Positions 1 to 32,000 of a stretch of DNA of 32,000 nt are shown one piece after another. The DNA is from Thermococcus kodakarensis KOD1 (GTDB taxonomy: Archaea > Methanobacteriota_B > Thermococci > Thermococcales > Thermococcaceae): contig NC_006624.1 in assembly GCF_000009965.1 (NCBI RefSeq), positions 330,001 through 362,000 on the forward strand, written 5' to 3'. The number at the start of each line of letters is the position of its first letter. The first letter of the stretch is position 1. The notes beneath the pieces were generated by a model, which saw nothing but the letters and a program-made list of their open reading frames with translations, ran no database searches and was not told the DNA's origin. The position numbers and the translations under genes were made by a program.

Positions 1-96
1 CTCTTGAAAACGCTCCTCTTCGGCGGGATAATCGTCGGGCTGGTGGGGTATGGCCTGTACAGGGCAAAGAGGAGGCATGACTTTGCAGGCCTCTAA
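1..96 (+). CDS. 3' end of a CDS entering from the left edge; hydrophobic C-terminus (…LLFGGIIVGLVGYGLYRAKRRHDFAGL*), probable membrane protein of the element
   Basis: Frame 1 is open from nt 1 to TAA at 94-96. My own translation shows a TM-like stretch followed by a basic tail. Confidence 0.4.
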   Translation, partial: LLKTLLFGGIIVGLVGYGLYRAKRRHDFAGL

Positions 97-229
97 CTCA
101 CTCAATTGTAAAAGGAAGTATGGGGGGCTGATGGAAAAATAAAGCTCGCTGAGTTGAGCTTTTACGGGAGATAGTAGTTTTTTGTTGTAATCAAAGAAAA
201 TCGGGAACAAAAAAGGAGGTTCGGGATAG

Positions 230-1693
230 ATGGCAGTCTCGACGCGAGCCGCGTCCCCTGCAGAGGTGAACATTCCCCACTTCAACCCAGCCAGCGGGCC
301 GTACCTCGGCAGGCTCATGAGCACGAACAGGAAAGAGAAGCTCTACCTGCCGCTCAAGGTCGGTGAGGCAAACCACATCTTCATCCTCGGAAAGACAGGC
401 TACGGGAAGACCAGCTTCATGAAAGCCCTCGCCGAGGCCCTGTGGGAGTACTACACCAGCAGGGGACAGGAAGTCCTCATTGTGATCTTTGAGAGAAAAT
501 ATGACTACTCAAAGTTCCAGCGCCTGAAGGCGTTTTGGAACAAGCGCGTTGAAGAGCTCGGGAAAGAAGAAGCCACCAGAGTGCACCCGTACCTCGCGGC
601 ATACTTCGGAACCCTTGAGAAGTACCCACAGCTCAAAAGCCAGCTCGGCTTTCCCGGCGACTTTGCAATGAGCATTCCCAACTACATCCTCGCCGAGACG
701 TACGTGACTAGAAAGCCGTATCCAATTGACGTCTTTACCTGGCACGGCCTACAACCCGACAGCTTCCCGACCAGGAGGATAGTCTTCAGGCCGACCAGGG
801 CACCAGAAGCAATCAAGCTCGACAACGGTGGTGGAAAGGTCGAGGTTGCAATCGGCAGGATTCACCTGAGAGACATCAGCTTTGAGATGCTCGCGCGGAA
901 GTTTGACATCCCAAAGGGCACGGCCTACGGCAGGATCCTGAGGAAGTACTGGAAAGTGTACAAGATCCACGACCCTGACGAGATTCTGAGGAGAGTCAAA
1001 GCTGAAGAGCCCTCAATGCGCGAGAGCACTTACGAGAGCCTCAAGAGCATCCTCGACGAGATCAGAGCTGACCCGCTCTACCTGAAAGGCTCAGTCCTCA
1101 AGCCGAAGGCTGAGCAGGTCACTAGAAGCGGAAATGGCATCTATGATGAGCCTAAGCCCTTCACGGACTACCTCACGACCAAAGCCATCAACATCATTGA
1201 TTTTTCAGATAACTCCGAGCTAGACCTCGAGGAGCAGCGCCTAATCATGTACCTGCTCTGGCAGAAGATTAAGCTCATCGCTGGCAGGAAGCGCGTTGAT
1301 GTGTGGCTCTTCTTCGACGAGATTCAGGACCTCATAGGCACGGCAGGCGAGGCCAGCCGCCACAACCTTGCCTGGAAGGCAATGGAGGAAATCTATAGGA
1401 AGGGCCGCTCCCTCTCGGTGAACGTCGTCGCGGGCACACAGTACCTCTACAAGCTGCCAATGAGCCTCATAATGGGTGCCGCCCACATTGCGGTAATCGG
1501 AGCCCTAGCCAGTCCAAAGGATCTCGACATTCTTCGCGTTGCGATAATGGACGGCGAGCGGCTGAGGATTCCAGTCGAGCACGACAGCTTTGAGGAGTTT
1601 CTGAAGCGCCGCAAGAAGAAAGGCCGCGGCTGGTTCTCGTTTGACCGCGAGTTTACCGTCAAGATGTATTTTCGCCCTAATCAAAGCTTTTGA
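230..1693 (+). CDS. HerA/FtsK/VirB4-superfamily P-loop ATPase (DNA-transfer or packaging type)
   Basis: Walker A ILGKTGYGKTS. Walker B VWLFFDEIQDL. RKGRSLSVNVVAGTQY resembles the HerA/VirB4 REGRK…TQ sensor region. GGAGGT SD lies ~10 nt upstream of the ATG. Confidence 0.7.
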   Translation: MAVSTRAASPAEVNIPHFNPASGPYLGRLMSTNRKEKLYLPLKVGEANHIFILGKTGYGKTSFMKALAEALWEYYTSRGQEVLIVIFERKYDYSKFQRLKAFWNKRVEELGKEEATRVHPYLAAYFGTLEKYPQLKSQLGFPGDFAMSIPNYILAETYVTRKPYPIDVFTWHGLQPDSFPTRRIVFRPTRAPEAIKLDNGGGKVEVAIGRIHLRDISFEMLARKFDIPKGTAYGRILRKYWKVYKIHDPDEILRRVKAEEPSMRESTYESLKSILDEIRADPLYLKGSVLKPKAEQVTRSGNGIYDEPKPFTDYLTTKAINIIDFSDNSELDLEEQRLIMYLLWQKIKLIAGRKRVDVWLFFDEIQDLIGTAGEASRHNLAWKAMEEIYRKGRSLSVNVVAGTQYLYKLPMSLIMGAAHIAVIGALASPKDLDILRVAIMDGERLRIPVEHDSFEEFLKRRKKKGRGWFSFDREFTVKMYFRPNQSF

Positions 1694-1705
1694 GAGGTGA
1701 TGAAG

Positions 1706-2458
1706 ATGGTGTGGCCGTTTGGAAGGAAAAAGAAGAAGGCCGAACCGAGGCCCGGGATAGTAATGACAGATGACCAGTTCGCCGAACTCGTCCGCCTGGA
1801 CGACTTCAGCCTTGAGGAGAAAGTAGAGCAGAGAGTCGAGGAGCGCCTGAGGCAACAGAGAATACTCGCGCAGAGAATGAGCCAGATTAAGGAAACCTAT
1901 CAGAAACTCCTTGTCGCAGTCACGCCCGAGGAGGGGAGCATTATACTTGGCTTCCCCGAGGCTTACCTCATAAACTACGATGAGTACTGGATTTACTATC
2001 AGGAGCGCCCGCCGAGCTGGCTTGATTCAGTCTGGTGGAGTCTCGCCAGGTTCTTCGGCAAGAGGCCACCACACAAAGTCCTCAAGGCAAACAAGAAGAT
2101 CGTCCAGTTCAACAACGAAACAATAACCGTGTACTGCAAGACGATTGAAGAGATCGTCGGCACCGGCCAGCAAGAAGCCATCCCTATGGTCGTTCATCCA
2201 GCGATCTCCCGCGGTTGGGAGGCCTACGAGGCCGTCAAGGCCGAGCGGGACAAGTACCGCCAGAAATACTTTGACCTGCTCCACGAGGCCAAAAGAGAAG
2301 TCGAGCTCGCCCTACAGATCAACCCGCGCGTCAAGGTATACTGGAAGGAGAAAGAACAGCAGGGCAAGAAGCAGGAAGAGCGCTTCGGCGGCACAGAGAT
2401 GGCTTTCGAAGAGAATCCCGTAAAGCGGGAGCTGAAGAGCGTCCTCGGTGAGGGATGA
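1706..2458 (+). CDS. Hypothetical protein of the element (alternative starts at 1697 GTG or 1700 ATG)
   Basis: Long ORF with GC-rich codon usage like its neighbours. GAGGTGA SD at 1694-1700. Starts within a few nt of the ATPase gene stop (1691-1693). No recognisable motif. Confidence 0.6.
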   Translation: MVWPFGRKKKKAEPRPGIVMTDDQFAELVRLDDFSLEEKVEQRVEERLRQQRILAQRMSQIKETYQKLLVAVTPEEGSIILGFPEAYLINYDEYWIYYQERPPSWLDSVWWSLARFFGKRPPHKVLKANKKIVQFNNETITVYCKTIEEIVGTGQQEAIPMVVHPAISRGWEAYEAVKAERDKYRQKYFDLLHEAKREVELALQINPRVKVYWKEKEQQGKKQEERFGGTEMAFEENPVKRELKSVLGEG

Positions 2459-2742
2459 TGGAAGTGGTCGAAGACGTAGGGATTCCAGAGGACATTCTAA
2501 AGGACCTCGCCAGCAAGGACATTGCAGAGGAACCGCAGGCGAAGCCAAAGCAGAAGAAGGAAGAGAAGTCTTCAGCATGGGGACTGAAGAAAAAGAAGGA
2601 ACTGAACGAAGAGATACTGAAGGAGATCCAGAAGAAGCTCGCAGAAGCGTGGGAGCTCATGGGAACTGAATACGGGAGAAAATTAATAGAAGACGTGGCG
2701 GTCGAGGTGAAGAAGCTGTGCATAATCAATGATCTGCCTTAA
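2455..2742 (+). CDS. Small Lys/Glu-rich hypothetical protein
   Basis: ATGATG start overlaps the upstream stop (translational coupling). Charged low-complexity sequence. Confidence 0.5.
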   Translation: MMEVVEDVGIPEDILKDLASKDIAEEPQAKPKQKKEEKSSAWGLKKKKELNEEILKEIQKKLAEAWELMGTEYGRKLIEDVAVEVKKLCIINDLP

Positions 2743-2750
2743 CTACCCCT

Positions 2751-3722
2751 TCATAGCTCCAATAGTTTTTTCTCTAATTTTTCTTCGTCTTGAAAGAGTT
2801 CATCTTCTATCCTTTTAATCTTCTCTAATAACTCTCTTGTCAGTGTTTTTAATTCCTTTAGCTTCTTTTCCCTTTCTACGAGTTTATTGTATATCTCCGG
2901 CTTTTTCTCAAGGAGAAACTCGTAGAATACTTTTTTTGCCTTATTCCACACTTCTAGTCCATAAAGGCGTTTTTGCTCTGTATTCAGTCCTAATCTACCA
3001 TAAGGGGGGGCAGACAATTGGTTAGATTCTCTAGTTTCTGTATTGGATAGTGTAACGAGCTCCTCTAAAAGAGTATCGGCTTTAATAATATGTGCTTCTT
3101 TTATGTAGAATCTCTCAGCCTCTTCTTGGGATATCCGCTGTAGAGATTCTACGAGCTTAAATTCTCCCTTTAGTGCGTCTATGACCTCTCTTCTCAACCT
3201 ATTCGTATCCGTAACAAGTGAGTTATATTTCTCCAAATTAATATCATACTCCTTCAACAGCCTTTTGATTTTTCTTTTGAGCCTCTCTTCCAAACCTCGT
3301 TCTTGGTAACTCTTCGCCCATCCTGGAGTCTCCGGAGTCTCGGGAGTTAAGTTAGAATATTGAGGAAGCTCATAATAAATAGGCACCTCGTTATGTAGAG
3401 CATCATTAAGCATATCTTCAAGTTTCTTAATGTATCCAATCACTTCATTTTTCATATATTCAATGTTCATACGTTCTTTTTTCATTTCTATCAGGCTCTT
3501 GTTCATAAGTTCAGCTTGCTTTTTAGTTTGCTCAGCTGCCTCTGCAGTAGTAATTGCTTGGACTGCTATAATACCGGCCATAACAATATTCGCTAGAACC
3601 TCTGTAAATTGTAGGAGTATAGAATTTTGTGTATTAGCTCCAACTAAGGCACCAAATCCGGCAATTAAAACAAAAGCCATTATAATAACCATTACAATCA
3701 TTACTTTTCTATTGCTCTCCAA
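2751..3722 (-). CDS. Membrane-anchored long coiled-coil protein
   Basis: N-terminal hydrophobic segments (VMIVMVIIMAFVLIAGFGALVG and ANIVMAGIIAVQAI), followed by ~250 aa of heptad-like charged sequence. Confidence 0.6.
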   Translation of the reverse strand: MESNRKVMIVMVIIMAFVLIAGFGALVGANTQNSILLQFTEVLANIVMAGIIAVQAITTAEAAEQTKKQAELMNKSLIEMKKERMNIEYMKNEVIGYIKKLEDMLNDALHNEVPIYYELPQYSNLTPETPETPGWAKSYQERGLEERLKRKIKRLLKEYDINLEKYNSLVTDTNRLRREVIDALKGEFKLVESLQRISQEEAERFYIKEAHIIKADTLLEELVTLSNTETRESNQLSAPPYGRLGLNTEQKRLYGLEVWNKAKKVFYEFLLEKKPEIYNKLVEREKKLKELKTLTRELLEKIKRIEDELFQDEEKLEKKLLEL

Positions 3723-3808
3723 TCTTATTCCCTCCTACAAGGGGCAGTCTCAGTATCTGTCAAATTAAACTTTATATTGCTGTACTTTTTACTTTTTCTG
3801 GTGATTAC

Positions 3809-4951
3809 ATGCGGAGGAAGGCCCTAGTCCTAAGCCTAGTAGTGATCTTCCTAGCCGCATTTATCAGCGGATGTATCAACAACGGAGAACCAAAGACAGT
3901 GACAGTCACTAAAACAGTCAGGCCAGAAAAGGAAAGTAATGCTCCAGCGACTACAAGTGCCTCACCGAACACGGCATCACAGTTCACACAAACTACATCC
4001 TCACAGAAAACACCCAAGATAAACTGCAATGACGACTCTTGGAGAGATAACTTTAGCCAAGCCTTGACCTGCGCACTTGATCCCAAGATCAACCACAATT
4101 TTGATCCAGTATATTCCCTCTCCCTAACGGGCAACAAGACCAAAGACGCTCTCATCATTACAGACTTCCTCGTTAACTATGTGCATCTAGATGAGTTTGT
4201 AGAGAACCTGAGCATGAAGAAAGGCCATTATTACAACATTAAAACGCCCTACGAGCTTTTCCAGACGAGACAAGGAACTTATGCAGATATGGCTCTGTTC
4301 GGGGCTTATGCTCTAGCCAAGAACGGCTTTGAGACGTACCTCTTTGAAATAGCAACAACAAACGGCTTTGGAGTACTACCTGGCTTTAAGCTTATAGTTA
4401 ATCATCCATGGGTGCCGAACAACGACCCGCTAGTAATATTCTGGCCATTTAGAATACCAATGCGCCTCTCAGCGGCTTTAAAGCTCTTAAACCTCTCTGG
4501 AGAGACCCCTAAAAATGTAACTGTATACACAGTATCCTATAACTCAGGCAAATATAAAGTTGAGAAAGTTGGGACATATCCAGCCAGTGAATTCAAGTTT
4601 AATATTATGGAGTGGGTTCTTTTCGGATTCCCTGACTCAGAGACTATGAACAGGTTGCTTAGTAGAGACTTCCCCGGCTGTAAGTACACTACAAACCTCT
4701 CGGCAATATCCTCGAACCAAGAAGATGTAAAAAATATCAAAGTAGTGTTTCCATATGGAATCCTATTCTACAACGTTCCATTCAAACAGAGGTACACAGA
4801 AATCTTATACACTCTAATGATCTCAAACCAGGAAATCGCCAAAGATCTTCAGAATTGTAGAGTACTGCTCCTCGGTCCGGAGACTGACTTTGACTTCAAC
4901 AACCCACCAGCAAACTACACAGCAACATACAGCGGTTGGGTGAGCAGATAA
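3809..4951 (+). CDS. Putative lipoprotein, possibly with a degenerate transglutaminase-like core
   Basis: Signal peptide with lipobox FISGC. Ser/Thr-rich linker. RQGTYADMALFGAYALAKNGFETYLF resembles the G-x-C-x-x-F-A…G-I-P-x-R transglutaminase-like core, but Tyr sits at the catalytic Cys position (weak). GGTGAT SD and a TATA-like AAACTTTATATTG lie upstream. Confidence 0.55.
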   Translation: MRRKALVLSLVVIFLAAFISGCINNGEPKTVTVTKTVRPEKESNAPATTSASPNTASQFTQTTSSQKTPKINCNDDSWRDNFSQALTCALDPKINHNFDPVYSLSLTGNKTKDALIITDFLVNYVHLDEFVENLSMKKGHYYNIKTPYELFQTRQGTYADMALFGAYALAKNGFETYLFEIATTNGFGVLPGFKLIVNHPWVPNNDPLVIFWPFRIPMRLSAALKLLNLSGETPKNVTVYTVSYNSGKYKVEKVGTYPASEFKFNIMEWVLFGFPDSETMNRLLSRDFPGCKYTTNLSAISSNQEDVKNIKVVFPYGILFYNVPFKQRYTEILYTLMISNQEIAKDLQNCRVLLLGPETDFDFNNPPANYTATYSGWVSR

Positions 4952-5073
4952 CCCTTTCCTTTTCCCTAATAAGTCCAGTCGTTACCTTTAATATTTAGAT
5001 GAGCAATAATAACCGTACCGTAATATATTTAAGGGCCCCTGACATGTTCCATATTAGAGCCAAGAAATAGATC

Positions 5074-5670
5074 ATGGTGACTAGGATGTCCTATGAGAGC
5101 TTTGCTGAAAAAATAAAGTTTAGATCTGGAGAATTCGACAAAGAACTCTTCAAAAGGATCGTTGAATACATTATAGAAAAGGAATTAGTAACTCCTAAAA
5201 GCATAGAAGTATATAGGAGCGGTGTCGAAGTCAAGATACGAGCAATTGCAGAGATGATGTTAGTCGATGAATTTGATCTAGATATAGTCCAAGCAGTTGA
5301 TTATCTAAGTATTGCTTCATTTGTAATCTCAATGACCATACTTTCAAAAATAGAGGGGAACGAACCATCTGATGAGCTAGAAAAGTACATTATCGAAAAA
5401 TTATATACCCCACAGATTAAGGAAATGTTCCTTACCAGAAAATTCATGACGAACCCTATCTTGGAAGAATTTGAAGTCATTAAATTTGTTAAAGATACTC
5501 CTGAAGGGCCCCTTGAAAGCTATGGGGTAAGAATACTAATAGATAAATCAGGAGACAGAGATTTTGACGAGGTATTCCTCGAAACGACAAAAGGCACTCT
5601 CCAAGAGATTGTTAATTACATCAGCGAGGTGATCTCTGATGATGCCCGCAAGAATAGTGAAAAAGAATAA
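5074..5670 (+). CDS. Hypothetical protein, first gene of a three-gene operon
   Basis: ORF with a TATA-like TAATATATTTAAG ~45 nt upstream. Overlaps the next gene by 32 nt. No motif recognised. Confidence 0.55.
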   Translation: MVTRMSYESFAEKIKFRSGEFDKELFKRIVEYIIEKELVTPKSIEVYRSGVEVKIRAIAEMMLVDEFDLDIVQAVDYLSIASFVISMTILSKIEGNEPSDELEKYIIEKLYTPQIKEMFLTRKFMTNPILEEFEVIKFVKDTPEGPLESYGVRILIDKSGDRDFDEVFLETTKGTLQEIVNYISEVISDDARKNSEKE

Positions 5671-6118
5671 AACCTTTTACCATCCCTTTGAAAAGGTATT
5701 CTCTTACAGTAACGTTCGTGAGGTACGCTCTGACCTCATCATAGCTGAAAAGGAAACCTTATTAGATGACATTATCAATGAACTCAGAGAACATTATGGA
5801 CACGTATTCCATGAATCAGTATACACAGAGGATATCTCTGAGAATAAAGCAAAACGTGAAGACAAAATCAAGGCCATTGCTGAGGGTATATTAAAAACAA
5901 TAAAAGAAGTTCCTCACTTAAAGAGACTAGTGCCTATGATTAAAGTTGCTATAGACTTAAACGAAGATTACAACACGAACTTCTTCTATATTATCGTATC
6001 TCTACGGAAGGACAAGATAGAAGAAGCCGCTGATGCTTTTGATAAGCTAGAGGAGAACATCCTTTCTAAGTACCCTGATAAAGATATACGCATTCTCTAT
6101 ACACTCCAAAGTGCTTAA
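5639..6118 (+). CDS. Hypothetical protein, second gene of the three-gene operon
   Basis: GAGGTGAT SD 5 nt upstream of the ATG at 5639, located inside the end of the upstream gene. No nucleotidyltransferase GS…DxD motif. Confidence 0.55.
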   Translation: MMPARIVKKNKTFYHPFEKVFSYSNVREVRSDLIIAEKETLLDDIINELREHYGHVFHESVYTEDISENKAKREDKIKAIAEGILKTIKEVPHLKRLVPMIKVAIDLNEDYNTNFFYIIVSLRKDKIEEAADAFDKLEENILSKYPDKDIRILYTLQSA

Positions 6119-6139
6119 ATCCTGGAGGGATCCCCCGCA

Positions 6140-6718
6140 ATGGAACCCGAAGAATTCAAGGAACTTGCAAGATATTTAGAGGGACTCCTTAACGAACGCA
6201 ATATTACAAAAGAGATCTCAAATGAGGCCATCGTAAGAACTACAATTGGAAGATACTATTATTACATTTTTCTGAAACTCAGAAATGAGATTATTGATGC
6301 AATAGACAATACAATAGACGTGTATAAAAAGGAAAATCCCAAATATGTAGTTTCACTCACTCAGCTGAAAAAAGCTATAGAGCCTGTTTTACCTGGCACT
6401 AGCAAGTCATCAAAAACCAGTGTCCACCAAGTTATCCAACTGTTCCTGGATGAATTCGCAGACTTAACCGTAGCGGATGCCTTGTATAGACTCAGATGGC
6501 GTCGCAATTTTGCAGATTATCACTTAAAAACACCAATAGAAACCAAACTCCGTGGAGAAGAAATAACTATAAAATTCCAACGTGAAGAACTTGTAATGAT
6601 ACGGCGCGATATCGCAAAGATAGAGAAATGGTTGCAAGAAAAAAGATTTCCAATACATAGCGCACTAAACTCAGAAGAAGCTCCAGAAAAAATTGAAAGC
6701 ATACTAAAAACCAAATGA
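6140..6718 (+). CDS. HEPN-like protein (putative RNase/toxin domain)
   Basis: N-terminal helix AIVRTTIGRYYYYIFLKLRNEI resembles the HEPN sRaYYa.Fha helix. LYRLRWRRNFADYH contains an Rx5H / R..ADY HEPN signature. GGAGGGAT SD upstream. Confidence 0.5.
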   Translation: MEPEEFKELARYLEGLLNERNITKEISNEAIVRTTIGRYYYYIFLKLRNEIIDAIDNTIDVYKKENPKYVVSLTQLKKAIEPVLPGTSKSSKTSVHQVIQLFLDEFADLTVADALYRLRWRRNFADYHLKTPIETKLRGEEITIKFQREELVMIRRDIAKIEKWLQEKRFPIHSALNSEEAPEKIESILKTK

Positions 6719-6760
6719 AAATAATTTTTCATATCCTACTCATCTGTCAACACCTCTCAA

Positions 6761-6790
6761 TGAGACGACCGTTTAATGGTAAACCCATAG
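6761..6790 (+). promoter_or_regulatory. Degenerate copy of the conserved 30-nt box upstream of the AbrB paralogs (TGAGACGACCGTTTAATGGTAAACCCATAG), followed by hairpin GTCGGAC-aac-GTCCGAC (6817-6833)
   Basis: 19/30 matches to the 8871 box with a shared core TTAAYGGTAAACC. A strong TATA-like TTATAAAATATAT at ~6838-6850 precedes the ATG at 6892. Confidence 0.45.
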
Positions 6791-6891
6791 GCATTAATTC
6801 TCGAAAAATAAACAAGGTCGGACAACGTCCGACATAGTTATAAAATATATGACCTCAATAATTACGATAATTATACTAGGAGTTGAGGCCA

Positions 6892-7266
6892 ATGCCCGAC
6901 CAGGACGCCAGCGAAGCAAGGGTAGTCGAGCCACTAGCCAAGTTTCATGCGAAAGTCACTAGGGGTGGTCAGTTCACATTTCCATTATACACCCGGCTTT
7001 ATCATAACCTCGACGTTGGGGACTACGTTGAATTAATCATAAGAACCAAAGTGGATGGCGAAGTGCTCAGAGGGATGTTCATAGCCAGACTCGTTGATAA
7101 GGGCAATATTACAATACCCAAGGGCCTTAGGAGCGAGATGAAAATTGACCAGAATTCGATTATAGAAGTCATAGTTGTCAGGGCATACCGGCTGAAAGAC
7201 TTATTGGGAGACAAAGCCAAGTTTATACGTCAATTAGCCCTCAAAAAATACAAGATTCTCACTTGA
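6892..7266 (+). CDS. Tandem SpoVT/AbrB-domain DNA-binding protein, paralog 1 (divergent N-terminus)
   Basis: Two swapped-hairpin-like halves (GGQFTFPLYTRLYHNLDVGDYVELII and KGNITIPKGLRSEMKIDQNSIIEVIV). EPLAKFHAK is shared with paralogs 2-4. The ATG at 6892 sits in the same GAG-TGAG-CCAATG context as the other copies; the track start at 6883 is TTG. Confidence 0.65.
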   Translation: MPDQDASEARVVEPLAKFHAKVTRGGQFTFPLYTRLYHNLDVGDYVELIIRTKVDGEVLRGMFIARLVDKGNITIPKGLRSEMKIDQNSIIEVIVVRAYRLKDLLGDKAKFIRQLALKKYKILT

Positions 7267-7699
7267 ATCTTAGCTCTGTAAGCTTTTTGAGAATCCAAAA
7301 GCAAGAATAGACCATACCCAAAGATACCATAAAACTGGCAAGAACTAAGTACCCAAAAATTCTGTTGTGCGGTAAGCTTGCCCCACCAATTATTGAAAGT
7401 GTTAAGACAACAAGCAGAAACATGAACGTAACATAATATATGGTATAACTCTGTTTAAAGGACTTAAACTGTTGTAGTTCTCTATATATCTCTACATCGG
7501 GGAGGGCATGTAATATTGTAACTCCCACTAATACGAATCCCGCGAGGGCGCCTGAGATTGATGCCATTGTCCAGTAGAAATCGGGAGTAGGATCTAACAC
7601 TTTCAGAGGTCCATGAATGGTTAGAACTATCACACATATAAATGCAATAAGCCCCCCAACAATGCCCCTGCGAAGTATCTTGGGAAGCATTACACTCAT
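7259..7699 (-). CDS. Small integral membrane protein (~4 TM helices), second gene of a two-gene operon
   Basis: Four hydrophobic stretches (GIVGGLIAFICVIVLTI, ISGALAGFVLVGVTIL, YYVTFMFLLVVLTLSII, FGYLVLASFMVSLGMVY). Starts 17 nt after the upstream stop. The 3' end overlaps the convergent AbrB paralog 1 by 8 nt. Confidence 0.65.
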   Translation of the reverse strand: MSVMLPKILRRGIVGGLIAFICVIVLTIHGPLKVLDPTPDFYWTMASISGALAGFVLVGVTILHALPDVEIYRELQQFKSFKQSYTIYYVTFMFLLVVLTLSIIGGASLPHNRIFGYLVLASFMVSLGMVYSCFWILKKLTELRFK

Positions 7700-7716
7700 G
7701 ATTTAGAGCTACAATT

Positions 7717-8730
7717 TTAACCTTTTAAAGACTTTTCAATTTTGTCATATAGGTCATTGTAAGCCTCAATGATTTTATTATACATATATTCTGTGTCCAC
7801 TCTTGATAGCTCTTCCTTAGCACGGATAACCTTTTTAGTAGAAATCAGTTTGTCCTCAAAAATATGCTTTTCTTTTAGTTCGTGCGTTTTAGGATCTTCG
7901 TATTTTATAATGATATTCTCCACAACCCCTAATTTATCGTTTATCCTCATCAAGTCATTCAAAAGCGAAATTACGGTGTCTTTTGAGAGTCTCTTCTTTT
8001 TATACCGTCCATCCACTACTGCTTTTATTTCAACTAAGTCAGGCTCTAAGAGATAAATATAATCTCCTAACAAATCTGTTATGTCTTCTTCCATTTTCTT
8101 TTCATGTTTCATATAATAGGCATACTTTGTTGCTGCCATTTTTATATGCATTGAAACTACGCGAGGCGATCTTAAAAGTTCCTCAATAAACTCTCTATAG
8201 TATACCTCATCGAGATCAATTATATTTGGCTGTCCAAATAGATACTTGCTAAGGAAATATTTTAACTGATATACTGTAGGCCCCTCTTTATATCTCTCCA
8301 TCCCAACTATGCCATTAGGAAAAACAACAAAGTGGGTCGGATAATACAGTCTCTCCTTTCGGCTTTTATCTAACTGTATACCATCTTCATGACCAGCTTC
8401 ATCAATTTTTGTGGGAAGATCTCTCTCCTTCCCATACCCAATTCTCGCTGTGATAAGCCCTCTCTCAGGCCCACCCACCCATGGAATCAGATTGAATCTC
8501 GATGGATCGTCCCTAATTAGGATTAGATCTTGCCCTGGTGTATACCGAGTTTCTAAAATGCTATTCATGGATAGGTTACTATCAAGAAAATCAAATGGAT
8601 CATTTAGGAAATCTTCAAACTTTTTTCGAAACCTTGGGTCGAGTATTTTCCCCTGCTTGTAATTCTTCAAAATAGCGTCCCCTGGAATTAATCTGTAAAA
8701 GTATATCTTACGCTCCAGATACTCTTTCAT
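7717..8730 (-). CDS. 337-aa soluble hypothetical protein, first gene of a two-gene operon with the 4-TM protein
   Basis: Long AT-rich ORF. ATG at 8730 is preceded by GGGGGAC (the track start at 8757 is GTG). No catalytic motif recognised. Confidence 0.6.
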   Translation of the reverse strand: MKEYLERKIYFYRLIPGDAILKNYKQGKILDPRFRKKFEDFLNDPFDFLDSNLSMNSILETRYTPGQDLILIRDDPSRFNLIPWVGGPERGLITARIGYGKERDLPTKIDEAGHEDGIQLDKSRKERLYYPTHFVVFPNGIVGMERYKEGPTVYQLKYFLSKYLFGQPNIIDLDEVYYREFIEELLRSPRVVSMHIKMAATKYAYYMKHEKKMEEDITDLLGDYIYLLEPDLVEIKAVVDGRYKKKRLSKDTVISLLNDLMRINDKLGVVENIIIKYEDPKTHELKEKHIFEDKLISTKKVIRAKEELSRVDTEYMYNKIIEAYNDLYDKIEKSLKG

Positions 8731-8870
8731 ATTAGTCCCCCATCTAAGTTTACACACCCACTTAAATAATTTCCGTACGTAATCCTTACGCCCTACCTTA
8801 GTGTTTCAGTTTTACCCTTCTCATACCGCTTAGAATCCAGAGAGGTCAAGGTAAAGCCTGAGAAGGCTAC

Positions 8871-8900
8871 TGAATCAGTCGCTTAACGGTAAACCTTATG
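8871..8900 (+). promoter_or_regulatory. Conserved 30-nt box TGAATCAGTCGCTTAACGGTAAACCTTATG in the divergent intergenic region between the 337-aa gene and AbrB paralog 2
   Basis: 28/30 identical to 11468-11497. Contains a BRE/TATA-like GTAAACCTTATG. Followed by the weak inverted repeat CTTATG-n11-CATAAG. Confidence 0.55.
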
Positions 8901-8952
8901 AGGATTTCAACCATAAGAATAATTCGTAAAATCAGCACACTGAGGTGAGCCA

Positions 8953-9372
8953 ATGAAAGAAACCAAAGAACCACTAGCGAAGTTTCAAGCAAAGATGAAC
9001 AAGGATGGAAGGGTTAGCCTCCCAAAGCAAATAAAGGATGTTCTAGAACTTGAATCAGATGATTACCTAAAGGTTATAATCCGCAAGATAAAAGCAAAAA
9101 AAGATGAGGGAATTATCTATGTTTATGGGCAAGAATTTGCCATCCTAAGGGTTGGAGTCAGAGGATACGTTGTGGTTCCACAGAAGGTTCGTAGACAGCT
9201 CAAACTCAAACCAGATGATAGTGTTGAAATAGTAATCCTCGATTATTATCCATCAACCACCGATCCTCAAAACATTGGAAAGCTAACTGAAGCTACAAGA
9301 TTCAAATATCTTTTTTCACCAGAAACAGGAGATCCAAACGGAACTAGAAAATATGCAGAGGTGGTCTCATGA
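8953..9372 (+). CDS. Tandem SpoVT/AbrB-domain DNA-binding protein, paralog 2
   Basis: MKETKEPLAKFQAK leader. GRVSLPKQIKDVLELESDDYLKVII and RGYVVVPQKVRRQLKLKPDDSVEIVIL halves. GGTGAGCCA precedes the ATG. Confidence 0.7.
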   Translation: MKETKEPLAKFQAKMNKDGRVSLPKQIKDVLELESDDYLKVIIRKIKAKKDEGIIYVYGQEFAILRVGVRGYVVVPQKVRRQLKLKPDDSVEIVILDYYPSTTDPQNIGKLTEATRFKYLFSPETGDPNGTRKYAEVVS

Positions 9373-9794
9373 AAGAAACCAAAGAACCACTAGCGAAATT
9401 TCAAGCAAGGGTTAACAAAGACAACCGCGTAACTATCCCTCGGCCAATCCTCGAAGCATTCGGCCTAAAACAAAACGACTACGTCAAAGTTCTAATCAGA
9501 AAAATCGAAATATCAGACAAAACAGTTACGGTAATCGCTCAAGCCCTTCTGGCAGTGAAAATCGGAAAGTATGGAGCCATAACACTCCCAAAAAAACTCG
9601 TAAAAGAGTTTGAGTTGAGAGAAAACGAGCCGGTTGAAGTCATCATTTTGGATTATTACAAATTCGAGGAGTTAGTAAGTGAAAAAGGCAAAGAGCTTTT
9701 ATCCAAGCTTCAGTCAAGAAACAACTACTGGATTCTTCCGGCCGATTCTCAATATCTGTCTGAGATAGGTATCAAATACAAATATCTTTTTTGA
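9369..9794 (+). CDS. Tandem SpoVT/AbrB-domain DNA-binding protein, paralog 3
   Basis: ATGA overlap with paralog 2. NRVTIPRPILEAFGLKQNDYVKVLI and GAITLPKKLVKEFELRENEPVEVIIL halves. Its first 29 nt are identical to paralog 2, and the first 26 nt are identical across paralogs 2-4. Confidence 0.7.
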   Translation: MKETKEPLAKFQARVNKDNRVTIPRPILEAFGLKQNDYVKVLIRKIEISDKTVTVIAQALLAVKIGKYGAITLPKKLVKEFELRENEPVEVIILDYYKFEELVSEKGKELLSKLQSRNNYWILPADSQYLSEIGIKYKYLF

Positions 9795-9897
9795 GCGTTT
9801 AATATATACATATATATAATAATTCTTGAAAAAGAAGAAAGAAGAGAAGAGATAAGGCATGTTTTCTGTCCGCTGATGGCTTCTTTTCTGAAGGTTA

Positions 9898-9917
9898 AAT
9901 TTTTGTATCCAAAAATT
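9898..9917. repeat. 20-nt perfect palindromic repeat AATTTTTG-TATC-CAAAAATT, copy 1
   Basis: Identical to 10060-10079. 8-bp inverted arms with a 4-nt spacer. Confidence 0.8.
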
Positions 9918-10059
9918 CTGGCTGATTCAACTAGGAAAAGTAACGGCTCTTTGGATGAATAAGACGTTTTTAGAGCTTTGCACTTCTGTGCACTTAACTA
10001 CTTTTGAACGTTGCAAAATTGAGACCTCTAAATTATTACTTATTGTGGTATTTCAGCAG

Positions 10060-10079
10060 AATTTTTGTATCCAAAAATT
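10060..10079. repeat. 20-nt perfect palindromic repeat AATTTTTG-TATC-CAAAAATT, copy 2
   Basis: Identical to 9898-9917, 162 bp away, inside a ~400-bp non-coding AT-rich region. Confidence 0.8.
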
Positions 10080-10155
10080 AGACGTAACAACTCTGCCCAA
10101 CGTTGAACTTCTCCAGCCACACAAAACTTATAAACTTTCCATCCGTACGATTTAT

Positions 10156-10168
10156 GTGGAAATTCCAC
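10156..10168. promoter_or_regulatory. Palindrome GTGGAA-A-TTCCAC preceded by CCGTACGATTTATG; candidate promoter/operator of the 53-aa RHH-like gene
   Basis: Perfect 6-bp arms. The position and flanking CCGTAC-AT-TTA-G motif mirror the site at 12213-12243 upstream of the paralogous RHH gene. Confidence 0.45.
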
Positions 10169-10202
10169 TTAAGTGAAATATCCACAATAAGGTGGTGATG
10201 GG

Positions 10203-10364
10203 ATGCCGAAGAGGAGGAAGTGGAGGGCTGTGAGAAGGATCGAGGTTCAGCTTCCGCCGGAGAAGGCGGATGAGCTTGAGCAGGCTAAGGGAAAGCTCTC
10301 TTGGGGCGACTTCGTTTGGAAACTTTGGGAGTTCTGGAAGCTTCACCACCCTGAAACATCTTGA
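10203..10364 (+). CDS. Small RHH-like protein (53 aa), paralog of the 12266-12433 product; not in the ORF track
   Basis: My translation is MPKRRKWRAVRRIEVQLPPEKADELEQAKGKLSWGDFVWKLWEFWKLHHPETS. It aligns with KRFEAWIPYEVYKEMEAVKQRLGASWSELVQSMWEVYK of the 12266 ORF. GGTGGTGAT SD upstream. Confidence 0.55.
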   Translation: MPKRRKWRAVRRIEVQLPPEKADELEQAKGKLSWGDFVWKLWEFWKLHHPETS

Positions 10365-10375
10365 AGGTGTTATGA

Positions 10376-10552
10376 ATGCCAGCGAAGAGATACCAGCGAC
10401 GTTCAGCAGGCCCTGGACGGCCACGAAAATACGGGGAAGACTTAAAGAAGTTCCAATCTCCAGTTCCCGAATCAACATACGACGGGCTGGTCCCATTATA
10501 CTCGTTGTGCACTGTGCATAATGATTATGCAAGATGCATAACACTTATATAG
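10376..10552 (+). CDS. Small protein (58 aa) with a GPGRPRK AT-hook-like motif; looks like a truncated paralog of the N-terminus of the 12439-13467 product; not in the ORF track
   Basis: My translation is MPAKRYQRRSAGPGRPRKYGEDLKKFQSPVPESTYDGLVPLYSLCTVHNDYARCITLI. The 12439 protein starts MRIPARGPGRPRKWKSP. AGGTG SD 6 nt upstream. Confidence 0.45.
   Translation: MPAKRYQRRSAGPGRPRKYGEDLKKFQSPVPESTYDGLVPLYSLCTVHNDYARCITLI
10515..10531. promoter_or_regulatory. Palindrome TGCATAAT-g-ATTATGCA with a third TGCATA and the TATA-like CTTATATAG; candidate promoter/operator for the 49-aa ORF
   Basis: Perfect 8-bp arms. The TATA-like box at 10544-10552 lies ~32-40 nt upstream of the ATG at 10584. A 12-bp palindrome TTCCGTACGGAA at 10557-10568 lies between them. 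Confidence 0.45.
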
Positions 10553-10583
10553 TTTCTTCCGTACGGAATTATGGTGAGAGAAG

Positions 10584-10733
10584 ATGGCAAAATTTAATGG
10601 GTACGAACTGACCCTAGAAACTCCAGAAGAGCTCCAAAACTTTGTCATGGCATTCGAAAAAGCCAACAAACGCAACCCAAAAGAAGTAGAAGACACCGTT
10701 AAGAGAGCCCTGGCTATCGCCGGCCTTATCTGA
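10584..10733 (+). CDS. Small hypothetical protein (49 aa), convergent with and overlapping the GNAT gene by 8 nt; not in the ORF track
   Basis: GGTGA SD 8 nt upstream of the ATG. My translation is MAKFNGYELTLETPEELQNFVMAFEKANKRNPKEVEDTVKRALAIAGLI. Confidence 0.4.
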   Translation: MAKFNGYELTLETPEELQNFVMAFEKANKRNPKEVEDTVKRALAIAGLI

Positions 10734-11310
10734 GTTCTTTACCTCCCAAATGTTTTATTAAAGCCCTTCTAACTTCCATCGCTTCATTAACAAACGGATA
10801 GAATAATTCATATGTGCCACCCTTAGAAACAACCTGGAATCCACTTGCTAGAGGGTCTCTTTCAGGATTCAAATAAAACCTCTTTGCCACTTTCTTATCA
10901 GCGTGAAGAGACAACCCTACACCACCAATTTGAGCCGCATAAAGAACCGCATAAGGCTTAATTACCTTTGCTAGTAGTTCTCCGCCAATTCTCTTTCCCC
11001 GATATTCCTTCTGAAGACAGAACTGGCCAAGAAGAATAGTGGGCACAGAAGAATACTTGATGTCCATTCCCACCAACTTTACGAGCTTCTTCCTCAAGTC
11101 TTCAATAAGTTCCTTTTTAGATTCTTCCATATCCTTACGGATTTTAAGGCTAACTATAAACGGAGAAAGAGTAAAATAAGAGATGAGTTGACCTTCCTCA
11201 CCAAGAACAACAAAAACCGTTGAAAGGCATCTCCTATGAACATCCCACGCTTCTCGCCTAGCAAACTTCGTCTGCTCTTCTCCACCCTCACCACAATCAA
11301 CACCCCTCAT
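10726..11310 (-). CDS. GNAT-family N-acetyltransferase
   Basis: Acetyl-CoA motif A (LQKEYRGKRIGGELL = Q/R-x-x-G-x-G/A). Size (194 aa) and beta-alpha pattern are typical of GNATs. Confidence 0.65.
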   Translation of the reverse strand: MRGVDCGEGGEEQTKFARREAWDVHRRCLSTVFVVLGEEGQLISYFTLSPFIVSLKIRKDMEESKKELIEDLRKKLVKLVGMDIKYSSVPTILLGQFCLQKEYRGKRIGGELLAKVIKPYAVLYAAQIGGVGLSLHADKKVAKRFYLNPERDPLASGFQVVSKGGTYELFYPFVNEAMEVRRALIKHLGGKELR

Positions 11311-11467
11311 TACTCTGCATTATCCTCTCTCAAAAATTCTACCCGAACCTTCTCTCCAAGAGTATCCAATGTAACTTCGTAGGGTTTTATCATCCCGACA
11401 CCAAACCCAAGTCCCGATGCAGGCTTTAAGTAAATTACGGATGGAAAGATTACTTCGCACTGTCTTG

Positions 11468-11497
11468 TGAATCAGTCACCTAACGGTAAACCTTATG
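11468..11497 (+). promoter_or_regulatory. Conserved 30-nt box TGAATCAGTCACCTAACGGTAAACCTTATG between the GNAT gene and AbrB paralog 4, followed by hairpin TGTATGCCC-ga-GGGCATACA (11496-11515)
   Basis: 28/30 identical to 8871-8900. The 9-bp-arm inverted repeat overlaps its 3' end. Confidence 0.55.
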
Positions 11498-11563
11498 TAT
11501 GCCCGAGGGCATACAAAAAACAAGCAATACACCATTAACTAAAATCCAAAAGAGGGTGAGCCA

Positions 11564-12001
11564 ATGAAAGAAACCAAAGAACCACTAGCAAAATTCCACG
11601 CACGGCTCGATAAGGAAGGGAGGATAGCTATCCCCAAGACAATTAGAGAAGCGTTGAACATAGAGAAGAACGATTACGTTGAGGTTATTGTTCGTAAAAT
11701 TGAGATCAATCCTGAGAAATCAATAATCAAAGTTCTTAAGCAAGGGTATTTGGTAGCCAGGGTAGGAGCTAAAGGGTTAATTTTCCTTCCAGCCGATCTC
11801 AAACGTGATTTCGACCTCCACGAGAAAGATATCATTGAAGTTTTGCTGCTTGGATATCACAAATTTGACGAATTGGTCAGTGAAAAAGGCAAAAAACTGC
11901 TCTCAAAGGTTCAAACATCGGGCAAATGGATTGAGGTCAAGCAGGATGAACTCATTCCAGAGGATAAAGTAATGAAACATTTCACTTATGTTTTTGTTTG
12001 A
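11564..12001 (+). CDS. Tandem SpoVT/AbrB-domain DNA-binding protein, paralog 4
   Basis: MKETKEPLAKFHAR leader. GRIAIPKTIREALNIEKNDYVEVIV and KGLIFLPADLKRDFDLHEKDIIEVLLL halves. The C-terminal FDELVSEKGKKLLSK is shared with paralog 3. Confidence 0.7.
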   Translation: MKETKEPLAKFHARLDKEGRIAIPKTIREALNIEKNDYVEVIVRKIEINPEKSIIKVLKQGYLVARVGAKGLIFLPADLKRDFDLHEKDIIEVLLLGYHKFDELVSEKGKKLLSKVQTSGKWIEVKQDELIPEDKVMKHFTYVFV

Positions 12002-12224
12002 GTTTAATATTAAGTACTTAAAATTAAAGAAAGAGAAAAGAGAAGAATAGAGAAGAGTGTTGGTCTTTTGGCGTATTCTCATGGCTTCTTTAGAACCTCT
12101 CAAATTAATATGCAGGAAAAATATTTCTAATTACTACTATAAAGCGTCATAAGTTGAACTCTTTTGGAGACCCTTATACACTGTTGTCCACGAAATCTTT
12201 TTAAGGAAATCTTCCGTACTATCT

Positions 12225-12243
12225 TACGAGAAATATTCTCGTA
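12225..12243. promoter_or_regulatory. Palindrome TACGAGAA-ata-TTCTCGTA preceded by CTTCCGTACTATCTTACG; candidate promoter/operator of the backbone RHH gene
   Basis: Perfect 8-bp arms ~25 nt upstream of the ATG at 12266. Its architecture parallels 10144-10168. Confidence 0.45.
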
Positions 12244-12265
12244 TGAGAAAAAATCTCGTAAGGTG

Positions 12266-12433
12266 ATGGCAGTGGGAAGGCGGGGGAAGTATGATGGACC
12301 TGTCAAACGCTTCGAAGCGTGGATACCATATGAAGTCTACAAGGAGATGGAGGCTGTAAAACAGCGGTTAGGTGCTTCTTGGTCAGAACTTGTTCAGAGC
12401 ATGTGGGAAGTATACAAAGCTACGAGAAGGTGA
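12266..12433 (+). CDS. Small RHH-like DNA-binding protein (55 aa)
   Basis: The internal ATG at 12266 follows an AT-rich promoter-like region. The track start at 12164 is TTG and spans the palindrome. RFEAWIPYEVYKEMEAVKQRLGASWSELV fits a strand-helix-helix pattern. Confidence 0.55.
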   Translation: MAVGRRGKYDGPVKRFEAWIPYEVYKEMEAVKQRLGASWSELVQSMWEVYKATRR

Positions 12434-12438
12434 ATCTT

Positions 12439-13467
12439 ATGAGAATACCCGCGAGAGGTCCAGGCCGACCAAGAAAATGGAAGAGCCCGCTAATACAATG
12501 GAGAAGCGATGTACCTTTAGAGGATTTTGAATTTGCTGAGGAGAAAAGGACTGAATTGGGCCTCTCGCGGGCAGAATTCTTCCATGCTCTCTTACACCAC
12601 ACCAACTGGAGTGTGGTAGAGCTTCATGCAGAAAATAAAAAGAAAGACGAGCTTCTCGAAGAGAAAGACCGCTACATTGAGGAGCTGGTGAAACTTCTTG
12701 AAAAAGAGCGTCAGGCCCGTGAAAGGGCCGAGAAAGAGGCCGAAGCCTGGAAGCAAAAGTACTACGAGCTTAAGGGCGAGAAGCCAGCCCACACCTACAA
12801 CGAGGGCAAGCTCCTCCGCCAGCTTGCTGAGAACGCGAAGGAAGACGTCTCGTGGGCCGACCTCTGCGCTGAGGTTCTTGACCTAAGAGATGAGAAGAAG
12901 ATGCGCCGGCTCATGAGCCTTGCCTTCAACATCGAGAAGTCGGACAAGAACAACTACAAGAGCATTTTCTACCCGAAGAGGACAGCTCCAGAGTTCAAGG
13001 GTTGGGTTCTCAAGCGTCCGGAGCGCGACGGCCCGGTTCTGCTGGTCGACTACGTCCTCTACAAGGAAGACACCCTCAAGGCGGCTAAGGGCCTCGCTGT
13101 GGGGGAGGCCGCGGCCGAGAAGGTTCCTGAGGTCAAGCCTTTGAAGACCGGAAAGGCGGCCGAGCGCTGGCTTGAGATGTTCTTCGAGGTCGTCCACCGC
13201 AATTACATGGACTTGATCAACCAGAAGCGCGGCAAGGACGCGGTGAAGTACCTGGAAGAGGCCGTGCCGGAGAAGCTTGAGCAGGTCCTCCAGGACATTG
13301 ATCCAGCAGACTGGCGCCGCGCAGTGCTGGCAGTGCTCGATGAGCTTGAGGCCAGGGCTGAAGGGGATGAGAGGTATGAAGTTTTCGTTTCTAACCTGCG
13401 GCGCGTTGTTCTGCGCGCCCTGAACGAGTTTTACGCAAAACCTGCCGAGGTGAAGGCCGATGTCTGA
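12439..13467 (+). CDS. 342-aa protein with N-terminal GPGRPRK AT-hook-like / RHH-like region, a central coiled coil and an unknown C-terminal domain
   Basis: GGTGA SD 6 nt upstream of the ATG at 12439. LSRAEFFHALLHH is RHH-like. EKERQARERAEKEAEAWKQKYYELKGEK is a coiled coil. Confidence 0.6.
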   Translation: MRIPARGPGRPRKWKSPLIQWRSDVPLEDFEFAEEKRTELGLSRAEFFHALLHHTNWSVVELHAENKKKDELLEEKDRYIEELVKLLEKERQARERAEKEAEAWKQKYYELKGEKPAHTYNEGKLLRQLAENAKEDVSWADLCAEVLDLRDEKKMRRLMSLAFNIEKSDKNNYKSIFYPKRTAPEFKGWVLKRPERDGPVLLVDYVLYKEDTLKAAKGLAVGEAAAEKVPEVKPLKTGKAAERWLEMFFEVVHRNYMDLINQKRGKDAVKYLEEAVPEKLEQVLQDIDPADWRRAVLAVLDELEARAEGDERYEVFVSNLRRVVLRALNEFYAKPAEVKADV

Positions 13468-13897
13468 GTTTTCTGGAAGGGAGATTGACTGGAGGGCATC
13501 TAAGCCCCGACTAAGTGAGAGACTCCCGATTTCCAAGAAGACCAAGGAGTACCTCCTGGAGTTCGTCAGAAGCCACAGGAAGGAAGTTGAGACCGTGGAT
13601 GAGGCGATCTTGTTCCTTCTGAGGTTCTACTACCAGCACAGGGGAAAGACCATGAGTGAGGCCGACTTCTGGTCTTGGGTCGCTTCGGAGAAGCGCCGCC
13701 TTGACGCGGTGCTTGAGCAGGTCGAGGAAGTGCCGACCCTGCTGGAGTACATCGAGCGCGAGCTCCAGGTAGCTCGCGACACGGCGTTCTCACTCTCCGC
13801 TCGCGGTGAGAAGGAGAACGCGGCATACTGGACAGGGTACGCCGATGCCTTGGAAGACCTGCTGAAGAAGATTGAAAGAAGGGAGGTGAGGGCATGA
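13460..13897 (+). CDS. Hypothetical protein
   Basis: 8-nt overlap with the upstream gene. GC-rich coding signal. Confidence 0.55.
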   Translation: MSEFSGREIDWRASKPRLSERLPISKKTKEYLLEFVRSHRKEVETVDEAILFLLRFYYQHRGKTMSEADFWSWVASEKRRLDAVLEQVEEVPTLLEYIERELQVARDTAFSLSARGEKENAAYWTGYADALEDLLKKIERREVRA

Positions 13898-14082
13898 GAG
13901 AGTATTCGTTTGTTTTCGTGAAGATAGATGGGGAATGGATAGATGAGGACGATGCGATAGAGGAGTATGGCATGAGTTACGTGGACATGGTTGAGGACTC
14001 TTTCGAGCTGAAAGTCGAGGCAGAGAATTGGAAGGATGCTGAGGAGAAGATCCGCATCGCCGCGGAGGCGCTGAGGAGGTGA
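13894..14082 (+). CDS. Small acidic hypothetical protein
   Basis: ATGA overlap with the upstream gene. Confidence 0.45.
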   Translation: MREYSFVFVKIDGEWIDEDDAIEEYGMSYVDMVEDSFELKVEAENWKDAEEKIRIAAEALRR

Positions 14083-14086
14083 GGGC

Positions 14087-14407
14087 ATGACTACGATGAT
14101 TGCGACCGTTGATGAGTTGATAGACTTTCTCAAGAAGCACAAAAAGAAGGGCTTCAAGTACGCCATAATTGCGATGGATCCTATTGGTGGGTGGAGGGCC
14201 CCATCAGGGAAAAAGAAGTACTACCAAGCCAATTTCGCCATATCGAGAGGTGTTTTCGCGAAGGACGATCTCACAAACCTCATGAAGGCCGCAGGCTTTG
14301 CAGTCTTCCTATACAAGGACACCGACCCCTTTGACGAGGACACGAAGGCCTACTTCGAGGAGGCCGATTCAGCTTCTTCATCACCTTCCGAGGAGGGTCG
14401 CTCATGA
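14087..14407 (+). CDS. Hypothetical protein
   Basis: GAGGTGAGGGC SD precedes the ATG. Part of the overlapping gene train. Confidence 0.5.
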   Translation: MTTMIATVDELIDFLKKHKKKGFKYAIIAMDPIGGWRAPSGKKKYYQANFAISRGVFAKDDLTNLMKAAGFAVFLYKDTDPFDEDTKAYFEEADSASSSPSEEGRS

Positions 14408-14595
14408 TCGCGCGAGTTCCTTCTGCTTTCCTCGTTCAGCAGGCTTTGGAAGACAGCCCGGCCACTTTTTCAGAGCTGGTCAGGAAAACCGGCCTTCCAG
14501 CCAAGGAGGTCGCTTCAGCCCTGGACGAGCTCGGGCGCAAGGGCGCGGTTGTGAAGGACGAGTATGTCTTTGAGCTTAGGGGGGTGAGGGGATGA
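14404..14595 (+). CDS. Small winged-helix (wHTH) DNA-binding protein
   Basis: ATFSELVRKTGLPAKEVASALDELGRKGAVV is a typical HTH plus wing pattern. ATGA overlaps on both sides. Confidence 0.55.
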   Translation: MIARVPSAFLVQQALEDSPATFSELVRKTGLPAKEVASALDELGRKGAVVKDEYVFELRGVRG

Positions 14596-14903
14596 ACTAT
14601 CTCATCATCATCGACGGCGAGCAGTTCATGGTCGAGGCTCCTCACGTCTTGGCCGCTTGGGGGGTCGCGATAGCTCAGGCCGCTCTGATGCTCCATGAGG
14701 GTCGGCTCCGCTCGGAAGATGTCGAAATCTATGTTTTCTCAGAGCGCGAGGCAAAGCGCGAGGGGGTTCCCGTCATCTTCCCAAAGCGCCTGAACAGGCT
14801 TGAGGTCCTTCAGAAGGTCGAGAGCTTGAGGGATGAGCTCCGCAGGGTGAGGCCGCACGAGGGTCAGGCGACGCTTGAGCAGTTCGTCGGGGTGAGGGCG
14901 TGA
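14592..14903 (+). CDS. Hypothetical protein
   Basis: Overlapping start and stop with its neighbours. Confidence 0.5.
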   Translation: MNYLIIIDGEQFMVEAPHVLAAWGVAIAQAALMLHEGRLRSEDVEIYVFSEREAKREGVPVIFPKRLNRLEVLQKVESLRDELRRVRPHEGQATLEQFVGVRA

Positions 14904-15478
14904 TGGTCGCAGCCCGGGCTGAAATGATCCGCCAGGCGGCCAAATACGGCCGCCACGTTTACAAGCCTTTCTTTGACTATATGCAAAGAGAAATTAGGAG
15001 CGCGGAGAACAAGTATTTGTTCAGCACTCTGATAGAAGGGGCCCTTCCTGGTCAGTTCTCGCTCTATGACCTCGATGCCCTTGTGTTCAGGAAGCATTCT
15101 GAGGTTCCTTTAGCGGCTTTTGAACTCAAATTCATCAGTTGGCGCGTGGCTAAGGATTCATGGGCAAAGGGGGAGCTTCTCGTGAATGGCTGGCAGTTTC
15201 AGCGGCTCAGGGCGCTTTCAGAAGTCCTCACTCTCCCGCTCTATTACTTCATTCAAGTGGGCCAGGAGCGGTTCGTGATGTTCAACGTGCAGCATGTTGA
15301 GCCTTCTTTTGAGTACCGGCGCGGCGGTTCAGCGAGGGATTATTACGCCGTCATCCCACTGGAGGACGTGATCGTCAGCAGGAGCTTTGAGGAGTTCGCG
15401 GATGACCTCGGCCTCCTGCTCGGTGTGAACTTGTCGAAGCCGGCTCAGGTGCCAGCCTACGCCGTTGGAGGGAGGTGA
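14903..15478 (+). CDS. Hypothetical protein, possible PD-(D/E)xK nuclease fold
   Basis: LYDLDALVF…AAFELKF gives a D…ExK spacing compatible with restriction-endonuclease-like or Hjc-like nucleases (weak). GTGATG start overlaps the upstream stop. Confidence 0.45.
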   Translation: MVAARAEMIRQAAKYGRHVYKPFFDYMQREIRSAENKYLFSTLIEGALPGQFSLYDLDALVFRKHSEVPLAAFELKFISWRVAKDSWAKGELLVNGWQFQRLRALSEVLTLPLYYFIQVGQERFVMFNVQHVEPSFEYRRGGSARDYYAVIPLEDVIVSRSFEEFADDLGLLLGVNLSKPAQVPAYAVGGR

Positions 15479-15485
15479 CGGGGCG

Positions 15486-15746
15486 ATGAAATCTCTCATC
15501 TCATTGTATGCTTTTTCGGCGATGATAGCACCAGTTCTGACGTGGTTCATATTAGGGGCAGTGATTGTGAATTATGGGACTGGTGCTCTCATGAAAGTTT
15601 CGGGGTTGGTCTCGATTGTCATGGGCATGCTCTCCTTGTTTGGATTTAGAGAGTATTACAATTACAAGAACGCGGCGCTCATTATAGTTAATATGGAGGA
15701 CATCCCGAGGCTTGCCAAAGCTTTGAAGGAGCGTGAGGGGCGATGA
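15486..15746 (+). CDS. Small membrane protein (2-3 TM segments)
   Basis: ATG at 15486 follows the GGAGGGAGGTGA SD. Hydrophobic segments FSAMIAPVLTWFILGAVIV and VSGLVSIVMGMLSLFGF. Confidence 0.5.
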   Translation: MKSLISLYAFSAMIAPVLTWFILGAVIVNYGTGALMKVSGLVSIVMGMLSLFGFREYYNYKNAALIIVNMEDIPRLAKALKEREGR

Positions 15747-15997
15747 GCGAGGAGTGGTATTATTGGGATATTGACCTTCGTGATGGGTGGGCTATTGTCT
15801 TGGCAAGAACTGAAGAGGAAGCCATTGAAACTCTTCGCAAGGAGGTACAAGACCTCTACTGTGATGAGATAGGTGAGTGGGTTGAAGAGGTCCTAACTAA
15901 GGAGAAACCACGTCCCGTCAAATTTGCGAGACCCCTTGAAGGCAAGAAAATCACAGAGCCTGAGCTCTATGAATTAGCTGTCTCTCCGTACTGCTGA
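15743..15997 (+). CDS. Small hypothetical protein
   Basis: ATGA overlap with the upstream gene. Confidence 0.45.
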   Translation: MSEEWYYWDIDLRDGWAIVLARTEEEAIETLRKEVQDLYCDEIGEWVEEVLTKEKPRPVKFARPLEGKKITEPELYELAVSPYC

Positions 15998-16011
15998 GAG
16001 GGGTGAGGAAC

Positions 16012-16362
16012 ATGGTTGAGGCTAGGTCTTTCCAAGACTTGCATGAAGATATGGTAGAAGTATGGAAACTGTGCTATATGATAGCTCGTTATAAAACAAT
16101 GCCAGAGGGCGCCAGGCTACTCCTCGAGGAGGCATGGGGTATTATCGAGGATTGGAAAGATTGGGCTCGGGAGGCTCAGATGGTTCTCGAGAGGCTTGAC
16201 GACCTTGCTAGGGCCGAGATTGAGGCTCACTATGAGAAGTACTTCAGTATCGCTCAGGAGGATGAGAATGGTTGCGTGTGGGTTCCTCTGGATGAGGTGT
16301 ATGCTGCAGTCATGAGGGCAAGAGACGAGGTGAAAGAGAATGCTGGTCTTGAAGAATACTAA
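16012..16362 (+). CDS. Hypothetical protein
   Basis: ATG at 16012 follows the GGGGTGAGG SD (the track start at 16003 is GTG). Confidence 0.5.
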   Translation: MVEARSFQDLHEDMVEVWKLCYMIARYKTMPEGARLLLEEAWGIIEDWKDWAREAQMVLERLDDLARAEIEAHYEKYFSIAQEDENGCVWVPLDEVYAAVMRARDEVKENAGLEEY

Positions 16363-16533
16363 CACTTCCCGTATAGTATCATTCTTTCCAAACTATCTTT
16401 CACCAACAACCAAGGTCAATCACCACCAAACCCCGAATAATAACAAAAACTGTTACTATAACCCTCAACTCCGCGAGGGGAACTCTGAGAATAATATTTT
16501 TGGCATGTTGGCCAACTAAATGGAGGTGTTGTT

Positions 16534-16887
16534 ATGCCGAGGAGAAGGAAGCTTCCTGACTATGTTGCCCTGAAGATCCCAACTTACGAGCCTGCAGACA
16601 ATCCACTCGAGCTAATCTTCGATGGCAGAAGCCTTGAAGTGGCCCTCAAGGTTCTTGAGTATATCAAAGAGCACGGTCGCCTTTATCCTGACGACTACAA
16701 AGAGTTATTCCCTGAGAAGACCGACCAGGTGCTCTACTTCCGCGTCATCAAGAAAATGCTCGCCCTCAAAATGCTCCGTGTCAGCTCTGACAAGTCATAC
16801 ATCCTCAGCGATGGCTTTTCTAACCGCATGGAGACAATCGCCAAGCTCTGGAAGTTCCAGATTGGCGACCTGAAGGACTTATGGTGA
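16534..16887 (+). CDS. Hypothetical protein with MPRRRK N-terminus, possible wHTH
   Basis: GGAGGTG SD upstream. The N-terminal MPRRRK resembles the MPKRRK of the 10203 ORF. VLEYIKEHGRLYPDDY…VIKKMLALKMLRV is wHTH-like (weak). Confidence 0.5.
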   Translation: MPRRRKLPDYVALKIPTYEPADNPLELIFDGRSLEVALKVLEYIKEHGRLYPDDYKELFPEKTDQVLYFRVIKKMLALKMLRVSSDKSYILSDGFSNRMETIAKLWKFQIGDLKDLW

Positions 16888-17273
16888 GGAATATGACCGC
16901 AACAGCAATAACTTGGTGGGGCGCAGGTCAGAATTGGTGGAGTTTTATGGATAAATATGGAGGAAAGCGCCATAAAAAGACAGATGTGCACATTACTCTT
17001 GACCAGGACGTCCTTCAAGAACTGGACAGATTGGACGTCGTGAGGTCTCGTTTTATCAACAGCCTGCTAAGGGCGGCTCTCTTTGGAGATGAGCCGACTG
17101 TAGTCGTGAAATTGCTTTTAGAAAAGCGTGCGGTAGAATTCTGGTGCCCCGGCCGGGATTTGAACCCGGGGCGCGGGCTCGAAAGGCCCGCATGTTTGAC
17201 CGGGCTACACCACCGGGGCTCGATATTAGGGAAGGAAGACCGTTTAAAAATCTTTCGGGTCTGGTACCACTGA
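16881..17273 (+). pseudogene. Probable int(N): N-terminal fragment of an SSV-type integrase split by integration. The ORF reads into and across the tRNA-Glu gene.
   Basis: About 87 element-encoded codons (including the RHH-like HITLDQDVLQELDRLDVVRSRFINSLLRAAL) run into the tRNA 3' end at 17142 (…VEFWCPGRDLNPG is the tRNA T-arm read in antisense). No catalytic R…HxxR…Y region follows. Confidence 0.5.
17142..17219 (-). tRNA. tRNA-Glu (anticodon UUC), CCA encoded
   Basis: The reverse complement GCCCCGGTGGTGTAGCCCGGTCAAACATGCGGGCCTTTCGAGCCCGCGCCCCGGGTTCAAATCCCGGCCGGGGCACCA folds as a cloverleaf. The acceptor stem is GCCCCGG/CCGGGGC, the anticodon stem CGGGC/GCCCG with loop CTTTCGA, and the T-arm CCGGG-TTCAAAT-CCCGG. 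A TATA-like TTTTTAAAC lies ~25-35 nt upstream on the minus strand. Confidence 0.9.
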
Positions 17274-17350
17274 TTGAGCACCACTGCATTAGAGGCAGTA
17301 ATCCCAAGCTGGACGGAAATCTTTTTAACCGTTCTCATAAGCCGAAAGCG

Positions 17351-18469
17351 ATGCCCATGAAGACCCTCGCAGATGTTTTCAGAGAGGCGCTTAAGGAAAA
17401 AGGCATATCCAGCATAGGAACGCTGTCAAAGCGCTTCAGGAAATCAAAAAACAAGCTCCAGGATATAGCGATTGAGATAGTCCACGGGAAGGGTGCCGTC
17501 TTCAGGGTTCCGGAGAAGACAGCCGTTGCATGGGATTTAAACGGAAACAGGGTTGATGGCTCTTACTATGCCTACGCCCCCCTCTGCATGAGGGAGAAGT
17601 TTGAACCCGTTCTCACACCCGAGGAGCTGAGGGAAAAGCTCCCGGACTGGCCGTACTTCATAATCGACCTCTACCACTGGGACAAGCACACCCAGAAGGA
17701 AAAGGGCAAAATCTGCCTCCAGGTGAACCAGAGCTACGGCCTTTTGAGGGACTACTTCACGGGAAGTGAACTGGCCGTCACCTGGGCGAACGAAGAGTTC
17801 AGGGAGATGTTCCACGGCCCGCTGGACAGGATAACGACCTATGGGGGCCCTACTTCGGAGTTTCTCAAGGAGAATGGCATCAATGAAGTTGTTCTGCTCG
17901 ATCCCTGGGCGGAAGAAGTCCTGAGCGAGAAGGACTTTGACGTTAAGGCGTTCATAATCGGTGGCATCGTCGATACCGGCGGGAACAAGAAGAAGACGAC
18001 CCCAAAAATCGGCGAAGAGCTGGAGAGTGCTGGCATTAAGGTTAGGAGAAGGAAAATAGTCCTGAGGGGAGACGTCGTTGGTGTCCCCGACAGGATAAAC
18101 AGAATCCTCGGGATAATCCTCAAGATGATGGTGGAGGGCAAGTCCATGGACGAGGCCGTCTATGAGATGCAGGAGCCTCTCCACGCCCGCTGGCGCCTGA
18201 GGAAGGAACTGCCGAAGAGGGCCACCCGCTACATGGTGGAAGGGAAAGTTTACAGGGTAGTCGAGAAGGAGCTTTTCGACGAGTACTCAAAATGGTTAAA
18301 AATCCGCTGGGAGGACTTCGTGAAGGTTCTCCGCGAGCTCGATCTGGTGGCGCTTGAGAGGAAGCGGATTCATCACCTGAATAAAATATCCAATGCCAGG
18401 ATAATCAACGGCAAGCTCCACCGTGTCATACTGCTGAAGAGGGCGGCAATGCTCTGCTACAACTGCTGA
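17351..18469 (+). CDS. trm10: Trm10-family SPOUT tRNA (m1A9/m1G9) methyltransferase
   Basis: The FIIGGIVD motif and surrounding SPOUT-like core match Trm10. The ATG at 17351 (or 17357) follows the TATA-like TCTTTTTAACC. The upstream part of the track ORF (17144-17350) is the antisense of the tRNA. Confidence 0.7.
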   Translation: MPMKTLADVFREALKEKGISSIGTLSKRFRKSKNKLQDIAIEIVHGKGAVFRVPEKTAVAWDLNGNRVDGSYYAYAPLCMREKFEPVLTPEELREKLPDWPYFIIDLYHWDKHTQKEKGKICLQVNQSYGLLRDYFTGSELAVTWANEEFREMFHGPLDRITTYGGPTSEFLKENGINEVVLLDPWAEEVLSEKDFDVKAFIIGGIVDTGGNKKKTTPKIGEELESAGIKVRRRKIVLRGDVVGVPDRINRILGIILKMMVEGKSMDEAVYEMQEPLHARWRLRKELPKRATRYMVEGKVYRVVEKELFDEYSKWLKIRWEDFVKVLRELDLVALERKRIHHLNKISNARIINGKLHRVILLKRAAMLCYNC

Positions 18470-18486
18470 ACGTTGCATTAGGATAG

Positions 18487-18511
18487 TTTTTACAAGTTTT
18501 TCCACTGTTTT
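18487..18511 (+). terminator. Oligo-T tracts (T5, T5, T4) downstream of the Trm10-like gene
   Basis: agTTTTTacaagTTTTTccactgTTTT lies 18 nt after the stop. An A-run at 18531-18539 provides the equivalent T-tract for the convergent minus-strand gene. Confidence 0.5.
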
Positions 18512-18572
18512 ACAGCACTTTAGAAGTGGAAAAGAAAAACAAAGATCAGGCAACTTAAGTTTGCACCGCAGT

Positions 18573-20423
18573 TCATCTGAGCGTCTTAACGACAAAGGCC
18601 AGCAAATCCGTAAGCTCCCTCGCCCTCGTCTCCGGCGATGCGCCCATGTGCCCGCTCTTCGTCTCAACTCTGAGATAGACCGGTGCTCCAACTTCTCTCA
18701 GCTTCATGAAGAACTTGAGGGCGTGAGCAGGATGGACTCTGTCGTCGTGTAAACCTGTGTAGATGAGCGTTGGCGGGTAGCGCTTGTTCGGGTCAACGTT
18801 GTGGTAGGGAGAGTACTTCAGCAGGAACTCCCTGTCCTTCGGGTCGTCTGGGTTTCCGTATTCTGGGATCCAAACGCTGCCGATGTAGAGCTTGTGGAAA
18901 CGGAGCATGTCAATGACGGGATACCCAATCAGGGCCGCGTCCATTACGTCTGGCCTCTGAGTGAGAGTAGCTGAGACGAGCAGACCGCCGTTGCTCCTAC
19001 CCCATGCGGCGATACGGTAGCCCTCTTTCTTGAGCTTCTCAAGGACGGCTATGAAATCATCGAAGACGTTCTGCTTGTTCTCCCTCATTCCCGCCCTGTG
19101 CCACTCCTCGCCGTATTCACTACCCCCACGCAGGTTGGCCATTGCAAAGGTTCCGCCGCGCCTTATGAAAGGAATCGCCTGCGGGAAGAAGCGGGGTGTA
19201 AGCGAGATGTTGAATCCGCCGTATCCGAAGACCCAGACCTTTTTATCGTCCTTCTCACCCTTGACGTGGAAGTAGTGAATCTTCGTCCCGTCCTTTGAGG
19301 TTGCAAAGTCCTCTTCAACCGTGAACTTCCCTTCGACCTCTTGCGTCCCAATGAGCTTCAGCTCGCCGTCAAACTGATAGAGTCTGTAGGGAACCGTAAA
19401 GCTCTCGTAGCGGAGGAGGGCTTTTTTGCCATCAGAATCGAGGGGATATACACTCCCGGGAAGATCAAAGGCTATCTCATCGAGCTTCTCACCGTTGAGC
19501 GAATAAACTTCAAGCCTGTGGCTCGCGTGGACGAGCCTACCCGCGAGGATTCTGTCACCAACAATAACGGCCCACTCGAGCGGGAACTCGCCCTCTGGAA
19601 CGACTTCGATGGTTTTCTCGCCCTCTATCGCAATAACCTTGCCTAAACCTTTCCCTTCCCTCGTTAGGATGTAGAGTCTGCCGTTTACGACGTCAATGGG
19701 CTCCGCCGGAACGTCCGCGGAGTAAACCTTCTCCCAGCGGTCTGGGGCTTCAATTGGCCCTATGTAGATATCGGCCCTGTTCCAGCCAAAGGTCACTGTT
19801 AGCATCGCCCACTTCCCGTCGGTGCTCTTTCTGAGCCCCATGAAGTAGCCCGAACCGAGACCCTGGCCAAAAACCATTCTCTCTCCTGATTCGTCCTTCC
19901 AGAAAAGCCTTACAGCTGGAGCTTTGACTCCGTCTGGAGTCTCCCCGTGCCTGTAAAAGCGCGAGAAGTAGTAGCCGTTCTCTAGGAAGGTCACGTTCCA
20001 CACAGAGGGCCTGAGTTCATCTATGAGCTCGCCACTCTCGAGGTCAATTATCCTCGTGACGCCCTCGTCCGCCCCGCCGATTGAGAAGCTGTATGCGAGC
20101 CTTTTGCCCTTCCCGTCGGCAGTAAATCCCTGAAGAAGAACTTCATCGCCGATTTCAGCCTCAAGGGCCTTCGAGTCAACTATGACATCGCCATTAAGCC
20201 ACCTTATTACCTGCCTATCCCTCTCCTTGAACACCGCAATGATGCCTTTCTCCGTGAGTCTGGCACTGTGAAGAGTTGGAAGTGAATACAGCCCCCATAC
20301 CTCCGGGAACAGCTCGTCGCTCAGCTTCCCGATGAATTCCCTAAAACGCCTGTTTTCTTCCTCGACGAGCTTCAGAACGCGCTCATCCTGAAGGTTCTCC
20401 ATCCAGATGTAGGGGTCTTCCAT
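18573..20423 (-). CDS. Prolyl oligopeptidase / prolyl endopeptidase (S9 family)
   Basis: 616 aa. N-terminus MEDPYIWMENL. Beta-propeller region followed by the catalytic GRSNGGLL serine motif and C-terminal D/H residues (HDDRV, SGHMG). Confidence 0.9.
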   Translation of the reverse strand: MEDPYIWMENLQDERVLKLVEEENRRFREFIGKLSDELFPEVWGLYSLPTLHSARLTEKGIIAVFKERDRQVIRWLNGDVIVDSKALEAEIGDEVLLQGFTADGKGKRLAYSFSIGGADEGVTRIIDLESGELIDELRPSVWNVTFLENGYYFSRFYRHGETPDGVKAPAVRLFWKDESGERMVFGQGLGSGYFMGLRKSTDGKWAMLTVTFGWNRADIYIGPIEAPDRWEKVYSADVPAEPIDVVNGRLYILTREGKGLGKVIAIEGEKTIEVVPEGEFPLEWAVIVGDRILAGRLVHASHRLEVYSLNGEKLDEIAFDLPGSVYPLDSDGKKALLRYESFTVPYRLYQFDGELKLIGTQEVEGKFTVEEDFATSKDGTKIHYFHVKGEKDDKKVWVFGYGGFNISLTPRFFPQAIPFIRRGGTFAMANLRGGSEYGEEWHRAGMRENKQNVFDDFIAVLEKLKKEGYRIAAWGRSNGGLLVSATLTQRPDVMDAALIGYPVIDMLRFHKLYIGSVWIPEYGNPDDPKDREFLLKYSPYHNVDPNKRYPPTLIYTGLHDDRVHPAHALKFFMKLREVGAPVYLRVETKSGHMGASPETRARELTDLLAFVVKTLR

Positions 20424-20490
20424 GAAAAATCACCATTTTAACGTTGAGTTTCCAGCAATAAAAAGGTTATCCAAAGTCGGCAAATGCCCG

Positions 20491-20525
20491 TTGTTCCAAC
20501 CTTGGAACAAATTCTTATAAAATTC
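20491..20525 (+). promoter_or_regulatory. ribD promoter: palindrome TTGTTCCAA-cc-TTGGAACAA abutting the TATA-like ATTCTTATAAAATTC
   Basis: Perfect 9-bp arms. The 12-mer TTGGAACAAATT plus TATA recurs upstream of ribBA (24129-24152). The ATG lies at 20543. Confidence 0.55.
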
Positions 20526-20542
20526 GGTATAAATCTGCGAAC

Positions 20543-21604
20543 ATGAGGGACGAAGACGAGAAGTTCATGAGGCTCGCCCTCGAGCTGGCGAAGCGCGGAG
20601 AAGGTTGGACAAACCCGAACCCGATGGTAGGGGCGGTTATAGTCAAGGATGGGAAGATAATAGGCGTGGGCTGGCACAGGAAGTTCGGCGAGAAGCACGC
20701 CGAGATAAACGCCATAGAGGATGCAAAGGCAAAGGGTTACGACGTTAGAGGGGCCACGATGTACGTAACGCTCGAACCCTGCTCCCACTGGGGGAAGCAG
20801 CCGCCCTGCGCGGATAGAATAATCCAAGAGGGCTTTAAAAGGGTTGTCGTGGCCATGGAGGACCCAAACCCGCTTGTTGCTGGCCAAGGAATAGAGAAGA
20901 TGAGAAAGGCTGGAATAGAAGTAGAAGTTGGTCTTCTGGAGGAGGAAGCGAGGAAGCTCAATGAAATCTTCCTCAAATACATCACAACTAAACTCCCCTT
21001 CGTCTCGATAAAACTCGCCCTCACGCTCGACGGCTTCATAGCCACTGAAACTGGTTCCTCAAAGTGGATAACTGGTGAAAAAGCCCGCCAGAGGGTTCAG
21101 GAGCTCAGAAGAAAGCATATGGCGATAATGGTCGGTTCTGGGACGGTTTTAGCTGACAACCCGAGGCTCAACTGCAGGCTTGAGAACTGTCCCGAGAAGG
21201 TTAAGGTTATCCTCGACCGCTCCGGCAGGGTGGCAGATGAGATGAGAAAGGGACGGAAGTTCCGCCTCTTCGAGGACGGAAGGGTTATCTTCTTCACGGA
21301 AAAGCCGGAGAAGTTCAAGGGAATAGCAGAGGCATACCCGATAACCGAGCCAGCCAAGATCCTGAAGAAGCTCGGCGAGCTGGGGATAGACAGTGTCCTG
21401 GTCGAGGGCGGCAGAATAGCCTGCCAGTTCCTGTCCCTGGCCGACAAGTTATACCTCTTCTACGGGCCAAAGCTCTTCGGGAGAGGGATAAAGCCCTTCG
21501 AGTGCCTCAAGGTCGAGAACACCAAGGAGGCTCCCCTGCTGAGAATTGAGTCGATCGAGAGGCTCGGCGAGAGCTTCCTCGTTACCGCTTACCCAGGGTG
21601 GTGA
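20543..21604 (+). CDS. ribD: Bifunctional diaminohydroxyphosphoribosylaminopyrimidine deaminase / 5-amino-6-(5-phosphoribosylamino)uracil reductase
   Basis: Cytidine-deaminase zinc motif HAE…PCSHWGKQPPC. C-terminal reductase domain (LKLALTLDGFIA). Confidence 0.9.
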   Translation: MRDEDEKFMRLALELAKRGEGWTNPNPMVGAVIVKDGKIIGVGWHRKFGEKHAEINAIEDAKAKGYDVRGATMYVTLEPCSHWGKQPPCADRIIQEGFKRVVVAMEDPNPLVAGQGIEKMRKAGIEVEVGLLEEEARKLNEIFLKYITTKLPFVSIKLALTLDGFIATETGSSKWITGEKARQRVQELRRKHMAIMVGSGTVLADNPRLNCRLENCPEKVKVILDRSGRVADEMRKGRKFRLFEDGRVIFFTEKPEKFKGIAEAYPITEPAKILKKLGELGIDSVLVEGGRIACQFLSLADKLYLFYGPKLFGRGIKPFECLKVENTKEAPLLRIESIERLGESFLVTAYPGW

Positions 21605-21606
21605 GT

Positions 21607-22161
21607 ATGTTCACGGGGATAGTTGAGGGAACCGGGAAGGCCCGCTATTCAGCTGGAAAGCTCTACGTGGAGCTTCCCTTCGAAGTGAAGGAAGGGGACA
21701 GCGTGGCAGTAAACGGGGCCTGCCTTACCGTCGTCTCCTTCGACGGGAAGACGGCAGTCTTCGACGTTGGTGAGGAGACTCTCGCGAGGACAAACCTGAG
21801 GGAGGCGAAGGTTGTCAACCTGGAGAGAGCCCTACCCGCCAACGGCCGCTTCGACGGGCACATAGTTACCGGTCACGTTGACGGGACGATAAGGTTCATA
21901 GCGAAGAGAAAGAGTGGAAACACGACCTGGATGGCCTTTGAGATGCCGAGGGAGAAATGGGGAATTGCGGAGAAGGGTTCAATAGCCCTCAACGGTGTCT
22001 CCCTTACCGTCGCTAAGGTCGAGGCAACCCGCTTCTGGATTCAGGTTATCCCCTATACCCTTGAAAAGACGAACCTGGGTCTCCTTCGGCCTGGGGAAAA
22101 AGTCAACTACGAGATAGACGTCCTAGCGAGGTACATGAAGATGATTCTAGATAAATCATAG
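21607..22161 (+). CDS. ribE: Riboflavin synthase (bacterial/eukaryotic-type alpha chain)
   Basis: MFTGIVEGTGK N-terminus. Internal repeat with GACLTV / GVSLTV motifs. Confidence 0.9.
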   Translation: MFTGIVEGTGKARYSAGKLYVELPFEVKEGDSVAVNGACLTVVSFDGKTAVFDVGEETLARTNLREAKVVNLERALPANGRFDGHIVTGHVDGTIRFIAKRKSGNTTWMAFEMPREKWGIAEKGSIALNGVSLTVAKVEATRFWIQVIPYTLEKTNLGLLRPGEKVNYEIDVLARYMKMILDKS

Positions 22162-22223
22162 TAATTGGTTATAAAATCCAAAAAGTTTTTAAAATAACTG
22201 TGTACTATATTAGCGGTGATTGA

Positions 22224-22991
22224 ATGGCCAAGACTGGATACGCCTTGTTTGGCCTGTTTCTTATTTTGCTTTTCAGCAGCCAGTACGCCCTCGGTTCCCC
22301 TGAAAAAATTGCCGAAGATGTTGCACTACCCTCGTGGACCGCTCCCCATGGATTTCCCTACCACAGCAAAATGATTCATCCAACAGCGGTTTGGCCAGGG
22401 TATGGTGGTGGCTCCGACTCCGCGGTGATACACTATGTCAGGGACTCAGACGAGAATTATTATCATTCTGACTTAGTAATGGGCATCCTGGCCAAACATG
22501 GGTATTCAGTGTATTACTGGGACGCCTATTACCATGGATCGCACGGGGATCCGATTCAGAGCTATTACAACCTGTTCCGCGGAAAGAAGATTAAGGTGTT
22601 CTACTACTACGGCCATACAGCTAAAATCCTGCCGTCCACTGAGGTGAACGGTTTTATGATACTCCAGAACCCCAACTTTGGGGATACGGCCAAGGTGTTC
22701 TGGGGCAGGATAACGGGAGATGCAGACATGCACGACGCGCTAATATTTGTACTGGGATGTGATTCGTTCAGACTCAGGGTGGGAGCAACATACAGGACCT
22801 ACATAGGAACAGACAGGCCGATAGACGTTAGACTGATAAAAGACAAAGGAACAACTTTCTGGAAGAAGCTTGATGAGGGCAAAACCGCTTATCAGGCCAT
22901 GGAGAGCATCCAACCAAGCTTCTGGGAAAAGCTAACCCATAGATATTGGGCCAACCTCCAAATCGATGGGGACAAGAACTGGAGGCTCTGA
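22224..22991 (+). CDS. Secreted hypothetical protein
   Basis: Signal peptide MAKTGYALFGLFLILLFSSQYALG. GGTGAT SD and TATA-like boxes upstream. No firm motif; a possible His/Cys pair (YYYGHT, VLGCDS) is not convincing. Confidence 0.6.
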   Translation: MAKTGYALFGLFLILLFSSQYALGSPEKIAEDVALPSWTAPHGFPYHSKMIHPTAVWPGYGGGSDSAVIHYVRDSDENYYHSDLVMGILAKHGYSVYYWDAYYHGSHGDPIQSYYNLFRGKKIKVFYYYGHTAKILPSTEVNGFMILQNPNFGDTAKVFWGRITGDADMHDALIFVLGCDSFRLRVGATYRTYIGTDRPIDVRLIKDKGTTFWKKLDEGKTAYQAMESIQPSFWEKLTHRYWANLQIDGDKNWRL

Positions 22992-22992
22992 C

Positions 22993-24108
22993 ATGCCCGA
23001 CGGTAATCGGGCCGGTTTTATTTCCGCGTTTCTACTTTTTTTAGTTCTTGGAGTGCTCATTCTTTCCCATAACCCCCACAGGAACCAAACACCCCCTGAC
23101 ACAGCCAGGTTCGCAACGTTCAACGGCAACATGAGGGTCTTCTCTGTTGAACGGCTTGATAACACTGGGTATTCAGCGGAGTTCCTAGTCTGCTCCTTAG
23201 CAGAGCAGAGGTTGCACATTGAGCTAGAGGTTCCAGACTGGATTGACTCAAACGTCTCCTTCTACATAATCTATCCTGAGCTGGACTACTTCAACCTGCA
23301 GTGGAGGGGGATAAAGGAAAACATCCTCAACTCCACGGAGGGACTCTACAACGTTCAAGATCTAAAGTTGGTTGCACCCAACCCAAAGGCGGTTCACAGC
23401 TCCAGCAGGAAGTTCACGTACGAACCAGAACTTGCGGCAGGCCAATGTACAGGTCTGTCTGTTAAAGGGGTCTTCAAAAGATCTCCAAGAGTTATTTATC
23501 TACGTAACGGAACCCCCATGGAGTTCGAGTCTAAAATGACAAAAATTTCCGATGAACAGTGGGTCTTCACCCTTAAGGTTCCCGAAGGCTTTAGAGCCTG
23601 GAACGCCTCCGTTCTAGTACCAGAAAAGCTGGGAAGAGACAACGAATTTCTCAAGGCGTGCCAAGAATACAGAGAGAGTCTCTTTTCCTTCGTGAAGAAA
23701 AGAGTGCTGACACTCGAAGAACTCTCTGGACTCAAGATTCCTGCGGAACCCATCCCCCCAGAGAAATACTGTTCCGAACTGAAAGCAAATGGAGAGAGGA
23801 TATCCTCAACGAGACTTCTGGGCGGTTCATGCCTATATGGAAATGGGAACTACTACATCAGGGATTACCAGGGAGGCACATCAAGAACTATAGAGACCAA
23901 CTTTAACTCAACCGGCTGCAAGCCGGCTGTGTGGGTTGTTTTTAACGGACTTCTAGAGGGATCGAGCGACCGCGTTGAGGTTAATGATCATTCAAGGGCC
24001 GTGTTTGGTGTCTTCGGGAACATGTCCGTTTACAATGGGGAAGGTGAGGGGCCGCTGGCCGTTGATTCAGCCGGGTATATTACCCTCGACATAACAACCG
24101 AGCCTTAG
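22993..24108 (+). CDS. Membrane-anchored hypothetical protein
   Basis: ATG at 22993 follows a GGAGG SD. N-terminal TM segment FISAFLLFLVLGVLIL. The remainder is likely extracellular. Confidence 0.6.
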   Translation: MPDGNRAGFISAFLLFLVLGVLILSHNPHRNQTPPDTARFATFNGNMRVFSVERLDNTGYSAEFLVCSLAEQRLHIELEVPDWIDSNVSFYIIYPELDYFNLQWRGIKENILNSTEGLYNVQDLKLVAPNPKAVHSSSRKFTYEPELAAGQCTGLSVKGVFKRSPRVIYLRNGTPMEFESKMTKISDEQWVFTLKVPEGFRAWNASVLVPEKLGRDNEFLKACQEYRESLFSFVKKRVLTLEELSGLKIPAEPIPPEKYCSELKANGERISSTRLLGGSCLYGNGNYYIRDYQGGTSRTIETNFNSTGCKPAVWVVFNGLLEGSSDRVEVNDHSRAVFGVFGNMSVYNGEGEGPLAVDSAGYITLDITTEP

Positions 24109-24120
24109 GCGTTTCTTTGA

Positions 24121-24152
24121 TTCCATTTTTGGAACAAATTTTTTAAAAATTT
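24121..24152 (+). promoter_or_regulatory. ribBA promoter: TTCCA-tttt-TGGAACAAATT abutting the TATA-like TTTTTTAAAAATTT
   Basis: Shares TTGGAACAAATT plus TATA with the ribD promoter (20/24 identical over 24129-24152 versus 20502-20525). The ATG lies at 24180. Confidence 0.55.
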
Positions 24153-24179
24153 AGAACATTTCTTTGGTGGGGAGGATAA

Positions 24180-25340
24180 ATGAACTGGGACAGAGTTAGG
24201 GGTCTAGTCCTTGAAGGAAAGCCAGTTGTTCTCATAGACAATCGAAGGGAGTTCGAGGCTGATCTAATTTATCCAGCCGAGATAGCTTCTCCCGAGATCG
24301 TCAACTTCATGCTCTCCATGAAAGGCCTCCTCTGCCTCACGATGGACATGGACGAGGCGTTGAAGAGGGGCTTCTTCCCGCTTCCCAGCAAGGAAGGAGA
24401 GACGAACTTCTTGGTTCCCGTTGATTACAAAGAAACTTTCACGGGAATAACCGCTGAAGAGAGGGCCTTAACGGCCCGGAAGATTGCTGAAGGGCTTGGT
24501 GTGGGGGCCTTCCGCTATCCTGGACATCTCCACCTCCTTGGCGGCATCGGCCTCAACAGGAGGAGGGGGCACACGGAGAGCTCTCTTGAGCTGATGGAGA
24601 TACTCGGCTTCAAGAGGTACGCCCTGATGGTTGAGATACTCGACGAAAAGGGCGACTCTCACAACAGGGAGTACGCCTTGAAGCTCGCGGAGGAGCACGG
24701 CCTTCCAGTCCTCACCACGGACGATGTCTGGAAGGAATTCGTGAGGAGAAAACAGCTGATGAGAATCTACGCCAGCGCGAGGCTCCCGACGAGGTACGGC
24801 GACTTTAGAATAATAGCCTTCGACAACGAGCTGGACTTTAAGGAGCATGTGGCAATAGTCAAGGAGCCCTATGGTGAGGTCCCACTTGTCAGGGTTCACT
24901 CAAAGTGCCTCACAGGAGACACATTCGCTTCACTCAAGTGCGACTGCGGGAGCCAGCTCGCCAACGCCCTCAGGATGATAGCCCAGGAGGGCGGGATACT
25001 CCTCTACATGGACCAGGAAGGCAGGGGAATCGGCCTGAAGGAGAAGATAAAGGCCTACGAGCTCCAGGACAAAGGCTTTGACACCGTTGAGGCCAACAAA
25101 GCCCTCGGCCGCGGTGAGGACGAGAGGACTTACGAGGCCGCCTTCCAGATGCTTCGTGCTCTGGGAGTTTCAAAGATCAGGCTGATAACCAACAACCCGA
25201 GGAAGGCAAAGGCCCTTGAGGAGTTCGGGATAGAGGTCGTTGAGACGGTTCCGGCTCCGGGGGAGGTTACTGAACACAACAAGCCCTACCTGAAGGTCAA
25301 AGCCGAGAAGCTCGGTCACAAGCTCCCCTTTAAAGTTTAG
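24180..25340 (+). CDS. ribBA: Bifunctional 3,4-dihydroxy-2-butanone-4-phosphate synthase / GTP cyclohydrolase II
   Basis: N-terminal DHBP synthase-like half. C-terminal VRVHSKCLTGD…CDCG zinc motif and the EGRGIGL motif of GTP cyclohydrolase II. Confidence 0.9.
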   Translation: MNWDRVRGLVLEGKPVVLIDNRREFEADLIYPAEIASPEIVNFMLSMKGLLCLTMDMDEALKRGFFPLPSKEGETNFLVPVDYKETFTGITAEERALTARKIAEGLGVGAFRYPGHLHLLGGIGLNRRRGHTESSLELMEILGFKRYALMVEILDEKGDSHNREYALKLAEEHGLPVLTTDDVWKEFVRRKQLMRIYASARLPTRYGDFRIIAFDNELDFKEHVAIVKEPYGEVPLVRVHSKCLTGDTFASLKCDCGSQLANALRMIAQEGGILLYMDQEGRGIGLKEKIKAYELQDKGFDTVEANKALGRGEDERTYEAAFQMLRALGVSKIRLITNNPRKAKALEEFGIEVVETVPAPGEVTEHNKPYLKVKAEKLGHKLPFKV

Positions 25341-25407
25341 GGAATTGTTTAATTGTTCTATTGATGAATTACACAATTAAATAATTACAGAAAACGGGGT
25401 GAATGGT

Positions 25408-25878
25408 ATGGAGGTTCGCGTGATTGAGGGCGAATTTAAGGGAGAAGGTGTAAAGATTGGCGTCGTCGTCGCCAGGTTCAACGACCTCTTAACCAACGAG
25501 CTCCTCAGCGGTGCCCTCGACTGCTTCGAGAGGCACAGCGTTGAGGAGGTTGACGTCGTAAAGGTGCCCGGAAGCTTTGAGATACCTCTGGTCGCCAAAA
25601 AGCTCGCCGAGAGCGGGAAGTACGACGCGGTTCTTGCCCTCGGAGCAGTCGTCAGGGGTGAGACAAAGCACTTTGACCTGGTTGCCAACGAGGTCGCAAA
25701 GGGTGTCGCAAAGGTCTCCCTCGACAGCGGCGTTCCGGTTATCTTCGGCGTGATAACAGTCGAGGACGAGCTCCAGGGCTTCAACAGGGCAGGGGTTAAG
25801 AGCAACAAGGGCTTTGAGTACGCGATGGCCGCGCTGGAGATGGCGAATCTGATGAAAAAACTCAGAGAGAAGGAGTGA
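25408..25878 (+). CDS. ribH: 6,7-dimethyl-8-ribityllumazine synthase
   Basis: [29 protein letters not shown] and [12 protein letters not shown] motifs. GGTGA SD 5 nt upstream of the ATG at 25408. Confidence 0.9.
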
Positions 25879-26458
25879 AAGAAAGCTCCCACCCTTTCTC
25901 ATTTTCCACTATCCCAATCGCGAGCACCTTGTGCTCGAAGGGAAGTTCCATAACTTTTTCAGCGAGCTCTTCTGGAGTAGAGAAGGCCAGCTCAATGCTC
26001 TCAAAGCCCTCCATGTTGTACGTCGCCGTCAGGAAGGCTTTGCCCTCCTCAAGCTCAAGTTCCCTCATCCAGAGCATATCTCTTCCCACAAAGCCGAGCC
26101 AGCCCCTCCTTCCCCCGTGCTGGATTATCCCCGCTATCCTCGGAGTGCTGTAATCGTCCCTTTCGTAATCGAGGGCATCCAGGACATGAACGAGGGCCTT
26201 CCTTGGCCTCTCCCACTCAAGGGCCTGGGCTATGAAGTCCGTGTGGAGGCCGTTGGTGACGACCGCGTAGTCTTCCATCAGCCTCACGACGGGATAGCTC
26301 ACGTAGGGGTTCTCCGTCTCCGTCTGATTGAGGATGTAGACCCCGTTTCCCTTCACCACTGCCCTCCTGTTTGGGAAGGATCTGGAGCAGAGGAGGTAGA
26401 AGGCGAATGGCTTCCCATTGTTCAGCCCTATTCCGAGCGTCCTTCCCACGTACCTCAC
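25862..26458 (-). CDS. purO: Archaeal IMP cyclohydrolase
   Basis: [11 protein letters not shown]…[11 protein letters not shown] matches the PurO N-terminal signature. Length ~200 aa. 4-nt overlap with purP. Confidence 0.8.
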
Positions 26459-27387
26459 GTTACCACCTCCTCAAGCCTGTCTTCCTCCTCGGCAAGCCTG
26501 AGCTCCCTCGCTATTCTCCTCCCCATGCTGAGTCTCTCGCCCCAGTAGAGCTCCGAGTACCAGTGGTCAGCGTTACTTCCCCCGTCTATGCGCGAAGCTA
26601 TGCCGATAGCTTTGAAAGAACCGTCGTAGGCGAAGTGGAGGGCGAACGGCCCGATAACCCCCGGCGGCTCAAGCTCCCTCATGGTCCTGACGAAAGCCAG
26701 CCCGTAGTCGTAGAGCTGCGGGAGGAGCGATTCTCTAAGGGCAATCGCCCTGTTGCCAACTATTGTGTACGGGAGAGGCTTCACTGGCCAGCGGGCGTTG
26801 CCGTCGGCTATTAGAACCCTCTCGTCAACGCCGAGGAGCTCAAGCCTCTCCAGGATGGGCGAGTAGAAGAAGTGGACGTAGAGGTAAACGCCCGGGATGA
26901 AGCGCTCAACTCTGTAAGGTTCTTCAAGCGTTGAAAGCCTCTCCTCGAGCTCACTGCCCTCTACAATGAAGTGGCCGCTCCCTCCCCTAGGCCCTTCAAT
27001 CCTGACGAAGTATAGCTCGTCCGGCTTGGCATCCTCGGGCTCGACAACCTCAACCCTCGGAATTCCAGCCCCCTCAAGGGCCTTATCCTGGAGCTCAAAG
27101 GTCGTCTCCCACTTGAGGAAGCGCCTGTTGCCGAAGAACCTAGCTTTTGCCTTTTCTATTGCCTCAATTCCGAGGTAGGCGACGAAAGAGCCATGAGGAA
27201 CAACTATTCCGTCATCGTTCAGGATGGAGGTCATCTCCTCTGCAACTACGAGATCATCAACAATCGGAAGTGAAGAGTAGAAGGGCCTTCTCTTAGGCGA
27301 AACGTAGAGCCTCGTCTTAAATCCTTCTTTCTTCGCCCCGAGGAGTATCTGGAGCGAGGAGTGGGACGCTATGGTTGAAACGATCAT
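26455..27387 (-). CDS. purP: 5-formaminoimidazole-4-carboxamide ribonucleotide (FAICAR) synthetase, ATP-grasp
   Basis: The N-terminus IASHSSLQILLGAKKEGF is typical of PurP. ATP-grasp-sized. 4-nt overlaps on both sides. Confidence 0.8.
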   Translation of the reverse strand: MIVSTIASHSSLQILLGAKKEGFKTRLYVSPKRRPFYSSLPIVDDLVVAEEMTSILNDDGIVVPHGSFVAYLGIEAIEKAKARFFGNRRFLKWETTFELQDKALEGAGIPRVEVVEPEDAKPDELYFVRIEGPRGGSGHFIVEGSELEERLSTLEEPYRVERFIPGVYLYVHFFYSPILERLELLGVDERVLIADGNARWPVKPLPYTIVGNRAIALRESLLPQLYDYGLAFVRTMRELEPPGVIGPFALHFAYDGSFKAIGIASRIDGGSNADHWYSELYWGERLSMGRRIARELRLAEEEDRLEEVVT

Positions 27388-28043
27388 TTTATCACCTCCC
27401 TAAGCTCCTCCTGGCTCAGGAGCTTCCCGTCCTTTATAACGCGCATCGTGTCGCCGCTCAGCTCGTCTATGACGATGAGCTCGCCGTTTCTCCGGCCGAA
27501 CTCCAGCTTGAAATCAACGAGCTGAAGGCCCTTCGAGGAGAAGAACTCCCTTAAAATCTCGGCGACCTTCCTGGTTTTCTCCTTCATCTCTCTAACTTCC
27601 CCTTCGCTTGCTATCCCGAGTTTTACTACGGCTTCTTCCGTTATCAGCGGGTCTTTAAGGGAGTCGTCCTTCAGCGTGAACTCCACTATCCCGAGCGGCT
27701 TCAGCTCCTTTACCCAACCTTGATAGCGCCTCAGAAAGCTCCCGTAGGCAAGCTCGCGGTAGATGACCTCTAGCGGTATCCTCTCCGCCCTCAGGAAGCG
27801 CGCCCTCCTCTCGTCAATCCGCTCGACGAAGTGCGTCCTTATTCCCTTCTCTTCGAGGAGGCGAAAGAAGAACTCAGTCTCATCAAGAACGATACTCCCC
27901 TTACCCCTCCTCTCACCTACGATCTCGTTGCCTCCAGTGTCTTCCCTTCCATCCTCGCCAAGGACTGAGTCTTTGAAGTAAAAGACAAGGTAAGGCCCGT
28001 CCTCGTACACATCTTTGGTCTTTCCGCGGTAGATGGGCCTCAC
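27384..28043 (-). CDS. purC: Phosphoribosylaminoimidazole-succinocarboxamide (SAICAR) synthase
   Basis: YRGKTKDVY, GKG, IPLEVIYRELAYGS and LVDFKLEFG motifs. Confidence 0.9.
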   Translation of the reverse strand: MRPIYRGKTKDVYEDGPYLVFYFKDSVLGEDGREDTGGNEIVGERRGKGSIVLDETEFFFRLLEEKGIRTHFVERIDERRARFLRAERIPLEVIYRELAYGSFLRRYQGWVKELKPLGIVEFTLKDDSLKDPLITEEAVVKLGIASEGEVREMKEKTRKVAEILREFFSSKGLQLVDFKLEFGRRNGELIVIDELSGDTMRVIKDGKLLSQEELREVIK

Positions 28044-29335
28044 TTCCGCTCACCCGCGAGCATGTCGTTGATGAGCTTTATCGCGCAGAGGTCACCGCAC
28101 ATCGAGCAGGCCTCGGTCTTCGTCGGCCTCTCCTTCCTTATCTCAACAAAGCGTTCCTTGTCCATCGAAAGCTCGAACTGCCTGGCCCAGTTGAGCTTCC
28201 CCCTCGCCAGCGCCATGAGATAATCCTTCTTGAAGTCGGCCTCGAAGCGGGTCAGGTTGACCGCGTGGGCTGCAATCTTCGCCGCTATTACCCCCTGCCT
28301 AACGTGCTCCACGTCTGGAAGGCCGAGGTGTTCAGCGGGGGTCACGTAGCAGAGGAAGTCAGCCCCATTGAGGGCCGCTATTGCCCCACCTATCGCGGCC
28401 GTTATGTGGTCGTAGCCCGGGAAGATGTCCGTAACTATCGGGCCGAGCACGTAGAAGGGCGCGTTGTCCGTTGCGACTTTGGCCAGCTTCACCTGGGCCG
28501 CTATCTGGTCTATGGGGACGTGGCCAGGCCCCTCAACCATGGTTTGAACTCCAGCCTCTCTAGCTCTCCTCACGAGCCTTCCGAGCGTGTAAAGTTCAGC
28601 TATCTGGAGTTCGTCCCCAGCGTCAGGAAGGCCGCCGGGCCTAAGTCCGTCGCCGAGGCTCAGGACAACGTCGTACTCCCTGGCCAGCTCAAGAAGGTAG
28701 TCGTAGTCCTTGTAGAACGGATTCTCCTCGCCCCAGTGGAGTATCCAAGCTGCCAGAAACGTCCCGCCGCGCGAGACCATTCCGACGGCCCTCTTAGTTC
28801 TCTTCATTTTTTCGACGACTTCTTTGGTGACGCCGACGTGGATGGTCGTGTAGTCAACGCCGTCCTTGAAGTGCTTCTCAACTGCCCTCCACATGTCCTC
28901 CTCGCTCATCTCGATGATGGCCTTGCCCTTAGCGAGCATCTCCTCCGCGGCCTGGTAGATGGGAACCGTACCCACTGGGACGTCCACGGCGTGCATTATG
29001 GTCTTCCTTATCTCGTCGAGGTCTCCTCCTGTGGAGAGATCCATTATCGTGTCGGCGCCGTACTTTACTGCCACCTTCGCCTTTTCTATCTCGGCCTTAA
29101 CGTCAACGATGTCCCTTGAGGTGCCTATGTTAGCGTTCACCTTGACTCTAACTCCCGCACCCACGGCAACCGGCTTAACCCAGTCGTGGCGGACGTTGCG
29201 GAAGATGACGGTGTATCCCTTGGCGACGTTCCTCCTCAGCTTCTCGGCGTCTATCCCTTCCCTCTCGGCTATGAACTTCATTTCTTCCGTTACGACGCCC
29301 TTCCGAGCTTCCTCAAGCTGGGTCATGTCCATCAC
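28040..29335 (-). CDS. thiC: Phosphomethylpyrimidine (HMP-P) synthase
   Basis: TQLEEARKG…TEEM N-terminus. Conserved core. C-terminal CSMCGDLCA Fe-S cysteine motif. Confidence 0.95.
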   Translation of the reverse strand: MMDMTQLEEARKGVVTEEMKFIAEREGIDAEKLRRNVAKGYTVIFRNVRHDWVKPVAVGAGVRVKVNANIGTSRDIVDVKAEIEKAKVAVKYGADTIMDLSTGGDLDEIRKTIMHAVDVPVGTVPIYQAAEEMLAKGKAIIEMSEEDMWRAVEKHFKDGVDYTTIHVGVTKEVVEKMKRTKRAVGMVSRGGTFLAAWILHWGEENPFYKDYDYLLELAREYDVVLSLGDGLRPGGLPDAGDELQIAELYTLGRLVRRAREAGVQTMVEGPGHVPIDQIAAQVKLAKVATDNAPFYVLGPIVTDIFPGYDHITAAIGGAIAALNGADFLCYVTPAEHLGLPDVEHVRQGVIAAKIAAHAVNLTRFEADFKKDYLMALARGKLNWARQFELSMDKERFVEIRKERPTKTEACSMCGDLCAIKLINDMLAGERK

Positions 29336-29373
29336 CCGGTTTTATAACCCATTTCATAACAAAGTTTTTAAAT

Positions 29374-29392
29374 CTCAAAACTTAGTTTTGAG
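29374..29392. promoter_or_regulatory. Perfect palindrome CTCAAAAC-tta-GTTTTGAG between the divergent thiC and thi4 genes
   Basis: 8-bp arms, flanked by the TATA-like GTTTTTAAATC and GGTTTAAAAGG in a 77-86-bp intergenic region. Confidence 0.5.
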
Positions 29393-29421
29393 CGCGGTTT
29401 AAAAGGTTTTAGGTGGTGGGC

Positions 29422-30177
29422 ATGAGGGAGATCGAGATAAGCAGGGCGATAGTTGAAGCCTACTTCAACGACCTCCTCCAGAACCTTCAGCTTGATATTG
29501 CCATAGTCGGTGCCGGTCCTTCGGGAATGGTAGCTGGCTACTACCTCGCCAAGGGCGGCGCTAAGGTGGCCATCTTTGAGAAGAAGCTCTCCGTGGGAGG
29601 AGGAATCTGGGGCGGGGCGATGGGATTCAACCGCGTCGTCGTCCAGGAGAGCGCGAGGGAGATCCTCGACGAATTTGGGGTGGACTACAGCCAGGTTGGA
29701 AACGGCCTCTACGTTCTCGACTCGATAGAGCTTGCCTCGACGCTCGCGAGCAAGGCGGTGAAAGCAGGGGCAAAGATATTCAACATGGTGGAAGTGGAAG
29801 ACCTCGTGGTTAAGGACGGCAGGGTCTCGGGACTCGTAATAAACTGGACTCCAGTTATGATGACCGGCCTTCATGTTGATCCGCTCACGGTCGAGGCGAA
29901 GTTCGTGGTGGATTCAACGGGCCACGGGGCGCAAATCAGCCAGCACCTCCTAAAGCGTGGACTCATAAAGGCCATCCCCGGAGAAGGGCCGATGTGGGCC
30001 GAAAAGGGTGAGGAGCTTACCGTTGAGCACACGAGGGAGGTCTTTCCGGGGCTGTACGCAACTGGAATGGCGGCCAACGCCCTGGCTGGAGCTCCGAGGA
30101 TGGGTCCGATATTCGGCGGCATGCTCCTGAGCGGGAGGAAGGCGGCACTTGAGATTCTCCAGAAGCTCGGAAAGTGA
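29422..30177 (+). CDS. thi4: Thiazole synthase (archaeal Thi4 family)
   Basis: FAD/NAD fold VGAGPSGMVAGYYLAK. GMAANA…PRMGPIFGGMLLSG C-terminal signature. ATG at 29422 follows the GGTGGTGGGC SD. Confidence 0.9.
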   Translation: MREIEISRAIVEAYFNDLLQNLQLDIAIVGAGPSGMVAGYYLAKGGAKVAIFEKKLSVGGGIWGGAMGFNRVVVQESAREILDEFGVDYSQVGNGLYVLDSIELASTLASKAVKAGAKIFNMVEVEDLVVKDGRVSGLVINWTPVMMTGLHVDPLTVEAKFVVDSTGHGAQISQHLLKRGLIKAIPGEGPMWAEKGEELTVEHTREVFPGLYATGMAANALAGAPRMGPIFGGMLLSGRKAALEILQKLGK

Positions 30178-31472
30178 TGCCCATGGCCGTGCTTATAATA
30201 GCGGGCCTCGACACGGGCGGTGGGGCGGGGCTGAAGGCGGACATCGAGACGGTTTCCGCTTTGAACGAGCACCCGCTCCCAGTAGTTTCCGCGATAACAT
30301 ATCAGAACCCCAACGAGGTTAGGGGCGTCTTTATAGCACCACCAGAAACTATCAGAGAGCAGATAAGGGCCGTCAGGGATGCCTTTGACATCAGGGCCGT
30401 TAAAATCGGCCTCATCCATGGCGGTGCGATAGAGGCCATAGCCGAGGAGACGAAAGGGCTGAGGAAGATTCTCGATCCGGTTATGGCTTCTACCTCTGGC
30501 TTCCAGTTTTTAAGCCCGGAAGATGTTGGGAGGCTGAAGAAAAGGCTCGTTCCGGGCTCGATAGTCACCCCGAACGTCCCTGAGGCAGAGGTTCTAACGG
30601 GAATTAAGATAAACTCGGTAGAGGACATGAGAAAAGCCGCGAGGGTTCTCGTGGAAGAGCTGAGCGCGGAAGCGGCGGTCGTCAAGGGCGGGCACTTGAA
30701 CTTTACCGACGTCCTCTACTGGAATGGAGAGGTCTTCGAGATTCCGGGAGAGCACGCTGAGGGCTTCACACACGGGACTGGTTGTGCCTTCTCGACGGCC
30801 CTTGCCGCTTTCATTGCCAAAGGCCTAAGGCTTCCAGAGGCCGTCGAGAAGGCAAAACGCTTCGTCGAGGGGGCGATAAGGTTCTCGAGGGGAGAAGGAA
30901 AAGCAATCAATCCTATCTGGGAGCTTCAGAGGGATGCTCAGAGATGGAGATCTAAGGAAGAGCTTGGAGATGCAGTGAACAGGCTTGTGAAAATGGGCGA
31001 GCTTCTGAATCGGCATGTGGCTGAAGTAGGCACGAACTTCGCCCTAGCAACGGATTTCAACGAGGTCTTTGCAGTTAAGGGCCGGATAGTCCGCTACGAT
31101 AAAACGGTGAAGCCAGTAGGTCCAGTTGAGCTCAACGCCAGCGACCATCTGAGAAGGGCCCTCCTGAAGATGAGGGAGTTCTACCCAGAGGTCAAAGCAG
31201 TACTCAATCTCCGCTATTCAGAAGAACTCGTCGAGAAGGCGAAAAAGCTCGGGCTCAAGGTTTCCTTCTACGACCGCAGGGAGGAGCCGGAGGAAGTCAA
31301 GAGGGCCGAGAGGGGCACGATGGAGTGGGGCATTGAGACCGCAGTCAAAAGGCTTGGAGAGAGGCCAGACATAGTTTACCACCTCGGAGACTGGGGAAAG
31401 GAACCGATGATACTCGTGTTTGGCAGTAATGCAGAAGAAGTCGTCGAAAGGGTGAGGCTCCTCATTAGCTAA
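30177..31472 (+). CDS. thiDN: Bifunctional HMP/HMP-P kinase (ThiD) fused to thiamine-phosphate synthase (ThiN domain)
   Basis: N-terminal ThiD signature IAGLDTGGGAGLKADIET and GTGCAFS. C-terminal ~170-aa ThiN-like domain. GTGATG start overlaps the thi4 stop. Confidence 0.85.
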   Translation: MPMAVLIIAGLDTGGGAGLKADIETVSALNEHPLPVVSAITYQNPNEVRGVFIAPPETIREQIRAVRDAFDIRAVKIGLIHGGAIEAIAEETKGLRKILDPVMASTSGFQFLSPEDVGRLKKRLVPGSIVTPNVPEAEVLTGIKINSVEDMRKAARVLVEELSAEAAVVKGGHLNFTDVLYWNGEVFEIPGEHAEGFTHGTGCAFSTALAAFIAKGLRLPEAVEKAKRFVEGAIRFSRGEGKAINPIWELQRDAQRWRSKEELGDAVNRLVKMGELLNRHVAEVGTNFALATDFNEVFAVKGRIVRYDKTVKPVGPVELNASDHLRRALLKMREFYPEVKAVLNLRYSEELVEKAKKLGLKVSFYDRREEPEEVKRAERGTMEWGIETAVKRLGERPDIVYHLGDWGKEPMILVFGSNAEEVVERVRLLIS

Positions 31473-31511
31473 CGTTATAACCTCTCCTCCCTATTTTTAT
31501 TGGTGGCTCTC

Positions 31512-32000
31512 ATGATAGTGCGGGGAAAAGTGACAGGAAACGAAATCCCGCGGTTCAAGCACCGGTGGTTCGGCGTTCTTGAGGTTGATGCCGGGGAAAA
31601 GTACAGGCTCTATATGACGGGCAACGCGGCCCAGTGGTTTCTGACTGGGGACGAGGTTGAGATTGAGATTCTGAGCAAGCCAAAGGAGAAGAACGGCTTT
31701 AAGGTTCTCGACTTTGATGACTACCGCCTGTGGAAGTTCTACAACGGTGAAAAGATCCCGGTCTGGCCCCTCTGGGAAAAGGAGCTTGAGGCAAAGCGCT
31801 ACTCTCCGCTGACGGGTGAGCTCCTCTACACATACAAAATCCAGGCGAGGGAGGCCAAATACGAGTCCGACTTCGAGGCGATAGCGGAGCTTGAGCAGTA
31901 CCATTACGCGAGCCAGAAGGAGAAGGTGGCGCTGTGGCGCTGTGAGAACGGCCACATCTTCGAGGCCAACACGAAGGGGGCCTGTCCCGTCTGCGGGAGC
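31512..32000 (+). CDS. 5' part of a hypothetical protein running off the right edge (Cys-x-x-Cys zinc-ribbon-like element at the end of the window); not in the ORF track
   Basis: My translation from the ATG at 31512 is open for all 163 codons (MIVRGKVTGNEIPRFKHRWFGVLEVDAGEKYRLYMTGNAAQWF…WRCENGHIFEANTKGACPVCGS). Codon usage resembles its neighbours. The TATA-like CTATTTTTATTGG lies upstream. The listed minus-strand ORF 31497-31955 is its antisense shadow. Confidence 0.6.
   Translation, partial: MIVRGKVTGNEIPRFKHRWFGVLEVDAGEKYRLYMTGNAAQWFLTGDEVEIEILSKPKEKNGFKVLDFDDYRLWKFYNGEKIPVWPLWEKELEAKRYSPLTGELLYTYKIQAREAKYESDFEAIAELEQYHYASQKEKVALWRCENGHIFEANTKGACPVCGS

Follow-up and report, generated by a model that had tools for sequence, protein, structure and literature searches.

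The window analysed here is a stretch of 32,000 nucleotides from Thermococcus kodakarensis KOD1. At positions 5074-6718 it holds three co-directional, translationally coupled open reading frames, TK0399, TK0400 and TK0401 (g1, g2 and g3 below). They belong to the variable, GC-poor part of TKV2, an integrated plasmid, inside an island of 36-44% GC in a genome of 52-58% GC, and AbrB/MazE-like genes are crowded into the same island. The features of the cassette are the following.

5024..5035, + strand: TATA-like candidate promoter element TATATTTAAGGG, 5' of the cassette (read from the sequence; promoter role putative)
5074..5670, + strand: g1, the TK0399 open reading frame, 198 aa (ORF list)
5626..5632, + strand: Shine-Dalgarno-like GAGGTGA for g2, within g1, 6 nt 5' of ATG 5639 (read from the sequence)
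5639..6118, + strand: g2, TK0400, 159 aa (ORF list)
6124..6129, + strand: Shine-Dalgarno-like GGAGGG for g3, in the 21-nt gap between g2 and g3 (read from the sequence)
6140..6718, + strand: g3, TK0401, 192 aa (ORF list)
6236-6238, + strand: TK0401 R33, invariant column of alignment A2
6425-6427, + strand: TK0401 H96, invariant column of alignment A2
6503-6505, + strand: TK0401 R122, invariant column of alignment A2
6515-6520, + strand: TK0401 D126 and Y127, invariant columns of alignment A2
6639..6644, + strand: A6 homopolymer in the tail of g3, of varying length between strains
6725..6729, + strand: T5 run just 3' of the g3 stop, possible archaeal terminator (read from the sequence; terminator role putative)

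The coupled layout described in the original prediction was confirmed in the sequence, including the open reading frames, the 21-nt gap, both Shine-Dalgarno sites and the overlap of g1 and g2. This overlap is 32 nt in KOD1, and an overlap of 32-35 nt is retained in the diverged triads L005, L006 and L003, and also in a triad with a DUF3467 first gene (L007). With respect to g1, g2 is read in frame +1, and a programmed frameshift fusing the two was considered and rejected, as the internal Shine-Dalgarno site and ATG account for the coupling. The length of 198 aa given earlier for the first protein needs revision: its true start is probably ATG 5086, giving 194 aa, because the homologues and the RefSeq model begin there, nucleotide homology starts exactly there, and a GGTGA is found at 5076-5080.

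A TATTTAAGGG or TATTTAAAGG counterpart of the candidate promoter element is present 5' of L005, L006 and L003, where the flanking DNA is otherwise unalignable. The A6 run of g3 is A5 in L004 and A7 in Thermococcus sp. JCM 11816, and such length variants lead to g3 forms of 192, 175 (P0002) and 173 aa (P0003); of these, it is the tail of 192 aa that L005 and L006 have conserved. When compared with diverged copies all three genes have dN/dS values of 0.07-0.2 (0.07-0.17 for TK0399), indicating purifying selection on each of them.

By sequence comparison TK0401 is a HEPN-family protein. It matches the PADLOC HEPN_IX model (E 5.6e-7), and the profile of its family matches the PDB entry 36ht_I, the HEPN protein of Retron-Kva2, over nearly the full length (E 5.8e-5), as well as the PDB HEPN entry 9xbd (E 3e-4). 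HEPN_IX is matched by 43 of the 47 family members and Pfam HEPN (PF05168) by 10. The near-full-length alignment to the solved 36ht_I suggests a helical-bundle fold. Further, the protein is basic, with a pI of 8.6-9.3.

In the alignment of the 47 sequences (A2), R33, Y40, Y41, H96, R122, D126 and Y127 are invariant, and three further arginines of helix 1 are invariant or nearly so. H96 and R122 align with the catalytic H64 and R122 of Kva2, which mutagenesis has shown to be needed for both defence and RNA cleavage and which form a composite site across the HEPN dimer. Earlier, the HEPN hallmarks had been read from the peptides IGRYYYYIFLKLRNEI and LYRLRWRRNFADYH, both present in TK0401, and from an Rx5H motif. 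The family assignment and the arginine stand, but the motif does not: KOD1 has R122-x5-H128, other family members have E, K, R, D or N at position 128, and a conserved Rx4-6H motif was not found in the g3 family. From the alignment, the catalytic motif is instead a non-canonical histidine in helix 3 together with the arginine of R-N-x-x-D-Y. As this arrangement has already been described and mutated in type IX retrons, the HEPN protein of the cassette is of a known, recently solved kind.

The lack of a conserved canonical Rx4-6H histidine could also indicate that TK0401 is a catalytically dead HEPN fold that binds a nucleotide or ligand or serves as a structural subunit, and that the function of the cassette is unrelated to RNA cleavage. 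Some HEPN domains of the PF05168/UPF0332 class are regarded as non-catalytic, in line with this. However, the HEPN protein of type IX retrons equally lacks a conserved Rx4-6H and is still an active RNase, through H64 and R122. The equivalents of these two residues and the three helix-1 arginines are invariant or nearly so in the 47 sequences, and we regard a dead HEPN as very improbable.

The second protein, TK0400, is predicted to consist of a basic N-terminal tail followed by a C-terminal alpha-beta-beta-alpha-beta domain at about residues 70-157 (5846-6109). The alignment of its family (A3) spans Thermococcus, Methanocaldococcus and Nitrospirota, and the family is characterised by an acidic beta1-beta2 hairpin and an ending of the form ...SKYP-x-x-[IVL]x[IVL]. 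A single-sequence AF2 model has a mean pLDDT of 58, with a moderate 62-80 in the C-terminal domain, and contains the elements H70-89, E100-107, E113-123, H124-144 and E149-157; a second alpha-beta-beta-alpha-beta domain is possible, at low confidence. The fold itself is very common.

Foldseek matches this model to the cytoplasmic domains of MamM/CDF proteins (TM 0.64-0.71, rmsd 2.6 A, probability 0.97-1.0), with E-values of just 0.02-0.06, and there is a weak Pfam match to ZT_dimer (E 0.011). The authors of the Kva2 study liken the two HEPN-binding domains of the retron partner, HB1 and HB2, to the same zinc-transporter (CDF/MamM) cytoplasmic domains. The low-confidence model suggests, then, that the C-terminal domain of TK0400 has the same class of fold as the domains with which the retron IX partner masks HEPN. 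In sequence searches the g2 family gave no significant match in PDB or PADLOC and did not match the partner protein of type IX retrons, nor was an HTH detected in TK0400.

The first gene, TK0399, encodes an acidic protein (pI 4.6) for which two domains are predicted: the N-terminal one is helical (about 5131-5442), and the second is a COMM-like domain of beta-beta-beta-alpha type (about 5458-5664). An AF2 model from a four-sequence alignment has a mean pLDDT of 72.8, with 77-95 for residues 20-120 and 55-69 for the C-terminal domain. In a Foldseek search of PDB with this model, COMMD or COMMD-like proteins take every one of the first 17 places (E 2e-5 to 1e-3, probability 0.99-1.0), among them the bacterial octamer 9q6a with a probability of 1.0. 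The isolated COMM domain 6bp6 superimposes on the model with a TM of 0.62 and an rmsd of 3.3 A, while the global TM-scores to COMMD chains are about 0.3. TK0399 is thus predicted from its model to be COMMD-like, with a helical HN domain and a C-terminal COMM domain of three strands plus a helix.

The two partners had been described as lacking any recognisable domain, a statement that these two predicted folds call into question. By sequence, no COMM domain is seen in TK0399, as there is no Pfam match at E<=1, and neither is there a sequence match in PDB; a BFVD fold search gave nothing significant. DUF3467 (PF11950) was also considered for TK0399. It has no match in Pfam, and hhalign aligned only the C-terminal tail, with a probability of about 1%, so a COMM/DUF3467 relationship stays a guess.

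The relatives of the cassette are few and diverged. Single-sequence searches of 5.8 billion proteins gave 3 matches for g3 and 4 for g1, an exhaustive phmmer search gave 7 for g3, and the family emerged only with a profile; a scan of IMG/VR found no relatives of g3. An apparent quartet at 66-79% identity (L002, Logan contig SRR25206301) was discarded as a homologue, since 802 of its 804 mismatches to the window are C-to-T, which identifies it as converted KOD1 DNA. The same triad, in the same order and with the overlap of 32-35 nt, is found among different neighbours in T. argininiproducens and on a metagenome contig, with amino acid identities of 72%, 50% and 47% for g1, g2 and g3; TK0399 is therefore the most conserved of the three. 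These triads are found in different mobile-element backgrounds, including integrated plasmids.

In nearly every relative the TK0400 family is found immediately 5' of the TK0401 family and translationally coupled to it. Of 38 g3-family genes from Thermococcus, Methanocaldococcus and Nitrospirota, 35 are immediately preceded by a g2-like open reading frame, at distances of -60 to +120 nt. A g2 search model made from 14 sequences, taken from the window and the genome loci, detects a partner at 18 of the 23 independent metagenome loci; iteration raises this number to 21. In the two remaining loci, as well as at the second g3 copy of L007, the upstream open reading frame shows the same pattern by eye.

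The slot of the first gene is, by comparison, hypervariable. It is COMMD-like in KOD1, and elsewhere it is taken by DUF3467 proteins (L007, E 3.6e-11; L017, E 9.2e-8), TPR proteins, other small proteins or nothing, so that many relatives are plain two-gene pairs. The three genes do travel together in diverged loci, as the original prediction had it, but the conserved unit is the pair g2-g3 and not the triad: the first gene is replaceable.

The explanation that we prefer, and hold to be somewhat better than an even bet, is that the cassette is a mobile toxin or defence cassette on TKV2, in which a HEPN toxin is kept inactive by TK0400 and TK0399 serves as scaffold or sensor. TK0401 most likely dimerises, with an active site made up of H96 from one protomer and R122 from the other. 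When free, judging from its homology to enzymes of demonstrated activity, it would cut tRNA and/or rRNA and so arrest growth.

TK0400 would keep it off: given its fold class and the gene linkage, its acidic-hairpin domain would cover the basic, catalytic side of the HEPN dimer. This masking is modelled on the HB1/KH1 domain of the retron IX partner, where an acidic patch of KH1 masks the basic HEPN face. TK0399, a putative COMMD-like ring-former, would act as a scaffold or sensor and control the moment at which TK0400 releases the toxin, a role played in type IX retrons by the reverse transcriptase and msDNA; of all the steps proposed, this one is the weakest. What the cassette would provide is plasmid maintenance or abortive infection. 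The host tolerates deletion of the entire TKV2, reportedly with slower growth (Tagashira 2013), a result that is uninformative on the cassette.

The two-gene pairs also fit a plain type II toxin-antitoxin addiction module, where TK0401 would be bound by TK0400 as a labile antitoxin, perhaps also a repressor of the operon, and TK0399 would be an accessory chaperone or regulator with neither sensing nor higher-order assembly. The cassette is carried by integrated plasmids, the overlapping order with the antitoxin first is typical of toxin-antitoxin pairs, and AbrB/MazE-like genes occupy the same island. In addition, the partners in Methanocaldococcus begin with a stretch, 'MPTKITIELPQSL...', that by eye resembles a ribbon-helix-helix. 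Such a module overlaps heavily with the caged toxin that we prefer and differs from it mainly in the role of g1 and in the pay-off. However, it leaves unexplained why g1 is the most conserved gene of the triad and why a tightly coupled, hypervariable first gene recurs. We consider it clearly the less likely of these two, though not remote.

The genomic surroundings differ between lineages. The archaeal copies are found either in plasmids, within variable stretches of low GC content, or next to type I restriction-modification genes, a HEPN-MNT pair and a gene that by eye is a putative CRISPR-associated RAMP gene. The pairs of Nitrospirota occupy one conserved chromosomal spot adjoining tsaD, with tatC on the other side in two loci, and no signs of mobile elements were found in the flanks inspected. 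This fixed position fits housekeeping better than a mobile toxin, and it speaks for a non-toxic complex in which the HEPN protein and a KH-like partner process or protect RNAs of the element or the host, with no growth arrest; KH, the name given by one group to the domains of the retron IX partner, is the name of an RNA-binding fold. Against such a complex, the nearest characterised relatives of TK0401 are toxic RNases that need caging, the archaeal copies have the plasmid and defence-type neighbours just described, and the distribution is patchy and horizontally moved, unlike that of a housekeeping factor. We find a non-toxic complex rather improbable, if not quite as improbable as a dead HEPN.

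Beyond the Nitrospirota pairs, other observations count against a HEPN toxin masked by TK0400. The TK0400 model is weak (pLDDT 58, E 0.02-0.06) and its fold is very common; TK0400 has no sequence similarity to the retron IX partner, and the gene order is reversed; and the COMM-like domain of TK0399 has a pLDDT of 55-69 and a global TM of about 0.3.

A more specific version of the caged toxin would have TK0399 form a ring of 8-10 subunits, as a protein-only scaffold that cages HEPN dimers masked by TK0400. It would be an RT-free counterpart of the msDNA-scaffolded ring of type IX retrons, which assemble rings of 8-10 modules. We think this unlikely, albeit marginally less so than the non-toxic complex. 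If true, it would provide a first function for prokaryotic COMMD-like proteins, as organisers of a conflict-system RNase, and it would suggest that the slot of the first gene (COMMD-like, DUF3467, TPR and others) supplies exchangeable sensors or scaffolds to a single, conserved pair of toxin and inhibitor.

It was only in 2026 that type IX retrons were solved, and the HEPN protein and its partner have been treated as retron-specific. The cassette indicates that a HEPN protein of this type and a small, masking-type partner circulate without a reverse transcriptase in archaea and Nitrospirota, so the effector pair may be an older, self-contained module that was captured by retrons. Further, the overlap with a predicted COMMD-like gene provides a concrete hypothesis for a protein family of unknown prokaryotic function. 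As T. kodakarensis is genetically tractable, the three genes are open to direct deletion, mutation and expression. The literature search found no paper that mentions TK0399, TK0400 or TK0401, or a link between COMMD and HEPN proteins. It is defensible to call this three-component arrangement undescribed, as originally proposed, with the reservation that its HEPN protein is of the known retron IX kind.

How does the cassette compare with known systems? In TAC and other three-gene toxin-antitoxin systems one operon encodes a toxin, the partner that neutralises it and an accessory protein as third component, and the cassette resembles TAC in being a three-gene operon. Neither a SecB-like chaperone nor any other TAC component was detected among its genes with Pfam, NCBIfam or PADLOC.

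Like the HEPN-MNT pairs (UPF0332/PF05168 and DUF86 classes), the cassette has a HEPN protein whose gene is located on mobile elements or in defence islands. The UPF0332 class also has the R-x-x-x-D-Y pattern of TK0401, as 'RWKADY' in the HEPN protein of L014, a true classical HEPN-MNT pair that we used as contrast, and as 'RNRSDY' in PDB 9xbd. The differences are that TK0400 belongs to another partner family and that TK0401 has an invariant histidine in helix 3. The reported absence of an MNT partner was borne out: neither Pfam nor NCBIfam gave a nucleotidyltransferase match (GS...DxD, NTP_transf_2) in g1 or g2, so neutralisation by AMPylation is unavailable to the cassette.

TK0399 is predicted to have the same two-domain architecture, HN plus COMM, as the prokaryotic COMMD-like proteins (PDB 9q6a, 9q6c). 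According to Liu et al. 2026 (PMC13392464), whose survey comprises 361 of them, these proteins form rings of 8 or 10 subunits, have limited sequence similarity and no known function, and include Thermococcus among their archaeal hosts. The same study describes no predicted complexes with neighbouring genes, and contexts that are T6SS-like clusters in Myxococcota. Unlike in these contexts, TK0399 shares 32 nt with a gene that encodes the partner of a HEPN protein.

The closest resemblance is to the type IX retrons (Kva2, Sen3, Yin1), whose HEPN proteins belong to the same sequence family as TK0401. Both have the helix-1 motif R-x4-RYYY-x-FL-x-x-R, the histidine in helix 3 and R...DY in helix 4, and both are alike in having no conserved Rx4-6H. 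In both systems the HEPN gene adjoins and is coupled with that of an alpha-beta-beta-alpha-beta partner (predicted for TK0400), and a basic HEPN protein is combined with a partner that carries an acidic patch.

No reverse transcriptase domain was found in the 23 open reading frames scanned with Pfam (230 to 21604) or adjoining the diverged triads, and no Rfam family reached threshold in 2500-13000; without a reverse transcriptase, msDNA is implausible for the cassette. The retron IX partner, named WH or KH-HTH, consists of two HEPN-binding alpha-beta-beta-alpha-beta domains and a C-terminal winged HTH, whereas TK0400 has neither detectable sequence similarity to it nor a recognisable C-terminal HTH. 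In type IX retrons the HEPN gene comes first, while in TK0400-TK0401 the order is reversed and a third gene, predicted to be COMMD-like, is added. Finally, type IX retrons have been reported from bacteria, mostly Pseudomonadota, while the host of the cassette is a hyperthermophilic archaeon.

The three genes under study lie on the same strand, as follows.

5074-5670, + strand: TK0399 (ORF call; likely start ATG 5086)
5639-6118, + strand: TK0400 (ORF call)
6140-6718, + strand: TK0401 (ORF call)

This agrees with the original prediction of three co-directional ORFs, and both peptide motifs that it quoted are found in the window sequence. The coupling is also as described: TK0399 and TK0400 overlap by 32 nt, with an SD (GAGGTGA) inside TK0399, 6 nt ahead of the TK0400 start, and the SD in the 21-nt gap before TK0401 reads GGAGGG. 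In RefSeq and in every homologue TK0399 starts at ATG 5086, and nucleotide homology to its diverged copies begins at precisely this base, so its real length is probably 194 aa. Purifying selection acts on all three genes (dN/dS 0.07-0.2). In the tail of TK0401 a run of adenines (6639-6644) is A6 in KOD1 (192 aa), A5 in the compared locus L004 (175 aa) and A7 in Thermococcus sp. JCM 11816 (173 aa). Both the A5 and the A7 form are without the C-terminal tail, including an [RK]-[YF]-P-I-H stretch kept in T. argininiproducens (L005) and a Logan contig (L006). These differences may be either sequencing errors or genuine on/off variation.

TK0401 matches no Pfam or NCBIfam model, and matches the PADLOC model HEPN_IX (E 5.6e-7), which represents the type IX retron effector. 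Exhaustive searching with phmmer yielded six remote relatives. The profile made from these six picked up 72 proteins in Thermococcus, Methanocaldococcus and Nitrospirota/Magnetominusculus, some of them labelled PF05168 or UPF0332. In a 47-sequence alignment of the family R33, Y40, Y41, H96, R122, D126 and Y127 are invariant, while R38 and R48 are among the near-invariant positions. HEPN_IX is matched by 43 of the 47 members and Pfam HEPN by 10, and the family profile matches the Retron-Kva2 HEPN (PDB 36ht_I) over nearly its full length (E 5.8e-5). The third protein is thus HEPN-like, as had been proposed. The Rx5H motif put forward for it does not hold, since its histidine, H128, is not conserved in the alignment.

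Retron IX HEPN proteins are without Rx4-6H. Their catalytic residues, H64 in helix 3 and R122 in helix 4, come from opposite protomers; in Kva2 both are required for defence, and tRNA and rRNA are cut (2026 structural papers). With the Kva2 protein placed in our alignment, H64 aligns with H96 and R122 with R122, and Kva2 also agrees with the family at D126, Y127 and three helix-1 arginines. TK0401 is therefore a HEPN family member with an invariant His/Arg pair, and by homology to the solved Retron-Kva2 protein it probably has the HEPN fold. It is a newly found archaeal HEPN of a known, recently solved kind. We rank the alternative of a catalytically dead HEPN below our main reading, a retron-type toxin. 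Two homologues look inactivated, as expected of a toxin gene: one (L038) is interrupted by an insertion of about 1.8 kb (pieces 3001-3195 and 4983-5321), the other (L037, 1012-1483) is broken by a frameshift.

Scanned with the TK0401 profile, genomes and metagenomes yielded 33 more loci. Directly upstream of the HEPN gene, and in many cases overlapping it, all groups have a gene that ends in a shared domain of about 80 residues; the TK0400 family alignment shows its pattern as helix, strand, acidic turn, strand, helix, "...SKYP", strand. An HMM trained on 14 sequences from the window and the genome loci found this partner at 18 of the 23 metagenome loci, a count that rose to 21 after iteration. 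Overall it is upstream of 35 of 38 HEPN genes of the family; at the other three the upstream ORF has the pattern, judged by eye. The linkage is obligate. No MNT partner was found in Pfam and NCBIfam searches, in line with the original prediction, and the cassette lacks both MNT and RT. The rival reading of a simple addiction module, a TA pair plus an accessory gene, ranks below the retron-type toxin reading.

Diverged copies of the triad are found in three places: L005, L006 and a short JGI contig (L003). Compared with KOD1, these copies are about 72% identical in TK0399, 43-50% in TK0400 and 46-49% in TK0401. Gene order and a 32-35 nt overlap are kept amid unrelated neighbours, MCM-type elements among them, so the triad moves as a cassette. 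The sole conserved noncoding feature is an upstream TATA-like TATTTAAGGG element. A 3903-bp Logan contig (SRR25206301), the source of protein P0007, imitates a 66-79% identical relative of four genes but was rejected as a homologue, being KOD1 DNA with C-to-T conversion: against window 3813-7687, C-to-T changes make up 802 of 804 mismatches, a pattern that points to a bisulfite-type library. Such contigs may pose as diverged relatives in protein searches.

The triad is conserved as a unit in KOD1, L005, L006 and L003; at other loci with the TK0400-TK0401 pair the tightly coupled first gene differs or is missing. TK0399 is the best conserved gene of the triad but occupies the least conserved position.

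Forms of the first gene at the compared loci
DUF3467: L007, L017, L034, L037, L038
helical protein, 116-138 aa: second copy of L007, L023
154-aa protein: L030, L033
217-aa protein: L039
61-aa membrane peptide: L035
no first gene: several Methanocaldococcus pairs
TPR-like repeats in its place, fused to the TK0400 homologue: Nitrospirota

The Nitrospirota pairs are at a fixed chromosomal position, which favours a non-toxic RNA-processing complex; we rank this too below a retron-type toxin. Methanocaldococcus sp. 10A (L007) has two unlike triads in tandem within 4 kb (1126-2458 and 4244-5549), one with a helical first gene and a TK0400 homologue beyond HMM reach, the other with DUF3467; a short way downstream are two transposase genes of IS type. 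At the first/second gene overlap (window 5639-5670; L007 4536-4570) both frames of the Thermococcus and the Methanocaldococcus DUF3467 triad encode similar peptides (tails "...DDARKNSEKE" and "...NDESKKNEKKE"; starts "MMPARIVKKNK" and "MMNPKRMRKRSR"), which hints at common ancestry of the TK0399 C-terminus and DUF3467. In L014 (13-3592) a classical UPF0332-type HEPN ("RWKADY") and MNT pair lies within a type I restriction system, with the methylase gene on one side and the specificity gene on the other, directly upstream of a TK0400-TK0401 pair, so both HEPN kinds share one defence island.

The cassette is inside a 10-kb island of 36-44% GC (about 2700-12500), while the surrounding TKV2 and genome have 52-58%. 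Two features mark the element.

230-1693: HerA-like DUF87 ATPase
17142-17219, - strand: tRNA-Glu, at the expected TKV2 attachment site

Together with the pT26-2 family markers carried by the near-identical JCM 11816 element, they identify the region as TKV2, an integrated plasmid of this family. The JCM 11816 element matches window 1-6957 at 98.7% identity and diverges beyond, about 240 bp past TK0401, with cargo unlike that of KOD1; the island is therefore mosaic, the product of two or more acquisitions. The gene for a DUF6731 protein (346 aa; 7717-8757, -) and, next on that strand, one for a membrane protein of 146 aa (7259-7699, -) with a weak RexB match (E 0.0011) may be a second abortive-infection-like pair of the island. 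Four AbrB/MazE-fold (SpoVT-AbrB) genes are spread across it (6883-7266, 8953-9372, 9369-9794, 11564-12001); three of the proteins have about 140 aa and carry the DNA-binding fold in their C-terminal half, and two such genes adjoin the L006 triad too. A 441-aa ORF (17144-18469, +) overlaps the tRNA on the other strand, has only a weak SFM1-like match in Pfam and may be an SSV-type integrase fragment. The gene just upstream of the triad (3809-4951) encodes a protein of 380 aa that has a signal peptide of lipobox type (...FISGC) and no family match; the gene is present in KOD1 and JCM 11816, not in L005 or L006.

Neither upstream protein had been assigned a domain. At the sequence level this holds for TK0399, which Pfam, PADLOC, NCBIfam and PDB sequence searches do not recognise; however, both have predicted folds. 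The AF2 model of TK0399 (mean pLDDT 72.8) has a helical N-terminal domain, modelled with confidence, and a C-terminal unit (three strands and a helix) of lower confidence. Its best 17 Foldseek matches in PDB are all COMMD proteins, among them the ring of human Commander and a COMMD-like octamer from bacteria (E 2e-5 to 1e-3; TM 0.62 to an isolated COMM domain), and we predict it to be COMMD-like. The single-sequence AF2 model of TK0400 is weak overall (mean pLDDT 58), with an alpha-beta-beta-alpha-beta C-terminal domain (62-80). Its consistent Foldseek matches are cytoplasmic domains of CDF metal transporters (MamM; TM 0.64-0.71, rmsd 2.6 A, weak E of 0.02-0.06), and a weak Pfam ZT_dimer match agrees with these. 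The Kva2 authors liken HB1 and HB2, the HEPN-binding domains of the retron partner, to transporter domains of this kind.

We found no description in the literature of the TK0400 partner family, the RT-free arrangement or the COMMD-like first gene, and what follows on function is computational, from sequences and models. By analogy with characterised relatives, TK0401 would be a toxic dimeric RNase acting on tRNA or rRNA. In retron IX (Kva2) one HEPN-binding partner domain is placed on the HEPN active site; in the description of another group an acidic KH1 patch covers a basic HEPN face. The TK0400 hairpin is acidic and TK0401 basic, and TK0400 may likewise cover the active site, as fold class and linkage suggest. 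Sequence similarity between TK0400 and the retron partner was not found, and their possible link is one of modelled fold class and context. Prokaryotic COMMD-like proteins assemble into 8- or 10-subunit rings, have Thermococcus among their archaeal hosts and are of unknown function (Liu et al. 2026, PMC13392464). Retron IX rings have 8-10 modules, and TK0399 might, speculatively, be a ring scaffold or sensor in place of the RT-msDNA of retron IX.

Follow-up and report, generated by a model that had tools for sequence, protein, structure and literature searches.

The TKV2 locus and its tandem AbrB genes

The window (the whole 32,000-nt stretch that was analysed, whose positions are used throughout) belongs to Thermococcus kodakarensis KOD1, where it corresponds to element TKV2, a plasmid of the pT26-2 family that has integrated at tRNA-Glu. 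Two of its proteins match KOD1 entries exactly, homologs of t26-14p (37% identity, E 8e-86), t26-15p, t26-20p (four times), t26-28p and t26-30p are colinear within it, and it contains the tRNA-Glu with which TKV2 is paired in the list of Badel 2019. The genes under study and this tRNA are the following:

6892..7266, +: copy 1, TK0402 (named from its coordinates), tandem AbrB gene of the PhS018/t26-20p family, subfamily 0
8953..9372, +: copy 2, TK0405, subfamily 3, exact match to BAD84594
9369..9794, +: copy 3, TK0406, subfamily 5
11564..12001, +: copy 4, TK0409, subfamily 1, exact match to BAD84598
17142-17219: tRNA-Glu

A sequence-only reading of this DNA had called four tandem-AbrB paralogs, each forming a single-chain pseudo-dimer, and of this claim the first part was confirmed and the second is supported. 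The four ORFs are present on the plus strand at the positions first assigned to them, and all four proteins match PF04014 (AbrB/MazE), those of copies 2 and 3 via two separate stretches. The structure prediction which that reading had proposed as a check, an AF2 model of copy 4 (pLDDT 86), has two beta-alpha-beta halves in a single chain, its best Foldseek match being PhS018 (PDB 2GLW; TM 0.81, 36% identity), an entry also matched in a profile search (E 3.8e-21). The model and this match support the prediction that each of these proteins forms a pseudo-dimeric AbrB barrel from one chain.

The genes are members of a small family in Thermococcales, exemplified by the pT26-2 protein t26-20p, to which TK0402 is 34.7% identical, and by PhS018, whose structure is solved; t26-20p and the pGE2 homolog were matched in tblastn. 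Members share two AbrB-like halves (swapped-hairpin barrel), an N-terminal EPLAKF(H/Q), EPLAKF being found in almost every full-length member, and a C-terminal helix, and only 36 clusters at E<=1e-10 were retrieved among 1.84 billion representative proteins. The four genes are thus already known single-chain AbrB-type regulators and no new kind of system, the family having been described (t26-20p in Soler 2010) and TK0402, TK0405, TK0406 and TK0409 carrying an existing SpoVT/AbrB annotation. As to individual copies, copy 1 has a long leader MPDQDASEARVV ahead of EPLAKF, and copy 2, whose orthologs terminate at ...KYLFLDV, has a C-terminal extension running through the copy 3 ribosome-binding site, its stop overlapping the copy 3 ATG. 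Copy 3 has its own primary start site by dRNA-seq, at 9331 within copy 2.

Promoters of the AbrB genes

The upstream regions contain the following boxes and palindromes:

6761..6790, +: degenerate box of copy 1, core TTAATGGTAAACC at 6773-6785
6817..6845: palindrome GTCGGAC-AAC-GTCCGAC (6817-6833; z -4.88), then copy 1 TATA TTATAAAA (6838-6845)
8871..8902, +: box of copy 2, with upstream half TGAATCAGTCGCTTAA, BRE-like CGGTAAAC (8887-8894), TATA TTATGA (8896-8901) and mapped start 8926
8895..8917: weak palindrome CTTATG-N11-CATAAG between TATA and start of copy 2 (z -1.15, not significant)
11468..11498, +: box of copy 4, with TATA TTATGT (11493-11498), mapped start 11522 and a 42-nt 5' UTR
11496..11515: palindrome TGTATGCC-CGAG-GGCATACA between TATA and start of copy 4, candidate operator (z -3.69)

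The box noted earlier upstream of copies 2 and 4 (8871-8900 and 11468-11497) is indeed 28/30 identical, and it is a promoter, because the published dRNA-seq primary start sites 338926 and 341522, corresponding to window positions 8926 and 11522, fall 27.5 and 26.5 nt past its TTATGA and TTATGT. Consensus and spacing both agree with the TTWTAW box that Thermococcus promoters carry at about -27, accompanied by an A-rich BRE; the 3' half of the 30-nt box is the BRE/TATA of the TK0405 and TK0409 primary starts and the 5' half a conserved upstream element. The box is kept in the same orientation, around 85 nt ahead of the start codon, in loci L008-L011, L016 and L025 and in 11 metagenome contigs, and the idea of a shared regulatory element at the DNA level holds for this promoter with its mapped starts. 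The degenerate version described for copy 1 is present, with its core TTAAYGGTAAACC recurring at 6773 and only around 19/30 matching positions, but it is not the promoter of copy 1, as it sits 76-105 nt upstream of the mapped start; this start, at 6866, is served by TTATAA at 6838-6843.

A hairpin had also been reported after each box, which stands for boxes 1 (z -4.9) and 4 (z -3.7) but not for box 2, where it is weak (z -1.15). The palindrome and TATA of copy 1 are flanked by starts on both sides, 6866 (+) and 6813 (-). In these promoters a palindrome of variable sequence sits between the TATA and the start site, and the stems found at the equivalent position differ in L016, L010, L008, L011, L063 and L072. 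The AbrB-promoter palindromes are also unlike those of the small-gene promoters of the same module, so that a single protein binding both promoter types is not evident; RHH proteins may be the putative regulators of the small-gene promoters.

Downstream module, cargo and putative function

Downstream of copies 3 and 4 lie the following features:

9795..10202: conserved ori-like intergenic region, with an AT-rich stretch, a purine tract, two palindromes AATTTTTGTATCCAAAAATT and a promoter-like AAACTTATAAAC with three TTAWGTGGA half-sites
10203..10364, +: small RHH-like ORF, paralog (E 9e-7) of the t26-21-position gene 12266-12433, in a second, partial module
10376..10552, +: truncated TK0410-like N-terminus (MPAKRYQRRSAGPGRPRKYGEDLKKF...), of the type seen in L011, L012 and L021
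12002..12265: spacer after copy 4; its purine tract is common with 9820-9850, and inverted repeats CTTACGAGAA/TTCTCGTA precede the small gene
12266..12433, +: small RHH-like gene occupying the t26-21 position
12379..13467 (annotated 12439-13467), +: TK0410, with GPGRPRK and an RHH-like N-terminus, and a coiled coil

The position of the family is shown to be fixed, after variable cargo and before an ori-like spacer, a small RHH-like gene and a replication-side gene, and it stays beside the replication module regardless of the cargo. The order AbrB, small gene, TK0410-like gene is kept in 11 loci, the gene downstream of AbrB being t26-22p in pT26-2, pGE2 and L023, and MCM in P. kukulkanii. In the window, copy 4 is syntenic with t26-20p and is followed by the ori-like spacer, the small gene and TK0410; the second, partial module spans 9369-10552, and copies 1 and 2 lack an intact module downstream. 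The region 9795..10202, 74-79% identical to L010, L011, L012 and L021, is a candidate ori position, based on GC-skew predictions for other family members (Soler 2010, Badel 2019); Badel 2019 found no conserved ori sequence among family members. The AbrB subfamily varies together with both the flank and the N-terminal type of the TK0410-like protein.

In KOD1, TK0402, TK0405 and TK0409 have 324-1436 reads versus 0-33 for TK0410-TK0420; TK0410 (0.5-30 reads) is silent, and published dRNA-seq has no start site for it or for the small RHH-like gene 12266..12433. The AbrB proteins are putative DNA-binding repressors, whose promoters would be constitutively active and probably autoregulated; they may keep the replication/backbone module silent when integrated, or set the copy number of the free plasmid, subfamily divergence possibly being the source of specificity. 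Autoregulated repression of the plasmid maintenance/replication module is most likely their putative role. The silence of TK0410-TK0420 beside expressed AbrB genes is only a correlation, and histone/chromatin effects on the GC-rich backbone, or a missing activator, could explain it equally well.

The sequence-only reading had proposed that each AbrB paralog may be a dedicated repressor or antitoxin of its adjacent cargo, whether HEPN operon, DUF6731/4-TM pair or GNAT gene, which we consider unlikely. The gene arrangement relative to the cargo is as it described, antitoxins commonly contain AbrB/MazE domains, and cargo genes face copies 2 and 4 across divergent intergenic regions with active starts at 8741(-)/8926(+) and 11402(-)/11522(+). 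Candidate defence genes are present as well, the HEPN call being backed by PADLOC (HEPN_IX, E 5.6e-7) and the 4-TM protein being weakly RexB-like (the GNAT call is weak), and a toxin is found directly upstream of AbrB on the same strand in L026 (MazF), L004 (ParE) and L089 (HicA). However, these toxins have upstream partners of their own (RHH/MazF, 78-aa gene/ParE, HicB-like/HicA), a single nuclease-like cargo family (cluster 5) lies beside subfamilies 2 (L001), 5 (L007) and 0 (L020), and the L008 ortholog of the GNAT gene faces another operon, in which a 130-aa gene is followed by subfamily 5 and then by subfamily 2. The subfamilies track the ori-like flank and the replication-side genes, not the cargo, and the antitoxin reading is not supported.

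Conserved gene ends and probable exchange between related plasmids

Conserved ends are found at these positions:

8944..8978, +: ribosome-binding site GGTGAGCCA and 26-nt 5' coding end, copy 2
9291..9316, +: conserved 3' gene end (...FKYLF codons and T-run) inside copy 2
9369..9394, +: 26-nt 5' coding end, copy 3, with a differing ribosome-binding region GGTGGTCTC
9767..9792, +: conserved 3' gene end of copy 3 (...KYKYLF and T-run)
11555..11589, +: ribosome-binding site GGTGAGCCA and 26-nt 5' coding end, copy 4

Copies 2-4 open with the same 26 nt, ATGAAAGAAACCAAAGAACCACTAGC, as had been observed, with exactly three occurrences versus 0 expected; the 5' UTR shared by copies 2 and 4 amounts to the preceding 9 nt (9/9), and copy 1 does retain part of the leader, GAGCCACTAGCCAAGTTTCATGC. 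This conservation is confined to the leader and first codons, also as proposed: identity between the copies drops to 58-60% over the following 111 nt, and codons at identical amino acids are themselves identical for 7-8 of the first 8 versus 35-42% later. Agreement of the three genes at the KETKEPL codons has P ~2e-6 under the island's own codon usage, and for copies 2 and 4 only 0.8-2.5% of usage-weighted synonymous variants are as little structured as the native codons. The 5' identity is, as shown in part, the sum of three causes: a probable protein-level constraint on MKETKEPLAKF (invariant EPLAKF motif), A-rich codons which would keep the translation start region nearly unstructured, and putative recombination or gene conversion at the conserved ends. 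The share of recombination is uncertain, since copies 2 and 4 resemble each other in patches (the box, 43-57 unrelated nt, then the ribosome-binding site and 26 nt), which fits discrete functional elements better than one conversion tract; the remaining same-contig paralog pairs have 2-6 nt differences in the 26-nt stretch.

Recombination at the 5' end, as suggested earlier, is borne out in other genomes, where the conserved segment is present and joined to differing bodies. The same promoter and leader are fused there to bodies of different subfamilies with a clean breakpoint right after EPLAKF, L031 and L036 being 100% identical through ...AAGTTTCA and then about 55-60%, and in L007 a solo truncated 5' end (MKETKEPLAK, then TK-stop) adjoins a cargo gene. 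The MKETK nucleotide haplotype is seen in five subfamilies, and same- and different-subfamily pairs have the same distribution of leader mismatches (8.9% versus 8.7% identical); leader similarity is independent of body relatedness. At the 3' side, 9291..9316 doubles as TATA region for starts 9331 (+) and 9279 (-), and at 9767..9792 begins the homology to the flank that follows subfamily-3 genes in L011, L012 and L021. The 3' flanks said to be shared by copies 3 and 4 are so to a modest extent, 36/55 identical just past the stop and around 55% further on.

It is improbable that the ribosome-binding site and 26 nt were selected, without recombination, as a common RNA/DNA target (antisense or small RNA, translational operator, start-codon protein site), although synonymous codons are frozen only at codons 2-9, the segment lies within mapped mRNAs, its native sequence is near the least structured possible, minus-strand antisense starts occur at the 3' ends of copies 2, 3 and 4 (9279, 9794, 11962), and the patchy conservation would suit discrete elements. 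Across the family, codons vary freely (GTGAARGARAGCARR, ATGAAAGAAGCCAAG; CCA/CCG/CCT and CTA/CTG/CTC/TTA/TTG in EPLAKF) and in around half of the members the leader is long and unrelated, so that no single nucleotide sequence is required; an Rfam search of this segment gave no match, and exchange is documented by the clean chimeric junctions of other genomes. Dedicated integron- or shufflon-like recombination, with the box and gene ends as sites for capturing or reordering AbrB-plus-cargo cassettes, seems to us very improbable. The sharp left edge of the conservation, recurring about 10-12 nt ahead of TTAACGG, the varying cassette order between elements, the serine and tyrosine recombinases carried by pT26-2-family elements and the unrelated sequence (truncated MCM) adjoining the AbrB 5' end in L019 would be in agreement with it. 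Nevertheless, the box is accounted for by promoter function with mapped starts, tandem-gene junctions differ in length and sequence, the arrays are linked to a recombinase gene neither in the window nor in the loci, and the L031/L036 breakpoint falls inside a coding motif, as expected of homology-driven exchange.

The best overall explanation, which we hold to be reasonably probable, combines the TKV2 AbrB family, its promoter box, exchange at the gene ends and putative repression of the backbone. The conserved ends, at the 5' side promoter, ribosome-binding site and first 13 codons, and at the 3' side the ...KYLF codons and ori-like flank, may act as crossover points between related plasmids, so that bodies, promoters and adjacent cargo would be reshuffled. 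From the mosaics described we infer a history of accretion, in which TKV2 would have gained four genes of four old subfamilies and the second, truncated downstream module; the array order is inverted between the window and L021.

The four genes, their family and their setting in TKV2

All four tandem-AbrB genes announced by the sequence-only reading are present as open reading frames on the + strand, each with a match to Pfam PF04014 (AbrB/MazE). They are given here with an ATPase and a peptidase gene of the window, for which exact-sequence matches were also obtained; copies 1 and 3 were named by position, subtraction of 330000 converting genome to window coordinates.

6892-7266, +, copy 1, TK0402: ORF with PF04014
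8953-9372, +, copy 2, TK0405: ORF with PF04014 in two separate stretches; exact-sequence match
9369-9794, +, copy 3, TK0406: ORF with PF04014 in two separate stretches
11564-12001, +, copy 4, TK0409: ORF with PF04014; exact-sequence match
230-1693, ATPase, TK0394: exact-sequence match
18573-20423, peptidase, TK0423: exact-sequence match

The four proteins share pairwise identities of 26-46% and are encoded in TKV2 (TK0381-TK0421), one of the four 'virus-like regions' of KOD1, which is listed as a member of the pT26-2 plasmid family with tRNA-Glu as its site (Badel 2019). The homologs of t26-14p (37% identity, E 8e-86), t26-15p, t26-28p and t26-30p follow pT26-2 order in the window, and the assignment to the family rests on core genes in conserved order (here t26-14p and t26-15p) plus the tRNA-Glu, the core genes t26-5p to t26-13p lying left of the window and outside this test. 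The AbrB genes are within an AT-rich island of about 38-44% GC over 3000-12500, compared with 51-57% GC in the backbone. This island is the variable region of TKV2; it has been published as the heat-sensitive AT-rich locus HICR1, and spontaneous loss of the TKV2 region has been described in a chromatin mutant. At the right end of TKV2, TK0421 (16881-17273, +) overlaps the tRNA-Glu (17142-17219, -), the arrangement expected if TK0421 were one part of a split integrase of SSV type; however, no match was obtained for it by Pfam or by tblastn with the pT26-2 integrase. Rfam returned the tRNA alone over the window, and a C/D-box sRNA or riboswitch-like leader was weighed by eye and dropped.

In respect to protein architecture, the AlphaFold model (AF2) of copy 4 (pLDDT 86, pTM 0.81) has duplicated strand-helix-strand units, and its top Foldseek match is PDB 2GLW, the PhS018 protein of Pyrococcus horikoshii (TM 0.81, 36% identity), with MraZ as a distant second. 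The structure was modelled for copy 4 only, the fold of copies 1-3 following from the alignment, and the family profile matches 2GLW with E 3.8e-21. The proposed single-chain pseudo-dimer is thus borne out, although the idea had already been published for PhS018, a single-chain, internally duplicated swapped-hairpin/RIFT barrel that has been discussed as an intermediate between AbrB-like and double-psi barrels. By tblastn the family is also present in pT26-2 (t26-20p) and pGE2, t26-20p matching all four window copies with E 5e-19 to 7e-12. Membership of a PhS018/t26-20p family of Thermococcales mobile elements is evidenced by two AbrB-like β-α-β halves per chain (Pfam, copy 4 model), by the similarity to both proteins and by the (EP)LAKF[HQ] motif, invariant in the four window copies; across the family EPLAKF[HQ] is invariant or nearly so, and is preceded either by five leader codons (MKETK, VKESK, MKEAK and others) or by a leader of 7-12 residues that is unrelated to these. 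The family is small, comprising 55 clusters in a word-indexed search and 36 clusters at E<=1e-10 in an exhaustive search of 1.84 billion representatives. Its named members are almost all from Thermococcus or Pyrococcus, and no member was found in the viral contigs searched. The library proteins P0086, P0092 and P0098 are versions of TK0402, TK0409 and TK0406, respectively, that differ from the KOD1 genes exclusively by C-to-T changes (P>L, A>V, H>Y, R>W): these are probably artefacts, bisulfite-type or deaminated KOD1 reads having been assembled as normal ones, and they inflate the apparent diversity of the family.

Promoters, start sites and the conserved 5' ends

The 30-nt upstream box attributed to copies 2 and 4 was found as described, with 28/30 identical positions between 8871-8900 and 11468-11497, and its core TTAAYGGTAAACC recurs at 6773. 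Primary start sites for the four genes are available from dRNA-seq (Jäger et al. 2014, Additional file 2):

6866 (genome 336866), TK0402 start site, 5' UTR 26 nt
8926 (genome 338926), TK0405 start site, 5' UTR 27 nt
9331 (genome 339331), TK0406 start site, inside TK0405, 5' UTR 38 nt
11522 (genome 341522), TK0409 start site, 5' UTR 42 nt

The hexamers TTATGA and TTATGT at the 3' ends of the two boxes, both preceded by CGGTAAAC, are centred 27.5 and 26.5 nt upstream of the TK0405 and TK0409 start sites, respectively. Indeed, the box fits a Thermococcus promoter, with a TATA element (TTWTAW) around -27, immediately preceded by an A-rich BRE, and pyrimidine/purine at -1/+1, and the start positions of both genes were predicted from it ahead of finding the dRNA-seq data. 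The box is the promoter of TK0405 and TK0409, so that the idea of a shared DNA-level element is upheld, anchored by the sites mapped at 8926 and 11522. Copy 1 is transcribed from another TATA element, TTATAA at 6838-6843, and therefore its degenerate box is a relic or distal element. A box originating as a tRNA fragment or att remnant was dropped in view of its AT-richness, its fixed distance to the start codon and the mapped start site downstream, while a box serving a proximal promoter around TAAAATC is excluded for copy 4 by the mapped start sites, as TAAAATC lies at +18. For the divergent cargo genes TK0404 and TK0408, the promoters are at the expected places, with start sites at 8741(-) and 11402(-), respectively.

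Outside KOD1, six homologous loci (L008, L009, L010, L011, L016 and L025) and 11 hydrothermal metagenome contigs keep the box about 85 nt upstream of the start codon and in unchanged orientation; there it precedes genes of at least five subfamilies, and family promoters without it carry AAACCTTTTAAGC or similar in the same place. About 45 of the 56 metagenome box matches are due to chance, falling in coding sequence for ...NGKPY, and the four matches in viral contigs are all chance ones in coding sequence. The hairpin said to follow each box was confirmed as a significant palindrome after boxes 1 and 4, whereas the palindrome after box 2 is not significant. In copy 4 the palindrome TGTATGCC-CGAG-GGCATACA (11496-11515) is located between TATA and start site, and at other loci palindromes with other stems (GTATGACC..GGTCATAC and GTATTC..GAATAC) occupy the same place. 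This is the usual binding place of archaeal repressors, and the palindrome is, as judged from sequence, a candidate operator. No operator common to the AbrB promoter and the small-gene promoter of one module was found, the palindromes being different; those at the small-gene promoter may belong to RHH proteins instead.

Two further features of transcription in the region were observed. Published antisense start sites map to the 3' ends of copies 2-4 or their vicinity (9279(-), 9794(-) and 11962(-)) and to a position shortly before copy 1 (6813(-)). The conserved ...KYLF/T-run seems to act in addition as a TATA region for both directions, and antisense RNAs over the AbrB genes are possible. A motif TTCC(W)TCCGTA / TTCCGTACG stands beside the TATA boxes of many promoters in these elements (window 8771, 10137, 10557 and 11446(-); loci L001, L006-L012, L021 and L025); since its reading on the transcribed strand is CGTACGGAAA-TATA, the motif belongs to a BRE-proximal sequence that these promoters share, and it may mark an element-specific promoter class.

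The identical 5' ends claimed for copies 2-4 were also recovered, the 26-mer ATGAAAGAAACCAAAGAACCACTAGC occurring exactly three times in the window as compared to 0 expected, and being directly preceded by GGTGAGCCA in copies 2 and 4. Over the following 111 nt identity goes down to 58-60%. Where the amino acids are the same, codons are identical in 7-8 of the first 8 positions and then in 35-42%, and the agreement of three genes at the KETKEPL codons has P about 2e-6 under the island's own codon usage. Three factors are supported as sources of this identity, namely protein constraint, translation and recombination. The first is evident from EPLAKF being the family signature. With regard to translation, among usage-weighted synonymous variants of the A-rich codons 2-9 only 0.8-2.5% are less structured at the start region in copies 2 and 4, the corresponding value for copy 3 being 16%. 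As for recombination, members of five subfamilies, on contigs that come from different MAGs, have an identical or almost identical MKETK nucleotide haplotype, and other members of those subfamilies have VKESK-type or long leaders; in agreement, the distribution of mismatches over the 26 nt is alike for same- and different-subfamily pairs, with identical fractions of 8.9% vs 8.7%. L031 and L036, whose bodies belong to subfamilies 5 and 1, are 100% identical from the box through ...GAACCACTGGCGAAGTTTCA and then only about 55-60% identical, and L007 contains a solo 5' end, MKETKEPLAK followed by TK and a stop, abutting the 3' end of a cargo gene. The suggested recombination at the 5' site is thus substantiated by a clean breakpoint, a solo end and a leader haplotype that runs across subfamilies. 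The conserved 3' end (...KYLF codons plus T-run) is where homology to the downstream flank begins, and the array order differs at the same downstream flank, being subfamily 3 then 5 in the window and 5 then 3 in L021.

In the family as a whole, synonymous sites of these codons vary freely, and therefore no single nucleotide sequence is required. Given that conservation between copies 2 and 4 is patchy and that other same-contig paralog pairs differ by 2-6 nt within the 26-nt stretch, the most fitting reading of the three-way identity in TKV2 is constraint together with some share of local homogenisation.

Position in the elements, proposed role and known systems

One genome per species was scanned with the back-translated motif, which resulted in 26 loci, 23 of them Thermococcales contigs. 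Eleven loci have a small gene and a TK0410 homolog after the last AbrB gene, all on the same strand; the gene downstream of AbrB is t26-22p in pT26-2, pGE2 and L023 and an MCM gene in P. kukulkanii, and a T. litoralis-type contig presents an equivalent layout after the T26-6p...DUF87 core. This conserved downstream order indicates that the AbrB gene belongs to the backbone and lies where the variable cargo gives way to the replication side. TK0410 itself showed no similarity to t26-22p and no match in the plasmid collection. Copy 4 precedes a complete set of ori-like spacer, small gene and replication-side gene, and copies 2 and 3 precede a truncated one; copy 1 has lost this position, which its orthologs in L005 and L017 retain. 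Tandem arrays of two or three family genes are also found in L008, L010/L036, L020 and L021, in different subfamily combinations, and at their junctions, as in TK0405/TK0406, the upstream gene runs through the ribosome-binding site of the next and ends at an ATGA overlap.

The region 9776-10480, downstream of copy 3, is 74-79% identical to the AbrB downstream regions of L010, L011, L012 and L021. Its features are as follows.

Downstream of copy 3: AT-rich stretch, purine tract and two AATTTTTGTATCCAAAAATT palindromes
Downstream of copy 3: promoter-like AAACTTATAAAC, then three TTAWGTGGA half-sites
10203-10364: small ORF, paralog of the small gene 12266-12433
10376-10552: truncated TK0410-like N-terminus of the same type as in L011, L012 and L021

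From this flank homology, the small-ORF paralog and the truncated N-terminus we regard 8953-10552 as a second, decayed copy of the module formed by AbrB, ori-like spacer, small gene and replication-side gene, a double layout also present in L010. The 3' flanks of copies 3 and 4, described as shared, have only a modest likeness, with 36/55 identical positions directly after the stop and about 55% further on. The AATTTTTGTATCCAAAAATT palindromes are identical copies (9898-9917 and 10060-10079) on either side of a 140-nt core, and the intergenic region holding them is a candidate replication origin or partition site of the plasmid lineage. The annotated TK0407 (10152-10544, -) overlaps the + strand remnants, i.e. 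the small RHH-like gene and the truncated TK0410-like N-terminus, and is possibly not a genuine reading frame, even though the position is transcribed (195-513 reads). An unannotated 49-aa ORF at 10584-10733 (+), MAKFNGYELTLETPEEL..., has a mapped start site at 10573 with a CTTATATAG TATA, classed in the TSS table solely as antisense to TK0407, and an ortholog beside the GNAT gene in L008. In L019, a truncated MCM (3084-3848, N-terminal and OB domains only, 254 aa) overlaps with its end the AbrB gene start and looks like a replication gene cut by insertion of the AbrB module.

The proposal that the AbrB proteins are repressors or antitoxins specific to the adjacent cargo did not hold. One nuclease-like cargo family faces subfamilies 2 (L001), 5 (L007) and 0 (L020), and the GNAT ortholog in L008 faces another operon. 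Toxin genes do occur immediately upstream of AbrB genes:

L026, 2017-2643: RHH+MazF pair
L004, 5484-6008: small gene + ParE/RelE pair
L089, 8674-9986: HicB-like + HicA pair

However, these belong to three families with their own partners and no toxin partner is conserved beside the AbrB family, which also speaks against a type II antitoxin. What the loci show is a build-up of cargo immediately before the AbrB gene, a slot in which addiction and defence cargo seems to land by preference. In pT26-2-type plasmids the variable region changes by exchange at short conserved gene ends, and as a result AT-rich cargo (TA modules, HEPN, nuclease-like genes) collects just upstream of them.

AbrB subfamily instead co-varies with the downstream side, namely with the flank, with the small gene and with the kind of N-terminus that the TK0410-like protein has. 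Expression in KOD1 is given below.

Reads per gene in KOD1 (range over five libraries)
TK0402: 324-629
TK0405: 860-1436
TK0406: 38-246
TK0409: 364-604
TK0410-TK0420: 0-33

The published dRNA-seq table contains no start site for the small gene or TK0410. Considering the co-variation with the downstream module and this expression pattern, we favour a model in which the AbrB proteins would be autoregulated repressors, holding the replication/backbone module off in the integrated state or, alternatively, setting copy number in the free plasmid. The model extends the suggestion made for t26-20p, a putative SpoVT/AbrB regulator beside the predicted replication origin for which copy-number control was proposed (Soler et al. 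2010). Sequence-specific DNA binding and regulation by the family is something we infer from the fold, the operator-like palindromes and the expression pattern.

Among the closest known counterparts is t26-20p itself (pT26-2, Thermococcus sp. 26/2; homologs in pGE2, TKV3 and further pT26-2-family elements), a protein of the same family, 33-40% identical, with EPLAKFQ, two AbrB halves and the same position, between the variable genes on one side and the predicted ori, small gene and replication gene on the other. Unlike pT26-2 and pGE2, which have one copy, TKV2 has four, of four subfamilies, two of them in one fused operon. PhS018 has the same barrel, and its LAKFH and LLLGHYK motifs are common to the window family; its 92 residues comprise the barrel only, whereas the window proteins add a leader of 5-12 residues and a C-terminal part of 40-50, with a KFDELVSEKGK helix and a Y-x-Y-[LV]-F tail. 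MraZ, the dcw cluster repressor, likewise combines two swapped-hairpin halves in a single polypeptide that binds to promoter DNA, and MraZ structures are the next-best matches (E 4e-3 to 4e-2, identity about 15%, TM about 0.35). With its PF02381 model only one half of copy 4 is matched, at 23.7 bits (cut-off 23), and the NCBIfam models give 17-20 bits where the cut-offs are 160-240; membership is rejected, MraZ being another family with a dcw context (mraZ-rsmH-ftsL) and a different oligomeric ring, and the window genes being in a plasmid. The AbrB/MazE/VapB/PrlF antitoxins and AbrB/SpoVT regulators, which autoregulate from their own promoters, share the half-domain PF04014, and the family profile matches AbrB, SpoVT and Sso7c4-like chains with E around 1e-3. 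However, each chain of these proteins contributes one half-domain to a homodimer, has a C-terminal part for toxin binding or sensing and is encoded beside a toxin gene, whereas a single chain of the window family contains both halves and is not linked to a cognate toxin; conservation in the family extends to the C-terminal helix and tail. Integron-like cassettes, which would call for a neighbouring integrase with an attI site and for attC-type imperfect palindromes at the cassette ends, were likewise rejected, as no integrase is beside the arrays, the boundaries are promoter and coding motifs, and tandem-junction lengths vary.

The mosaic immunity regions of temperate phages and plasmid incompatibility modules resemble the AbrB loci in having diverged repressor alleles (putative ones in the AbrB case) flanked by conserved recombining sequence. 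By analogy, their repressor is on and their replication genes silent when integrated, which may compare to KOD1, where the AbrB genes are on and TK0410-TK0420 silent; in contrast to phage immunity regions, the fold is different, several alleles are in tandem per element, and repression and immunity are here putative. A speculative extension, which we consider improbable, is that the AbrB arrays serve plasmids as an 'immunity collection', in which every subfamily would be directed at a single lineage of pT26-2-type plasmids and silence its replication/maintenance module, the repressor genes of rivals being captured by homologous exchange at the conserved promoter/leader and 3' end, so that TKV2 with its four subfamilies would exclude or tame several competing plasmids, its own backbone being silent too. 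If true, this would be a new archaeal mechanism of plasmid incompatibility or superinfection exclusion. Since T. kodakarensis is genetically tractable, both this idea and the repressor role are directly testable, and the question is relevant to TKV2 stability because of the spontaneous loss in the chromatin mutant.

The fold, family and element of the four genes are already known, and this is not a new kind of system. In published accounts of pT26-2-family elements and TKV2 we found no description of a promoter box connected with mapped start sites, of the tandem arrays and their leader haplotypes, of mosaic junctions at the 5' and 3' gene ends or of co-variation with the downstream module. 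The analysis refines known biology in a tractable model organism: a family previously only annotated receives a regulatory layout, with an experimentally anchored promoter and a candidate operator between TATA and start site, and its subfamilies are tied to the plasmid replication side and not to cargo.

Observations on the cargo genes

Pfam and NCBIfam gave nothing firm on most cargo and backbone proteins. The GNAT-like TK0408 (11304-11393 and 10726-11310, -) looks interrupted: its start site is mapped at 11402(-), and an ORF that begins at 11393 (MIKPYEVTLDTLGEKVRVEFLREDNAE) corresponds to the N-terminal part of the uninterrupted ortholog in L008 and ends in two stops where the annotated TK0408 ATG (11310) begins in another frame, so that TK0408 is either a frameshifted pseudogene or has a mis-set start. 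The 4-TM protein TK0403 (7259-7699, -) has a weak PADLOC match to RexB (E 1e-3), and TK0404 upstream of it (337 aa, 7717-8757, -) a weak match to DUF6731 (25.9 bits vs a cut-off of 27); the layout recalls RexAB-type abortive infection, the scores being below any threshold. TK0399-TK0401 form a three-gene operon at 5074-6718 (+), in which TK0401 matches PADLOC HEPN_IX with E 5.6e-7 and nothing in Pfam or NCBIfam, and TK0399, with 930-2570 reads, is among the most highly transcribed genes of the island.

Follow-up and report, generated by a model that had tools for sequence, protein, structure and literature searches.

The Rex system of phage lambda, made up of RexA and RexB, was the first phage-exclusion system to be described. 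The mechanism of Rex is still poorly understood (PMC11077077). Rex-like systems are also found in actinobacteriophages (Sbash gp30/31, CarolAnn gp44/43 and Butters), where divergent RexA-like proteins of 337-372 aa are paired with membrane proteins and encoded near immunity repressors; they act by excluding other phages, and non-specific DNA binding is reported for their RexA homologues (PMC11077077). The reported structural relatives of RexA include RdgC (PMC11077077). A 2022 genome survey with DefenseFinder, using the Pfam Rex models, recorded RexAB in Proteobacteria only, and RexAB goes unmentioned in a 2026 survey that covered 7747 archaeal genomes.

Here, we describe a pair of genes in Thermococcus kodakarensis KOD1 that, judged by sequence profiles and a predicted structure, is probably a two-component module of the Rex type that serves exclusion or abortive infection and forms part of the cargo of an integrated pT26-2-family plasmid. 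All positions refer to the window, which is the whole 32-kb stretch of DNA that was analyzed.

Results

The two genes lie 17 nt apart on the minus strand, within a stretch (about 3000-12500) whose GC content is 0.36-0.44, while values outside range from 0.47 to 0.59 and mostly exceed 0.51 (Table 1). In its longest form, the open reading frame of the soluble gene starts with GTG and encodes 346 aa (7717..8757, minus strand). The ATG at 8730, which yields a 337-aa product, is supported as the start because homologues of this protein begin with MKEYLERKIYFY and a Shine-Dalgarno-like GGGGG run lies upstream. Both genes are real, since they have been kept as a pair at 40-80 % identity across archaeal loci, at least six of which are independent. 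The layout claimed in the original prediction, namely two closely spaced minus-strand genes in an AT-rich stretch with AbrB-type genes on both sides, one convergent and two divergent, is confirmed by the ORF list, the GC profile and Pfam.

Table 1. Coordinates of the gene pair and of the features around it in the window
Feature	Position	Strand	Description
AbrB-type paralog 1	6883..7266	+	Convergent; shares 8 nt at its 3' end with the RexB-like gene; Pfam 6.1e-4 (short of the curated cutoff)
RexB-like gene	7259..7699	-	146 aa, four TM helices, predicted N-in/C-in
RexA-like gene	7717..8730	-	337 aa, DUF6731 match one bit below the curated cutoff; predicted split globular domain with an inserted dimerisation-type domain
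Divergent control region	8731..8952		Separates the RexA-like gene from AbrB paralog 2; holds a promoter-like motif and the 30-nt box
Promoter-like motif, copy 1	8759-8774	-	
Promoter-like motif, copy 2	10158-10175	+	27 nt before the 53-aa gene 10203-10364
30-nt box	8871-8900, repeated at 11468-11497		Copies 93 % identical
Tandem AbrB/SpoVT-type genes (paralogs 2 and 3)	8953-9372, 9369-9794	+	Divergent from the pair; Pfam MazE_antitoxin/SpoVT-AbrB 1.6e-8, 7.3e-13
tRNA-Glu	17142-17219		

The element that hosts the pair is an integrated pT26-2-family plasmid, and collinearity links the window to the integrated plasmid PHV1 and to an element of T. aciditolerans. The island also holds toxin-antitoxin-like genes of the HEPN, GNAT and AbrB/MazE-fold types. 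The tandem AbrB/SpoVT-type genes (8953..9794) are candidate repressors of the module or of the element, and a divergent AbrB gene is also found upstream of the pair in relatives (loci L001, L002 and L003-L005). The promoter-like pattern GGAAATT-N2/4-TTAAGTG occurs exactly twice in the 32 kb, where 0.01 occurrences are expected by chance, and both copies end 27-28 nt ahead of a start codon; the exact pattern was absent from all fetched relative loci. With this motif in common with the promoter of the 53-aa gene, and with the divergent AbrB genes, the proposed link of the pair to the regulatory region of the element holds.

The pair is strictly kept together in archaea, bacteria and an archaeal virus. 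A gene for a 4-TM partner follows the DUF6731 gene directly and in the same direction in each of the loci that were informative. These loci belong to Thermococcales (L001, L002, L003-L005 and L007), to Methanococcus (L008), to metagenome contigs (L010, L012, L019, L020 and L021) and to a Geoglobus pleolipovirus, in which the pair corresponds to gp18/gp19; in one further locus (P0088) the partner was recognized by size only. Pyrococcus horikoshii PHV1 and bacterial metagenome contigs are among the carriers. Genes for restriction-modification, a Cas4-like nuclease, RelE and HEPN proteins are found among the neighbors of the pair in relatives, and the Geoglobus virus genes are adjoined by wHTH regulators, with a RelE gene nearby. 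The searches turned up just a handful of close homologues of the 337-aa gene in Thermococcales, and the gene has a patchy distribution on mobile elements. Locus scans yielded only a single genome locus and a single, previously known metagenome locus, and gave nothing in viral contigs with queries A1 or P0028. A plasmid collection yielded no match, and a word-index search with a 46-sequence alignment retrieved only 7 proteins.

The 337-aa protein, described in the original prediction as part of an orphan operon and as having no recognizable motif, matches the Pfam family DUF6731 (PF20505) at 26.0 bits (E 7.8e-6), one bit below the curated cutoff of 27 bits. PF20505.4 is also the precomputed annotation of P0001, a database protein of identical sequence. 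An exhaustive HMM search places the family in bacteria, archaea and viruses, with 213 clusters at 50 % identity. Both labels are therefore wrong, as the family is large and the pair recurs. DUF6731 was unmentioned in the literature searched. Within a set of 46 family members, the Pfam DUF6731 model matched 19 and Pfam RexA matched two (best 5.2e-6).

On the evidence of profile comparisons, the 337-aa protein is a remote homologue of lambda RexA. In a PDB-wide search with the family profile, RexA (8twq) ranked first, aligned at a conserved HF..F.N..G.E..GP..L..YL core. The hhalign value against RexA was 80.5 % with 46 sequences in the family profile and 90.6 % with 138 sequences against lambda RexA alone; against a three-sequence RexA profile it reached 95 % (E 3.8e-8, 185 columns). 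An archaeal-only DUF6731 profile was too shallow to find RexA (2.9 %), just as an archaeal-only partner profile was too shallow for RexB (0.2 %), and both links emerged only once diverse family members had joined the profiles. Direct PDB sequence searches with the 337-aa protein gave coiled-coil noise only. The narrow RexA models of Pfam (PF15969) and PADLOC did not match it at E<=1, which makes it a remote relative outside the narrowly defined RexA family.

Structure prediction points in the same direction. A model calculated by AF2 with only six close homologues was useless (pLDDT 47), and the prediction was rerun, template-free, with 46 family members (pLDDT 87.7, pTM 0.81). The resulting model has the fold type of 8TWQ, in which a split globular domain is interrupted by a beta/alpha dimerisation domain. 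Its best Foldseek match in the PDB was RexA (8twq_A/B; E 3.7e-6, probability 1.00, about 355 aligned columns). The whole-chain TM-score to 8twq is low (0.31-0.38), which may result from a differing domain orientation. Of the two DNA-binding residues of lambda RexA, hhalign pairs R219 with K276 and K221 with E278, leaving only R219 with a basic equivalent, in an alignment whose accuracy is limited at 17 % identity. K276 is invariant across the archaeal clade, and lysine is also the family consensus.

The 146-aa protein does have the four hydrophobic helices originally claimed. They span residues 12-30, 45-63, 87-105 and 118-136, and those of lambda RexB (144 aa) span 8-26, 48-66, 84-102 and 116-134. 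RexB was its sole PADLOC match (E 1.1e-3); the same model matched five of ten orthologues (best 7.7e-5) and the partner from an independent metagenome contig (6.8e-4; L010). A profile of 10 partners aligned with four RexB sequences at 78 % (hhalign, E 1.8e-5, score 37.5), with a similarity that spans TM1-TM3. When residues were shuffled within segments so that topology was preserved, none of 200 shuffles reached 37.5 (mean 13.3 +/- 2.5, maximum 21.6). We thus have moderate confidence, from these profile comparisons, in a homology to lambda RexB that goes beyond common hydrophobicity. Among the tested partners, none matched the Pfam RexB model (PF15968) at E<=10, a direct PDB sequence search with the 146-aa protein returned nothing, and neither protein of the pair was found in NCBIfam or PHROGs.

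Discussion

The Thermococcus pair resembles lambda rexAB in several respects. The genes are adjacent and co-directional with the soluble component first, separated by a gap of nearly the same size (15 nt in lambda); the 337-aa protein is predicted to have the RexA fold and shares the conserved core motif, and the membrane protein matches RexB in length and in the position of its helices. Both pairs reside on an integrated mobile element beside regulator genes of that element. In contrast, sequence identity is just about 12-17 %, and the curated RexA and RexB Pfam models are blind to the pair. The 337-aa protein exceeds RexA in length by 58 aa, and since the profile alignment is limited to RexA residues 82-269, the additional residues fall in its N-terminal part. 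Whereas the lambda pair is co-transcribed with the CI repressor, the regulators here are of the AbrB/SpoVT type and divergent. The pair is moreover found in a hyperthermophilic archaeon, on an integrated pT26-2-type plasmid. By description, it is also like the actinobacteriophage systems in combining a divergent RexA-like protein with a membrane protein near regulators.

We propose that the 337-aa protein would serve as a RexA-type sensor, probably dimeric and with the RexA/RdgC fold, whose target is DNA or a nucleoprotein intermediate that arises during replication of a foreign virus or plasmid. On being triggered, this sensor would activate the 146-aa protein, a putative RexB-type four-helix membrane protein, which could then dissipate the membrane potential, so that the invader would fail to multiply in the cell. 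The pair lies beside regulators on its mobile element, and by analogy to cI-rexA-rexB of lambda the module may feed back on the maintenance switch of the element. We infer for this pair an exclusion phenotype, along with dimerisation, DNA sensing and channel activity. The original prediction, in which a sensor and a multi-TM protein make up an exclusion or abortive-infection module of a mobile element, is now backed by remote homology to RexA and RexB, with defense as the proposed function.

Alternatively, the pair might mainly serve the life cycle of its element. The RexA-like protein, together with the AbrB-type regulators, would bias the switch of the element among its states (integrated, quiescent, and replicating or excised), a role that lambda RexA plays together with CI/Cro. 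The membrane partner would then modulate this switch as an accessory, and exclusion would be of secondary importance or would not occur. We consider this reading unlikely. The conservation of a divergent AbrB gene beside the pair in archaeal loci, the wHTH regulators next to the Geoglobus genes, and the motif held in common with the promoter of the 53-aa gene, called an RHH regulator by the original prediction, are all consistent with it, and lambda RexA is described as acting on the bistable switch without a need for RexB (PMC11077077). However, strict retention of the 4-TM partner speaks for a central membrane step, and some loci of bacteria and Methanococcus have restriction-modification or nuclease surroundings with no obvious repressor.

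It is less probable still that the pair is an addiction module resembling a toxin-antitoxin system, in which the soluble protein would hold a toxic membrane protein in check and thereby stabilize the integrated plasmid. Tight coupling of two genes on a mobile element would fit such a role, as would the toxin-antitoxin-like genes of the island and the RelE gene near the Geoglobus pair. The homology nevertheless points to RexA and RexB and to no classical toxin-antitoxin pair, the large soluble gene comes first as in Rex, and no antitoxin of 337 aa that has an RdgC-like fold is known to us.

RdgC is a chromosomal housekeeping protein in bacteria and, to our knowledge, has no membrane partner. 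It provided the only structural match to a housekeeping function, being second-best against the PDB (2owl, E 1.4e-4) by virtue of a common two-domain fold, and the 337-aa protein could on this basis be an RdgC-like nucleoid or recombination protein that serves the DNA metabolism of the plasmid, next to a functionally unrelated membrane gene. We judge this very improbable, given that the family profile scores 0.1 % against E. coli RdgC, which amounts to no sequence-profile similarity, as opposed to 90-95 % against RexA; the presence of the partner in all informative loci and the patchy, mobile distribution of the gene also speak against it. Membership in RdgC was rejected because the fold alone is in common, and a virion or replication function was rejected for want of structural support. 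The comparison with Kiwa (KwaA/KwaB) made in the original prediction fails, and we give next to no credence to this or another known Abi system, because the likeness ends at one soluble and one multi-TM protein, neither component matches in sequence (PADLOC gave no KwaA, KwaB or Abi model match at E<=1, and Pfam no DUF4868 match), and the gene order is reversed, a difference that the original prediction had itself pointed out.

Beyond the preferred reading of a Rex-like exclusion module, we tentatively entertain a broader one, to which we give somewhat less than an even chance. DUF6731 proteins and their 4-TM partners could constitute a large unrecognized branch of Rex that spans bacteria, archaea and archaeal viruses. 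The pair of Thermococcales might form, with the AbrB-type regulators, an 'immunity region' of pT26-2 elements that excludes rivals by membrane depolarization and tunes the switch of the element between its integrated and active states.

If DUF6731 and its partner are a remote branch of RexAB, a domain of unknown function gains a functional hypothesis, and Rex-type architecture would extend to archaea, archaeal viruses and the integrated plasmids of hyperthermophiles. Formerly blank genes of the well-studied PHV1 and pT26-2 elements would acquire a candidate function. Such a branch would also supply diverse sequences and thermostable proteins for studying the crosstalk between a RexA-type sensor and a RexB-type membrane protein. 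We know of no membrane-depolarizing abortive-infection system shown in archaea so far; a depolarizing Rex branch would be the first, operating at around 85 degrees C. As distant relatives of RexA and RexB, judged by their sequences, these two proteins would place the classic bacterial 'suicide on infection' type of module in hyperthermophilic archaea.

Results

The 337-aa protein is homologous to RexA of phage lambda, a conclusion on which independent lines of evidence agree. The original prediction had called the protein an orphan, a label that does not hold: it matches the Pfam family DUF6731 (E 7.8e-6, 26.0 bits, cutoff 27), and an identical database entry carries a precomputed PF20505 annotation. 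A word-indexed search returned six close homologues at 40-100 % identity, encoded by Thermococcus aciditolerans or found in hydrothermal metagenomes, and an exhaustive HMMER scan with the close-homologue alignment against 1.84 billion cluster representatives revealed a family of 213 clusters at E<=1e-3, nearly all of them ~300-aa proteins matched over most of their length. Among 46 aligned family members, DUF6731 was matched by 19 and Pfam RexA by two (best 5.2e-6).

When the 46-sequence profile was compared with all PDB sequences, the lambda RexA crystal structure (8TWQ) ranked first with a weak E-value of 0.13, the match falling on the most conserved motif of the family. Using hhalign, this profile against lambda RexA alone gave 80.5 %, a 138-sequence profile against the single RexA sequence 90.6 %, and the larger profile against three RexA sequences 95.0 % (E 3.8e-8), with 185 columns placing query residues 120-334 onto RexA 82-269. 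Lambda R219 aligns with the invariant K276, and K221 with E278; double mutation of these two RexA residues abolishes DNA binding.

Given the 46-sequence alignment and no templates, AlphaFold2 produced a confident model (pLDDT 87.7, pTM 0.81), whereas with six sequences it did not (pLDDT 47). Only three of 350,542 PDB chains matched the confident model at E<=1e-3 in Foldseek: both 8TWQ chains (best E 3.7e-6, probability 1.00, ~355 aligned columns) and E. coli RdgC (2OWL, E 1.4e-4); an inner-kinetochore chain appeared with low probability. RdgC and the kinetochore proteins Iml3/Chl4 are the relatives of the RexA fold named in the RexA structure paper (PMC11077077). With RdgC the family profile has no similarity in sequence (0.1 % in hhalign), and within this fold we therefore group the family with RexA. 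Whole-chain TM-scores to 8TWQ are low (0.31-0.38), which could reflect a different domain orientation, since RexA consists of two hinged domains and its crystal structure shows the closed state (PMC11077077). Uncharacterised tailed-phage proteins in BFVD have the same fold (best E 4.5e-16, TM 0.59-0.63).

For the 146-aa protein, the sequence comparisons lend moderate support to remote homology with RexB. As originally described, it has four hydrophobic helices (12-30, 45-63, 87-105 and 118-136 in a Kyte-Doolittle scan), nearly coincident in position with those of the 144-aa lambda RexB (8-26, 48-66, 84-102 and 116-134). In both proteins the N terminus, the TM2-TM3 loop and the C terminus contain basic residues, which suggests the same N-in/C-in topology. 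RexB was the only one of 5027 PADLOC models that it matched (E 1.1e-3, residues 44-112 on model 43-110); five of ten archaeal orthologues (best 7.7e-5) and an unrelated-looking metagenome-contig partner (6.8e-4) matched as well, while the Pfam RexB model matched none of the partners tested. Since transmembrane proteins yield spurious matches, we compared partner profiles with a four-sequence RexB profile and with controls in which RexB columns were permuted only inside their own TM or loop segment, keeping the topology. An 8-partner profile scored 29.6 (100 shuffles: 13.6 +/- 3.2, maximum 27.7), and a 10-partner profile 37.5 (78 %, E 1.8e-5, 85 in-register columns spanning TM1 to TM3; 200 shuffles: 13.3 +/- 2.5, maximum 21.6).

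The two genes co-occur as a conserved pair, so that the co-occurrence test proposed with the original prediction turned out in its favour. At every informative locus, meaning one whose contig continues past the DUF6731 gene (L011 and L014 end at it and were left out), a co-directional gene for 143-201 aa follows directly, with a spacing of -37 to +21 nt. These loci comprise T. aciditolerans (L002), P. horikoshii (L003-L005), a Thermococcus MAG (L007) and a vent contig of the Thermococcales group (L001, 40 % identity), Methanococcus maripaludis (L008/9), metagenome or sequencing-run contigs (L010, L012/13, L019, L020, L021/22), and gp18/gp19 of Geoglobus ahangari pleomorphic virus 1; at a further locus (P0088) the partner was judged by size only. 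The partners align with one another, and most share G-F-[VI] in TM2 and R-[CS]-x-W-[IV]-L at the end of TM4, from which those of L020 and L021 deviate.

In T. kodakarensis the pair lies, as described before, in an AT-rich island (GC 0.36-0.44 across ~3-12.5 kb of the window, 0.47-0.59 and mostly >0.51 elsewhere), its genes 17 nt apart and flanked by AbrB paralogs, all three of which match the SpoVT-AbrB/MazE Pfam model. Homologue starts MKEYLERKIYFY agree with the 337-aa product initiated at the ATG at 8730, which a G-rich, ribosome-binding-like run directly upstream also favours.

Features of the window around the gene pair
Feature	Position	Strand	Remarks
DUF87/HerA-type ATPase gene	230-1693		
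Gene for 323-aa protein	2751-3722	-	hydrophobic N terminus
Three co-directional genes	5074-6718	+	
HEPN-domain gene	6140-6718	+	192 aa; PADLOC HEPN_IX 5.6e-7, PHROG 5176 1.2e-5
SpoVT-AbrB/MazE-type gene	6883-7266	+	Pfam match; convergent, 8-nt overlap with pair
RexB-like ORF	7259..7699	-	146 aa (ORF listing)
RexA-like ORF	7717..8757	-	346 aa counted from GTG (ORF listing)
GGAAATT..TTAAGTG copy	8759-8774	-	
30-nt box	8871-8900		
SpoVT-AbrB/MazE-type gene	8953-9372	+	Pfam match; divergent from pair
SpoVT-AbrB/MazE-type gene	9369-9794	+	Pfam match; divergent from pair
GGAAATT..TTAAGTG copy	10158-10175	+	
Small ORF	10203-10364		
Small ORF	10584-10733		
GNAT acetyltransferase gene	11310->10726	-	PHROG acetyltransferase 1.2e-15
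30-nt box	11468-11497		
AbrB/SpoVT-type paralog	11564-12001		
tRNA-Glu	17142-17219		end of collinear block

At the sequence level the likeness between the promoters of the 337-aa and 53-aa genes holds up: the window contains exactly two copies of GGAAATT-N(2 or 4)-TTAAGTG (chance expectation 0.01, for a pattern defined after both sites had been seen), each ending 27-28 nt ahead of a start codon. The pattern is not conserved in related loci. Three of the four AbrB/SpoVT-type paralogs have an 89-nt 5' end in common (74-76 % identity, MKETKEPLAKF...), and the two copies of an upstream 30-nt box are 93 % identical, suggesting a shared operator or promoter.

By tblastx, window ~296-16,890 is collinear with the pair-bearing loci of P. 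horikoshii and T. aciditolerans, the ATPase gene being among the common genes. The P. horikoshii locus sits within PHV1 (1,061,525-1,083,228), an integrated pT26-2-family plasmid; plasmids of this family insert at tRNA genes, in the case of TKV2 at tRNA-Glu (PMC6972569). From this collinearity and the tRNA-Glu at the block end, we conclude that the AT-rich stretch is a region of cargo or regulatory genes within a larger integrated plasmid. The island is only the middle of this pT26-2-family-like element, whose left end lies beyond the window; the window itself yielded no att repeat.

The island has further genes. The HEPN gene follows two ORFs (198 and 159 aa) that matched no family, and together the three are a candidate for a second module, of defence or toxin type. 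The GNAT gene and the adjoining small ORFs may form a GNAT/RHH-type toxin-antitoxin arrangement of atypical orientation. At the island edge, the 323-aa protein has weak matches to SLATT (0.015) and HerA (0.0036).

A divergent AbrB-type gene lies upstream of the RexA-like gene in four of five archaeal pair loci. The exception is the Thermococcus MAG (JALTCK010000037.1, L007 1120-2923), where a tRNA lies upstream and no AbrB gene does; the pair is ~200 nt from tRNA-Glu and the same host gene, a different or decayed form of the element. In the archaeal pleolipovirus of G. ahangari (BK065157.1, L024 7219-8683), gp18/gp19 are a DUF6731 gene and its 4-TM partner, preceded by genes for winged-helix regulators and followed by one for a RelE/ParE toxin. 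The M. maripaludis pair (JACHED010000005.1, L008 1-10978; 325 + 201 aa) is flanked by N6-methyltransferase, Eco57I-type and HSDR_N restriction-modification genes and a PI-PLC-domain gene, and looks like a defence-island setting. Cas4-like and YhcG nucleases neighbour the L012 pair.

Discussion

The analysis shows the homology of the pair, its architecture, its pairing and its place on a mobile element, and the interpretation best supported is a Rex-like module for exclusion or abortive infection. How it would sense, interact and act as a channel, and with what phenotype, we infer from lambda: the RexA-type sensor would respond to entry of a competing virus or plasmid and activate the RexB-type membrane protein, which could then collapse membrane energetics.

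As the chief alternative, the pair may serve mostly to control, jointly with the AbrB paralogs, the switch of its own element. The AbrB or winged-helix regulators beside the pair parallel the position of rexAB beside CI-type repressors in lambda and several actinophages (PMC11077077), and in lambda RexA acts on the switch with CI/Cro; such a role is compatible with exclusion. An addiction module is less likely, as is RdgC-type housekeeping, against which the 0.1 % profile result speaks; taken jointly with the Kiwa analogy of the original prediction, these readings are less likely or contradicted by the Pfam, PADLOC and RdgC profile results.

Using Pfam models, DefenseFinder found RexAB only in Proteobacteria (PMC9090908), and Rex goes unmentioned in a 2026 survey of archaeal immunity. 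We found no mention of DUF6731 in the literature searched, and the annotation of GahPV1 gp18/19 and of the PHV1 genes reads 'hypothetical'. RexAB itself is already known; judged by sequence, the Rex-like pair appears to be a distant branch of RexAB, not linked to it before, that occurs in archaea and on their mobile elements; the proposal is testable, and the pair is not categorically new.
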